From assembly GCA_963514005.1 (NCBI GenBank), contig OY740808.1:13144001-13208000 (forward strand): DNA of 64,000 nucleotides, in the 5' to 3' direction. Source of the DNA: Raja brachyura (taxonomy: Eukaryota). Positions 1-64,000 of the stretch are shown here, one piece after another (position 1 is the stretch's first letter; the number at the start of each line of letters is the position of its first letter). The notes beneath the pieces were generated by a model, which did not search any database, had not been told where the DNA came from, and saw only the letters and a program-made list of their open reading frames with translations. Position numbers and translations under genes: made by a program.

Positions 1-279
1 GAGAGGGCATAGCTTGAATACCAAATAAATACACAATCTTGTTCCTTATCAATGTAGCAAATACTGCCAATGTATCAGTAGGAGTGGAGGTTATTCAGAT
101 TAAAGAAAAGAGAAAATTTGATATAGAAGAACAACAAATAAATCCAGCTGAACAAATAAGTCACTTGTTAACCCCCCAGTCACAACAAGATACTGGAGTG
201 GTGCCAAAGGAACTGATAAACGACTGTTGGAACAGGCCAGGCAATTTAATTACCCGAATCACCATTTTGATACCAAAGT

Positions 280-720
280 GTTGGTCCTCAAACTGTACCT
301 GGAATTTTGCCACATTTTGATCATTATTCTCTGGGATGGATCCTTGAGTACAAAGATTTCTTATTAATCCTAATCAAAACACATGAACAACATAATATAG
401 TCTGTTCCCAGAAGGCTTACATAATGTTTTGCTCAGAGAAACAATCACTGTTGCAATCCATGAACTCCTGTTCCGTAGTACCTTTGCCCATTTCATTAGC
501 TCATTGGTATGAAGACCAAAAGTTCCTTGTTGTAAATATTGTCAACAAATTAACCTGGTCCATCCTCATTGATGATATAGCCAATGCCGAACTTCTTCAG
601 ATGACTAAGGAAGTTCAGCATGTCCCCAGTGACTCTAAATATCTAAAGATGCATCGGAGAAAAAATCCCATTGGGTTCCATCACAGTGTCATATTGTTAC
701 TGTTCTGCCTGAGATCGCAA
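280..720 (-). mobile_element. Old degenerate CR1-type LINE ORF2 fragment (endonuclease C-terminus/linker)
   Basis: Minus-strand reading EQEFMDC.SDCFSEQ...KDP...DQNVAKFQVQFE resembles CR1 'EFLECIRDSFLEQ...DPLG.SDH..IEF'; many stops; bounds approximate. Confidence 0.5.
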
Positions 721-819
721 AGTGCAGAGATTTGTGGATGCAGCCCAATCTATCATGAAAACCAACAAACCCTCCCATCAATTCCACATTCACTTCATGC
801 TTCCTTGGAAATGCAGTAA

Positions 820-1175
820 ACATAATCAAGGACCACTCCTACCCAGTCATTCCCACGTCCCCTCTCTCCCATCAGGCAGAAGATGCAAAGGCTTGAAAAC
901 ATCACCAAATGTCAGAACACCTCATTCCTGCTGTTATCAGATTCTTGAATGGAACTCTCTTGTGCTAATGATGTATTCCCTATTTTCTGATCTGCTTTGC
1001 GCCTTGCATTTTAAAAATATCTGCACTTTCTCTATAGCTGAAACACGATATTCTGAACTCTCTTTATTTTCTCTTTTACACTACCTGTTGTAATCATGTA
1101 TGGTGTGAACTGCCTGGACAGTATGCAAAACAACTGTATCCTGGTACAGGTGACAATAAACCAATACCAATAAAA
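820..1175 (+). mobile_element. Degenerate 3' end of L2/Rex-Babar-type LINE
   Basis: HPSH...LPSGRR motif followed by 3' UTR and aataaaccaataccaata tail; bounds approximate. Confidence 0.5.
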
Positions 1176-1657
1176 TCATGAAGGATAATTGCAGTTTTTT
1201 TTATAGGCTTTTGATATTTCGTCAATTATGCTTTGTTCTACAATGTGCCAACACTAACAGTAGTAACCTTTTCCACAATAACCTTTGAGGCAGGTTATCA
1301 AATGTCTCCCAGAAATGTAAGATTGGCTAAATAACAGAAAACAGAGACTAGACACAAATGTTTATTTTTCAGGTCGTCAAGATTAAAACAAGTGGTGTTT
1401 GCAGAATTTCACCTCAACCTTTTCAAACTGTTAGAAATGTAATTGGCCAAATGTTCTTCTGTATTATAACGGTTGCAATTCTATGATCCTCTATGTCCAC
1501 TATTCCCATCTTTAATGGTTGATCACAAATCTGACAAAGTAACATTTCTAAATGTAGATTACTTGCATAGCCTAATCCTGCATCTCTTTCATATGCTTTT
1601 GACATGACTGGAAACAATTATAACTAATTGTAAAGTAATTAATTTCCTCCTATTTAG

Positions 1658-1747
1658 GCAGTGGAGCAGTTGAATATTAAGACCAAGAGTTTTAAAGATC
1701 TGCTAAGTGATGAACCTTTTAATCGGCAAGAAATCCTCACACTGCAA
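1658..1747 (+). CDS. PPIL2: PPIL2 internal coding exon (AVEQLNIKTKSFKDLLSDEPFNRQEILTLQ)
   Basis: tatttag| acceptor, |gtatgg donor, 90 nt phase 0-0; matches human PPIL2 AVEQLNIKAKNFRDLLTDEPFSRQDIITLQ (recalled). Confidence 0.95.
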
Positions 1748-2066
1748 GTATGGAACTTCTCTTTTGCTTTGTAAAGCTAATTCGGAATGTCATTATTTAG
1801 GCAGCTCTTAATTCTGCATTATGCAGTGTTTATATAAGTCTGGGGTTCCCAAGAAACATCATTGCAGCCCAATACATCCCATAATAGGATAGCGGGAAGG
1901 AATGTGCTACATTCCAAGGGGATAATAAAAGCCAGCAAAAGAAACACATTTGAATTTATATTATCTTAAGATCTTCCCAAATGCACACGACACAATGGAC
2001 CAAAACATAAATGCTGGGAACACTCAGGCAGGCAGCATAGTAAATGGTTCAGATTGAAGACTCAGG

Positions 2067-2544
2067 TTCCTGGGATGTCAGGACTTTCATATGAGGAAAG
2101 ATTGGATAGACTCGGCTTGTACTCGCTGGAATTTAGAAGATTGAGGGGGGATCTTATAGAAACTTACAAAATTCTTAAGGGGTTGGACAAGCTAGATGCT
2201 GGAAGATTGTTCCCGATGTTGGGGGAGTCCAGAACAAGGGGTCACAGTCTAAGGATAAGGGGGAATTCCTTTAGGACCGAGATGAGGAAAACATTCTTTA
2301 CACAGAGAGTGGTGAGTCTCTAGAATTCTCTGCCACAGAAGGTAGTTGAGGCCAGTTCATTGGCTATATTTAAGAGGGCGTTAGATGTGGCACTTGTGGC
2401 TAAAGGGATCAGGGGGTATGGAGAGAAGGCAGGTACGGGATACTGAGTTGGATGATCAGCCATGATCATATTGAATGGCGGTGCAGGCTCGAAGGGCCGA
2501 ATGGCCTACTCCTGCACCTATTTTTCTATGTTTCTATGTTTCTA
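2067..2544 (+). mobile_element. Young 5'-truncated CR1 LINE (HER1-like) 3' end, subfamily A
   Basis: ORF2 C-terminus LSYEERLDRLGLYSLEFRRLRGDLIETYKIL...RTRGHSLRI; (TTTCTATG)n tail; nearly identical to 6570-7244. Confidence 0.93.
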
Positions 2545-3719
2545 AGACGTTTCATGCATTGTGATCACATAGGCAAATTTGGCATTATTGACATAAAACA
2601 TATTACCATAAGCAATAATAAGACAAATAACTACTGAATTTACTTTTGCTTAGCATGGACTGGGCCAGCAAGGTTACCTGGACACTAAGGAAAACATTTA
2701 TTCTTCAAATAATTTATTGAATTGTTACGATATATTTAGTGAGGGACTTGAAATTGCTGAGGTGATGTTTATTAGAGCAATGGCTCTAGGAAGTCTATTA
2801 TAGGCAGAGTCGATGTCTGTTCAGCTATACTTGATTAATAAAGGGACCTATTTTAATGCAACGTCATACTTGCAATACTCGTGTTGCGCCATAGTTCCAT
2901 GTTGATTATAAAATTAAAACTTGAAACCCTGATCCATGCTTTGTTACCTCAAGATTTCACTATTCTAACATACTCTTACCATATTCTGCGCCTCATCTCG
3001 ATCAGCTAGAAGTCATTCAAAAAACTGTTGCCACTGTCTTAATTCGCAACAAATCCTGTTCACCAATCTTGTGTATATTGTCCTAAGTTGGTTCCTTATT
3101 AAGCATTACTTTTATTGTAAAACTTTGATTCTCTACCCCTTGGCTTTGTAATCTCTGCCAGCTGTTCGACCTGTGATATATGTGCTGTCCCATCATTATG
3201 ATCATGCACTTGTCATCTTTCTTTATGTTTTATGTGGTCTAGTATTAATTTGTTTGTGACCCTGCGAAGTTCTCTGGGACTATGGGCTACACCGAAGGTG
3301 ATATCTAAATATAAGTTCTGGGACAATAAAATAAATAATTGCTTAAACTGAGGTGTAAATTACTTTTGAAGAAAGTACCTCAGTGTCACAAAGTGCGTTG
3401 GGACTATCGAGTCAATTCTATAATTGGAACTTCTAATTTGCCTTATCTGCTAGCTGAAATATTGCTATTTGAAAAATGGTTATCAGATAAATTGACCAGA
3501 AATAAGATGGATCAAAGAAATTGTAAAGACCAGCAATAATAAGTAACGAGGTAAAATATGGATCTGTGAATATGAATACTAATGAGACACATAAACTTGA
3601 GAATTGACCCTGGTGGCCGGTAACCAAATCAGCTATACTCTCTTGTCTGGAGCCAGGAGATTGATTAGTAGGACTGGATGTTATAATCCCTAAGATTTTT
3701 CACTACAATTGACATTCTT

Positions 3720-4345
3720 GGGGATGACCACTAGGTGATTTTGCTACCAATCAGACACATCTTCAGTTGTGTACCTCAACGTCACTGGGTGTTTCGGCCC
3801 TTTATCACAAGACACCCTCAGTCGAGGCAGGCCCACCGCAAGGTGATCAGACCTGGGTTTGTGTCTTATGGTTAGCCTCTAGATGGTCACATGGCAGCCC
3901 AGACAGCATCTTTTCTCTTCAGCTACAGCCAGTGACTGCTCCATTTGGCGGCATTGGCAAGTTATTTTATTGCCCTCCTTTGTGCCTGCCCTCTGACTCC
4001 TACTTCCCTCAGGAGCCTTGCGGTGGAACTGGCTACAAGGCCCCTGCACCCCACCTCCACTGGACACACCCTTACACTCCAACCTCTCCCCTCTGCTGCA
4101 AGGTTTGAATATCAAAGCTTCGTCCACAGCCTACTCCCAGGGGACTGTCAGCTCAATCATGAAAACACGCCGACAGGAGCTGATAATGAAGCTCAACTTA
4201 TTTGACTCCATGCTCCACAGCTTTCTCCATGTGATCTTTCTTCTCTCAACGCCATCCCACCTCATCCAGCAGCCTTGTTTGGCTTGGGATATGGCTTTGG
4301 CACACCTGGCTGCCAAAGAATTATCACTGGTGAACTTTACCTGAT
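3720..4345 (-). mobile_element. Hero-like (restriction-like endonuclease) non-LTR retrotransposon 3' fragment, internally deleted
   Basis: AISQAKQGCWMRWDGVERRKITW...IELTVPWE, then RGW..VCPVEVGCRG and the S.WLWLKRK-like C-terminus, typical of RLE-type LINE C-termini. Confidence 0.7.
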
Positions 4346-6569
4346 GTATTGAAGTTAAGACATTTTGCAAAAAAGAACAGGATTTGTAATTAATTCACTT
4401 TATTTCCTTCAACTGTTATCAAATAAACAAATATCACTATTATTCAGTATTAAAGATAACAATTTCAATTGCCAATTTCTTCATTAGTCCTAGAATAAGA
4501 AAGTACACAAGCATACTCAGAAAATGTTTTTCTTTTTGTGTAGGTTGCAATGATTGAACTTCCATTTTATCTATGAAAATCTTTGTTTTTTGTTCTGTTT
4601 TCAATTATTTTTCAAGCCTTTTTTCTAAATGTGGTCCAATTTTATTTTAAATTTGTGTGGTTGTGTTTCTTGGCAATGTAGAGCTTTATACAGTATGTAC
4701 ATAGTTGTATTTGGTAAAAATAATCATTTACAGCGAAAACATGAAAGCACATGATCATTGAATATCAAAGGCAGATCTAGATCAGCAAAAGCAGATCTGA
4801 CATCCAACCAATGGCACATGACATTGGAAATAGTTGACCTTTTAAGAATAAAAAGAGATTGAAAGTATATAATAGATTTATCACAGCGCTATCTTTGTTA
4901 AAAATAGTTGCTCTGGAATGTGGTTCTCTAATAAATAAATATTTATTAAATAAATAAATAAATAAGATTCTCATGGAAAATTGGAGAGCTGGAATGAGCC
5001 TTCTGTTGTCTGAGACCTTAACTGGGCTGGTGGCCAGTGTAATTTTTTTTATATTGCCTTAGTTATTAGGTACATTTAGGAATAAAGAAATACATTTGCT
5101 TTCTCTTATCATCTCATGTGGGATGCTGAAATCCCATAGATGTATTTGATAGTGCATATATTTCTTATTTCCTTTCAGGGTTAGGAGGGTATTCAGCCCA
5201 TCTAATCTATGCTGGATCTCAGAGCAATCTCATCAATTCCATTTTGTCATTCATTTCCCTGTAATCTGCCCTTTCACATGTGTCCATTACATCTCCCTCT
5301 TACACTTACCACTTACACAAGGGGACGTCATGGCAGCTGATTAAAGCCTTGAGACCTTTAAATTTAAAGTTGAATCTTTCCGTTCTCTGGCAACGTACCT
5401 CAAAGCTATATCATGTTGTGGCATTAGTTTAATAATCATCTATGCTAAAAATGGGTAAAACTATAGAATCCAGAGTCTGGATTGGACTGAACCGGGTTGG
5501 ACCTTTAAATTCCTTCTGCAACATTATAGCTGTTGCTTGATGATTTAGTAAACAATGTTTCTCTTGCCAACTGTCACCAATGATTGGACATTGAGTTCAC
5601 AGCAAACAGTCAATTGTGCAGCATCCATTTAATCAGAAATCATTCTTGAAGGAGCAGAGGCAATTTCAAACCCGAATAGGATATTTTGGCAGATCAAATG
5701 TGGAATGTAGTTATACTGTATAGGAATTATGTGCTTCAGTTCAATCTCAGATGCCGCATTAAAGTTGATATATAAACATGGTAGCTGAATTGCAAGCTTC
5801 TGGGACAAGTAAATAAGCTTTAGAGGAGTTGATTGATTACGGAATTACCTTCAAATGCCCGTTTAGTCTTGTAAGTGAAATGCTACTGTATGTAGTGTTT
5901 AAAACAAAATAATTTATGCTGCATCTATGATCTTGTGAACCAGAATAAAGATTAGGTGTGGTATTATATTTTTTCTAAGGCAACATATCCTCCGTGCAGT
6001 TAATGTATTGGAGTTATCAATCTTTTAATAAAGCTGATTTGGTGTGTTTGCATCCAGTTGGATTGTTATTCTCTCTGAATGTTTTAACCCTTGTCTTAAT
6101 AGATACCAATTTACTGGAGCACAAAAGTCTGCACAAATACATTGAAAAGCAATTGTTGAAAGTAAAGATGGATGTGATATTTGTTATTTCCTTAACTGGG
6201 TCATTAAAATAAAAGTTGGACAGATTTCTGAGGAGTGTGGTGACCTTCTAGCTCCTAAAAAATAAGCCCATTCCAGAAATGTCAGTTTATCTCAAGGCTA
6301 GTGTTGATTGAGCAGCTTTAGGATTGTTGTTTTCATGTTGGAATTGGAGATATGATCTTCTTGAAAACAGGTGGCCAGTTAAAATTACAGACAATGTCCT
6401 TCAAATGAAAATGTTAAACGTTAAAGGGTCTTTTGTTTTAATTAAATTGGAATTACTGTAATTTTCCAAAAAATACCATTACATTCTGAGATCCAATGTC
6501 TCTTTGCATGAGGTTAGCAAATGGTATGTGAAGAAGAAGTGCAGTGCAGTGAAGAAGAAGTGCAGGATG

Positions 6570-7244
6570 TGCAGTGAAGAAAGCAAATGGTATGTTAGCA
6601 TTCATAGCGAAAGGATTTGAGTATAGGAGCAGGGAGGTTCTACTGCAGTTGTACAGGGTTTTGGTGAGGCCACACCTGGAGTACTGCGTACAGTTTTGGT
6701 CTCCAAATCTGAGGAAAGACATCCTTGCCATAGAGGGGGTACAGAGAAGATTCACCAGACTGATTCCTGGGATGTCAGGACTTTCATATGAGGAAAGATT
6801 GGATAGACTCGGTTTGTACTCGATGGAATTTAGAAGATTGAGGGGGGATCTTATAGAAACCTACAAAATTCTTAAGGGGTTGGACAAGCTAGATGCTGGA
6901 AGATTGTTCCCGATGTTGGGGGAGTCCAGAACAAGGGGTCACAGTCTAAGGATAAGGGGGAATTCCTTTAGGACCGAAATGAGGAAAACATTCTTTACAC
7001 AGAGAGTGGTGAGTCTCTGGAATTCTCTGCCACAGAAGGTAGTTGAGGCCAGTTCATTGGCTATATTTAAGAGGGCGTTAGATGTGGCACTTGTGGCTAA
7101 AGGGATCAGGGGGTATGGAGAGAAGGCAGGTACGGGATACTGAGTTGGATGATCAGCCATGATCACATTGAATGGCGGTGCAGGCTCGAAGGGCCGAATG
7201 GCCTACTCCTGCACCTATTTTCTATGTTTCTATGTTTCTATGTT
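6570..7244 (+). mobile_element. Young 5'-truncated CR1 LINE 3' end, subfamily A
   Basis: Open 189-aa ORF2 C-terminus KKANGMLAFIAKG...LVRPHLEYCVQFWSP...; (TTTCTATG)n tail. Confidence 0.95.
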
Positions 7245-7599
7245 AGAGCAACCTTATTGTCAGGATTATATTCATGTTCCTTCAACTGATTGTCAGCTGT
7301 TAACAAAGCAAAGATGACAGGAAATAGCTATTCAGCCAGAATTTTGTTTGGTCCAGGACATGTATTTTAAATCAGTGCAAATTTTGCAAGTTTCCCATTC
7401 TCTTGCCTCCACTGGAGATCCACTGTTGGCATAATCCGACAAAGTAGCCGAGATAATTTATTTATTGGCCTAAACATGAGGAAAGTACATGTAAAATCCT
7501 TTGGCATGTAAAACGATATAAATGCTTTTTCTTTATTACTATCCACAGAGCATTCATTGCTTCTGCCACAATATCTTTTCATTTATGTATATTTGAGGA

Positions 7600-9090
7600 A
7601 CTCCCTCATAAGGCTCACACCAGCCCCACACTGCCCACTTCTCTCTTCCCCTGCCTCACAATGCCTGCTTCTATGTCCTTCCCAAAATCCACAAACAGGG
7701 CTGCCCTGACAGACCCATTGTTCCTGCCTACTATGGACCTACCAAACTCATCTCCAAATACTTTGATTCCACCCTATCTCCCCCAACCCCTTTGTTCAGT
7801 CCATTCTGACTTACAGCTAAGACACCTCACTCGCCTTTCAACTCTTCAATAACTTACTGTTTCCTAGCCCCAGGATCTTATCCTAACCATGGATGTCCAG
7901 TCCTTTTACATTTCCATCTTCCACCAGGAAGATCTCCAGGTCCTCCAGTTCCTCCTAGAACAGAAGCCTAATCCATTTCCCTCCACTAACACTCTTCTCC
8001 ATCTGGTGGAACGTCCTCTCCCTCCACTCACTTTCTCCAAGTTTAAGGTGTAGCCAACAGGGACCAGACTTTCGACTGATGTCTACTACAAACCTACCAA
8101 CTCCCTCAGTTATCTGGACTGCACTTCCTCCCACCCTGCCTCTTACAAAGGCGCGATTCCCTACCCTCAAGTTGGTCTCCACCACACCTGCACGCAAAAT
8201 GAGCGTTCCATTGTAGGACATCTGAGATGTCCTCCTTCTGTAGTAAACATAGTTTTCCCCTGCTGCAATAGATGGACCCCTCGCCTACGTCTCTTTAGTG
8301 TCCTGTAGTTCTGCTTCCTGCCCCCAGGCGGGAAGTGACAGTTCCGCTGGTTCTCAACTTTCACCCCAGAGGCTTCCACATTCAACACATCATCCTCCAA
8401 CATTTCCATCACCTCCAATGTGATCCCAGCACCAGTCGCATCTTCCCATCCAACTTTCTGCCTTACACAGATTTCACTCCCTCTGCAACTCCTTGGTTGA
8501 CTTATGCCTTCCCACCTAAACCACCGCCTCCACAGGTACTTTCCCCTGCGTCTGCATGAGATGTAACACCTGTCTCTATACCTCCTTCCTCACCTCCATC
8601 CATGGACCCCTGTAGTCCAGATGAGGCAGAGGTTCACGTGCACCTCACCTACCCTCATTTACTGCATGCAGTACATCAGTGAAACCAAGTGTAGACTCAT
8701 GTCAAGACCTGCAGGATCTCCCCGGTTGCTATCCATTTTAACTCCTCCTCACATTCCCATACTTACCTTTCCATCTTGGGCCTCCTCCATTGCCAGAGTA
8801 AGGCCACATGCAAACTGGATGAACAACACCTCATATTCCACTTGGGTAGCTTACAACCCAATGGTAGATATAGAATACCTCCAGTGTTATGTAACTACAT
8901 AACCCTCCTCCTCTTCCCCCATATAAACCCCTCTCCCCTGTGCTCCACCTGGACTCGCACCTATTTCTCCCCTCCTCCCCTTCCACCTACATTCCTTTCT
9001 CCAGTGTCACAATTTGTAACTCTTCAATCCTTTTGTCTCACACCTATCTTTTCATCTCTGGACCTTGTCCAAACATTAGCCTATCTTTAG
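7600..9090 (+). mobile_element. Degenerate Neptune-like Penelope-like element (RT + GIY-YIG remnants)
   Basis: [35 protein letters not shown]...CNTC Cys linker, RQRFTCTS..LIYC, KLDEQHLIFHLGSLQPNG; frameshifted. Confidence 0.8.
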
Positions 9091-11299
9091 GGCTACTTAT
9101 TGTTGGTTTCTCATTTTAATCCTTTATTTCTAAATATAATGTTTATTTTTTATTTCTGTATACAGATTTAATCTAGTATATTTTTTGTAAAATTGCTCAT
9201 TGTTCAAAAATATGGGAGTCCTCTGCAACACTCGCTGTCTACAATGCAACACCTTACAAAATCACTTACTTTTCCTCTTCCACGATAAGCTTGGTTCCTT
9301 GTATCCTGGTGTGGCACAAGTAGGATTTCTTCCAACCGTGCAATAAAGTGGACAATGTTTTTATTTACTTGGTCTTTAGTGTATAGCATTACTATTCGTG
9401 TAAAGTTACCACTTCTCGACAAAACCCTTATTTGTGACTTTCTGATAAATGTAAAGAGAATGTTCAGCATAATGGAACCAACTTTAGTGGTGTTGAATCT
9501 AACCGAAGTAACAACTGGGAAGGGTAGCTCTCGGCAGTCTACTTGACCATTTAGTGTTGCAATGAATAGTTTAATACATTATGGAGCTTCACATATACAT
9601 TACTCACAAAATGGTGATATCTGTTGTTACTCATGGAATGGAATGCAGATGAAGGATGGGGTGATCAAGTGGGTGTGGCATTAAATATGTAACATTTAAT
9701 TAGTTGCAACACTATGACATCAGTAACTACTCTGTGTCAGTATGTGGTATGCCAGTGATGTTATTGTATTCCAGTCATTGCCATTTTATTGTTTTCCAGT
9801 CATCTGCCATTTATCGGAGCAGATTCTGAAAATATCATTAATGTTATTGACTGAATTGCTAGGACATTTTGTTTTCAATTTTAGATGCTCAGAATTGCCT
9901 TTTTGCGTGTTTTGGTTGTCATAGCAACAGAAATGTGCGTACACAGTATGTCATGCTTAGATAATATATGAGTGTTTTGGACTAATTGCTAGAAAATATC
10001 ACTGGAGTCTTTTATATTTTTACGTACGCAGTACAGTTGAATTAAGCAGTAAACCAAATGGAAAGTTTAGTTAGTATCTTCTAACAAGCTGCTGCAGCTA
10101 ATTATTACAAAAACATTAAGAAATGTTACCCAGATTTATGTGGCATTCTAATCTTTTAATTCAGTCACATGTGTATAATCTAATTAAAAATTGGACAGCC
10201 TTAATTATCAGATTACACACCTGCACTCTTTTCTCTTCACTTCACCTCTAGCCTTTGTTCTATATCCATCCAGCTGCCAATCACCCAACCTCACCAGAGT
10301 ATGCTATGACTTATAAGTTCTTGCCACACCCCCTTGCCTTCACCTCTCTTTACCAGCAGTCTTCTCTGTAGTTGATCAGTCTGAAGAAGGTTCTAGACCT
10401 CGAACATTGACCTCGATTCTTGAACCAATCTGCACAACCCTAATCCTTTCTCGGCAAGGGCCATGTCTTGTCTACCATGGGCTTGTTTTCTAATTGTGTT
10501 TTACACTAACGTCTTAGTTTTTACACAATCTTTTCTTTTCCATGTCTTGAAGAATTTACGTGTGAATTTTGTATAATTTATGTTTCTGTGTGTTGACAGA
10601 GTTTACGTAATGTGATGTTGCAAGATACAAGCAAGATTTGTATTGTATCTGTACCTTACCATACTTGTGCATTTTACATTAAAATCAACTTAACTTCGCT
10701 AATCCTGAGATTACTATTTAAGAAATCCTGCTTTTTAAACCATCTGCCTAACTCCCTAAACTCACTTTGCAAGAATGCAAGAGCAAAAGAGCAAGAGGAG
10801 GCCACCAGGTCCCTCAATCTAAGCCCACCATTCAATATTGTCACACCTGATCTATGCCGGCCTCAACTTCTCTACCATGCCTGTTCCCCATAACCCTTAA
10901 TTCCTCTTTCAAATATTTATCTGTCTCCAGGTAAGGTGCTGTTTATTACTTTTTTCTAGGTGCAACCAGTGCCAGGTTCATATCCCCCTCCCCCCTTTAA
11001 TGTAAACAGATTCCAGATTGTACCATGCTTTAGCCCTCTCTCTGAGCTCTGTGGGGGGGGAGGGAGGGGTAACCTATATTCTAGAGCTGTGAACCCCATT
11101 CTTACATATATGAATGTATAGAAGAATGCTGTTAATGACATGCCTAATCATCAAATAATTAATTATCTTTAATTGATGTGAAATCAATTTCATTGGCATT
11201 ATTTTCTTCTCAGGTTCTGTTCAGATGATGATCGTTACAGAGTCATATAGAAAGTATTCAGCCTAATATGTGCATTCTGTTTATTTACACTATTCCTCT

Positions 11300-12300
11300 T
11301 TGTCCACATTAGGACCATATGATGTGCACAGTGAGGATAGTTGTCTAAGGCTACAGCAGCATATAGATCAAATGAAAAGCTGAGAAGACTAGGCAGATAA
11401 AAATTAATCCCGATAAGTATAAGGTGATGCAATTAGGGAAATCAAATAGGGGTAAAACATATACAGTAAATGTTGGGGCACTAAGGAATGTTGTTGAACA
11501 GAGAGATCTAGAGGTCCAAGTCATAGTTCCTTGAAAGTGACAACACGGATTGTGCTGATGGTGCTGAAGAAGTCATCTGCCTTCCAGGGTTGAGGCAAGA
11601 ATGTAAGATTTGGGGTGTTTTGTTGCAACTTTACTAAACGCTTGTTAGGCCGTATTATATGCATTCCTGGTCACCACACCAGGAAGGACACTATTGCACC
11701 GTGAAGAGCACTGAGCAGTTTCATCAGAATGTGGCCTGGATTGGAAGGCTCTAGCCATGGAAGAAATTGTATAGACTTTGCATATTTTTCTTGGAGTAAA
11801 GGCGTTGAGGGATGACCCAATAGAAATTTCCAAGATTACGAAAGCCATAAATAAGGTAGATTGTTAAAACCTTTTAACCATAGTAAGCTATCAAAATTAT
11901 GAGGGAATACGTTTAAGGAAAGAGTAACTAGTTTAAAGGGGTACCAATGAGTCATTTTTTTAAAACTCGGAATGGTTGATACCTGGAACTTGCTGGCACA
12001 GGAGGTGGTAAAATACAATCACTAAATTTCAGAGCATTTAGGCAGATACTTAAATAGGCAAGACATATAAGCATTCTTTCATAATGCAGGCATATGGGAT
12101 TAGTGTTATTGGTCAAAAGATTCTGCGTGGATGTGATGGGCTGCATGGGAAACTGCTTTGTGTTGAGAGGCCACAAATTGAAGGTAACTGGTGAGAGGAT
12201 CAGAGATTAATGAGTTGTTTTTATCTTAGATTACTTTTGTGTCTGAAAGGCTGGAGAAAGCTGATTAATTTTCTAAAGGTTATGACATAAATTTGAAAAA
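11300..12300 (+). mobile_element. Old degenerate CR1 3' remnants
   Basis: Recognisable 'ERDL.V.V', 'LLQLY.TLVRP' and 3' UTR-like sequence, heavily mutated; bounds approximate. Confidence 0.55.
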
Positions 12301-13988
12301 AGAAAAATATTGTTTGGTCAAGGTTTAAAGGATGTGAGTGTGACTAATGAACAACTCGGAGTTGAGTTTACACAATGGGTTAAATAACTTTCTTCTGTAC
12401 TGTGTTGTTTTATGATCCGTTGACTGAGTGTCCTCAGATTTGGAAGCTAAACTGTGCATTAAAGTTCCTGTACAGCATTTGGATTTCACATGAAACACAG
12501 GATCTCTTTGATACAGGCAGCTTTTTAGCAGTGGCTCTGCCCTGTTTACAAATCTGCTAAAGGTTACTGTTGTCATTTCAACTTTTATAGTAATGTCCTT
12601 ATTTTCTGCCTAACCGCAACAAGCTTCAAAACGAAAAGAGCTGCTTTTCTTGTCTTTTGCATATGAAGAGCATTGAGCAGGTGTTGTTATCTCCTGTTAG
12701 TTGGAAATCTTTGACAAATGAAGCAGTGCCAACAGTTGACCTGAACGACTATGGACCCATTGGCCTTGTGTTTATACCAGATGTATAAACTTCAATATTG
12801 CATCCAAACATAAGTAGATTATTGAACCCATTGCGATTGTTCCAATATTCAGTTATGTAATTGCTGATCAATATCAGATATTACTGTGCTCACCTTTGCT
12901 TTATAACTTTCATCAATCTTTCCCAGTAAAAAATATACATCTCAATTTTGAAAATTTCTCTCCAGCCACTCAACACCTTGTTAATATTCCAGATTGTACC
13001 TACCCATTATGGGAAGAAGTGTTTAGACATCAACCTCAACTAGCTCTGTCCTTAATTATAGGATCATTCTCCTTTAGTTTGACCTCCTTACCAGAGAAAA
13101 AGTATTTATCTTCCAACATATTTTGATCACCTTAAATGCCTTGGTTTTATATAATAACATGTTAATTAAAAAAAAACCTTAGTAGATTTGGAATAGGAAT
13201 GTTCTGATAAACATTCAGGATGGAGTAATTTTTTCCTGGTAAATCCAGTTATCATTGATGGGATTTAAGATCATGCCTGTCATGGGAGAGAAAAACTAAA
13301 AGGATATTGAGATTTATTCCTTTTGAACTCGTTAATCTTATAAAACAGTTCCCAAATAGAAAAAAAAATGTTCAAAGTCTGTGTAGGATCGAAAATTATG
13401 TAGTTGGTGAAGGATAGAAAATACTGAATATTTGAAATTCTGACTAAACGATAAAAATAAAAAAATCTAAATTATGTTTCTTTGCTTCAATTTCCATTGT
13501 TTACTTTTTGCTGTCTTTTACATATTCCCCTTCCCTTATCTACCACAGTTCTTTTATTCTGTTCCCCTCCGTTATCTAGAAGTGATTATTCCAGTTGGCG
13601 AGTTGTACCTGGGGAGAATCCCTGTGTATGTAATGCTTACATACACTGGGGTGAATACATTGTCGTTTCTCATTTGTTCCTTTCCAGGCCTCAGGATGGA
13701 ATTCAAAGTATTTGAAGCACAATGCATAGAAGAATAAAAAACAGTTGTACCTTGTAGATTGGTCACAACAGTTGTGCAGGGCAACTTGCCTTTCATTTTT
13801 GTAAACTGCCCTAAGTTATCTTCCTGAGGCTATTTTTTTTTATCACACAGAAGATGCCAAATGAGAAAAGCACATGAAATAAAATCCTTATACTTACTTG
13901 TTATTACGCATAAAGCAAATAAATATTTTCTGATTTATCTCAAGTTATTTAGTCTCATTTGTAAAGTTTTTTTTACTTTTGTCTGCAG

Positions 13989-14064
13989 GATCCATCCAAC
14001 GTGGACAAGTTTAATGTCTCAAACTTTTTCCATGTCAAAAGTGGCCAAAAGGTTACTGATCCAG
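13989..14064 (+). CDS. PPIL2: PPIL2 exon (DPSNVDKFNVSNFFHVKSGQKVTDP)
   Basis: tctgcag| acceptor, |gtaaaa donor, 76 nt phase 0-1; matches human DPTNLDKFNVSNFYHVK. Confidence 0.95.
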
Positions 14065-15084
14065 GTAAAAAAAAACTCTCACTAATAGAAGTATCATTTA
14101 ATTGTGGATTTCTTTATTGAAAATAGGTAACTTTGCTTGAGTGCAAGGGAGATCTCTGAGAATATTAAATAGATTCAGGAAGAGGCAATTCAAAAATGGC
14201 GTATAATTTTATAAGTGCTTCTGCAGTTTATCTTCCATGTGAAGGATGTGAATTGATTACACATTGTCCTATCCTTTAATTTATTGAGCATCATTGGGTT
14301 CTGATGGCCTCCTCTAAATGAGTTGGCTTATAAATAACACGAAAAAGATTTTGATTTTACCCCAACTGGATATTGATTTTTATTTAATGATAAAATACTT
14401 TCAGTTGATAGTGACTGTAAAATAATACAAAAGTGTGTTATCGTTTTAGTTATGTTATAAGTCTCTTAGCAAAGATTTGCAACGCTAATCTTAGCAACGC
14501 TAAAGGAATTTATTCTGAGGAATAAATCATCATCTAAATTGACAGCATTCTTTACTTAAATAGGGCATGAGAGTGCATAGAATGGTAATATAGTATGCCA
14601 GTAAGAAAGGATGGAGGATGTGGGTGAGGAAATTATGACCAGGAAAATGTGCTATGAGCAAAATGAAAAGACATATGGCAAAGTTCTGAAGGAGAACTCT
14701 TGCAGAATAAATTAAATTAAAGAGGCTCAAGAATCAGTTAGCAATAACTATTAGTGCAAGTGCTTCTTTGGTGCTGGCTTAGTATCGGTGGGCCGAAGGG
14801 CCCTTGTCTGTCTAGGACTCTAATGAATGCGTATCAAGATGGTGATGGTGAATGTTACATCACAGCTTGACTGGGCCGCACAATATCCTGTGAGGTCTAA
14901 TCATTTATTCAGAATAACTCAGTTACTGAACTTAAAAAAAATTCTCAATCAGTTGAACACTTCAATGAAGGAATATTTATAATAGGGTGAAGTTCATGCA
15001 ATCTTATTTCCTCTGAAGGTTTTCTGCATAAATGAAAAGGTTATCATTTTGGAGTTTCTCACACATGCCCTGTATATTTTCCAG

Positions 15085-15245
15085 ATGAGGAGAAAGCAAA
15101 GTCAGACCCAAATTACTATCTCAAGTCCACCAGTATGGTGCTGAGGGAAACGCTGACTGAACTGTACAGAGATTATAAAGGTGATGAAATGCTGGCATCT
15201 ATCATGAAAGAACCAGCAAAAAAGAAAGTGGATAAAATAAATGCG
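15085..15245 (+). CDS. PPIL2: PPIL2 exon (DEEKAKSDPNYYLKSTSMVLRETLTELYRDYKGDEMLASIMKEPAKKKVDKINA)
   Basis: ttttccag| acceptor, |gtaagt donor, 161 nt phase 1-0; matches human DEEKAKQDPSYYLK...KKKVDKLNA. Confidence 0.96.
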
Positions 15246-15729
15246 GTAAGTATCCATTTCTACCAGGCAATAACAGGCTAGAATCTCTTGACAATGGAAA
15301 CACATTGCTATATGGAACAAAAATAATAGTTGTATTCTTTAAGGAATCTAGGAAGATTGTCAAAGGGCTACCAATGAAGCAAGATTTTAAATGATAAATT
15401 ACCCCCCCATTTTCATGCAATTAAATGTAAACTAATTGGTATCTGAATGTCATATACATAGAAATGTTCTGCTGGTTCCCTTTTGAATATACAAAATTTA
15501 TGAATACTTAAAAGTCATTAGACAGAGAACTTGAACAGTTCGCGTCAAATCCACTGACAGCAAATCTACCTGACTGATAGCTGAACATTCTTCTGAGATT
15601 AAACTGCTGCTTCCAAATTGTGCCATGCAACATTTCCTTGATTATGTGAAGACAGGTTGTTGAGTAGTTCCCCCCCCCCCCCCCCCCCCAGCTTTTATTT
15701 TAGGATCACCAAGAAAATAATGCCGCAAA

Positions 15730-16165
15730 AGAACCTCCTCATCGGCTTGGCGATTGTTTCGCCGAACACCTCCGCTCGGTCTGCACTAACCAACCTGATC
15801 TCCCGGTGGCTCAGCACTTCAACTCCCCCTCCCATTCCGAATCCGACCTCTCTGACCTGGGCCTCCATGGCCAGACTGATGGAAGGGCCACCGGAAATTG
15901 GAGGAGCAGCACCTCATGTTCCGCTTGGGCAGTCTGCACCCTAGCGGCATAAACATTGAATTCACCAATTTCCGGTAGCCCTTGCTGTCTCCTCCCCTTC
16001 TCAGCTCTCCCTCAGCCCTCGGGCTCCTCCTCTTCTTTTTTCCTTTCTTCTCCCCCCCCCCCCCACCCATCCTACATCAGTCTGAAGAAGGGTTTCGGCC
16101 CGAAACGTTTCCTTCGCACCATAGATGCTGCTGCACCCGCTGAGTTTCTCCATCACTTTTGTCAA
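15730..16165 (+). mobile_element. PLE 3' end: GIY-YIG C-terminus plus terminal repeat with hammerhead core
   Basis: RLGDCFAEHLRSV...DLPVAQHFNSPSHSESDL...RKLEEQHLMFRLGSLHPSGINIEF; ctgaaga-agggtttcggccc-gaaacgtt at 16082-16109. Confidence 0.85.
16082..16109 (+). ncRNA. Minimal type I hammerhead ribozyme core (PLE-associated)
   Basis: CUGAAGA-A-[GGGU UUCG GCCC]-GAAA-CGUU; activity untested. Confidence 0.6.
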
Positions 16166-16757
16166 CCTCCTCATACCTACCTCTTGACCATGACCCCACA
16201 GTCAAACACCAGGCTATTGTCTCCCAGACAGTCACTGATCAGATCGCTTCCAGTGACCTCCCCTTATAGTTCCCCAACTGTGCACCACCTGTATTTATCT
16301 CTTTTCCAAAATAGACAATCCTGACTGCTCTGTTAGACTCGTTGTTTCTGCTTGGTCCACCTCACCAAAAATCCTCTCCAAATACCTTGATTATATTTGT
16401 CCTCCCGGTCATTTGTCCTGACTTGTAGGGGAGCATATCCTCCGTTTGTTCCATATTCATGGGTCATTACATAAAATAATTAGATCATTTTATTGAGGTT
16501 ACACGGGTAAAACTTCAGCGATGCAAATAATATCAGCAATACTAGAAATGCACACACCAGGTCTGTCAACAGGTGAAATAAAACCTCTATTAAAGCTATT
16601 CACAACATGAGTCAGCATTGGGATTCTTTTTGCTTTCACACAATCATTGTATTAAGCCAGCCTTTATGGTTAGTTATTCTTTGTGTCAACTGCAGCATCT
16701 GGTATTGTATAGAGAATACTGGATGGGTCGCAATGAGATGGCAGAAATCATATATCA

Positions 16758-17834
16758 TTGCAGTATAATGTGGATAAATGTGAGGTTGCAGTATAATGTG
16801 GATAAATGTGAGGTTATCCACTTTGGTGGCAAAAATAGGAAAACCGACTACTATCTAAATGGTGGCCGATTAGGAAAAGGGGAGATGCAGCGCGACCTGG
16901 GTGTCATGGTACACCAGTCATTGAAAGTAGGCATGCAGGTACAGCAGGCAGTGAAGAAAGCCAATGGTATGTTAGCTTTCATAGCAAAAGGATTTGAGTA
17001 TAGGAGCAGGGAGGTTCTACTTCAGTTGTATAGGGTCTTGGTGAGGCCACACCTGGAGTATTGCGTACAGTTCTGGTCTCCAAATCTGAGGAAGGACATT
17101 ATTGCCATAGAGGGAGTGCAGCGAAGGTTCACCAGACTGATTCCTGGGATGTCAGGACTGTCTTATGAACAAAGACTGCATAGACTCGGTTTATATTCTC
17201 TAGAATTTAGGAGATTGAGAGGGGATCTTATAGAAACTTACAAGATTCTTAAGGGTTACACAAAAAGCTGGAGAAACTCAGCGGGTGCAGCAGCATCTAA
17301 GGAGTGAAGGAGATAGGCGACGTTTCGGGTCGAGACCCTTCTTCAGACCCGACCCGAAACGTCGCCTATCTCCTTCACTCCTTAGATGCTGCTGCACCCG
17401 CTGAGTTTCTCCAGCTTTTTGTGTAACCCTCGATTCTTCAGCATCTGCAGTTCCTTCTTTAACACAAGATTCTTAAGGGGTTGGACAGGCTAGATGCAGG
17501 AAGATTGTTCCCGATGTTGGGGAGGTCCAGGACAAGGGGTCACAGCTTAAGGATAAGGGGGAAATCCTTTAGTACCGAGATGAGAAAGAATTTTTTCACA
17601 CAGAGAGTGGTGGGTCTCTGGAACTCTCTGGCACAGAGGGTAGTTGAGGCCAGTTCATTGAATATATTTAAGAGGGAGTTAGATGTGGCCCTTGTGGCTA
17701 AGGGGATCAGAGGGTATGGAGAGAAGGCAGGTACGGGATACTGAGTTGGATGATCAGCCATGATCATATTGAATGGCGGTGCAGGCTCGAAGGGCCGAAT
17801 GGCCTACTCCTGCACCTAATTTCTATGTTTCTAT
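16758..17834 (+). mobile_element. Young 5'-truncated CR1 LINE, subfamily B, interrupted by a hairpin PLE mini-element
   Basis: ORF2 C-terminus YNVDKCEVIHFG...RDLGVMVHQSLK...; resumes at 17464 after the insertion; TTTCTATG tail. Confidence 0.95.
17252..17463 (+). mobile_element. Palindromic non-autonomous PLE terminal-repeat insertion with hammerhead core
   Basis: Perfect 81-bp inverted arms 17252-17332/17350-17430; 33-nt tail 17431-17463; TSD acaagattcttaaggg 17240-17255/17464-17479; HHR core on - strand 17319-17346. Confidence 0.9.
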
Positions 17835-17935
17835 ATGATTAATTTCATTCTGATTTAATAGTTTTCCCATCACATTTTCATACCTTGCTTTTATGATTAT
17901 TGTAATGTACTTCAGTAGTAATACATTGTCTAAGA

Positions 17936-18011
17936 TAGACACAAAAAGTTGGAGTAACAGCATCTCTGGAGAGGAATGGGTGACGTTTCGGGTCGAGACC
18001 CTTCTTCAGAC
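17936..18011 (-). mobile_element. Solo PLE terminal-repeat fragment with intact hammerhead core (17982-18009)
   Basis: rc = ggt-ctgaaga-agggtctcgaccc-gaaacgtc-acc...; homologous to the 17252 arms. Confidence 0.75.
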
Positions 18012-21000
18012 CTAAGCAGTTAATATCAACTGAAATAGGTGGTTAGATACAAGGATAGCTGGGGGGCAGTACTAAGGCAAGTGAAGGCAACTTCATGTGG
18101 ACCAGTGGGTGTAGAAGACAACCAATAAACATTATCAGAAGGGCAGCTAGGAATGGGCATTAAATGTCAACCTACCCTACCATGTCCAGATCTCAACAAG
18201 AATTAATTAAAAAAGTCAGGTAGAACTATTAGCTGAAATAAATTAAAGAAATCGTGAAAGAAAAATCACATAAACGTGACCTTTTCTAGGGAGATTTCCA
18301 GTGAATGCAAATAGAAAAAGGACAGTAAAAGTGGATAACCAATTGAAGATGTGGGTTACGTGTGAGATTAAAGAATCTGTGTTGTAATTAAATAAATAAA
18401 TCTACTGGTATGACTTTCACCACAAATCAAATACTGTGCGTTGATATATTTGTGTTTACTTCAAAAATTTCAAGGCATTTGTATCAATAAAATCCTCCCA
18501 TGCACCATATCACATTTAACAATGGCACAAGGGAAATCGGTCCAAGCAGAGAGAATTAATCTTTCATTCAACCTGTAAAACCTGCACCTGCCCCCACCCA
18601 AAACTCAAGTCCCCCTCCTCTGTCTAATGTATTAAAAAATTTCCACCATGAGTGCTTCATAAATGTTCTGCCATATCGTCCTCTACCCAATCAGCCCTGT
18701 CCAATATTCTCACATCTTGTGGGAATCTGGAACGCTGCAGTTGGAGATAAATTGTAATTATGGCAGATTCCATAATAAATATATGGCAAAGTGTTCATGA
18801 TGGAAATCTTAAAGAATAAGATAATATATGGCTTTACAGTTGGGATAAATATCATCCTTGTGGTCCTATTCTTTTCGGACTAAAAGCGTTTGCATCACTG
18901 TAAAACTATATTTGATCTGGACTCTCTTCCTGTGTGCAAAGTGATTGGATATGTTATTTTATTTATTCAAGTTTCCAAAAAAAGACTCGTGAATTTATTG
19001 TGCTATAATTGGATGCTGCCACCAGTAATATCTTTGTAATGCATGGTTTGCACTAGTGTCAGTTCCCGTATAGCTGCCCAAACCCGAGTTCTGCAGTCTA
19101 CATAGGAGAGAAACTTTGTTCTAATTCTAGATTTCTGCTTTCCAATTTGTTTGGACATTTAACCACAATTAATATAAAATTAAACCATTATCTAAGAGGG
19201 GCATCCTTTAAAATGGGGGCAGAATTGCTTTTTATATTGGAGCATTTATTTCCTTACTCCTAAGCTCATTTTGCTTAAATACTAGATATATGCCTTTCAC
19301 TGACAATTTTTTAATGCATTGGGACAACTGAGATGGGTTTTCAAGATACAAGTGAGAAATTGCAGACTTTAATCACGATTAGAGTTGAGAAAAACCATTA
19401 ACAGAAAAAGTTGTACATTGAAAGCCTGGAGCCAATTGAAAAATTTATGTGCAGTGTGTGAGAATAGAGGAATACTGTTCAGCGTTATAATTAAGTAAAT
19501 AATAAGGCCATTTATTGCAGTGTGTCATACATCACAAATTAAGTACTGTCCCAATGCATTAAAAAGTCTGTTTTCTACGAAATTTTGCAACCATTTAAAA
19601 CAACATAATCACCTCATGCACATTTTAAGACTGACCAAAAGAAAGCCTAGGGCAAGGAAATTAATCTTTCATTTGCTAACTTCCAACGATTCATGTTCTT
19701 TTCCTTTAAGTACATACAGTATAAAGTGTTGCATTTATACGTACATCATGATATGTTACATTTTATCTTCCTCTATACTTATTTGTGAAAAAAATCAGCC
19801 CCGCTTCCAATGACAGTGGAAAATGAGGTTACAAGACCATTCAGATTATTTCTGATTTGGTTCTTAAATTGCTGCTTTTTGAAAATATTTTCACACTCTA
19901 TCGTGTATGCATGTAAAGTGTGAAGAATGAGTGCTCAGATGGCATATATCAGCTGTCCAGAGTACAGCTTTTTATGAAGAAGAGACAATTCTGGTACCTT
20001 CCCACCCAAAGTCTCGAAATCAGCTAAAATAGACACCGAAAGCTGGCGTAACAGCGGGTCAGGCAGCATCTCTGGAGATAAGCCTGTGCCTCCATTCTCT
20101 GAATCAGCATTTTGGTTAACTATGAATAAGCTAATACTGATCAGTAAAACTGTTAATCCGGCACGTTCAAGATTTTGGTGTCACACTGGCAGATTTTCCA
20201 CACTTTTAGATGTTATTCTAGTTAATGCTCCTAAACTCTATAATTTTTTGCTGGACCATACATGGTAGTATAACAACATTTTCAGCAAACCCCCTAAGTT
20301 TAAAGGGAACATGGGAGATGGAGCCAGGTGGATGTCAAGTTAACAAGTGACCTTCTATTAATGGTGCAGTCTTTGGAACTGTGGCGTCAGCCTAAACACG
20401 GGCCACTTATGCTTGAACCCTCGTCAGGAGATACGAGGGCGGGCACGTGACGTCATGGGCTAGAGGGAGTGTCCTGGTACACCAAATTACACAAACATTA
20501 CAAATGTATTCAAGGGGACTGGATCAACATGGGACACAGAAGTGAATAGAGGGTTAGGCTGATTTTTTTTCAGATGATGATAGATGAGACGAAGCTCAAT
20601 GGACTTTAGTCAAATTGCAGGTTTGAATGCTGTATATCTTACGTCTTAGAATTTAGAACATAGAATAGTACAGTACAGGAATGGGCCCTTCGACCCACAA
20701 TGTTTGTGCTGAACCTAATGCCAAGTTAAACTGAGCTCATCTGCGTAGTAACCTTCATTAACCACTATTCTCTGCACTTCCATGTGCAAATCTAAAAGCT
20801 CTTACATGCCACTATTGTATCTGCTTTCACCACCACTCCAGGCAATGATGCCCACACTACGCTCTGTGTTTAAAAAAAATGCCCCAAATATCTCCATTAA
20901 ACTTTCCCCCTTTCACCTTATAGTTATGCCCTCTAGTGTTGCACATTTCCACCCTGGGGAAAACGATTCTGATTGTCTACCCTTTCCATCCTTCTCATAG

Positions 21001-21601
21001 TTTTATATACTTCCATGGAGTCTTCCCTCATCCTCCGATGTTCCTGAGAAAACAAACCAAGTCTATCCCTGTAGATGAAACCCTCTGGTCCAGGCAAAAT
21101 TCTTGTGATGTCTTATTTACTGCTAATGCTGTTGGATATGCTGTGAAATCTGGTTTTCAGGATTCACACTCAAGCATGTTTGTAATTTGGTAATTATACA
21201 CGGTGCATCAAATAGATGTCATATTTCATGTTAATGCTTTGCTTTGTTTGGGATGAATGTGTTCTCGAATAGTTTGGTATCAAAGTTATTGATTTGGTTT
21301 GCGTTCCAAGGTTTCCTGCAAGCTGGTGTTCATCAAGAAGATATCTCCAATGCTATTGACTTCTATCATTGAAGTGCGTGATATGTGTTATGTTAAAGGA
21401 AATGAGCCAAGAGAGCAGCATGAGATCACCCACGCATATGTTAAAGGGATATGCGGTCGAGTGGGAAATTGCATGAAGTACAGGATTAGCCACGATCTTT
21501 TAGAGGAAGCATGAGAACCATCTGGCCTACGTCTGTTCCTATTACATATGTTTTTACATATTGGAGAAAATAAATATTTCATGAATTGTTTCTTTGCACA
21601 G

Positions 21602-21677
21602 GCACATTATTCTACAGGAAAAGTCTCCGCTTCCTTCACATCCACTGCAGTGAATCCTGAAACTACACATGAAGCAG
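21602..21677 (+). CDS. PPIL2: PPIL2 exon (AHYSTGKVSASFTSTAVNPETTHEA)
   Basis: ttgcacag| acceptor, |gtaaat donor, 76 nt phase 0-1; near-identical to human AHYSTGKVSASFTSTAMVPETTHEA. Confidence 0.97.
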
Positions 21678-24672
21678 GTAAATAAGATTAGCCACATCAG
21701 CTACAGAACGTTACAGTTGGAGCCTGCTCAACACAGTCTTGCCATTTGTCAACTAAAACCAGCATGTGCTATTTACCTAGCACGCACAACATTGTGATTT
21801 GTGTTCCTTTGCATGTCAGTTCATAGATGGCCAGACTGAAAAATTTGTTTGCCAATATACTTAATACAAAAGATGCCTTCTGGCTCTGTAAAGAAATATT
21901 GAGACTTCTATAAAGAAAATGGGGAAATATAGCCAACAAGCTAGTACATCAAATACATATGATTTAGTTTAAGTACTTAGAACTGAAACCTATGTGCATG
22001 CAGATGAGAAATAAAGATAAAACAATCTTTTGACCATCAATTTTTTTTTTCCTCAAAAATCAGAGTAATTTATTAAGCTTGGTGTTGATATCACTTTTGG
22101 AAGGTTGATCAATAGTGCTGATGACCACGTGAGAGGGAATAGATTACTTGGAAATAAGCCGATGAATGGGATTAATGGATTTGCTCTGTGAGCCACCATA
22201 CACTTGATGGGCTGACTGACTTCCCATGTTGTAATGAAATATTTTTTTAAAATAAGCTAGTTTGGGATTTTTATTTTGCATGCCCAGGTCATAGGTCACT
22301 CAAGATAAACATTCTCGGCAGCTGGGCTACTGCGTGTATACAGACCTATGTTTCATCTGTAGTCAGGATTGAACCCGGCGCTGCAAGCGCTGTTGAATTG
22401 CTACTGGAGTTAGATAATGGAGAACAAGTGCGAACGGGTGATCTCACTACCGTCCCCATCCCTGTCCTCTCCCGAGTGTCCCATCCCTGTCCGGAGGCAG
22501 CTGGAGTTGTCCGGGGGACGGGACAGCGGCCCGGAGCAGTGGCGACTCCGGCTCAACTCTGCTCCGACTCCCGAGGAAGCCGTTCCCCGAAGGGCCGGGG
22601 ACCGTCAGCTGCACCTCTTGCCTTATCCAGGCGGGGCGAGGGGGGGGGGGGAGGGGAGAGAGAGAGAGAGACTTTTTCTTAATATGAATGACCTTTGACA
22701 AATCCCATGATTCCTTCTGTTTTTATGAATACCAAACTGGCTTATTGATGTGCTGATATGCAACGGTTAGACTGCATCAGTTGCATTATTAATTGTTTCA
22801 AACTTTTTATGCAATTATTGGTCACTGATAAACTACCCTCCTCCATAACCAATCATTGCTCCTGCTCTCTCACACCAATACCCATGATCACATTCACCAT
22901 GTCCACATCTTTTGGTGAATAGTGAAAGGCCTAGATAGAGTGGATGTGTAGAGGATGTGGTTTTTTGCAGAAATAGTTTGATGCATAAAATGACAAAAAA
23001 TATGCAGTGGAAGAATCTACAGATCTGTCGCCTTTTTAGATCATCTAGGTGCCAGTGAAATACTACAACATCTTTTGGTGTGACTATGAGAATCAGACTG
23101 AAGCACTGTGGGTTGATCATGAACATCGGTGCAAGAATAAGCAGTTTAGGCTCTCAAGTCTGTGCAGCATTTTAGCTAGATTGGCTGATTATCTGAATCT
23201 TATTTATTCAACTTGGTTCAACCAGTTCAATTTATTCAACTTGGATAGCCACAGGAGATCATTTTTCTCTGTGGCTATAAAACTGTACAACTCAACCCCC
23301 TTTTGTCATGGGCAAAACTGACTCCAATCTTCCCCCCCCCCAAATTATTTGCACATCCCCAATCCTAGACTTTCCACTTTAATTTCAGGTGTATTTATCT
23401 TGTGTTTTATGACTGTTGGCAGACCAATTTCACTCCTGGGATGAATTAAGTTCTATTGTATCATCCCATTTTCTAAGTGGACTTATCTAACACAATATCT
23501 AATTTACCTGTGTTTGAAATGTTCAACAGTCCTAGCTTCAGTACATCCACTCTTGGCATTACGAAATCAAACTTTAAGAAATGGGACTACAATGTTTATA
23601 TTGGTGCTGAAGGAATACCACATTGTTAGAAGTGTGATCTTTTGTGCAAGATGATGAACTGAGATTAAATCTGCTTGTTTTTTTTCCCCTATATAAAATG
23701 TTATTCTCCTCTCAACACCACTGAAACCAAATTATTTGTTTATTTATTTTATATTTGCATGGAGCTTGGATTTGAGCAGAGAACTGTTTTCCAATATAAA
23801 ATTAAGCTTTTGTCCACATTGGTATGTCCTTAGAACATGACTGGGACTGAAGCTGTGCCAAATATTTCTAATTCTTAGCTGTCCAAAGGAAATCGGACTT
23901 GTGAAATAAATAGCAAATGTATTGTTTGACATGGATTGGGACCAATATTGTACATCAATAGGGTCACAAGCACATACATTGTGTAGGCATCTTCACCACA
24001 CACCACGTCAAATGGTTCTTGATCCTAACCTTTTTAGTCAAATTCCTGCTCTTGCCAACTGAAGGGCACACATGGGTCAAGTGTCGCCTCTTTTTAAAGA
24101 GGGTTTGCTCCTTAAACGGACCTGTTAGCTTGTAACCATAGAATCATCATGCGCAATAGTACACCTTTGAAACCATTAAACCCGAGCCTCCCTCAGTGGA
24201 GCAATGCAGTCTATTGCATTGCCATGTTTTTTCCCCATAGATCTGCAAATTAACTTCCCCCAAGTCATAGAATCAGAGGAAAATACAGCAAGAAATAGGC
24301 CCTTTAGCCTACCTAGTCCAAGCTGACTAAGAAATGCCCTTTGACACTAATCCTACATTTAATTTTTTTTTAAATCTCGCATTCTCTGTTTATGCATTTT
24401 CTTGGTGGATTTAATCGTCCTACCGTCATAGGCAGTAAGTTCTGAAACCTTGCATTCCCCCTGTAACTTTTGCCCATCGGCCGACAAGAGCAGTCTCTAC
24501 ATGCTCCATTCTTTCCAAAAGTGTCCTGTTTTTCAGCCTCTCAACTTGCAAATGAAATCACTAATTTCTGGAATCATTATTGTAGGTCTGTTTCTGCACC
24601 TTCTATTGGATCTAACTTCTGTTTTCACACATTGTACATTTGTATTCAAAATACTGGATAGAGACTATTGAC

Positions 24673-25043
24673 TCTTAAGGGGTTGGACAGGCTAGATGCA
24701 GGAAGATTGTTCCAGATCTTGGGGAGGTCCAGGACAAGGGGTCACAGCTTAAGGATAAGGGGGAAATCCTTTAGGACCGAGATGAGAAGGAATTTTTTCA
24801 CACAGAGTGGTGGGTCTCTGGAACTCTCTGCCACAGAGGATAGTTGAGGCCAGTTCATTGGCTATATTTAAGAGGGAGTTAGATGTGGCCCTTGTGGCTA
24901 AGGGGATCAGAGGGTATGGAGAGAAGGCAGGTACGGGATACTGAGTTGGATGATCAGCCATGATCATATTGAATGGCGGTGCAGGCTCGAAGGGCCGAAT
25001 GGCCTACTCCTGCACCTAATTTCTATGTTTCTATGTTTCTATG
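24673..25043 (+). mobile_element. Young short CR1 3' end, subfamily B
   Basis: Near-identical to 17471-17834; (TTTCTATG)n tail; possible short TSD tgactc. Confidence 0.92.
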
Positions 25044-28000
25044 ACTCAGAAACCCATTGAGGAGAATGAATATGTGAGCGTGGAGGGAGGAGGTTGTTAG
25101 TGAACAGCAAAACCAACAAAAGCTATAAAATAATCAGATTCCTGTAAACAAAGAATATGATAAAATGTTGCAATTGCTATCTGCTAGCATAACAAAAGCA
25201 CATTTATATTTGTTAGCATTCTCTTATGATTACTGCAAATATCAAGAATACAGAAACTTAATTAGAGGTTGCGGACTGTAAAATGAAACTTTTGTAAGCA
25301 CCCTTTGATCTGACTTCCACTGTTCTACGGACGTCCATCACTGCACCAAACCAGTCCGGTCATGTATTATTCATAAAATCTTCAACAGGATCTCACCCAT
25401 GTCCTCTTTTGTAAAATTCAGAATGACATTCTGACTTTAAGTACAGCACATTGAGTTAGAAAGAATAATTCTTGCATGTGGATATGCAGTGCATTCTGGT
25501 GCATTCAAAAGGCTGACCTTGTGATAGTGATAGTGATACAGTGATAGGTCACTCATTTATTGTACTTGTAGATATTTCAGGCTTTGGTATATTATTTCCA
25601 ATCAGCCTCACCTGAAACTAAGACTTTATTATTTTGCCGTGTAATACACTGAAAAGATTATAGGACATGATAATTCTGCTTAATTTCCATCCATGCATTA
25701 AATACAAAAAGTAAAGCCATATCTATTCTTCTATACTCCTGGGATGAACATGTGCCAACGATAACAAATAGAGCTCCACTTTGAGCAGTTACAGCAAGTT
25801 CCCGCAAGTACTGTCAAATGTGCATCCATTTAACTACTAATCAGATGCAGAGCAGTAAGGCAGTGGGATATATTTTTCTTTCTGCTGCAAATTCCCAATG
25901 AGTGCTTCATTTTGAGGCTTGCTAACTGTCTTGAAATCCACAAACCTATAAACAGAAAAAAAGGGAAACATTCCCCTGTATATTTTAATCTCTACAACTT
26001 CATCACTGTGTATTTTCATCACTACAAGACATCACTACAACAGGTATCGGGAAAAAATATATATTTCTGAACATATTATGTTCCATCCAACATATCTTTG
26101 CCTACTTGCTATAAATCAGTTTCATCAAAACGGATGTTGTTTGAAGTGGGACCCACATCCAGAATTCATAGAAGCCCCAGCCCATCAGTTCACTCATCTT
26201 ATGATGAATGAAAACCGCACTTGGGGCTGTGCTTCAAAAAGCTATCTTTGACTTTCACATTGGTTTTCTCACAACCCAGATTCCTCATGTTAGAACCTGG
26301 AAGCTAAAAACAGCAATTTCTCTGAGTTGCAGATAGTTGCTTGTAATAGGTTATATTTTAGATTTATGTTCTGATAATAGTCTAATTCGAGCAAAATCAA
26401 AACAGTTGACCATTCAATCACTGACGTGTGGTAAATTGTGATTAATTCATTTCCATTTATCTACCTCTATATCATCTCTCCTGATACCCATGCCTAACAA
26501 AGCCCTATCAGTCCCAGTCTGGAAATGTTCAATTATCTAGGTTAGAGGACCAATTTATTTTTGTTGGTAATGTTGCAATTCTTTATTATCCTTTTTGTGT
26601 GAAAGAGGTTTCCGATTTCAGTCCCAAATGTCTCGGGTCTCATTTTCTGCATTTATTGACTGGATTTTTCCACCAATCAAAAAGTTGTAATTTCTGTAAT
26701 ATTTATATTGAACCTTTTGAATATTTTAAAGACCTTAATTTCATTATCACCAATCTAAACGTGGAGGATTGCAAACCATTTATGCAAAATGTACTTGTGA
26801 TTTATTCCTTTTAAACCTTTGTATCATGAGAAGATGGACTCATGCTGTTGCATGATATTGACAAGAAGAGGTATAAAAAGGTTACGAGGGTTGGGAATGG
26901 ACCTTTGGGAGTATAGCAGATGGGTCAATGGGCGTCATTCACACAGTGTGATGGGTAGGAGGGAACAGTGTCACAACATTGCAGCATTGCTTTAAGAGCA
27001 CTGCTTTTAGAGGCTTCAGTTTGCTTTTAGAATGTATGATGTTCACAGTACAGCTTTGTTTAGAAACTGTGTATGTTCATTGGTACCACCTTCACTTTTC
27101 CCACTTAATCCATCAGTAAACAAAACCAAAATTTCCTGTGATACGCTTAGTTTAGATAATGCATTAAATATTCTAAATTGTTTCAATAAATCTCAGTTTT
27201 TTTTAATTGCATGCTTCCACGATTTTTTTTTTCTTTTCTTTTCCTCACTACATTCATACTACATATTCTTTCCTTTTTGCTGCTTCTGTCTCCTGCCCCG
27301 TTTATATTTTCTGCTTTCCTTGCATCCCTCATCTTTGTCCCTCATTATTCCTTCCTCTACCCTTGCCCACATCATTCCCTCCCCAGGTTCCTCCTCACCC
27401 AGGCCAGTTGTGTGGCTTGTCTCCATGCAAACTATAACATTTTCTTGTGCAAATGATAACATTTTCATCATTCAGTCACTTTGGAAACGATCAAGTTAGG
27501 ATAAAATTGAAGCTCAAGACATACTATACTGCACTAACTGTCTATAGCATCATGTGGTAATGACAGACTCCTAGATGTAGGATTTTTATTTTTCAGTTGC
27601 ATGGTGGCACATGGTGGCTCCCTGAAAAACAAGTTAATTGACATTGTGGTTCAAAAATATCTAGAAAGCATTCGGATTAGATTTTCCCTTCTTCTACAAC
27701 TAATTTAAATACGTAACACAATACTACTAATTGCATAAAGTGTTCACCTTAATCCATTCAAGAAGTTACATGATGAAAGAATATTGGCATTGTTAGCCAA
27801 GCACAGCAATTAATGACTATCAGTAAACCGACAGAAGGTACAAGTCATGATGTGAGGATAACCAATGACAGGAGGTTTTATGGGGCTACATGTCCAACAT
27901 TGCTTGCTCCTTCCCTGCATGCAATGCTTTTGCTATCTTGTTTGAAGTACAGCAGACTAAAATGTTGTTTTCTGAAATTAATCTAACCATTTTTGAAACT

Positions 28001-28453
28001 ATTAAATTATATAAAATCATAATTGCACCCATTACCATTGCAATTGTTTCCTGTTGCCTTTGATAGGCCTTTATTGAAAAGAATGTTGCCTTCCTTTAAG
28101 AGAATATATTGATCTTAAGATCTGATCAGCAATCTGTGCTGAATGTATTTAATTCCACCATGAACAAAAAATAATAACATTGAAGCCCAAATTAAGCCTC
28201 TTGATCACCTTCTATAAGCTCCAAACACCTACCTCACCCCGAAAATCCATAATATTGTTATTCAATTAGAAGGGAATCACAATATCCAGTTTCCGGCTAC
28301 CATACTTTTAGCAGATAACCAAACTTTATCAATATGATTTCCATATTTGCATTCTTAATATGCTTTTCATCTTGTTAAGATAAATTAAGCTCCTCTTTGT
28401 GAAATTGTTGATTAGATTGAATGTTATAATTTCATCTCGACTTTCCTTCGCAG

Positions 28454-28560
28454 CTGCAATTGATGATGACCAGGTTCGTTACCGCTATGTCAAAAAGAAA
28501 GGATATGTCCGTCTCCACACAACCAAAGGGGATCTGAACTTGGAGTTGCATTGTGAAATG
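28454..28560 (+). CDS. PPIL2: PPIL2 exon, start of cyclophilin domain (AAIDDDQVRYRYVKKKGYVRLHTTKGDLNLELHCEM)
   Basis: ccttcgcag| acceptor, |gtttgt donor, 107 nt phase 1-0; KKKGYVRLHTxKGDLNLELHC is the PPIL2 signature. Confidence 0.97.
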
Positions 28561-28594
28561 GTTTGTACAGTATTTAGCTTCCACAATAATTACT

Positions 28595-28675
28595 TGTAAC
28601 TCAGTATGTCAGTCAACATCTCTGGGGAAAATGGATAGGTGGTGTTTCAGGTCAGGACCCTTCTTCAGACTGATT
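28595..28675 (-). mobile_element. Degenerate PLE terminal-repeat fragment just downstream of a PPIL2 exon
   Basis: rc ctgaagaagggtcctgacctgaaacacc (28641-28668) plus flanking similarity to the 17936 copy. Confidence 0.6.
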
Positions 28676-31600
28676 GTAGTTTGGAGAATGAAAGGCGTAG
28701 TTAGTGGTTTGAGAAATACAAAGGAAAGAACTTGCAATTCTTTGTTATCTTTTAAAATGTTTGCGTAAATCCGAGCACTTTATGGACATTGATGATTGTT
28801 TTCAATGCACATTCTGTTAGAATGGTCTGGGTGTTGTGATCTGTGGGGAATGAACCATGCTACTTGTTTTCTTTGCGCTTTTGCACTAAAACTTGCAGCG
28901 TTTAGAAATCCATTTCAGCGCTGTGTCCTCTCCAGATGGGGCGAGCAAACATGCCTCTCCATGACAACACACAAATCCTATGAGACATGCAGAATGTGAA
29001 TGAGAAACTACAGGCAAGAATATTTAATCATTCAGTATATTCCATTGCGTATGTGCAAATTCAGAGTCCAAGCTACGAATCATCATCAATTCATTCATTG
29101 AAGCATATGGGAGAATTGTCTTCCCACCTTACATTTACATAACAAAGGTCCACCACCAATTTGCCCAGGTTGAAGGCAAGTCCACCCAAAGTATTATTAT
29201 AGGGGAAAAAAGGTTATTCAGTGGCAAATATTGGGCATAAAGTGAAGTAAATAATGAAATTGAGAGAGATGAATTAGATTCTATTTTTGTGATTTCTGAT
29301 AGTCATAATCTGAAGTATCAATAAGTCATATTTGTTAAGTTTCCGGATCTGAAAGGTTATTTGAAAACAATTAAAACACAATGAGCTACTAATGACTAAG
29401 CACAGTAAGCACTCACTGTTAACTCCAAATTCTGGGCTTTTGCAGCAACACGCGTTACGCTATTTATTCACAGCGGGGCCTTATAACCATCGTTGCAGTA
29501 AATGTTCAGATAATTAGTCTTTTTGTTGGTAATGCTACATGAAATGTAAAAACTGTTTCTGGCCCTGGAGAGATTTATCGTTTTCACAATTAAAAGTGCC
29601 ATGTTATCATTTACATCTGTCTGTGAGGGAGAAACAGGCTTGCCTCATCAAAGTACTGCCATTTGTTGCAGCACAGCCTCAGCATGGAACTTGAATGTCA
29701 GTCTGGAATTTGGGCTTGCATCTCTCGAGTAGAGTTTGAACCCAGAATCTACTGACTTGGACGACAGTAGGGTTGAAAATACAATGTTCAACAAATCTAG
29801 AGGAAAGAATGGAGAAGAACCAAGATCTTAGCAGTTTGAACTTTTCACTGATGCGGGCAGGGGATGATTAGAAACACGTAAATGCCAGTAATTTGGAGTC
29901 ATTATTAGTAACTTTCTCCCCTACCTAGTTTTCTTACTGTTGCCTCGAAGGCAAGGACTGTGCTGTGCAATATTTCTATCATCATTGACTGCCTTCCAAT
30001 ACTTTGGTCAATTAACTGTTCATTTTGCAGCCAATACAGTCAGTGTTGGCATGGTATTTAACACTGGAGAAATTTGCAAAGGCAGACCAGTACTGTTATT
30101 GCTTGATATTTAAAGGTGCATTTCCATAAAATATTATTAGATGGCGATGGAAGAGAAAAAATGGCAAAGTCCCTCACACCAATTATTTGGAGGTTGCCTT
30201 AGGCCAAAACTTTAATTGCCCAACAGTATTAACAATGTTGAAAACCTAAAATCTGCAAGTGTTCAAAATCCTGAAATATTAATTCTGTTTCTCTTTATAT
30301 ATGAATACGAATAAAACAACAACATTGTTGTGAAAGCCAGATGGTGCAAGTCTTCTCAGCATGGACCAATTTCAATGAATAAATGAAAATAATTTTAAAG
30401 AACAAAGTTCCAGCTGTGCTTCACCACCAGCACCAAATGTAGATCATGGCTCTAACTTGGGAATTTCTGTCACACAACTGTGTTTGTATCAGAGCAGGGG
30501 GGGTGTAGGAATACTAGGGATTGCAAGAAATATATTAAATCTTTAACTTGTTTTCAGTTTATTTCATTATGTATCATCACTCCTTTGCAGCATGAGTTAA
30601 GTTCATGGACTTCATAGACCTTTGTGCATGACATTTCTACTGCAGACATATTTAAACACGTGTGTCTATAAGTTTGTACTGTTTACCCTTTGCCTTGTAG
30701 AAAGTCCAAAACCCTTTTCAAACGCTTTTCACTTTATTGGCCACCAGGGGATGCACTAAGCTAGTAAAGACACATACATCTGCTTCTCCAGAATGGACAA
30801 TGGCACCTGAACTAGTAACTAGTGTCATGTTGCTAATCCCCAAAGGAATGCACTTCAAATTATTAATGCATGTTCCAAGACTGCTCTACTGTGAACCTGA
30901 GCCTAAAGAGGATAACTGCTTATCATGTTCCTAAACCTTCCCATGTGACGCATACTATTTCAGGAGCATCTGGAGCAGAGATATTTAAGTACTTATTCCA
31001 CTTTGAGACAAGGGCGTGATCGGCAGTAGGAATGTGTGCTGCCCATGAACATGGTGAGAAGATTCTGGGGCAAAACAGCCCCAGCCTTTAACCAACATGA
31101 AAGCATAAAAAAACTACATTGATAATCCGTTAAATAATCTTGATCACATCTTTGGTATTTCATATGTCAGTATAGCTCTCTACTAGAGGCTCACTAAAAG
31201 TTATAGAGAGCCTTTGAGTGTAATGATAATCAAGTAAATCCCTCCTTTTGGTTTAAATATCATTGTTCAAACCATAAATGTAACTTCTTTGGGTTGTTTT
31301 CAGTGCAGTGGTACATTATGGCACTCTGTATTTTATTATAAATGAACAATTTCAACTTGGTCTTCCCCATTTCTGGTAATGCTGTTTAATTGTAAGAGGG
31401 GAGGGGTGAAGTTTTCTCCGATGGGAGTGGGTTATGTGCAAATGAAAGGGTTCAGTTTCAAGTTGGTAATTAACCTTTTAGTAATTAGACAGTTCTGAGT
31501 CTTCTTTTGAAGGCTTGTATCATGCTTCATGAATCTTTCAGAAGAAGTTTTTGTCAGCTCGGCTTCCTTAATGAACCTCATCATACTCTTAAGTCTGTAA

Positions 31601-32666
31601 AAATGGGATTTAACTGATTTTCCTTCAGCCTGCAACTGCAGCTGTCTTCATTGTTCCACAGCATTGTTTATGTCACCGAGATATCTTATTAAGGTTTGAG
31701 TTTTGATGGTTCTCATTTAATGAGCCTCGTGAACAAATATTGATTGGTCATGGGAGTTTTTGCTATCTTCTGTTGTAACAGAGCTTCACCTCCACCCTGT
31801 AGAATCAGGGAAGCCATTCAGACCCATAAATTCTAAAAGCTGGCAGGATTATGAAGCTGATCCACAGGAGACCAATTATACTGTTGTTTTAATTCATTTA
31901 CAATTTGGCTATTAACATTAAACCTTCATTCACAGAAGAGGATAATGTTACTGAGTTCCTCCCTTTCCTTGACGCATCTTTCACAGAAATTGGAAGGTGG
32001 TGCATTCCAGACATTCTGTGAAAGGAAGCACATTATTGCCACTGTTCTGTCTTGTCTCGTTGAGCAAAACAATTGTTTCACATCCACTGATTAAAACTTT
32101 AATTTTCTTGAAAATAGGCGCCTAAAGAAATAGTTTTGCATCAATCAGGAACAATTGGAACCTTGAAATTAACTTGACGGAATGCAAGCACATTTTTTGT
32201 AATATTTCTTAATTCAACCTTTCAAGCCCAATATCATTCTTGTGCATATGTGCTCGACATCCAAGGATGTTGTTTAGTTTATTTTGGAGGTATAACATTG
32301 AAACGTGCCCTTCAGCCCTTGACTCCACACTGACCATCAACCACCCTTCAACAATAGTTCCATGTTATCTTACTTTCCTCTCCTTTCCTTACACATTTGA
32401 GGCAACTTTACAGAGCCCAATTAACCTGAAAACCTTTGGGATATGGGAGTGTAATATGTTACACAAGGGAGATTCAGCATTTTTGAGGTGCAGTATGCAA
32501 AACAAATTAAAAAAATCAACAGTTAGAGGCCAAGCAAAGCACTGTTCGACCCGAGCATAAGCTTCTCAGGTTCTTCCTTCCAACATTCATGTTCACATTT
32601 TTGAATATATTTTATACATGTACACTTTTTTCAGTGCTTTGATCACAGTAAGTACCTAATCACTGT

Positions 32667-33605
32667 TTAAGAAAGAACAGCAGATGCTGGAAAAATCGAA
32701 GGTGGACAAAAATGCTGGAGAAACTCAGTGGGTGAGGCAACATCTATGGAGCGAAGGAATAGGCAACATTTTGGGTTGAGACCCTTCTTCAGACTGATGT
32801 TGAGGGGGTGGGGGTGGGAAAAAGAAAGGAAGAGATGGAGACAGTAGGCTGTGGGAGATGCGAAGGGGAGGGGAAGGAGGGAGAAAGCAAGGACTAACTG
32901 AAACTGGAGAAGTCAATGTTCATACTGCCTGGGTGTAAATTACCCAAGCAAAATATGAGGCGCTGCTCCTCCAATTTGCGGTGGGACTCACTGTGGCCAT
33001 GGAGGAGGCCCAGGACAGAAAGGTCGGATTCGGAATGGGAAGGGGAGTTGAAGTGCTGAGCCACCGGGAGATCAGGTTGGTTAATACGAACTGAGCTGAG
33101 GTGTTGGGCGAAGTGATTGCCAAGCCTGCGCACCGATGTAGAGCAATTGACACCTGGAACAGCGGATGCAATAGATGAGGCTGGAGGAGGTGCAGGTGAA
33201 CCTCTGCCTCACCTGGAAAGACTGCTTGGGTCCTTGGATGGAGTCGAGGGGGGAGGTAAAGTGACAAATGTTAGCATTTCCTGCAATTGCAAGGGAAAGT
33301 ACCAGGGGAAGGGGTGGTTTGGGTGGGAAGGGATGAATTGACCAGGGAGTTACGGAGGCAGCAGTTTCTGCAGAAGGCTGACGGGAGGAGATTTAGCCAG
33401 TGGTGGGATCCCGTTGGAAATGGCAAAAATGTCAAAGGATTATATTTTGTATGTGATGGCTGGTAGGGTGGAAGGTGAGGACAAGGGGGACTTGTTACGA
33501 GTGGGGGGATAGGGAGTGAGAGCGGAGCTACGGGATATAGAGGAGACCCTGGTGAGAGCCTCATCTATAGTCGAAGAGGGGAACCCCCGTCCCCTAAAGA
33601 ATGAC
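32667..33605 (-). mobile_element. 5'-truncated Neptune-like PLE (Cys linker, GIY-YIG, terminal repeat with tail)
   Basis: GTFPCNCRKC..., RRLGNHFAQHL...DLPVAQHFNSPSHSESDLSVLGL...RKLEEQRLIF.LG.LHP; terminal repeat 32667-32795 with decayed HHR core. Confidence 0.88.
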
Positions 33606-33939
33606 TTAAAATCATTTCACTGTGTAGCTTCTGGTCTCATGCTATTAAGAAAATAATTTGATTTTTTGGATCAAAGCAGATGTTCTCATAGTTCCTTTAT
33701 TTAATGCTATTTTGCTCAATAGATATCCCTTTGTAATTACTTTCTTTAATCCAAACGACATTGAAACAGATGGCGAAAGGAAGCATAAACAAATTAGAAA
33801 CATTGACTGGGATGCATCATATTTCACTGCCTTGACTTCCTGTTCTGAGAAATATCAGTGTTAGCTACAGTACGTGCTCCCTGAGTTAAAAGAGTATTTT
33901 TCATTTAGAGATTTATCCTGGATTGCCACTATAGAGTGC

Positions 33940-34260
33940 AGCTACCTTTAGAGTGCAGCATCCAGAATTCTGGATTGTTAATCCAGAGGCTTGAGTTTAA
34001 ATCTCACCATTGTATTTGCAGGAATACTCAAATGCTCGGAATAAAATCTACAATTAGGAAAATAAACTGGCTGCTGAAATGGTAGCTATGAAACCACTAG
34101 GTTATTATAAAAATCCACTCTGTTCACTTCAGGAATGGAAATCAGCCATTATTTTGTCTGGCCAACATGTGATTCGAACAACCTTCTCAGTTCAGGAGCG
34201 CGTAGGGACTGACAATACTGGCATTGCCAATGACCACATCTTGTAAAGAAATTATGAACA
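33940..34260 (+). mobile_element. Degenerate SINE-like repeat (paralogous to 52980-53300 on the - strand)
   Basis: aatccagagg...tttaaatctcaccat...aaaatccactctgttcac...ggcattgccaatgaccacatc matches the reverse complement of 52980-53300. Confidence 0.5.
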
Positions 34261-34859
34261 AGTGTACCTATGAGAGAGTGCTGTCATTTGGAGACAGCAA
34301 TGCACAATTTCCCTTCTTGGTCAATGTAAAAATGTATGGCAATATTTATATGATACTATGTCCCCTTCCAAGATTTCTCCCTTGACCAACACATTGAAAC
34401 AGATGACCTGATTATTTTAGTATTTTTGAAATGTTCCTTTATTCAAATTCACATTTTTTATCAGTACCATGACCATTAGTGTGTAGGAAGACACTGCATT
34501 TACAGTACATGGAAAATGAAGATTGCTTCTGCTTCACAACAGAACAGTAAAAGGGCACATGTAAAGTGAATAGGCAAAAGTGCATAAAGAAGAGATATAC
34601 GTGCTTGCCCAAAAATCTCAACCAGTTCCAACATATTGGAAGGTGATGCCTTCAGTAACACACTTGTTTAATAAAGTACGAGGAGATAAAATAGGGAAAC
34701 GTAGAGCAATTGACGTCAGTTGTTATGCAAATTACTAGAATCCATTGTGATTCTTTGGTAACAAGATTCTGAGAAAATTCTAATTGATGACTCTTTTATG
34801 AAGAACAAATTGTTTGACAAATTTAATAGATTTTGAGGAAGTAATTATTTGCTATTCGA

Positions 34860-35335
34860 CAGGGAACCTGAATTTCAACCCCACCGCCAGTCACATATTC
34901 CCATCCCCTCTCCTTTCTGCCTTCAGCAGAGACTCTCTACGATTTCTTGTATCACTCATCCCTTCCGACCCAAATCAATTCCTCCACCCTCCCCCCCCAG
35001 TACTTTCCCCAGCAACCTCAGGAAATGTAAAACCTGTCCCTATACCTCCTTCCTCATGTCCATCCAGGTATGACAGAAGTTCATGTAAGCCTCTTCTAAC
35101 CTTATCTGCTGCATTCAGTATTCCCATTGTGGTTTCCGGTACATCGGCAAGACGAAGTGTAGACTAGGACACCGTATCAATGAACATTAACTCTGCCGGC
35201 CAAGGTCTGTTGGATCTCCCAGTTGCTAACCATTTTAACTACTCTTCCATTTCCCATACTGACCTTTCAGTCCTGGGGCTCCTCCATTTCCAGAATGAGG
35301 TCGCACTGGTGGAGCAGCACTTCATGTTCCGGTAA
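34860..35335 (+). mobile_element. Neptune-like PLE GIY-YIG fragment; its 3' part appears to continue at ~37490-37860
   Basis: FPSNLRKCKTCPYT, YIGKTKCRLG, DLPVANHFNYSSISHTDLSVLGL; decayed terminal repeat at ~37765-37850. Confidence 0.75.
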
Positions 35336-35346
35336 CTAATGTTTAG

Positions 35347-37478
35347 GTAACTAAGTAAGTAAGTAAGTTTATTGGCCAAGTATTCACATACAAGGAATTT
35401 GCCTTGGTGCTCCGCCCACAAGTAACAACATGACGTACAGTGACAGTTACGAATGACTCAGAAAACACTAAACATTAATAATAATAAAATATTAATGTTA
35501 AAACACCATTGATCAAGCATGTGAACCAACAAAATACCAGATCAAAGGGAGGCTACAGATTTTTGGCTGTTGAGTAGAGCAACTACTCGTGGATAAAAAC
35601 TGTTTTTATGTCTGGCTGTGGCAGCTTTGACAATCCGCAGTCGCCTTCCAGAGGGAAGTGATTCAAAGAGTTTGTGGCCAGGGTGAGAGGGGTCAGAGAT
35701 GATCTTGCCCGCTCGCTTCCTGGCCCTTGCAGTGTACAGTTCATCAGTGGAGGGAAGGTTGCTGCTAATAACCTTCTCTGCTGATCGGACGATTCACTAC
35801 AGCATCCAGGTGTCGTGCTTGGTGGCTGAGCCAAACCAGACCATGATGGAGAAGGTGGGAAAAGACTCTACGATGGCCGTGTAGAGTTGGACCATCATTG
35901 CCTGTGGCAGATTGTGCATCCTCAGCTGCCGTAGGAAGTACATCCTATGTTGTGCCTTTTTGACTGTGGAGTCGATGGTAGCCCCCCACTTAAGGTAGCA
36001 ATGTTACAAAATTTTGAGATTTAAAAAATCAAGTCTGCAATTTATCCCATCAGATAAAGCATAAAAAGAAGTTTAATTTGACACCTAATTTACTTTCATA
36101 TCTTCAGTATTAAGAAAGTTATGGCCATTTTCATACTCGGAAATTAGCAGTTTGTTCCCCATTGCCTTTCAATTGACTTAACTCAACAGCTGTGATCTGG
36201 AAAAGTCAAAAGCCCATAACTTTCTTAAAAATTAAGAGAACTCAATGAAATTTTCAGTTATTATAGATTGAAGCATTCTGAAACAAATATGAAACAATCT
36301 TACTTGGATGACCTGAAATTAAAGCATATAATTAGTTAGTTATCTAATTGTAGCTAATTACAAAATTCAATGAGTAGATCTAAACATCTATCCATTTCTT
36401 AAGAAAAGATAAACTTTTTTTAAATTGCCTAAGTGTCCAAATAACATTCACATAATAATCCACAATATAACATAATTTTTAAATCTCATTTTTATGAATT
36501 TCTGGGCCAAATGGAAGGAATTTAGTGTTCAATGCCTGTAAATTAATGGCCATTTAAATCAACTAGTGAGTGGGTTTTAGTGGAATGCGGTGGATTGGAA
36601 CGTTGCGGTTAGCGGTGAAGTCGGGGGGGAAAATACTGTTTGTTCATAGATTTTTTGGGACCCCATTTCGCAACATAAAAATATTATTAAAGCCTCCTGA
36701 AAAAACAACTTTTAATATAAAAATAAACTATTTACCTTTTTTTCTCCCCTACGGAAAATCCTTCCGGTTGTTGGTTCTCACGGCTTTTGAAGGTGATTTT
36801 TAAATTACTCTAGTTAACAAATAATTTAGAGTAATTTAAAAATACCTTCATGAGTGTAAAGTCGGAACGATTTTTCTTCCCCGACGAAATCGCCCGACAT
36901 TGATCGATTTTCCAGGTCTGTTGAAAATCGGCACTTTAAGCCCGCCCCCCTCTGAAAGGCGCCAAAGTCGCGCACACGGGGAGCGGCAGAACTGCAGCGC
37001 TGCTCAAGGTAAGTTTTGCAACATACCTACTTAAGGTCCTTGGAGATGATGGTTCCCAGGAACTTAAAAGACTCCACAGATGTGATTGTGGTGTTGTTGA
37101 TGGTGAGTGGGGTGAGGGGAGGGGGAGCTCTCCTAAAGTCTACAATCAATTCCACTGTCTTAAGAGCATTGAGCTCTAGGTTGTTGCTACAGCACCAAGA
37201 CGCCAGCTGCGACACTTCCTGTCTAGGCAGATTCCTCCCCATCCTGGATCAGTCCAATCAGGGTTGTGTCGTCCACAAACTTGAGAAGCTTGACAGAGGT
37301 GTCTGTGGAGGTGCAGCCGTTGGTGTAGAGAGAGTAGAGGATAGGAGAGAGTATGCAGCCTTGTGGTGCTCCTATGCTGAGCGTTTGCGGGTCCGAGATG
37401 TGCTTTCCCAGCCTCACATGCTGCTTCCTGTCTGTCAGGAAGTTGGTGATCCACTGACAGAGGGGCTCAGGCACAGTC
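35347..37478 (-). mobile_element. 5'-truncated Rex1/Babar-type LINE (RT C-terminus), interrupted by the 1.03-kb TIR element
   Basis: LCQWITNFLTDRKQHVRLG...GAPQGCILSPILYSLYT...KFVDDTT...WCCSNNLELNALKTVELIVDFRR...FKFLG; aataaa followed by (CTTA)n tail. Confidence 0.85.
35996..37029. mobile_element. Non-autonomous DNA transposon (~1034 bp), copy 1, superfamily unassigned
   Basis: Imperfect 16-bp TIR TAGCAATGTTACAAAA / TTTTGCAACATACCTA; 7-bp TSD cttaagg (35989-35995, 37030-37036); second copy at 54516-55547. Confidence 0.88.
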
Positions 37479-38044
37479 TAATCCTCAACTAATCTACAAA
37501 TGACCCCTCCCCCTTTCTCCCCTCTCTTCCCTGTGCCCCACTTGGATTTACACCCTCTACCCATTCCATTCACCCTCTTTCCTCTGGCTTCACAATTCGC
37601 ACCCCATCTATCCTTATCTCACACTTGTCTTTTCATCTCTGGCCTTTGTCCAGCCATCTGTCTTATCAAAACCCTCCTCAGTCATATCCACATATTACTT
37701 GCCAGGTTTTGTCCTGCCCCAACTTCTCTTCCAGCTTGCTATCCCTCGCATCCTCCCACCACAATCAGTCAGAGCATCCCGACCCAAAATGTCACGTATC
37801 CATCTTCTCCAGAGGTACTGCCTGACCCTATGAGTTGCATCAGCATTTTGTCTCATTTTTAATTGCAACGTTGGAATACTTAAGTGATTGTCTAAAGGAT
37901 AGAAAATAGGGTAACAATGAACAGTCCCACAAGTGAGCTACATGAGATATTAGAAGGGATTGATTAGCGCAGATGAGCTCATAACCAGAGGTAAAGGGAT
38001 TACCTATTCGGCCAAATGAGGGAACATTTGCTCAGAATGTTATA

Positions 38045-40903
38045 TTTAAATCTTTTTATTTGAATTTCACAGCAATTTGCATACATACAATGATAACAGA
38101 CAGTGATAGTCAGGACATAATTGTGCAACAGTATGTAAGCGACCCTCAAAGCCCTTACCCTTACCCCCCCTCAATCCACCCGAATCAGGTCGGAACCAAA
38201 CGGGGACAAACAACATTCACATGCGTACACATCCACACAAATACGATAAGATAAACGAAACAAAATGTACAAAACCCCCCCCCCCCCCCAAAAAAAGGTG
38301 TGTTTTGGGGGGGGGGGGCGGGTGTTGAGCGGAGTGCAGCTGCAATAAGACAGAGCAGTGATAGAAGTCCTCTTCCGAGTCCTGAAACAAGTTGAGAAAG
38401 TTAACAAGTTCCAGGAAAGGTTTCCATGTATCTAGGAATGTCTTGGTAGAGCCTTTGAGAGAAAACCTAAGTTTTTCAAGCTTTAAATTGTAGAGCACCT
38501 CCTTGATCCAGCGGGCATGAGTCGGGGGACAGGTAAGCCTCCACTTAAGCAAGATCCGTCTCCGGGCTAACAAAGTTGTAAAAGCCAGGACCCGCTTCAA
38601 TGCAACAAAGAGGTTGGTGTTGGGAGGAGTGCCAAAAATAGCTGACAGTGGGTTTGGAGGAATAGGCTCTGCTTATCACGTTGAAAGCACTCCTCCAAAA
38701 GGCTGCCAGCTTAGGGCAAGACCAAAACATATGGCTATGGTTCGCAGGGGATTGATTACATCTGTTGCAGGTGTCCTTGACAGCGGGGTATATTCTAGAT
38801 AATCTTGCATTTGTGTAGTGGAGTTTGTGAAGGACTTTGCATTGGATTGGTCCATGACGGGCACATATGGAGGAAGAATGGATCAAATTCAAGGCAGTCC
38901 CATTGCTGGTCTGTTAGTTTCATATTCAGCTCGCCCTCCCATGCAGCTTTTAATGAGGTATGAGGATTCAATATTATCGACCCCAACAAGTTATACAAAA
39001 AAGAGATGCATTTCTTCCGGTTGGGATCTAGAGCTAGGATGGAATCGGTCTGGGGTTTCAGGGGGGCGATTTGGGAAGTGAGGGAATGTCTTCTTCACAA
39101 AATCCCTAATCTGGAAAAAACGGAAAAGGTGGGTGTTTGGGAGGCTGTAGTTGGACGAAAGCTCCCCAAAGGATGAAAAAATGCCATCCTTGTATAGGTT
39201 TTTGATACTACTGATACCATTACTATGCCAGGTTTTGAATGCGGAGTCTATACTTGAAGGTTTAAAGATGTGATTTTTAAGCAGTGGGGTCCAGATGGAA
39301 GGGCCTTGTAAACCGAAGTTTTTCCTGAGTTGACTCCATATCTTGAGCGAGAGGGAAGCAATTGGGCCTGCACCCACAGATATTGTAGAAATGGGGAGTT
39401 TGGAGCATAGAACAGACCGCAATGGGAGACGTGAACTCGCCTTTTCCATGTGCACCCAGGTCGGTAGGTGGTCGCAATCATCATTCATCCAATACAGGAT
39501 TTTTTGCAAGTTAGCTGCCCAATAATATCGCCTAAAGTCAGGAAGTGCCAAAACGCCGTCACTCTTAGGAGACTGGATTATCGTCTTTCGAATTCTAGCC
39601 AGTTTGCTATCCCATAAAAATTTAGATATTCTCCTTTATAATTTATCAAAAAAGATTTAGTGATAAGTATAAGGACGTGCTGGAAAAGATACAGGAATTT
39701 GGGTAGGACGACCATCTTGACCAGATTTATCCGGGCCGCGAGGGATAATGGTAAAACTGACCAGCGGTCAAAGTCGCTCTCAGCTTTCTCAACCAGAGGC
39801 AGGAAGTTTGTGCGGAACATATCAGATATAGGTGTTGTGATAAAAACGCCGAGGTAGCGAAACCCGTCCTCTGCCCATTTAAACGAGGTTAAAGAGCGAG
39901 GGAGCTGCTTAGCCAATGAGTTAATCGGTAATAGCTCACTTTTTTGGTAGTTAAGTTTATAACCAGAGTAGGCACCGAACCGTTCTAAAATATTCATAAT
40001 CACAGGGAGAGAGCTGACTGGATTCGAGATGTACAGAAGCAGCTCATCCGCATACAATGAGACTTTATGAGTTGTGTCAAACCGTGTAATACCTTTAAAG
40101 CCGTTCTCTGAGCGTAACCAAACCGCCAAGGGTTCTATCGCAACAGCAAACAGGAGTGGTGATAATGGGCAACCCTGCCTGGTGCCTCTCCGAAGGAGGA
40201 AGTGGGGCGACAGTGTGTCGTTTGTTTGTACTGAGGCCACCGGGGACGAGTATAACAACCTGACCCAAAGAATGAAACTCTTGCCGAGTCCAAACCTGTC
40301 CATCGCCTCATATAGGTACCTCCACTCGATCCTGTCGAAAGCTTTTTCGGCGTCGAGGGAGACCACTATCTCCGGGGTCTCACTACTTGGTGAATGGATG
40401 ATGTTAAGGAGAGGCCTAGTATTGTGGAAGGACTGTCGGCTTGGCATGAACCCTGTTTGATCTAACAAGATAATAGAGGGCATCACTTGTTGAAGACGGA
40501 GCGCAAGGACTTTAGAGAGGATTTTGAGGTCACATTCAGGAGTGAAATTGGTCTGTAGCTACTACAAAGCAGGGGATCTTTCTCCTTTTTAAGAATTCAG
40601 GAGATAGTAGCCCACAACAAGGTGGGCGGTAGGCGACGATGTAGAAACGCCTCATTGTACATATCTCTCAGGACAGGTGCGAGGAGAGCAGGGAAAGCTT
40701 TGTAATGTTCTACAGTGAAACCGTCAAGGCCGGGCGACTTTCCGCTTTACAATGATGTGATGGCTGCTTGGATCTCAGCAACAGTTATGGGACCACCCAA
40801 GTCTTTCGTGCCTTCATCGTCAATTCGGGGAAACGTCATACTACGGAGCATGTCATCTGCAGTGGGAGGACAATTGGAAGCGTATAGTTCAGCGTAGAAT
40901 TCA
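38045..40903 (-). mobile_element. 5'-truncated L1-clade LINE (ORF2 RT + C-terminal Cys-rich domain), frameshifted
   Basis: DQTGFMP, SLDAEKAFDRIEW, GTRQGCPLSPLLF, LYADE, C-terminal CNRC...HMFWSCP; 15-bp TSD gctcagaatgttata at 38030-38044 and 40904-40918. Confidence 0.93.
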
Positions 40904-41565
40904 GCTCAGAATGTTATAAGTGTTTGAACTTCTCTCCACTGGATCTGTGATTTATCAGTCTTTGAGTATGTAAGAGATAAAGATTGCAGGACTTCTAAAT
41001 ACTACGTTCAGGCGAAATATGGAGCAGATGTTTCTTACTAGTCTTATTGAGATATCTTAATCATACATTATTGGATGGATACAGTGCCCTCCATAATGTT
41101 TGGGCCAAAGACCCATCATTTATTTATTCGCCTCTGTTCTCCACAATTTGGAATTTGTAATAGAAAAAAATCACATGTGGTTAAAGTGCACATTGTTAGA
41201 TTTTATTTGGTCTCACCATGTAGAAATTACAAGTGTGTTTATACATGCCCCCCCCCCCCCATTTCAGGCCACCATAGTGTTTGGGACACATGGCTTCACA
41301 GCTGTTTGTAACTGTTCAGGTGTGTATAATTGCCTCATTCATGCAGGTATAAGAGAGCTCTCAGCACCTAGTCTGTCCCCCAGTCTTTCCATCACCTTTG
41401 GAAACCTTTATTGCTGTTTATCAACATGAGGACCAAAGTTGTGCCAATGAAAGTCAAATAAACCATTTTGAGACTGAGAAACAAGAATAAAAATGTTAGA
41501 GACATCAGCCAAACCTTAGGCTTACCACAAATCAACTGTTTGGAACATTATTAAGAAGAAAGAGC

Positions 41566-43211
41566 GGCTTGCAAAAGTTTTCATACCCCTTGAACTTTTC
41601 CACATTTTGTCACGTTACAACCACAAACGTAAATGTATTTAATTGGGATTTTATGTGATAGACCAACACAAAGTGGAGCATAATTGTGAAGTGGAAGGAA
41701 AATCATACATGGTTTTCAAATTTTTTTACAAATAAAAAACTGAAAAGTGTGGCGTGCAAAATTATTCAGCCCCCTTTACTCTGATACCCCTAAATAAAAT
41801 CCAGTGCAACCAATTGCCTTCAGAAGTCATCTAATTAGTAAATAGAGTCCACTTGTGTGTAATCTAATCTCAGTATAAGTACAGCTGTTCTGTGAAGGCC
41901 TCAGAGGTTTGTTAGAGAACATTAGTGAACAAACAGCATCATGAAGCCCAAGGAACACACCAGACAGGTCAGGGATAAAATTGTGGATAAGTTTAAAGCA
42001 GGGTTAGGTTATTAAAAAAATCCCAAGCTTTGAACATATCATGGAGCACTGTTCAATCCATCATCCAAAAATGGAAAGAGTATGGCACAACTGCAAACCT
42101 ACCAAGACATGGCCGTCCACCTAAACTGACAGGCCGGGCAAGGAGAGCATTGATCAGAGAAGCAGCCAAGAGGCCCATGGTAACTCTGGAGGAGCTGCAG
42201 AGATCCACAGCTCAGGTGGGAGAATCTGCCCACAGGACAACTATTAGTCATGCACTCCACAAATCAGGCCTTTATGGAAGAGTGGCAAGAAGAAAGCCAT
42301 TGTTGAAACAAAGCCATAAGAAGTCCCGTTTGGAGTTTGCCACAAGCCATGTGGGGGACACAGCAAACATGTGGAGGAAGGTGCTCTGGTCTGATGAAAA
42401 ATTGAAGTTTTTGGCCTAATTGCAAAACGCTATGTGTGGCGGAAAACTAACACTGCACATCACCCAGAACACACCATCCCCACTGTGAAACATGGTGGTG
42501 GCAGCATCATGCTGTGGGGATGCTTTTCTTCAGCAGGGACAGGGAAGCTGGTCAGAGTTGATGGGAAAATGGATGGAGCCAAATACAGGGAAATCTTGTT
42601 AAAGAAGGAACTGCAGATGCTGGAGAATCGAGGGTTACACAAAAAGCTGGAGAAACTCAGCGGGTGCAGCAGCATCTAAGGAGCGAAGGAGATAGGCGAC
42701 GTTTCGGGTCGAGACCCTTCAGTCTGAAGAAGGGTCTCGACCCGAAACGTCGCCTATCTCCTTCGCTCCTTAGATGCTGCTGCACCCGCTGAGTTTCTCC
42801 AGCTTTTTGTGTAACCCTACAGGGAAATCTTGCTGTTCACAGATGCTCTCCATCCAATCTGACTGAGCTTGAGCTATTTTGCAGAGAAGAATGGGCAAAC
42901 ATTTCAGTCTCTAGATGTGCAAAGCTGGTAGAGACATACCCCAAAAGACTTGCAGCTGTAATTGCAGCGAAAGGTGGTTCTACAAAGTATTGAGTCAGGG
43001 GGGCTGAATACTTTTGCACGCCACACTTTTCAGTTTTTTATTTGTAATAAAATTTGGAAACCATGTATCATTTTCCTTCCACTTCACAATTATGCACCAC
43101 TTTGTGTTGGTCTATCACATAAAATCCCAATAAAATCCATTTATGTTTGTGGTTGTAACGTGACAAAATGTGGAAAAGTTCAAAGGGTATGAATATTTTT
43201 GCAAGCCACTG
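41566..43211 (+). mobile_element. Inner Tc1 transposon, Passport-like, with ~210-bp IR/DR-type TIRs; transposase pseudogene 41941-42993
   Basis: MKPKEHTRQVRDK...KWKEYGTTANLPRHGRPPKL...KVLWSDE...[17 protein letters not shown]...YPKRLAAVIAAKGGSTKY*; right end GCAAGCCACTG|TA, left end lacks TACAGT; stop codon, frameshift and catalytic-region deletion. Confidence 0.92.
42599..42818 (-). mobile_element. Second palindromic PLE terminal-repeat insertion with hammerhead core
   Basis: Perfect 90-bp arms 42631-42720/42729-42818; tail 42598-42630; TSD tacagggaaatcttg 42584-42598/42818-42832; HHR core on + strand 42724-42751. Confidence 0.9.
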
Positions 43212-45619
43212 TAAGCTAAAGATGGCTGCAATGCATTCCTGGCAGAGCATCACCAGGGAAGACACCCAGCAACTGATGATGTCCATGAACCACAGACTTC
43301 AAGCAGCCATTGCAGGCAACAAAATAATAATGTAACTATTTTCATTTACATGACATTGCAGTGTCCCAAATATTATGGTGCCCTGAAATGGGGGGGATTA
43401 TGTATAAAAATGGCCTTTATTAAAATCTGACGTGCACTTTAACCACATGTTTTTTTTCTATTACAAATCTCAAATTGTGGAGCACAGGGGCAAATAAATA
43501 AATGATGGGTCTTCGTCCCAAACATTATGGAGGGCACTGTAAGTTATAATTTCAAGGACAATGCGGAATTCAAATATTGTGAACAGCGAGAAGGGCAATA
43601 ATAGAATTCAGGAGGCACAAACTCAAGCAGATGAAATATGGAGGGATGCTCTGCCGAACAAGATGGAGAAGGGATGGTATGAATTAAATGCGATAGTTTC
43701 AAAGTCTGAAAATTAAGCCGCAGAAGAAATGCTTGGCTTTGTAAGTAGAAATAAACAATAGTAGCGCAATTCTGGAAATCACACATCGGAACTTTGTCAA
43801 GGCCTTATAATGGTGTAGAAGAAAAATAAAAGTCTGATATCGTGGATTAGTGTTATTGTTTATGGATGACTTAAATTACGGGAAGAATCTGAAGAAACTC
43901 TGTTCTTTAAATAGAGCACTTTAAGGAAGATTTGATTGGGATATTTAAAATATTGAGGCATTTTGCTACAGTGAGTGAGAATGTAGTTGCAGTGGTAAAA
44001 TTGTTGACATTAGAAAACAAAGACAAATGGCAATGATCCGAAAAATAAAATCTCAGGAGAAACGATGTGGAATCTTAAATGCACTGACTGAATATTAGGT
44101 TAATCAAGTCCAATATCAGTGATCAAAATTTAATTGGAAAAAATACTTAAATTAAGAAAATGAAGTTATGGAGAAAAAGAATGACTGTAGGACTAATTAA
44201 ATTTATCAAAAGACAGGTATGCTGAACCAAATGGCTCGTAGCTATTCCATATAATTGTTTGATGATGGTAAAAATCACGTTAAAATGGTCTTTAGTAGCT
44301 TTGAAACCGTGAAGTCATGTATAAAATTATTTTTTTATTTTCTGAAATGTAATCCAATGGTGACTTGACAATGAAAAGTGTGGTCTCCATTATTAATCAA
44401 TAATCATATTATATGAAACGTAGTTTTTTCTGAAAATTACACAGATACAAATAAATTAGTGAAGCAGTCATACTCGAGCGTGATTGCCTGATAATAGATT
44501 AAAGATTTAATATCTCTGAATAGCAATAATTCTGTTAGGACTACCTGTTTTCCATATAATTCTTGTAACAGCTTTTATATTTTTCCATATTAGTAACTGC
44601 TTTGTTTCTTGGCTCTGCTTTTATTTAAGTGGAATTTTCCAAAGCATTGACTTCCATGTGCAAATGATATTGCGTGCTGACTAAGTCACAGCAACAATCT
44701 CTTCCCATCTGTGCCAAAGCATGTTTCTTTCTGTTTTGTGTTACTGAAAGAGATTCAGTCAGGCACGTAGTGCATTAAAAAAGTTCAACACATTAAAACA
44801 CCTGGCAAAGTGAAGAATAATATTCCATTGCTGATGTACGATTTCCATTCCTCTTAAGTCAAAGTGACTAAAATCACAGGGAATCTGAATTGGAATGAAT
44901 TTTCAAGTTTTTTGATGACTCATTACTTTCATAATTACCACACATTGTTGGCACTCCTTTTAGTTAGCGTATAGAAATGAAGCCAAAGCATTCACATCAA
45001 CTGAACTTCCACTGGGGAAAAAGACGAGAAAGCTAAACAGATTAGGGCTATTTATTTATTCCCAACTTCTCAAGAATTTAGATACTTCAGCATCTTGCAT
45101 TAGTATTTGCATAGCTATTAATATCTCATGACAAATTTTTATTCCTCAATAGCTATTAATAGCATGATACATTTTTATTCCTGAATTTAAAAAAATAATA
45201 ATAAATTTTTAGATGTTGGCCTGGAAGAAGTCAACGCTTGTTCACTGAATTTGGAGAATTTTGTAGAGATAACATTGGTATTTTTACAATGCTTTTTGGT
45301 GCCTGCTACAGGAAGTCTGGGTCTCAGTAGCAAAAAGCGGACAGGGATCAATGCCGCCCAGTTGACCATATGTTCTCTACAAGGTCTGATCTTGTATTGG
45401 GTCTTGTACAAAGATAGATTACTTCCTAACAGAAAATTATTTCTACATGTCATCTCTTGCTCCATGATGCATTGCCAAAATGTTTCTACAATTATACTCC
45501 AGGTTTATTCAAACTTTCACCTGTCCAACATACTACTAGTACAAATAACATCCTACAGCTGCATGATAAGATGAACACAAGAAAACATAGTGTATCTTTT
45601 TTCTGTTTAACTTTCATAG

Positions 45620-45709
45620 ACTCCCAAGGCATGTGAGAATTTCATCAAATTGTGCAAAAAGGGATATTACAATGGAACAAAATTTCACAGATCTATCCGG
45701 AACTTCATG
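45620..45709 (+). CDS. PPIL2: PPIL2 exon, cyclophilin domain (TPKACENFIKLCKKGYYNGTKFHRSIRNFM)
   Basis: tttcatag| acceptor, |gtgagt donor, 90 nt phase 0-0; cyclophilin FHR motif. Confidence 0.97.
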
Positions 45710-47299
45710 GTGAGTTTATTGCTTAATACTTTTGAAATGTGACTTGCACAATAGTACTCACTGATTGACACCAATTCAAAATCAGTATTACAAGATTAAT
45801 TTTGTTGGATTTGCTAATGTCAGTAAGAGAAAAGGACAGATCATATTTTACAACCTGGAAGAGTTTTAAAAATATATTTTCTCAGCGTATCCAAAAGCTA
45901 AGCATCTGCGGTCCTTTGTAGTACAGAATCTGATAATTCTCCGAATGACCAAATTCCTTGTGACTAAGTGTTCCTTATCCCAAGGGTATGTTCCTTGTTC
46001 TGGATATTTAGTGCTGTCTAGCCTTAATTCCTTAATTGAGTGAACACAGTTCCATGGTATAAAACTGCTTGCAATTTGACAATCTTTCTCACTTAATCAC
46101 TGGATCATAGGCACTGAAATTGGTAACGCATGACAAACGTGCTTTTGGAAAGACTTTCACCTTAAATTGTCCAATTTGAGCAAACTGATGCCAAAGCAAA
46201 TGGAAAATTATCGGCATCTAACATGTTGTATTTGCATTGAGCGTGTTGCATTGTGATACTGGCCATTAAATCTGTAAATTTGCCAATGTCAGCATCACTT
46301 ATGCCCAGTTAATAGTCAGTGTTGGTAAACGGAGCTCCACATTACATCGAATGTGACAATTGTGTGGGGAGATCTCCTTGAGGACAGTAGTGACTGTCAT
46401 TGCTGTACTGCTTAACCAGATGTCCAGGCCATTATTTTGTACACCGCAAAAATGTACTCATTTTAAAACTAGCAGTCGAACTGTAAATAAAATATATTTA
46501 ATCCTGCAACAATCGTAGGTTCCTGACATTTTCCCTTATTGCTGATAGGCATGTGATGACTGCAAAGCCCAGGCAGAAATCAAGTTTTTACCTTTCTGGA
46601 TTTTTTTTAAATTATAGACATTGTTATGCAGAGTTAGAGGAGCAAATAGGTGAGACCATTTCAGACAAATGGCAGAACTAAAGAATTAGTGAAGAAATCA
46701 CATGGTCTGGCTGGATCAATTGAATCTCAGCAAAGACTTCATTCTAATATAACAGTCATTCAATTTAATGCCCATATTTGATATTTTTAATCCAATTTCT
46801 CAATTTTATCCATTGCTTATATTTAGCCATTCAGTTACTCTGGGGGAGGGACATTTGTTTCTTTCCTCTGCAGTATAGACTGCTTGGTCATCTTAGTCTC
46901 CTTGTTCCCTTTGTTTGAATCTCTCCTCCCTAAAAACATCTGAGTGCCATTTTCTTCCTTAGACATGGATTAGTATATAATTAATCATTACAAAACAGTA
47001 CTTAAGATTGTTTTTATATCAACCTTAAGACATTTGACTGAATACCATTCCGGGTACAACTTCGACTGCTGTTACACATCAAATCCAACTACTGTGATAT
47101 GTACGAAATAAAAAAGTTGTTAGTATTAAAATTAAAGCAAAAATGTTATGCTGCACAATTTCAATTACTAGATCCTAAATATTAGTAGTAATAGATCTCA
47201 CTAGTTGGATTACGATATTTTACAGTTGGTAACTTGAATGTGCATCCAGGTAATGATCTTCAGTTTTAGATGATTAATAAAGTAGTGCTATTTGCTAAA

Positions 47300-49900
47300 A
47301 TTATACAAAATGAATGACTAGGAAATGCAATCAATCCAATTAAACCTAGTCCATAAAGCTGTAATATTCGTCTGTCTCCCTAGGAGAGAGAAAAAATAAT
47401 ACCTTTTGACAATTTATGAAAATACCCATGGCATTTCAATCTAATCCTTTTGGTCAATCTAACAGGCCCTTAACAAAGTTCAGTGTCACATGATACAGAT
47501 GTTAAGTCTGTAGTAAATAATCTTTTGGGATCATCCCAATCGGATGATCAGGATAGCACTTCGTTGGCCAACAAGAGTTTAAAACTAAGGAGCTGGAGCA
47601 ATTAAACATCTTATCATAATTTCTTGGTACAATTTCCAACAGGGTTATGTTCCTGAAAACTGTTTGTAACCAAAATAGTATCCAAGTGGAAATGTGGCTG
47701 CCCGGCACTATATTTAAATAAAGGTATGGGCAAACCAAGGGGAAACTTGCAGTTAAATCAGGGTTTTTAACACAACCATTCAGCTATTGCCATGAACCAA
47801 GCTCTCGTCAGGCAGAAGATGCCTGCTGCCCTGCAGTTGCTGGCAAATTCATCCCAAACCCTTGTTCGTATTACGGGCTGTCCAGATGTCAGGTGTTTGT
47901 CACCTGGGGTATACCTGCACTTTAATCTTAAATGCAGCTTTTGTATCACCAGTTTGAATATCCTGTTAATAAGGAATTAAGTATAGATGAAGAAGTTATA
48001 GTTAAAGGTCCATTGTTACCACCAGACTCTTCAGGGTGATGTTTTAACTTTGAAGTCAACCTATTTGTCCATTTTTTTTCTCTATTTAAAATCCTATCTA
48101 ATATCTCTTCCAACTGATCAATTACTAACCACCCTCTTTTGCAAAGACAACTAGAGGGTACTTAATCAGCATCTCCAATTTCTATCCTGCCTCCATGCAA
48201 ATTTGCCTCAACAACTGTACAACTTTTTAAAATAATGGAATGGTCCCTTGTTATTTTGTTTTACCCATTTGATCGATCCCTTATTAACTGATTTATAGAC
48301 CAGTTAATAATTTGATATTTTCAGTTTGGATTTTTCTTTGTCCCTTCTCATTGATACATTTAGCCTGATTATTTTATGATTAATATCACCCAATTGCCCC
48401 CCAATGCAACATCTGCCTATTTCCTCCAGAGAGAGCATCAAACATTCTTCCTTCAGTATTGGCAAGAAATGTTTCGAGACTAGGACTTATTTATTCCAAT
48501 TCCAGCTCCTCTTCTCTGGAGTCCATGTTAGATTAATTGAGAGCCCCACTAATTCTATAGTTCTGCCATTTATCTGAAATGGCCTCACCTATTTGCTTTA
48601 CTAACTCTGCATAACTATGTCTATATTTTTTTTTTAATTACCAGAAAGGTAAAAACTTGATTTCTGCCTGGGCTTTGAAATCTCTACTATTACTATTTAT
48701 ATCATATCTACGATGTCTCTCAGCTCTCCTGGGTTTTAGATTCCTTGCATATCCCTGCTGAATACCTTGCAACATCTGCATATCTTAACTTAACAATGCC
48801 AGGTGAATGATATCTAACTACCTGTCAGTAGCCAGTGGTATACCTGTGGTAGTGTTAATAGTTTTCACACTACTACCTCCTAAATAGTCACAGTAGACAA
48901 ACTAAAATTTGAAGTGCTTGTTCCTTATTTGTCTTACATAGCTGCATAATGCCTGCGTACATCACATCAATTGGTAATCTTTTACAGAGACAAGTGAGTT
49001 AACATAACATTTCTCATCTTCGTGCCTAGCTTTTCCGTCAGTATCCAATTGAAATTTGGATATCTATATAATTGAATATGCATATTTTTGACAGCTTTTA
49101 TCGTATTTTCCCTCAGCACTTGTCTCTCTTTTGAAAATTGGCCCTAACAGTCTGACAGGTTTAAAGACTGAATTGTAAGATTATGTCTCAATTTGGTTGT
49201 GGTTTCCTGGATCACTTGCTCATCTCGATGTCCATCATCAGGTCAAGACACAAAAACTGGAAATAGCGCTAAAGAGTTTAAACCATCCAAGTGATGCACT
49301 TTATTTTTTATTTTCAATGGCCTTCCTAATCAATATATTCTGAATCCTTAAGCTTTTGAATAGCTTCATCATACTGTTTTGAAGCTTCATTCATTTTGTT
49401 ATTGATGAATTCTAGCAACTCTTCTGGTACAATAATTGAGCTTGTATTTCCTTGAAGCCAGGTCCAAGCCAGGCACAATCCTTATTTAACAAAATCTAAG
49501 GATATCAGGCTCTTCCTCTAATTTAAATAAATTACTTTGTCCTATTTATTTGATCTAAATTCCCAGCTCATGTGAACCTTTTTGGTTCATGTGCATCCTT
49601 GCAACTGTTCCATAAAATTGTTGACTTCACATTTGCATGCTCTACAAATTCCCACATCCAAATCATGATCAATTGTAATGTACGGCACTATTCTCAATAG
49701 AGACCCCTACTCCTGCCCCAGATAGATCTTCTGTTTATTATGACTACTGCCCTGGACACGTCATTCATTTTTCCATTCCCACACCCATCTGTCTTATATT
49801 CACACATATCCCAATTTACTTAAATGTTCTCTACATTGTTTTATGGACTTATTGGGACGTTATAGCTTCATTTCCAGCTATCGCAAAAGTAGGGAAATGG
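47300..49900 (-). mobile_element. Long, very old CR1-type LINE remnants
   Basis: Scattered CR1-like motifs on the minus strand (GPDDGHR..., NLSDC.G, IGY...); heavily decayed; bounds approximate. Confidence 0.4.
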
Positions 49901-50673
49901 TTAACACGGTAGAAAACATCTTAAATTATTCTGGACAATTGAATGGATATCAGAGAAATGCACAGGATTAAAATGCCTTCATCAGAATGCAAGCACTGAA
50001 GTGTGAAAGTGAAAGACCATCGTCTTTGCTGATAAATTGTATGATTTCACATAAATAGCTTCTTTATGAATACCGTCAGCTGTTTTCCTTGAGCCAGCAA
50101 TCTGAAATTGCAGCTGTATTGCTGCATTATCTGTTTGCACTGAAACAAATCTACAGAAATTGGAACTCATCCTAGAAAGAACTTGTCCTTGCTTCCACCC
50201 TTCCCAGGCACCACTGCATCCACATACCTCAGTGAATTGATATAGTTTCCATACTCAACTTCTGATGTCCTTGTCATCTTACTTGTCACCAACAGTGATG
50301 TTTAATCACATGTTGTGCCCTCAGCAAGCTCTCGCAAGTTCCCATCGCATTGAGTGGCTACTTGCAACCAGTTTCATTGCTACTGGCCATCCTCTGTCCT
50401 TTGCTCCTGTTTTGAAAACTCCATCCATGCATCCTCAGGCTGGTCAATAAGGCCTTACTTTTATTGTCTCTGCTTTCATATCTCGTACGCCAATGTTTTT
50501 ATTTTTGGCTCTGCACAATATTTACGGTGTGCATGCAAAATGATCCCAGTATTCCCCCATTAATATAAAATATATAATATAGTAATTCATCTAAAATTAT
50601 TTATTGTACATGTGAGTGCACCATTGAATATAAAGTTGTTTCTGGTATTATAGCGATGTCTTTCTTTCCCCAG

Positions 50674-50707
50674 ATTCAAGGAGGTGATCCAACTGGTACC
50701 GGCACTG
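50674..50707 (+). CDS. PPIL2: PPIL2 exon, cyclophilin domain (IQGGDPTGTGT)
   Basis: ctttccccag| acceptor, |gtaaga donor, 34 nt phase 0-1; QGGD motif. The next expected exon (GGES.WG.PF.DE) was not found in the window. Confidence 0.95.
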
Positions 50708-50921
50708 GTAAGACTTGGTCCACTTTTGAATTAGAGTTTACAGTTGTAAATAAGGGCTACGAGTAAATTATGTGAGAGGGAGGGGAAGCCAAGGAGTTCC
50801 TTGAAATGTCTCCTGCATGGAAGTAGTCTCTTGTCACCCATTGAAAGCCCATTGATAATCTCAGCACTCATGTAGTCTGATTATTGCTAGAGCTCCATGA
50901 AATGAACAATGAATAGTTGCT

Positions 50922-51378
50922 GTGTAAATATGAACTCCAGATGCTCGTTTAAACCAAAGATAGTCACAAAAAGCTGGAGTAACTCAGTGGGACAGGCAGC
51001 ATCCCTGCAAAGAAGCAATGGGTGACGTTTCGTGTTGAGACCCTTCTTCAGTCTAGTTAGGGATAAGGGAAACGAGAGATATAGACGGTGATGTGAAGAG
51101 GTAATGAACAATGAATGAAAGATATGCAAAAATGTAACGATGATAAAGAAAACAAGCCACAGTAAGCTGGTTTAGGGCAAAAATGAGAAGCTAGTGCGAC
51201 TTGGGTGGGGGAGGGATAGAGAGAGAGGGAATGCTGGGGCTACCAGCATTGACAGAAATCAATACTCGTACCACTGACCTGTAAACTGCCCAAGCGAAAT
51301 ATGAGATGCTGTTCCTCCAATTTCCATTTAACCTCACTCTGACAATGGAGGAGACCGAGGACAGAAAGGTATGTGTAG
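50922..51378 (-). mobile_element. Short 5'-truncated PLE (GIY-YIG C-terminus + terminal repeat with tail)
   Basis: SVLGLLHCQSEVKWKLEEQHLIFRLGSLQ; HHR-like core 51024-51051; 16-bp TSD acaatgaatagttgct at 50906-50921 and 51379-51394. Confidence 0.85.
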
Positions 51379-52499
51379 ACAATGAATAGTTGCTATTGCT
51401 TGTATCCCTTACAATCACGTCGGAATTTAATCACATTGCACGGTAGTAACATGGGAGTCTTGATAATGGGGAACTGGCTTGAAAATAGAGTTGCAGCCAA
51501 GTTCAGGTCAGCCATGGTCTTATTGAATTACAGGGCACAATCAAAACGATTTGGCCCACTCATGCTTCTTGTACTTGCATTTTAACGTACTGAACCAAGT
51601 GAAATAAATAAGTCTTTGAGCTGGTCATCCCTTTCAGCTCCTGCCATTGGGAAAGAGCAAGTTGAAAGCAAATCAGTTTATTCTGCAAATCATGACTTGT
51701 GACAAGAAGCATTTGAAAGTTATTCTAGTTGCTAACCAGGCAGGCACTATTCATTAACTGGCTATTATTGGATTTGTCTAGACATTACTGTAGGAACCAC
51801 TTATAATCCAAGCACCTGTTGCTTTGCTGGATATTAGCCACAAAGAAGTATTTCCTTTTATGAGTTACCTTTTTGTTGTACCTTCTGTTTCCCTTTATGC
51901 AAAGAGTTCTTTCCACAATGAATATATAGCACACCTTCAGACATACTGACAATTTCACAAATTCGTCCTTTATTGAATCCTTGTGGTCAAATTTACATTG
52001 CGACAGACATCAGAATATTTCTAAATCTTGTTAGGATTCTCAATTCCTACTAATTTGCATTGATTTGAACGAATTGTTCTGCCAGCCAGTCTTCCCGCAG
52101 GAAAAACATACAGATATCCAGTCAGGGGAACATGCTGTTCACAGCTTCAGCATCAATATAGATGAAGTTTCCTCACTCCTGCATGTGGTTTCAGCAATTG
52201 GTGAAATATAGAAGTGTGCTATGACCGGTGCAATTTGAGAGGCAGGTGTACATCTGCATTCATTTTTCGAACTCACTTTTAAATTATATTTTTTCTCCAT
52301 TGGCCTAAATGAATTAGATGATCCCAAGAGCAAAATTATATGAAAAACTTGCATTCAGATTCCTGTGATTATTCTGACTGTCATACAGCTGCAGTCATTT
52401 TGAACTTTTCTAGTACCATTTCACTCAAAACCTCATGACAGTCCATACATGAAGTAAACGGGTATATTCCAGGGGTGAGGTGACCTCTTTGTCCTCATC

Positions 52500-52900
52500 T
52501 TTCCCCTCCGATACACAGACGCCAAATTGGAAAAAGCAATATCTCATATTCCACTTGGTAACGTACAACTCAATAGTATGAATATTGAATTTTCCAATTT
52601 CAGGTAACCCCACACGACCAGTGCTCACCATCCATACACGCTCGCCTGTCTACCTAGTTTTCACTTTCCCATCCCATCCTTCACATGATTCCGTCTGCCC
52701 ATCATCCACTCCCCACCTATCACCTATCTGCTTCTACCCCATGCCCAACCTACTGCTCTATACTGGCAATTGTTCCTGTATCCTGGACTCAACATGAAAT
52801 GTTGACGGGCACCATTTGCCTCCAAAGATGCTGCTTGACCCACTGAGTTTTTCCAGAGTTACATTTTTGTTCCAGATTACAGCATTTATAGTTTATTTTG
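52500..52900 (+). mobile_element. Degenerate PLE 3' end
   Basis: RQLEKQYLIFHLVTYNS..MNIEFSNFR-like sequence followed by decayed terminal repeat (agatgctgcttgacccactgagtttttccag). Confidence 0.65.
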
Positions 52901-52979
52901 TCTTCATCTTCTATTAAAATCGGCTGTTTGGGGTAGCTAGTTGTGAGCAGGTTACCCTTTATGCCAGTTTTAAGAATTT

Positions 52980-53300
52980 ATCCGGGGGATGGGGACGTTG
53001 CTGAAAATGTAGCCATCTATTTATTATCCATCTCTGAACAGTGGCTGTTAAGAGGCAATGACATTGGTACATTTGGAGACATATATAGGGTAAACTAGAA
53101 GGACAGCAAATTTACTTCCGTGGAAGACAATTAGCGAACCAGATGAAATTTTGCAGCAATCCAATAGTTCATGGTTACTGAGAGCAACTTTAATTGCAGA
53201 TTCATTTCCCAGTTACCATGGAGAATTCAAACTTATTCTGTAGCTCAGTGGTCCAGAGCTGTGGCTGTTGGTCCTGTAACTTAATCACGATGCTGCCATC
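52980..53300 (-). mobile_element. Degenerate SINE-like repeat
   Basis: Reverse-complement similarity to 33940-34260. Confidence 0.5.
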
Positions 53301-54515
53301 CCCAGCAATATTCCCAAGGGCTGGCATTCCTGCATACTGCAAGATGTCAGACCAGCTCTTTGGATAGTGTGAATCTACAACTGTTATAAAAAAATTGGCA
53401 TTTACTCTTCTGTATAATTTTCTACACTAGTTGCAATCTGTCTAATTATCATGAAAAGGTTCAAAGAAATTTTGAGGCTCTCACAACAGCTGTTACTTCT
53501 GAAGGTTGTGAGCCAGTTTCCATCTGTTAATTAATCTACCCTTGACCCTGCTTGAGTTAGCCTTCTGCAAAGCTCAAGCTATGTCTGCGATGGAGGGATT
53601 TACGTGTTTCTGTACCACACTGTCAACCCTGTGTTTGATTCAACTTGTTCTTGGAGGCAACATGTTAAAACTACCGCAGGAAATTAGTGACATCCATGGT
53701 TAGCATTAAGGTATTCCCAAAACTATCAGGGGTTGACTTTTGGGGAAATAATTTATTCTACAAACTAATTTGCAAAGAATTGCCTATTTCTGTTCTACTC
53801 AGTGAAGAGAAATAGATTTACTTTGTTTGTAATCTAGGAGAAAGGTTATTGAAACATAAAATCTTGATAGCTTAAACATGCAAAATTATTGCTGTTAATT
53901 CCTCGTATCTTTAAATCCAGTACAGAATGAGGACATTGTGTTATTCTTTGCTCTTGAGCAATTAAAGGATATTTTTTGACCAACCTGGATCTACATTGAA
54001 TCTTTGGATAAAATGAATGACTGAAGTCCTCTGCCTGCATGTTCTTGTGATTCAGATGAAATTTAAAGAATCTCGTGGAAATATTTGAGAGAACAATGCA
54101 AAGCTACAAAGAATCCCTTACACACATTCCTACCAGATTAACTATTCATTTGTAATTGATGGAACCTTGGTGTGTCAAAAGCTGCAAATATACTTAAAAG
54201 CAATTCATTTTTGTTCTAAGAAAATAATGAATGGAAACATAAATGGAAGACTTTTTCATACTTATCTTACATTCTTTTCTAAAAAAATCACTTTCTGCTG
54301 ATAGTTTTTTTTGTTCCGAAAAATCACAATTCTTCATATCACATTCCCCAGAAAACAAATAGTTCTAGCTGCATCTACCTTTTCCCCATCATTTTGCATT
54401 GATGACATCTCCACAGATCTCCAATCTATCAATTTCCTTAACCAATTATGCACACTTATATTGTCCTCTGCAAAACCAAAGTTTTAGCTTTCAACTTTCA
54501 GCCTTCCTCATTCTA

Positions 54516-55547
54516 TGGCAATGTTACAAAATTTTGAGATTTTAAAAATCAAGTCTGCAATTTATCCCATCAGATAAAGCATAAAAAGAAGTTTAATTTG
54601 ACACCTAATTCACTTTTATATCTTCAGTATTAACAAGGTTTTGGCCATTTTCATACTCAGAAATTAGCATCTTGTTCCCCATTGCCTTTCAATTGACTTA
54701 ACACAAAAGCTGTGATCTAGGACAGTCAAAAGCCCATAACTTTCTTAAAAATTAAGAGAACTCAATGAAATGTTCAGTTATTATAGATTGAAGCATTATG
54801 AAACAAATATGAAACAATATTACTTGGATGACCTGAAATTAAAGCATATAATTAGTTAGTTACCTAATTGTAGCTAATTACAAAATTCAATTACCAGATC
54901 TAAACATCTATCCATTTGTTAAGAAAAGATAAACTTTTTTAAATTGCCTAAGTGTCCAAATAACATTCACACAATAATTCACAATATAACATGATTTTTA
55001 AATCTCATTTTCATGAATTTATAGACCAAATGGAAGAAATTTGGTGTCTAATTCCTGTAAATTAATGGCCATTTAAATCAACTAGCGAGTGGGTTTTAGT
55101 GGAATGCAGTGGATTAGAACGTTGCAGTTTGCGGTGAAGTCGGCATGAAAAGCACTGCCGGTTCATATATTTGTTTTTGTCCCCATTTCGCAACATGAAA
55201 ATGTGATTAAAGCCTTCCTAAAAACCAAGTTTTAATGTAAAAATAAACTGCACTTTATTTTCTCCCCTACGTAAAATCCTTCCCATTGTCGGCGCACACG
55301 GCTTGAGAAGATGATTTTTAAATTACTCTAGTTAATAAATAATCTAGCGTAATTAAAAAATACCTTCATGAATGAAATGTCGGAGCGATTTTTCTTCAGC
55401 AACGAAATCGCCCGACATGGATCGATTTGCCCTGTCTGCAGAAAAACGGCACTTTAAACCCGCCCCCCTCTGAAAGGCGCCAAAGTCACGCACACGGGGA
55501 GCGGCAGAACTCCAGCGCTGCTCAAGGTAAGTTTTGTAACATACCTA
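54516..55547. mobile_element. Non-autonomous DNA transposon (~1032 bp), copy 2
   Basis: TGGCAATGTTACAAAA ... TTTTGTAACATACCTA; 7-bp TSD cattcta (54509-54515, 55548-55554); colinear with 35996-37029. Confidence 0.88.
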
Positions 55548-55789
55548 CATTCTAGTCCTAATGGGGTATGAGTTGAATGCTCACTTCATTGACCCTGCTC
55601 TTCTTTGTTTCCTTGTGTTACCCAAGAATAAAATAGAACACATCTCATTAACTTTATCTATCCTTGTCATAGTCCTCAATGGTTCTTTACAAAATCAGAG
55701 TTACATACTAATCATATTTCAACGTTTCCACTGCTGTCATCACCAATGCTTTCCATTTGCAATATTTATGAGCTGATTACAGTTACTAG

Positions 55790-55941
55790 CTTAGAAGCAT
55801 ATAAACATTGAAAAATAGGTGCAGGAGTAGGCCATTCAGCCCTTCGAGCCAGCACTGCCATTGAATATGATCATGACTGATCATCTAAAATCAGTACCCA
55901 TTTCCTGCTTGTTCCCCATATCCATTGATTCCTTTATCCCA
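55790..55941 (-). mobile_element. Short, more diverged CR1 3' end
   Basis: rc of the CR1 3' UTR (ggctcgaagggctgaatggcctactcctgcacctattttt). Confidence 0.8.
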
Positions 55942-56063
55942 GGAGACGGCAACCTTGTTTTGCATAGGGGCCAGGACCAATGCCTGTGAGCGGATGGCAA
56001 GCCACATCTGTCGCCATAGTGTGACACTTGGTGTTATTTTTCACGTGTTTTTCAATTATTTTT

Positions 56064-56187
56064 CTGCAGTTCCCAGGTCCCTCGTATGCCCCAGGACTGG
56101 CTGCAGTTCCCAGGTCAGCTCGTCTGCCCTGGGACTGGCTGTAGCGCCACGTAGCGTGCGTACCCCAGGATGAGCTGCAGTTCCCGG
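56064..56187. repeat. Minisatellite, ~37-bp unit x ~3.3
   Basis: Units start ctgcagttccc/ctgtag at 56064, 56101, 56139, 56175. Confidence 0.75.
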
Positions 56188-56929
56188 ATCATTTTTTCAT
56201 TTTATCAGTGCCAGTTCTGTTATCCTGCAGTTTTCCACTACTTTGAGTGACCCACTTGAAAGCATTTAATTCCACAATTTCACAACAGTAGAATTTTTGC
56301 TTCTATTAATTTTTTACCTTATTTTATTTTCTTTGAAACTGGTACTTGTCTCAAACCAGTACTTGCCAAAAACTGTATCTTGTGGTCTCCTTTAAAAGCA
56401 ATACAAAACTGAGCTCATCATATAATATTTTAGTCCTATACATGTCTTCTTAGCTCTGGATTCATTTTACTATATTACTATCATTGAAGTGATTTTGGAA
56501 ATTGTTTACGTAAAAAGCATAGCAATCATTCTGATTTAGCTCATCACCTTCTCTTCTTTCAGTTTTGCTACTTCACTGAATATGACTTGCTGTGTTTTCA
56601 ACAGTTGGAGAATAAATCTGTTCTTGAGGTTGGCTATAAAATATAGCTAAAACTTGACCAGGGTCTGAATAAATAGACCTTTTTCCATTCCTGACTCAAC
56701 CATTGCCATAAACAAAATAGTCTCAAGGATGATTAGTTTTAGGATGAATCACCAAATATTGTTCAAGAACATAGGGCACATGTGGAAATACTAAGTTACT
56801 CTGACCCAGATAAATACTAAATCAGATTGGCACGCCATGACCCAATCTGACCCAATTTATTTTTTGTGGGAAACATCATAACCAGAGGCATCAGCATGGT
56901 CCATGATGTTGGTCATTGAGAAATCTAGT

Positions 56930-57410
56930 TCAACACCATAATTCCAGCCAAAGTCATTTCAAAACTCCTGAACCTAGGACCCACTGCAACTGGATCTGTG
57001 ACTTACTGACCCATAAACCACAATCAGTAAGGATAGGTGACAGCACACCCTCCATGATATTGGTCAACGCTTATGCTCCACAAGGCTTTTTCCTCAGCCA
57101 CTTGCTATGCTCCATGCACACTCACAACTGGGTGACCAAATTCTGATCTAAGTCTATTTACTATTTTGCAGGTGACATCAATGTAGTGGACCACATCTCC
57201 AACAATGAGTATAGTGGGGAGTTAGAGACTCAGTAGCATGGTGTCAAAACACGAACCTCTCCTTCAATGTCAGTAAAACAAAGGAATAGGTCATCTGCTT
57301 AAGGAAACTGGGTAGAGTACATGCCCCAATCTGCATCAATGATGCTAAAGTGGAGACGGGGAAGAGATTAAAGTTCCTAAATGTAAATATCACTAACAAT
57401 TTGTCCTGGA
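56930..57410 (+). mobile_element. Degenerate Rex/L2-type RT fragment
   Basis: CNWICDLLTHKPQSVRIGD...APQG..LS.LL, followed by an L.WC..NLSFNVSKTKE-like motif. Confidence 0.65.
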
Positions 57411-58449
57411 TATTTTGTCTAATCAAAATGATGTGATTTTCTTGAACTGGACTGTGTGAGGAACATAACAGTGGAGTATAGCTGTCATAAAATCGCAGTC
57501 AACTTATTAAAAGTTTGCATTTTTAATAATTGTATGGCCAAAGACTTTAGTTCCAAGAGAATGTTCCAGAACAATATTGTGCTTCAAATGTCAGGCTTTG
57601 TAAACAGCAGAGATTCGATGCACTTACAAGTTTTAGTATGGGTTAATCATTGTAGATAATTTAATTAGTAAATGGTTTCCGCATCGGAGCTCCCCTATGG
57701 TCCCCTGAAACGAAACTCCCACATGTGTCTGAGTCGGACCTCCCCATGGTCATATGCCGAATAGTAAATGTACGCCTGCACTTTCTGTTTCCGACTTAAA
57801 GTAACGCACGGGTCTGTGGGGCCTAACCCATACCAAGTTTGTGGAGTGTCTGTAGGCAATTTATTACGATGTGTACAGATATTAAGTGAAATGCTTGCTA
57901 TGCATGCTATCAAATCAAATCATACTTTCCAAGTATAATAGATCCTTGTCTGGAACAGTAAGCAGAGAGTCGCTAAGTTTTGGTGCCATCTTGCAACTTC
58001 CAAGTCTTTGAAAAGCCCGATCTTGGCCCAAAGGAGATAAACAATTTCTTATTTTCTCACATTAAGCCCCAGTCCTGGCAGCACTGGATCAATGATGTAG
58101 GGCTTGACCTGGCCCAGCGTGATGTCCAGCACTTTCCAACCCTGCTGTGTGCAGCTATCGCAGGCTGTGTTTGATTCACTTGCTCACATGGCTGCTACAA
58201 GGCCTCTTGCAGCCCACTCCACCAATACCATGCCACCAGCTGCTCCTTCACTTCCATATGCTGAGGTTGCCATGTGCTGCCTTCCAAGCCAATCGCACAA
58301 CTTCAGAGTGCTTTCTGACGTAAGTTCGCAGACTGTTCACTCTTGCCAACTTTCCCCTTCACCTTCCACCACCGCCATCTTGGTCTAGTTCTCATCCAAA
58401 ATATATAAAAGGTGTACGTAGGACTGAAATATTAGTAATATTAGAATAT

Positions 58450-59030
58450 GAACTATTTCCAAAATGATGGCATCAAATGAGAAAGAATTACATGGCAGTG
58501 TAAGATTAATGTGTGTCTAATCACACAGAGAATATAAATATGGATGAGATAGAGGCACAGGAAGTTACAAAGAACTATAAAAGTAGCATTATAGAGATCT
58601 GACTCAGACAGAAGATCGAATGGTGACTAGATATTCTAGACTGCTTTGTATTCAGGAAAAATAAGAAAGGGCAAAATAAAATATAATGTGTTAATGTTGA
58701 TCAAAGTTACTGTTACTGCACCAGAAAAGATTGCATATTGATGTCAATAACCTGATGATAAAAGGGACTTTGGTTAATCTAATTTAAAGTAAGAAGATAA
58801 CAGTGAAGGGAAGGAGGGAAGATTTCTAAAAATGTCTGAGTTTTCTAGATCTGTTTGTTTTCATCAATGGGAAGTTCTGTATCTAGTTACAGGGATGAAG
58901 TAGGGCAAGTGATGTATGTTTCTGTCGAAAAGTAATTGGGAAACTGTGACCATGGTCAGGTTTATAATAGTGATGGAAAATGAAAACGGAAAGCAGAATC
59001 TATAAGAGTGCAACTGGTTGAAGTTGAATT
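58450..59030 (+). mobile_element. Old CR1 endonuclease-region remnant
   Basis: Decayed CR1 APE-region-like sequence, similar to 63380-63790; bounds approximate. Confidence 0.4.
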
Positions 59031-62000
59031 CAATATGTCAATGGCACTTTGTGACATGTACCAAGGTGTATTGAAATTCATTTTTGCATGCAGTTCAGTA
59101 CAAGTATCTATACGTAGGCATTGTAAAGAGATTGAATCAAAACAACTGTACTTTGAGAAGATAGTAAGATTGATTAAATTAACGGGTTACGCACAGGTGC
59201 AGGAGGCAGCCCCGACATTCTCATTGTTGTAGTGGAGAAATATTTATGTAATGGTGCCGAGGTATGTTTGGAATAAGGACTGTTCAACAAAACCAAGAAA
59301 AGGGCTCATGCGAGTGCCCATGTCTACAATGTTAACTTGAAGAAGTGAGAGGAGTTAATAATAATCCAAAGAATGGTTTTGACCCAAAACATCATCTATT
59401 CATTCCCTCCAGAGATACTCCCTCAGCGCCAAGTTACTCAAGTACGTTGTGTTTTAATCATATTGTTGCTTGTTCCTGCAACGCCCCAATCTTATTTCCC
59501 ATGTTCTGTGCACATCTATCCAAGTCTATTCATCTTAAATTGCCTTGACTTTTTTCCCTGTCTGATCCCTCTTGTTTATGAAATATCCTCCATTCCAATT
59601 CTGTGTTTTTTCCAGTCCCTTTTTCCCAGGCGCATTTTGTCTCCTCTAATTCTTCATCCAGGGCCCTGACCTCTGCAAATGATTTGTGGAAAGATGTCTA
59701 ACCAAGCCAATCGGTTCTGATGGATTCAGTGGGGGTGGGGTTGTTTTATGTCCAAATTGTTCTCTCTGTTGTGAAACAAATGTTTGAGCACCCTCTAGTC
59801 TGTGCCTTATTGTCAGGAGGGTATCTGCCTTGAGACTAATAGTGTCCTGCAATGACTGAATGACAAATGTAAGCTTAATATGTTGTTGCACTATCATCCT
59901 TCAACTGTAATGAGTACAAAAAAGGGGCTGTACAAACAGATGAATCAAGCAGCTAGAATATTGCTGAAGGATTAAATACGGGCAAATTGATTATATGATT
60001 GAATTGCTGAAAGCGAAGTGGTTCTTGCTGATAACTTTTGGACAGCATATGTTAGGTGCAAGTGCAGCAGCACCAGTACAGAGTAGACATAATGATAGGA
60101 TATTTATAACTAACCTCTTTGTTTTGCTTGTCTCCAGATGAACTTTGCAGTCCCTTAATAATCATACATCTTCCAGCAGCTGGTGCAGTGTTTATATAAA
60201 CCAGTCGAAAGTCAATCAGTGGATAAATAATGATTGGGAGATCTCAGAATAAATAGGTATAGATGAAAGCTATTTTCTTGAGGCAGAAAGGAAGGCCAGC
60301 TAAAGCTAGAGTTCCCTGGCTGACTAAAAATATATAGATTAAAGGTGCTGCAAAAACAGATAACCCAGAACTATAGAAACCACCCTATTTCTTTAATTAC
60401 AGGCACAAAAATGTTCAAGATATCTGCCACTCCAATTCCAGTATATTGGTCATTTGGAAATTAATCCACTCCATTACTGACAAGCTGCCTACCAATTGAA
60501 AACTCAGGAAATACCCTTCTGAAATTTCTCCACCTCTCTTCACGAAGCTCAGCAACTTTACATTTTTGGCAACGTTAAAGTTAAAAAAAAATTGTTATTA
60601 TAATTTATGAAAGTTGTGAATTCATTAACTTGCTCGTCACATGATAAATTATGCTTGTGGTAACCTGATGTTTGATGTTTTTTGTGAAGGCTCCTTGCCC
60701 CCTCACTAAGTGACAGATATGGGGCAGACCCTCTCGGTAGTGCCTAGATTGTGTAGATTATATCTGCATTCAGATTGATACTGGTATTGACCGATAGGTA
60801 AATGTAAGCTTAAAGCATTATGGCTGATTATTCTTCAGTCTTAATGTGCACGGGAAAGGAAAAATACAATCCTTCACAACTAGGAAGTTTTAAGTAGCCA
60901 GCACATTATTGAAGGATGAAATACTGCAGCATTGATTACATGATTGAATTGCTGGAAGTGAGAGGTAGCTCATGATCAGAACTCTGGATGGCATCAGTCA
61001 GCTGCGAATGATGCAGCAGCTTGTGCAGACCAGAGGCAAAACTTGTATATCGTGTAGCTAACCTCTGCTGTGTTGTCTGTAGGTAGAATTTGCAGCAACT
61101 TAGCAATAAGCTGCTTTTGGCAGATGGTGCAGAGCTGAGGGTTATTTAGATTGACCCAGCAACATCATGTAAAATGTGCACAAGCTTGAAAGCTGTGCTT
61201 TTCAGCTCTTAACAGGTGCTACTGAGAGATTGAAATATGCATTCATTTAAACAAAACCATACACAACATGCAGAGTAGCAGTTGAAAGCTTGATGGGTAC
61301 CAGAACGGATGAAATGGTAGCAGAAAGGAAGTTGTGTTGTCTTCCCTGTATTCAGTAGCCCTCTCTGATAAAGGTGAAAAGTCTGGACTTATTTGAAAGA
61401 GAAAATGGCCATAACTCTTGAAATACTAAATAACAGGACATTATTTTTTCTTCTGTGGTGATAAAACATTACAACCCTTGTTTCTGTTCATAGTACATTG
61501 AAAATTGGTTGCAAATGCAAATATTGAAATCATTGATGCTGACAGTGGTGATTTTTTTTTTAAATTACCCGTTTCTAAATTATTTCCCAAAAGATATTTC
61601 ACATAAAACAGTATGTTAAATGTAAGTGAAATAAATTAATAACATTGTGAATAACTCTTCGTTCAAGCATTTTTAAATTGTTGGAGGTTTATCATGAGAA
61701 TGTAAAATAATAAAAAATACACGATATGCCAGTCTGCATTTGAAAGGGAAACAACAGGTTAAAATTTTAGTGAAGCCTCTGGAGTCCCATGTCTTTGTGC
61801 CTTTAATCTCTCTTCAATTTCTCTATTGCTGACAAGATTGCTGTGCATTTCCGGTGTTTTATTTTTTTTATTGCAAGGAAAGGGTTGAGATTGTTTTTGT
61901 TTTAGATGAACCACGAGAACCTCGTATTGAAGGTCACCTTGCGACTAATGCAGTGAGTGAATGGTCTTACTGCACGTACTATGTACCGCACTATGTCTCA

Positions 62001-63099
62001 TTCATCATACTAACAGCCTGCAGGAGGCTGGTTCTTACTGAGAAAGATCCTCCTCCTTTAGGTGCCACATCAAAACAAGGTAGTAAGTGACTGTGAGCTG
62101 TTCTCATTAATTCAAGCCACCGCCTCAGTAGGACATCTGGCCACCTAATTGGCTATACCATCCCCCTCCTCAATGCAGTGCAATAACATTGAGGAGAATG
62201 TTGATGAGATGTGTGTTGATGAGAGTCAGCAAATTAAATCACAGCCCATAATGTCTTGGTTCTTGTTTAGATTCAGGCACATACTTAGTATTGCTCACTA
62301 GAAAATAAGCATCTTATTTTCCCTTTTGAGATGCAACAAATAAATGCCCACTGCTGATTGTGATACTCCAAGGCACAGCTGCATCTGACTTTGTTTCCTC
62401 CATTCATTACTGGTTAACTTTTGCTAAGTAATGTGCGCCTAAGAATGTCATGCTACGTTGATATTTGCTTCAATAATTATTCACTGTATCTTAGCAACTT
62501 GCTAATGGATGACTGATGATGCATTTCTGAAAATCCCTTCCTTCACAGGTGCTTTGCTGACCACAGTAAATCACTCTGTGCTTGAAGCTTCATTTAACTC
62601 GTAGAAGCCCTTTTGATTCTTTGCTTTTTTTTCAATGGGCCCTCGTCTGTACGTCAAGCCAGTTAAAGCACCAGTATATTTTTCAACAGTAAACAAGGGC
62701 ATTTGCTGTGTTCTTGCCTGCTGCCACAGCAACATGTTTTGCTTCCAGCAAAGAATACAACAATCTGATCGACTTCACCCTGATGTGCAATATAAACATT
62801 CAAAATGACTGCTAGAGTCCTTGAAAGCAGTAAGGCAGTCAAATTGTCAGGGACCTGCAGGCATCAGAGTTTGAAAATATAATTATTTAACAACTGCAAA
62901 ATAATGCAATATCTTTCAAAGAAAATGTTCTCTTCCACCTTTTGGCTTGGCTCTGACTTGATTTTCTGCAATAGCTGAACAAACCCTAAATGTATAAAGA
63001 ATTGTTTTGCGTACTAAGATGGCCAAAGTCAATTGAAGGTGTGTAATCAACATTATAACATTTGACAATGCCAGAGAAGGATTGAATTGATTGATTGAA

Positions 63100-63385
63100 A
63101 GATACACCTTGGAAACAAGCCTTTTCGTCCACTGAGTCCACGCCAACCATTGATCTCCCATTCACACTAGTTCGATGTTATCCCACTTTCACATCCATTC
63201 CCTATACATTAAGGGCAATATTCAGAGGCCAAATAGCCTACAGCTCCTACGGCTTTGGGATGTAGGAGGAAACCCACGTGGTCACAGAGAGAATGTGCAA
63301 ACTACACACGGACAGCACCCAAGGTCAGGATCCAATCTGTGTCTTTGTTGATGTGAGGCAGCAATTCTACACACTGCATCATTAT
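63100..63385 (-). mobile_element. tRNA-derived SINE (V-SINE/HE1-like)
   Basis: ttgggatgtaggaggaaacccacgtggtcacag.gagaatgtgcaaact.cacacggacagc is the reverse complement of the typical V-SINE core; partial copies at ~32290-32450 and ~5180-5340. Confidence 0.65.
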
Positions 63386-63790
63386 TAAGGAGCTTTAGAA
63401 CAGTTTCCAGCAACGAGAATACAGAGCAAATCTAAAGGGGAATTATTGTGAGGGCAGGAATTTTAGATGGTGGTAGGGGAGCATTTAAATACCTTAAAAA
63501 TTACGCTAGTAAGTGTTAAAGGAAAGTTGAGAGAAAATTTGCTGAAATGTGTTCAGGAGAGCATTGTCCTGTCAGTATGTTTCCAAGCTGCTGAGAAGGC
63601 ATTGCTGGATCTGTTCCTTGGGAAGGAGGAGAACAAGTCACAATGGGAGGACAGTTTGGAAACAACAATAGCATCACAATATTTAGATAACAAGGAGAAA
63701 AGGGGAAGAACATTTTGTAATTGGAAGAGTACCAATTTTACAAGGTTGAAAATGGCTCTGGCCGAGATCTGTTTCCTGACCTAATGAGTA
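63386..63790 (+). mobile_element. Old CR1 ORF2 endonuclease/linker remnant
   Basis: VVGEH.N...LLKCVQES...ALLDLFLG...NWKSTNF..LKMALAEI resembles the CR1 APE C-terminus. Confidence 0.55.
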
Positions 63791-64000
63791 TTTTCATCAT
63801 TTTCTGTAATAATTCATCTGTGATTAACCAGTCTTCACCACCCTCTCCTGGCAGTACCGTCATTTGTCTTGTTCACTCTCTTTGGACTCCACTCCATCAC
63901 AGACAATCTCTGCTCTTTCCACCCCTCCCCCTTTTCTGTTGCATGAAGCATGATTAATTTTTAACATTTCCTAGTTCTGATTAAAGATTACAAGCTCTGT

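Follow-up and report, generated by a model that had tools for sequence, protein, structure and literature searches.

An ORF-less 212-bp hairpin in the genome of Raja brachyura, possibly the shortest form of an ordinary Penelope-like insertion

The stretch of Raja brachyura DNA analyzed here (64,000 nt of contig OY740808.1; hereafter, the window, whose own coordinates we use) carries at 17252-17463 a 212-bp hairpin devoid of coding sequence, i.e., with no open reading frame (ORF) between its repeats. This hairpin, called copy 1 below, is a real, recent, and well-formed insertion. On balance, we lean toward viewing it as the shortest form of an ordinary Penelope-like element (PLE) insertion, made anew by a Neptune-type machinery through priming on two strands and a head-to-head join. 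Most likely, it was dead on arrival. It also bears a hammerhead motif, and we argue that this motif is a passenger, predicted to be inert and buried in the hairpin.

Copy 1 is made of two 81-nt arms (17252-17332 and 17350-17430), which are 100% complementary and separated by a 17-nt spacer, and of a 33-nt tail (17431-17463) present at one end only. It is flanked by a direct repeat of 16 bp (17240-17255 and 17464-17479, plus strand), i.e., a target site duplication (TSD), and the last 4 bases of the left repeat are also the first 4 of the arm. Copy 1 can thus be described either as 208 bp with a 16-bp TSD or as 212 bp with a 12-bp TSD. The target site is found once in the paralogous CR1 copies at 6863 and 2166, which align to the locus with a single 224-nt gap and so represent the empty site. 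Among 1500 random pairs of positions lying 212 bp apart, none had a repeat of at least 16 bp; the sole repeat of 15 bp was the TSD of the second hairpin described below, and the next best reached 10. Both the overlapping TSD and the perfect 81-bp arms had been proposed by a sequence-only reading of the window, and both are borne out by these results. Indeed, only two perfect palindromes with arms longer than 17 bp (loop of at most 30) exist in the window, and they are the two hairpins. The host of copy 1 is the 3' end of a young 5'-truncated LINE (16720-17835, plus strand), which we take to be CR1-like, following the sequence-only reading; its frame is open on either side of the insert and its closest paralogue (24670) is 97% identical. 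A Pfam search of the CR1 fragments of the window returned no family. We considered a MITE, i.e., a derivative of a DNA transposon, and rejected it, as the TSD is 12-16 bp long and not short and fixed, and the tail lies outside the inverted repeat.

The arms correspond to the terminal repeat (pLTR) of a PLE. We number this repeat from the A (+1) of a TCAGTC motif, initiator-like, located 5' of the ribozyme core. By this numbering, copy 1 opens with an inverted pLTR copy of 97 nt without tail (17252-17348, minus strand), extending from +2 of the motif to the arm end. It is followed by a junction base that the parent repeat does not template (17349, plus strand; a G that, in PLE sense, immediately precedes the inverted copy), which may be cap-derived or repair-derived; by a direct pLTR copy (17350-17430, plus strand), 5'-truncated at +18 and without intact ribozyme core since CUGANGA is absent; and by the PLE tail on the plus strand. 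Identity of the arm to three repeats of the window reaches 86.7% (32706-32794), 82.2% (16080-16162), and 79.5% (50965-51051), and all three sit 3' of sequence matching PLE endonuclease C-termini by tblastn. This agrees with the earlier proposal that the arm is the terminal repeat that follows endonuclease coding sequence in the PLE copies at 16082, 32667, and 50922 (around 80-87% identity). The closest tailed relative of copy 1 in the window (82%) is a 5'-truncated and frameshifted PLE at 32665-33616 (minus strand), with a linker Zn-finger, a GIY-YIG endonuclease, a pLTR, and a tail. The element at 15731-16168 (plus strand), also 5'-truncated, retains the endonuclease C-terminus and a pLTR that stops at the arm end, without tail. 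The third one (50922-51378, minus strand) is 5'-truncated, has a tail and a perfect 16-bp TSD (50906 / 51379), and displays no inversion.

A C-terminal GIY-YIG with a CCHH motif downstream of the reverse transcriptase (RT) is present in the translations, RT and then endonuclease being found at 7654-8865, in a PLE copy that is an older relative and not the direct parent of the hairpins. The CX2-5CxxC linker is intact at 8520-8612 and in protein P0001, and is split by a frameshift near 33272. Since this linker is absent in Penelope and Poseidon (PMC8557442), Neptune-type appears to be the best label for the parent, on the strength of the linker and GIY-YIG motifs, with Nematis as a further candidate. 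The named protein relatives give weak GIY-YIG Pfam matches that fall below the cut-off. A 78-aa piece translated from 32897-33130 matches two proteins among 108 candidates, both from Leucoraja erinacea (72-74% identity), and has 622 relatives at E ≤ 0.001 in a larger protein library. As these two best relatives come from Leucoraja erinacea, the assignment of the host to cartilaginous fishes, made earlier from the letters, is upheld. A Pfam search of 14 fragments of the window matched only the Tc1 fragment and found no family for the PLE, CR1, and exon fragments; PLE identity thus relies on protein relatives, tblastn, and motifs. Two scans of prokaryotic genomes for stray host DNA with the motif gave 0 loci. 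Several side observations concern the PLE population. At least 12 pLTR-related insertions of several subfamilies are present in the 64 kb (about 1 per 5 kb), which is a very high PLE density. Older broken copies are found at 7654-8865 (RT upstream of linker and endonuclease) and at 35014-35302. Directly after the PLE at 15731-16168, the segment 16168-16430 resembles, by eye, a decayed internal PLE coding piece, which would mean either that the PLE inserted into an older copy or that a tandem has suffered a deletion. Finally, proteins P0001, P0002, P0009, and P0074 resemble gene models fused to a PLE endonuclease fragment and are probably annotation chimeras.

The second hairpin (copy 2; 42598-42818, minus strand) is 221 nt long, with 90-bp arms and an 8-nt loop, and lies inside a Tc1-type transposase gene. 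Its TSD is of 13-15 bp (42584-42598 / 42818-42832 at the full 15 bp). Copies 1 and 2 have identical outer ends and differing central junctions (two copies out of two). In copy 1, the inverted arm starts at +2, with one extra base, and the direct arm at +18, which leaves a loop of 17 nt; in copy 2, the two starts are +1 and +9, and the loop has 8 nt. Outside the junction, the two copies differ at 3 of 211 positions, and two of these three differences are a single mirrored change, carried by both arms of copy 1 (17305/17377) and by neither arm of copy 2. A derived variant shared in this way indicates that the arms of copy 1 come from one source, a result equally compatible with fold-back copying or gene conversion. 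The sequence-only reading had described copy 1 as a coding-free, recently inserted unit mobilized by a Neptune-type PLE. Its absence of ORF, its youth, and its PLE repeat, tail, and TSD stand; movement of the hairpin as a unit is not demonstrated by the two copies, whose junctions differ. Likewise, the tail is indeed 33 nt long and occurs once per unit, but it is not unique: it belongs to the PLE itself and recurs at 32665, at 50922, and at about 52860-52896 (3 of the 10 other terminal-repeat copies).

The surroundings of the hairpins deserve a few further observations. Copy 2 belongs to a three-level nest (41080-43541), in which it sits in a Tc1-type element with 219-nt inverted repeats (41563-43210), itself in another inverted-repeat element with 94-nt repeats. 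The host Tc1 transposase has an internal deletion that begins exactly at the end of the right TSD (42818-42840), and this deletion may have arisen with the insertion or may be older. Both hairpin target sites share CAAGATT beside the tail end (17464-17472 and 42590-42598), a site found 20 times in the window, and beyond these 7 nt the two TSDs are unrelated. An ATT lies no more than 10 nt from the tail end in 4 of the 5 tailed inserts, a post hoc count in AT-rich DNA. It echoes the ATT preference described for the Anolis enzyme (PMC11167929).

The copies that do not form hairpins end in the same places. Of the 10 other pLTR-related copies, 3 extend to the tail end, 5 stop at the arm end or close to it, and 2 fall short of it, the ends of the older copies being judged by eye; two of the tail-ending copies have TSDs, of 16 and 14 bp. 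A TSD search for the copies 32665, 16082, 20030, 28600, and 37770 gave nothing convincing. At the other extremity, 7 of the 14 pLTR segments continue upstream, 4 begin at +1/+2 of TCAGTC, and 3 begin further in. Five of the copies that continue upstream were inspected, and four of them keep the motif intact. The segments starting at +1/+2 are both inverted arms, the solo pLTR unit at 17932-18012 (minus strand), and, more weakly, the solo at 59364-59453, whose 9-bp AT-rich TSD contains 1 mismatch. The solo at 17932 runs from +2 to the arm end, as a single-armed counterpart of the hairpins, and keeps an intact core (18009-17982). An extra G precedes +2 in both copy 1 and this solo, where it could be part of a 5-bp TSD.

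We also observed an 8-bp helix between pLTR body and tail in all five tailed copies (17384-17391 with 17439-17446 in copy 1, pairable in the parent RNA; equivalents at 42598, 32665, 50922, and 52800). In these copies 39 of 40 cells are paired, with 3 one-sided G-U changes and no double change, so that the pair counts show conservation and no covariation beyond shuffles. This helix encloses the arm end and may be an RT-initiation stem-loop, which the long hairpin would disrupt. In both hairpins, an open frame of 26 codons runs from an ATG at 17386 in the arm through the tail (17386-17463 in copy 1). It is possibly the N-terminus of the parent ORF; the peptide matched none of 150 proteins and is too short for a large protein search.

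The observed order, i.e., inverted pLTR piece, direct pLTR piece, and tail, assembled head-to-head within a 12-16-bp TSD, is that of a PLE insertion. Indeed, published PLE insertions frequently begin with a copy that is both inverted and 5'-truncated, have a tail of 30-40 bp at one extremity, and are flanked by a TSD whose length varies (PMC8557442, PMC8969392). In the present case, the sequence is the pLTR of an element encoding RT and GIY-YIG, an inverted and 5'-truncated copy comes first, a single extremity bears a tail of that class, and TSD length is variable (12-16 bp for copy 1, 13-15 bp for copy 2, and 16 bp at 50922). PLE insertions are mostly head-to-head, with junction palindromes that have been read as self-priming (PMC3846280). 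A purified Anolis element nicks and extends both target strands, uses two internal RNA starts that bound the tail, and works on uncleaved RNA (PMC11167929). The outer ends of the hairpins are those of the non-hairpin copies, and they thus fit two RT start sites bounding the tail, together with extension of both strands.

The sequence of events that we favor would be as follows. Transcription of Penelope is known to start inside the pLTR (PMC2377424, PMC8557442); here, the presumed RNA start is the TCAGTC motif, which resembles an initiator and immediately precedes the hammerhead core. The RT would use two start sites, about 98 and 131 nt from the RNA 5' end: cDNA synthesis would be primed from one nick at the tail end and from the nick in the other strand at the arm end, the template being either a single RNA or two sister RNAs of one locus. 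One cDNA would run off the RNA 5' end (+1/+2), the other would stop earlier (+18 in copy 1, +9 in copy 2), and both would be joined head-to-head. The solos 17932-18012 and, weakly, 59364-59453 could be the one-strand version of this process. Cap copying can leave an extra G, as found in LINE-1 work. The extra G before +2 could come from copying of the cap. This RNA start is drawn from a 6-nt motif and four ends, of which those of copies 1 and 2 are perhaps not independent, and the two-start-site biochemistry comes from a Poseidon-clade element, the parent being here Neptune-type. More broadly, such hairpins could preserve the trace of two-strand priming on PLE mRNA that was capped and not cleaved, and so reveal how PLEs come by their inverted repeats and tails, a generalization to which we grant slightly less than an even chance.

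As for the hammerhead motif, the minus strand reads CUGAAGA-A-GGGU-CUCG-ACCC-GAAA-CGUC from 17346 to 17319, with C3 at 17346, C17 at 17319, and a predicted cut at 17319/17318. This minimal type I core has a 4-bp helix II and a palindromic ACGU in place of helix III, as the sequence-only reading had recognized. Comparison with PMC4209133 places it in the class described there: it has CUGANGA-N, the G10.1-C11.1 pair, helix II, GAAA, a palindromic 15.2-16.2, and UH. At no more than 1 mismatch, the core pattern matches 6 times in the window against 0.07 expected, all 6 being copies of one repeat. Helix I has 4 bp (2 of them G-U) in copy 1, 2 bp in copy 2, and 3 bp in the solo; in the parent it has only 2 bp, and the junction of copy 1 happens to lengthen it to 4 bp. 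Over 9 copies, 48 of 54 cells of the hammerhead pairs are paired, with no covariation in excess of shuffles. A covariance-model check had been suggested from the letters. No hammerhead was found by Rfam among 10 matches in the window, nor among 26 matches in 17290-17375, which were sub-threshold generic hairpins; this blank is neutral, since a motif without helix III is expected to escape such models. A covariance model built on the 9 window copies recovered those 9 and the damaged core of copy 2, and then nothing above 17 bits, a circular result that is not evidence.

Several features argue that the ribozyme plays no part here. Each hairpin unit has one intact core, located on the strand opposite the tail. 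In computed nearest-neighbour energies, which ignore tertiary contacts and protein chaperoning, the ribozyme fold lies above the hairpin by 38 kcal/mol (copy 1) and 51 kcal/mol (copy 2), and by 30-51 kcal/mol in nascent transcripts; on the core strand, the complementary arm is transcribed first. Two isolated cores are predicted to prefer a non-ribozyme dimer (-29.8 versus -16.1 kcal/mol). Moreover, the cut site, after +31, is internal to both arms and the insert ends elsewhere; as both arms extend past it, the copied RNA template must have been uncut. The proposal of the sequence-only reading that copy 1 is a retrozyme-like unit is hence not sustained. In such a cycle, hammerhead cleavage would free a unit RNA, to be circularized and reverse-transcribed. 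Its appeal lies in a core that is sequence-intact and matches the minimal PLE class (PMC4209133), in the 4-bp helix I of copy 1, and in the second intact core (18009) found 663 nt away on the same minus strand; in addition, retrozymes have been reported as PLE derivatives, one chondrichthyan included (10.64898/2026.07.22.740005). Nevertheless, we observed no tandem repeat and no head-to-tail array, and the buried fold, the rival dimer, the single core, and ends away from the cut site all speak against it. Published activities point the same way: monomers of minimal PLE hammerheads show no activity and their dimers are weak (PMC4209133), and out of nine dimers from Xenopus, eight did not cleave (10.64898/2026.07.22.740005). 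We thus regard a retrozyme-type cycle as extremely improbable.

The more serious competitor is also a de novo PLE insertion, in which the second arm would arise by fold-back: the 3' end of the first cDNA, or of an antisense RNA, would prime its own copying, and endonuclease or repair would resolve the far end at the arm end. Self-priming is the published reading of PLE junction palindromes (PMC3846280), and it predicts perfectly identical arms, private variant included. Where the junction lies, the parent possesses a short palindrome, TCAG-T-CTGA; apart from 3 nt missing from a GAA repeat, copy 2 folds back perfectly there, and the junction of copy 1 can be read as a short GACCC slippage. Fold-back alone, however, leaves unexplained why the second arm should stop precisely at the arm end, a position where 5 of the 10 non-inverted copies also have their 3' end, and the solo at 17932 begins at the same base as the inverted arm of copy 1, yet shows no inversion. 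We hold fold-back to be unlikely, while taking it seriously. It is less probable still that the hairpin and its tail form a non-autonomous element, whose tail-strand transcript the PLE protein would re-insert in full, in trans and with no need for the ribozyme. Two near-identical young copies at most 25 kb apart with identical outer ends would suit such propagation, and so would the tail remaining outside the long hairpin; pLTRs suffice in cis for mobilization in trans (PMC3846280), and non-autonomous PLE derivatives exist (PMC8557442). With two hairpins, 3 differences in 211 positions would also fit a young family copied as a unit, and the two differing junctions are too few against later deletions, as long palindromes can lose central bases after insertion. 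On the other hand, the long hairpin abolishes the arm-tail helix conserved in the tailed copies (39/40 cells), the RT would have to displace a perfect duplex of 81-90 bp and halt every time at the very start of the arm, and the putative initiator lies in the loop, in opposite orientation. Finally, an assembly or library fold-back artefact, or an inverted duplication at the DNA level of a solo pLTR after insertion, seems very improbable to us. Complex PLE inverted structures do trouble assemblies (PMC8557442), but each hairpin has its own TSD, beyond which the host sequence resumes in register, the tail is on only one arm, and two separate loci share identical outer ends.

In LINE-1 twin priming, both nicked strands prime cDNA synthesis, which leads to a 5' inversion within the TSD. 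The two L1 cDNAs copy non-overlapping parts of the RNA, whereas here the same 81-90 nt are copied, hence the palindrome. Among PLEs, the closest insertions are those described in PMC8557442 and for Pen2/Pen2a of Adineta vaga (PMC3846280), with a similar inverted 5'-truncated copy, tail, and TSD. Compared with them, the present insert has repeats with no ORF in between and measures 212 bp in all, so that its arms make up one uninterrupted hairpin of 81 bp; this ORF-less form is seen twice in 64 kb. The Poseidon element PAc of Anolis carolinensis is alike by its two internal starts bounding the tail and its extension of both target strands, by a hammerhead located about 70-100 nt upstream that is not required, and by its ATT-containing targets (PMC11167929). 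It differs by its clade, the linker being here Neptune-type, and by an ORF that starts in stem II, while stem II has here no ATG; the sections of the PAc work consulted contain no description of two cDNAs being joined into a hairpin (PMC11167929).

The motif has close relatives among the minimal hammerheads of metazoan PLEs, which share the CUGANGA core, the extra base before G10.1, the G10.1-C11.1 pair, a palindromic 15.1-16.1, and a short helix I (PMC4209133). The Acropora Neptune hammerhead is alike in its 4-bp helix II, 4-nt loop, and CG-UC layout, and Schistosoma has opposite-strand pairs of minimal hammerheads 100-700 bp apart (PMC4209133). What sets the present unit apart is that truncation has destroyed one of its two cores, while a perfect hairpin locks up the other. 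Animal non-LTR retrozymes (PMC7229834; 10.64898/2026.07.22.740005) are similarly short, non-coding, and pLTR-related, with a type I hammerhead motif and TSDs longer than 4 bp. They are however organized in head-to-tail tandems with one ribozyme per unit and yield linear and circular monomers, whereas we found one inverted pair, the ends of which bear no relation to the cut site. The literature that we covered, which is incomplete and does not extend to Repbase or Dfam, contains neither ORF-less pLTR hairpins in cartilaginous fishes nor twin priming in PLEs; their absence from print is thus not established.

As regards the genomic context, plus-strand exons of a cyclophilin-type gene, presumably PPIL2, are recognized by motif at about 21605, 45683, and 50677 and by eye at 15060-15246, with splice signals; a Pfam search of one of these exons gave no match. 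Given the exons that surround them, both hairpins are probably intronic in one plus-strand gene. The pre-mRNA would carry the tail strand of copy 1, which has no core, and the core strand of copy 2, in which the core is predicted to be buried. Other repeats of the window include a dispersed repeat of about 1 kb, in two copies that are 84-95% identical (35998-37030 and 54518-55548), and an inverted-repeat element with 83-nt arms (46609-48629).

What we describe is thus a known insertion structure in an extreme short form, whose value is that of a compact record of PLE integration: about 210 bp hold both outer ends and the junction. The mechanism producing the inverted repeats and tails of PLEs is still called an open question (PMC8557442, PMC11167929). 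If such ORF-less hairpins were common genome-wide, a tally of their junctions would tell two-strand priming apart from fold-back and would also locate the RNA 5' end, with no need for bench work. It is rather doubtful, in our opinion, that skates and their relatives carry abundant ORF-less PLE hairpins of about 210 bp as a non-autonomous family of their own (a retro-MITE), with the tail as RT entry and the intronic dsRNA of 80-90 bp silencing the parent. The present case also serves as a warning: a short non-coding repeat is not a retrozyme simply because its hammerhead motif is intact. The effect of these hairpins on their host, if any, is predicted to pass through the 81-90-bp intronic dsRNA in the pre-mRNA, and not through self-cleavage.

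Follow-up and report, generated by a model that had tools for sequence, protein, structure and literature searches.

A 220-base hairpin inside a Tc1 transposon of Raja brachyura is a minimal insertion of a Penelope-like retrotransposon, probably formed by twin priming

A Tc1 transposon in the 64,000-nucleotide stretch of Raja brachyura DNA analysed here (the window) is interrupted by a hairpin that carries a hammerhead-like motif, a tail on one side and a short duplication around the whole. How is such a unit, with two inverted copies of one sequence in a single insertion, produced? An earlier sequence-only reading had taken it for the product of reverse transcription from the tail followed by an inverted template switch. 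Our results suggest a different route. With its 220 bases, the hairpin represents a minimal insertion from a very abundant, young Penelope-like retrotransposon, and the unit is composed of two head-to-head pLTR (pseudo-LTR) pieces of a Penelope-like element (PLE) of ~4 kb with reverse transcriptase (RT) and GIY-YIG domains.

The hairpin consists of two 90-nt arms (42631-42720 and 42729-42818) that are 100% complementary and separated by 8 nt. It is flanked by a 15-bp duplication (TSD), base 42818 being assignable either to the arm or to the TSD, and its tail is confined to one arm (Table 1). The insertion that the earlier reading had placed inside a Tc1 transposase, with the architecture of another copy in the window, was thereby reproduced in its arms, loop, tail and 15-bp TSD. 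All element positions below are counted from the predicted ribozyme cut between 42751 and 42752, with +1 at window position 42752. In this copy, it is the tail-less arm that extends further at the centre, and each arm holds sequence that is absent from the other. The 8-nt loop (42721-42728) falls mostly inside a palindrome of 13 nt with its centre at 42723. One reading of the junction is therefore a 3-nt slip of the commonest type in the samples described below, a perfect palindrome. We infer that the end of the tail (42599..42630) marks an outer RT start site and the outer end of the tail-less arm (42720..42818) an inner one.

Table 1. Coordinates of the hairpin insertion, its host transposon and the sister copy in the window.
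Feature	Position	Strand	Details
Left TIR of host Tc1	41563..41781	+	94% complementarity with 42992-43210; alignments with Tc1 relatives begin at 41563
5' part of decayed Tc1 transposase gene, interrupted by the insertion	41997..42598	+	PF01498, open frames
Left TSD copy, 15 bp	42584..42598	+	Duplication search
PLE tail, ~+68..+99 from predicted ribozyme cut	42599..42630	-	One arm only
Tailed arm, pLTR -23 to +67, truncated inside hammerhead core	42631..42720	-	
Palindromic head-to-head junction (13 nt, centre 42723)	42717..42729	.	Sequence
Tail-less arm, pLTR -32/-31 to +66/+67	42720..42818	+	
Minimal type-I hammerhead-like motif (predicted)	42722..42753	+	Core from 42724, 2-bp helix I
Right TSD copy	42818..42832	+	Last 3 bases double as microhomology of the 196-bp Tc1 deletion
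Right TIR of host Tc1	42992..43210	-	Inverted-repeat search
Sister hairpin insertion	17240..17479	+	TSD copies 17240-17255 and 17464-17479; inner arm ends at -30 (tail-less) and about -13 (tailed)

The host is a Tc1 element bounded by 219-nt TIRs. Its transposase HTH domain was matched by PF01498 (HTH_Tnp_Tc3_2) at 41997-42416 with an E-value of 1.4e-23, and the interrupted gene part is 94-96% identical to Tc1 relatives in the genome. After the target site, the other Tc1 copies read on differently. The host is devoid of 196 bp directly at the right, tail-less-side edge of the TSD, with the joint lying over three shared bases (42830-42832). None of the 39 closest Tc1 relatives gave a match across this joint; the size of 196 bp is derived from alignments of 11 of these relatives and one intact site. 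The deletion may have arisen during repair of the hairpin insertion. A second inverted-repeat pair (41080-41173 and 43448-43541; 94 nt, 91%) encloses the Tc1, which suggests that it sits inside another TIR transposon. Elsewhere in the window we observed another TIR-bounded element of about 2.1 kb (46558-46691 and 48547-48682) and a ~1-kb repeat in two copies with an internal palindrome (35998-37030 and 54518-55548).

The sister hairpin (17252-17463) lies in opposite orientation and presents 81-nt perfect arms and, as the sequence-only reading had stated, another junction and a duplication of its own, which is 16 bp long. Hairpins at one short site of an abundant LINE-like repeat were seen at this position (17200-17520) and at loci L051, L098, L100, L103 and L106, and their near-identical TSDs hint at a target preference with microhomology to both element ends.

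The arms belong to a much larger element. An exact 30-mer spanning the border between arm and tail was found in 17,781 copies in the 2.7-Gb genome, against 0 for the reversed control, and a 30-mer reading past the tail in 619 copies. Two loci found through the latter (L138 and L139) contain head-to-tail tandem units of about 3.95 and 4.04 kb, and the hairpin arms are the pLTR of this tandem element. The 774-aa frame of L139 matched RVT_1 (E 4e-4) and GIY-YIG (E 9e-4), both under the Pfam curated cut-offs, and contains the motifs YIDD, DKG and GxxMG, a CxxC within GIY-YIG and a CX2-5CxxC linker at residue 641. Such a linker between RT and endonuclease (EN) is given as a criterion of Neptune/Nematis in the available text of PMC8557442. 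The family combines the features of EN+ Penelope-like elements: RT with C-terminal GIY-YIG (from these weak Pfam matches), tandem pLTRs, an inverted 5'-truncated copy with a tail and a variable TSD. A sequence search of the PDB returned no match. Short head-to-tail tandems were also observed (L033/L118, L125-L127, L129, L131, L134, L135, L140 and L141), in which a variable piece of the element's 5' ORF region is joined to a pLTR, mostly from -34..-31 and from about -94 in L140 and L141. These tandems are likely template jumps after run-off, similar to retrozymes. Older and diverged copies of related Penelope-like elements are present in the window at 8524-9080, 10376-10412, 15700-16170, 32664-33220, 50968-51370 and 59361-59440, and several of them carry the same hammerhead-like core.

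The hammerhead-like ribozyme is a prediction from the sequence. Compared with the features described in the available sections of PMC4209133, the motif has the conserved core, helix II, a palindromic helix III stub and an NUH site. Helix I comprises 2 bp in 87 of 134 cores, whereas 4-6 bp would be expected of a minimal type-I hammerhead; the same source reports 2 bp in Penelope of D. virilis. An Rfam scan matched no hammerhead model and returned six weak matches, all under the gathering score, and the active hammerhead fold was not among the structures predicted for the monomer. The complete ribozyme core that had been claimed for the tail-less arm is thus present as a core, but with a helix I of 2 bp, without an Rfam match and with no active fold predicted for the monomer.

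We then analysed hairpins in three samples, all taken from the starts of contigs C1-C3, so that class frequencies apply to the samples and not to the whole genome. Sample A was query-selected and comprised 30 of the best 40 matches to the 220-mer, or 29 loci once the duplicate L025 was dropped. Sample B was selected on the tail and blind to the junction: among the first 100 listed matches of the border 30-mer, 99 were recovered, and these yielded 36 hairpins, 9 spaced head-to-head candidates, some of which are chance neighbours, and 54 copies without an inverted arm within 450 nt. With 36 hairpins among 99 tailed copies (tail of about 35 nt), extrapolation from this tail-selected sample gives ~6,500 hairpins in the genome. 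Sample C was blind and consisted of 100 stretches of 10 kb (1.0 Mb) from C1, C2 and C3, with arms required to be at least 90% identical over +1..+66. It contained 133 arm pieces, which formed 14 tail/tail-less pairs, 3 tail-less/tail-less pairs and no tail/tail pair; the 99 unpaired pieces were 29 tailed, 67 tail-less and 3 other. The hairpins of the tail/tail-less type in samples B and C are referred to below as unselected hairpins (n = 50).

The outer ends of the insertions are fixed, as the earlier reading had claimed from two copies. In sample B, the tail-less outer end was located at +60..+69 in 32 of 36 hairpins, and the tail ended mostly at +99..+103, centred on +101. TSDs of 10-20 bp, mostly 14-15 bp and of variable sequence, were identified in 42 of 50 tail/tail-less hairpins, which bears out independent insertions with TSDs of their own, and in 41 of 126 solo copies, a rate that may be underestimated since solo boundaries are less certain. 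A control with shifted boundaries gave TSDs in 0 of 82 cases, in line with the view that these are no chance rearrangements. Solo copies starting at the tail-less end had TSDs in 21 of 58 cases; against the 0/82 of the control, this indicates that +66 is a primary start site.

The two arms do not pair freely. Tail/tail hairpins were absent (0/53; 0/36 in the tail-selected sample and 0/17 in the blind one), and the pairing in the blind sample differed from independent draws (p = 0.0008). None of the 3 tail-less/tail-less pairs of sample C had a TSD. At the centre, the tail-less arm extended further in 26 hairpins (15 + 11) and the tailed arm in 5 (4 + 1; p = 0.0002), while the arms were equal within 2 nt in 19; the blind sample by itself showed the same direction (11 vs. 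1, p = 0.006). In most asymmetric hairpins the tail is thus on one arm and the centre sequence on the other. The tail-less arm also extended further at the centre in two long inverted copies with 15-bp TSDs (L054 and L102) and in L055 and L079, for which no TSD was found.

The inner ends cluster as well, away from the predicted cut. Plotting the ends relative to that cut, as the earlier reading had proposed, placed 40 of 67 short hairpin arm ends at -35..-26, together with 20 of 31 short solo ends. The clustering extends to tailed copies: among those reaching -26, 43 of 73 ended at -35..-26, against 11 of 30 ending within the following 100 nt. Ends within 5 nt of the cut were rare, with 5 of the 67 hairpin arm ends and 2 of the 31 solo ends (1/68 and 0/29, respectively, in the blind sample), and we rejected the cut as the site of the junction. 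In our best explanation, neither end of the insertion is set by ribozyme cleavage.

We next compared the junctions. The junction of the 42599..42818 copy was shared by 22 of the 29 loci in sample A. These loci represent four haplotype backgrounds, and both of their arms carry the variant; the remainder of the sample presented a flipped junction in four loci (L022-L024 and L030) and a third junction in three. The same junction was found in 0 of 50 unselected hairpins, where most junctions were unique. Recurrence in one sample and absence from the others suggest that junctions are hot spots and that no single master exists. The fold-back junction had been described as variable, and junctions were neither random nor one and the same. 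The tailed arm is 5'-truncated in the 42599..42818 copy as claimed, but the flipped loci show that either arm can be truncated. The commonest junction of sample B was a perfect palindrome centred on -29 (7/36), and perfect palindromes carried either centre base (4 vs. 3). A junction of -30/-13 was seen three times (L032, L190 and L239). Two neighbouring hairpins of one locus (L205:6966-7436 and 8473-8895) have the same unusual junction (-267/-32), one with a tail and one without, which suggests local re-copying of a hairpin; the recurrence at 22 loci could partly have the same cause. In one locus (L040; C1 about 1,207,500-1,207,900), both arms end at -31 and are separated by a 148-bp filler within one 15-bp TSD, and this filler is an inverted copy, at 98%, of flanking sequence a few hundred bases away. 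In individual copies, later deletions at the palindrome centre may have shaped the junction.

Subfamily variants agreed between the arms in 12 of the 21 informative cases and differed in the other 9, which suggests that some hairpins may use two RNAs, and in L163 the arms resemble two subfamilies. At the variant sites +14 and +16, the arms agreed in 7 of 9 cases (p = 7e-7); one dominant source locus would also give such concordance. The tail-less arm at first showed an excess of private mutations (44 vs. 18), which was set aside: the asymmetry was not replicated in the blind sample (7 vs. 9; query-selected, 17 vs. 10) and is not used here.

We propose that the hairpin is made by twin priming, with both 3' ends of a staggered cut priming reverse transcription and the resulting cDNAs being joined end to end, a reading to which we assign a probability of roughly 0.6. 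The GIY-YIG endonuclease of the element would cut both strands about 14-15 nt apart. The first 3'-OH would prime at the inner site (+66) and run to the end of the template near -30, which is likely the start of pLTR transcription. The second 3'-OH would then prime at the outer site (+101), where the same RNA would have remained single-stranded, and the second cDNA would displace the first and often stop earlier, assuming that the PLE RT is capable of strand displacement. The two cDNA 3' ends would finally be joined through microhomology or short filler, a step that a self-complementary 7-mer around -29 would favor. If +101 were primed first, access to +66 would be blocked and the product would be a solo tailed copy, such that tail/tail hairpins would not form. 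Two of our observations are expected under twin priming: TSDs are more frequent in hairpins than in solo copies if both overhangs serve as primers, and palindromes carry either centre base if two cDNA ends anneal.

The stop near -30 may have another cause. The sequence at -30 fits an initiator consensus. An internal pLTR promoter is described for Penelope in the available parts of PMC2377424 and PMC6765202. An extra G derived from a cap at the 5' end was not enriched in the two sets of ends (11/24, p = 0.20; 5/16, p = 0.68). Alternatively, the RT may stall at the 5' edge of the ribozyme. We also considered splicing at an acceptor-like site at -30 and rejected it as the cause of the stop, with no common upstream exon found and tandem junctions lacking a single donor. 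The region -60..-30 (e.g., L039:1385-1414) does present a pyrimidine tract and AG resembling a 3' splice site, as in Penelope of D. virilis, and a donor-like site lies ~30 nt past the tail; no spliced copies were seen.

The main competitor is a single fold-back, in which a cDNA started from the tail, or a self-primed antisense RNA as outlined in the available text of PMC3846280, folds near the ribozyme and copies itself, followed by trimming of the outer end at +66 and by later deletions at the unstable palindrome centre, which would make the junctions differ. Self-priming has been proposed there for head-to-head PLE palindromes, and it would account both for variants common to the two arms and for a perfect palindrome at -29 as the commonest junction. 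However, copying of this kind predicts that all sequence is found in the tailed arm, whereas the tail-less arm was longer in 26 of 31 asymmetric hairpins, and random deletion at the centre should favor neither arm. Each arm holds sequence missing from the other, which a single fold-back does not fit without extra deletions and which two primings can produce. The presence of both centre bases and the flank-derived filler of L040 also speak against it, and +66, rather than being a product of trimming, independently starts solo copies with TSDs. For these reasons the inverted template switch from the tail that the sequence-only reading had favored is not supported as the general route, and we consider a single fold-back unlikely. 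It is slightly less probable still that the two strands of one break are primed independently, not from two starts on one RNA but by a pair of ribonucleoproteins or by two RNAs that a hammerhead or protein dimer holds together. The discordant variants and the mixed arms of L163 agree with two RNAs, and PLE hammerheads are thought to act as dimers (available text of PMC4209133 and PMC6765202), but two independent primings offer no simple account of the absence of tail/tail hairpins or of the longer tail-less arm, and variants common to both arms are far above the expectation from independent draws.

The remaining explanations leave twin priming further ahead. Transcription or copying of one or a few master hairpins as a whole, as in a MITE- or SINE-like family, would explain the exact junction of the 22 query-selected loci, the threefold -30/-13 junction and the similar neighbours in L205, yet we regard it as improbable: the unselected hairpins lack that junction and mostly have unique ones, and the shared junction itself is spread over four haplotypes, whose variants are carried by both arms, and also exists flipped relative to the tail. 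The TSDs, being 10-20 bp long and of variable sequence, differ from the TA of Tc1-type elements. Diverse junctions and variable TSDs uphold the earlier view that this is not a MITE-like unit copied as a whole. Perfect inverted repeats are error-prone in assemblies, and inverted repeats of this perfection could raise suspicion of a fold-back artefact of assembly or sequencing. Locus-specific TSDs in 42 of 50 hairpins against 0 of 82 controls, private substitutions in the arms and the systematic asymmetry of the tail make such an artefact very improbable.

In LINE-1 twin priming, the RNA is primed again by the other target strand, and a microhomology-joined inversion results with the TSD kept; this second priming takes place upstream, on RNA not yet copied, which gives an inversion without duplication. 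In the Raja brachyura element, by contrast, it would take place at a fixed downstream site, and the first cDNA would be duplicated. The architecture itself is a known PLE feature and does not define a new kind of ribozyme element. An inverted pLTR, a one-sided tail and a TSD are described in the available parts of PMC3846280, PMC8557442 and PMC2377424, where EN+ PLEs likewise present an inverted 5'-truncated copy in head-to-head arrangement, a tail of 30-40 bp at one end, a TSD around the whole, a palindromic junction, tandem full-length copies and RT with C-terminal GIY-YIG. What differs here is that the hairpin insert is the pLTR only, about 220 bp long, in thousands of young copies, and these minimal copies make the rules countable. 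The counts of ends and arms disfavor the self-priming idea of PMC3846280, as far as its available text sets it out.

The closest experimental system is Poseidon_Ac, a PLE of the anole, for which both target strands are cut and extended in vitro, two internal RT start sites bound the tail, ribozyme cleavage is unnecessary and the protein is predicted to be a dimer (PMC11167929). Poseidon_Ac belongs to the Poseidon clade, whereas our element has the CX2-5CxxC linker of Neptune/Nematis. The available main text of that study draws no link from the two start sites to inverted insertions. The minimal hammerheads of metazoan PLEs, as described in accessible sections of PMC4209133, are alike in their core motifs, an extra nucleotide before helix II, a short helix I and a palindromic 4-mer in place of a helix III loop, and in Schistosoma they form opposite-strand pairs 100-700 bp apart; in our element, the 5' edge of helix I is where the arms end, away from a cut that is itself predicted. 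Non-LTR retrozymes (available text of bioRxiv 10.64898/2026.07.22.740005) are also short, non-coding PLE derivatives bearing hammerheads, but they are head-to-tail tandems with complete hammerheads, whereas the hairpin joins its two pieces head-to-head, has one of its cores truncated and seems to form anew with each insertion. Short head-to-tail tandems of the hairpin's own family exist elsewhere (e.g., L033 and L125-L127). Further PLE-related context is provided by the accessible part of PMC6155905. The origin of inverted pLTRs and one-sided tails in PLEs is stated to be unresolved in the available text of PMC8557442, PMC3846280 and PMC11167929. Our literature search, in which subscription papers and older reviews were poorly covered and a prior model may exist, found no proposal of twin priming for PLEs and no description of this Raja brachyura family; papers naming both "twin priming" and "Penelope" concern other topics in their available text.

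We tentatively suggest, as a possibility that falls somewhat short of even odds, that PLEs in general use a dedicated and ordered form of twin priming, in which a protein dimer would prime both target strands at a fixed pair of sites on a single RNA, the first cDNA would be displaced by the second, and the tail would serve as a landing pad for the second primer. If true, ordered twin priming would account at once for tail, inverted pLTR and TSD, and short hairpins would represent joined "strong-stop" cDNAs ending at the start of pLTR transcription. The absence of tail/tail hairpins, the longer tail-less arm, arms mostly from one source and the stop near -30 provide sharp predictions for the existing in vitro system, and thousands of young TSD-bounded events open the mechanism of PLE integration to direct tests. 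Finally, these insertions seed the genome with perfect palindromes of ~90 bp that could form cruciforms or double-stranded RNA.
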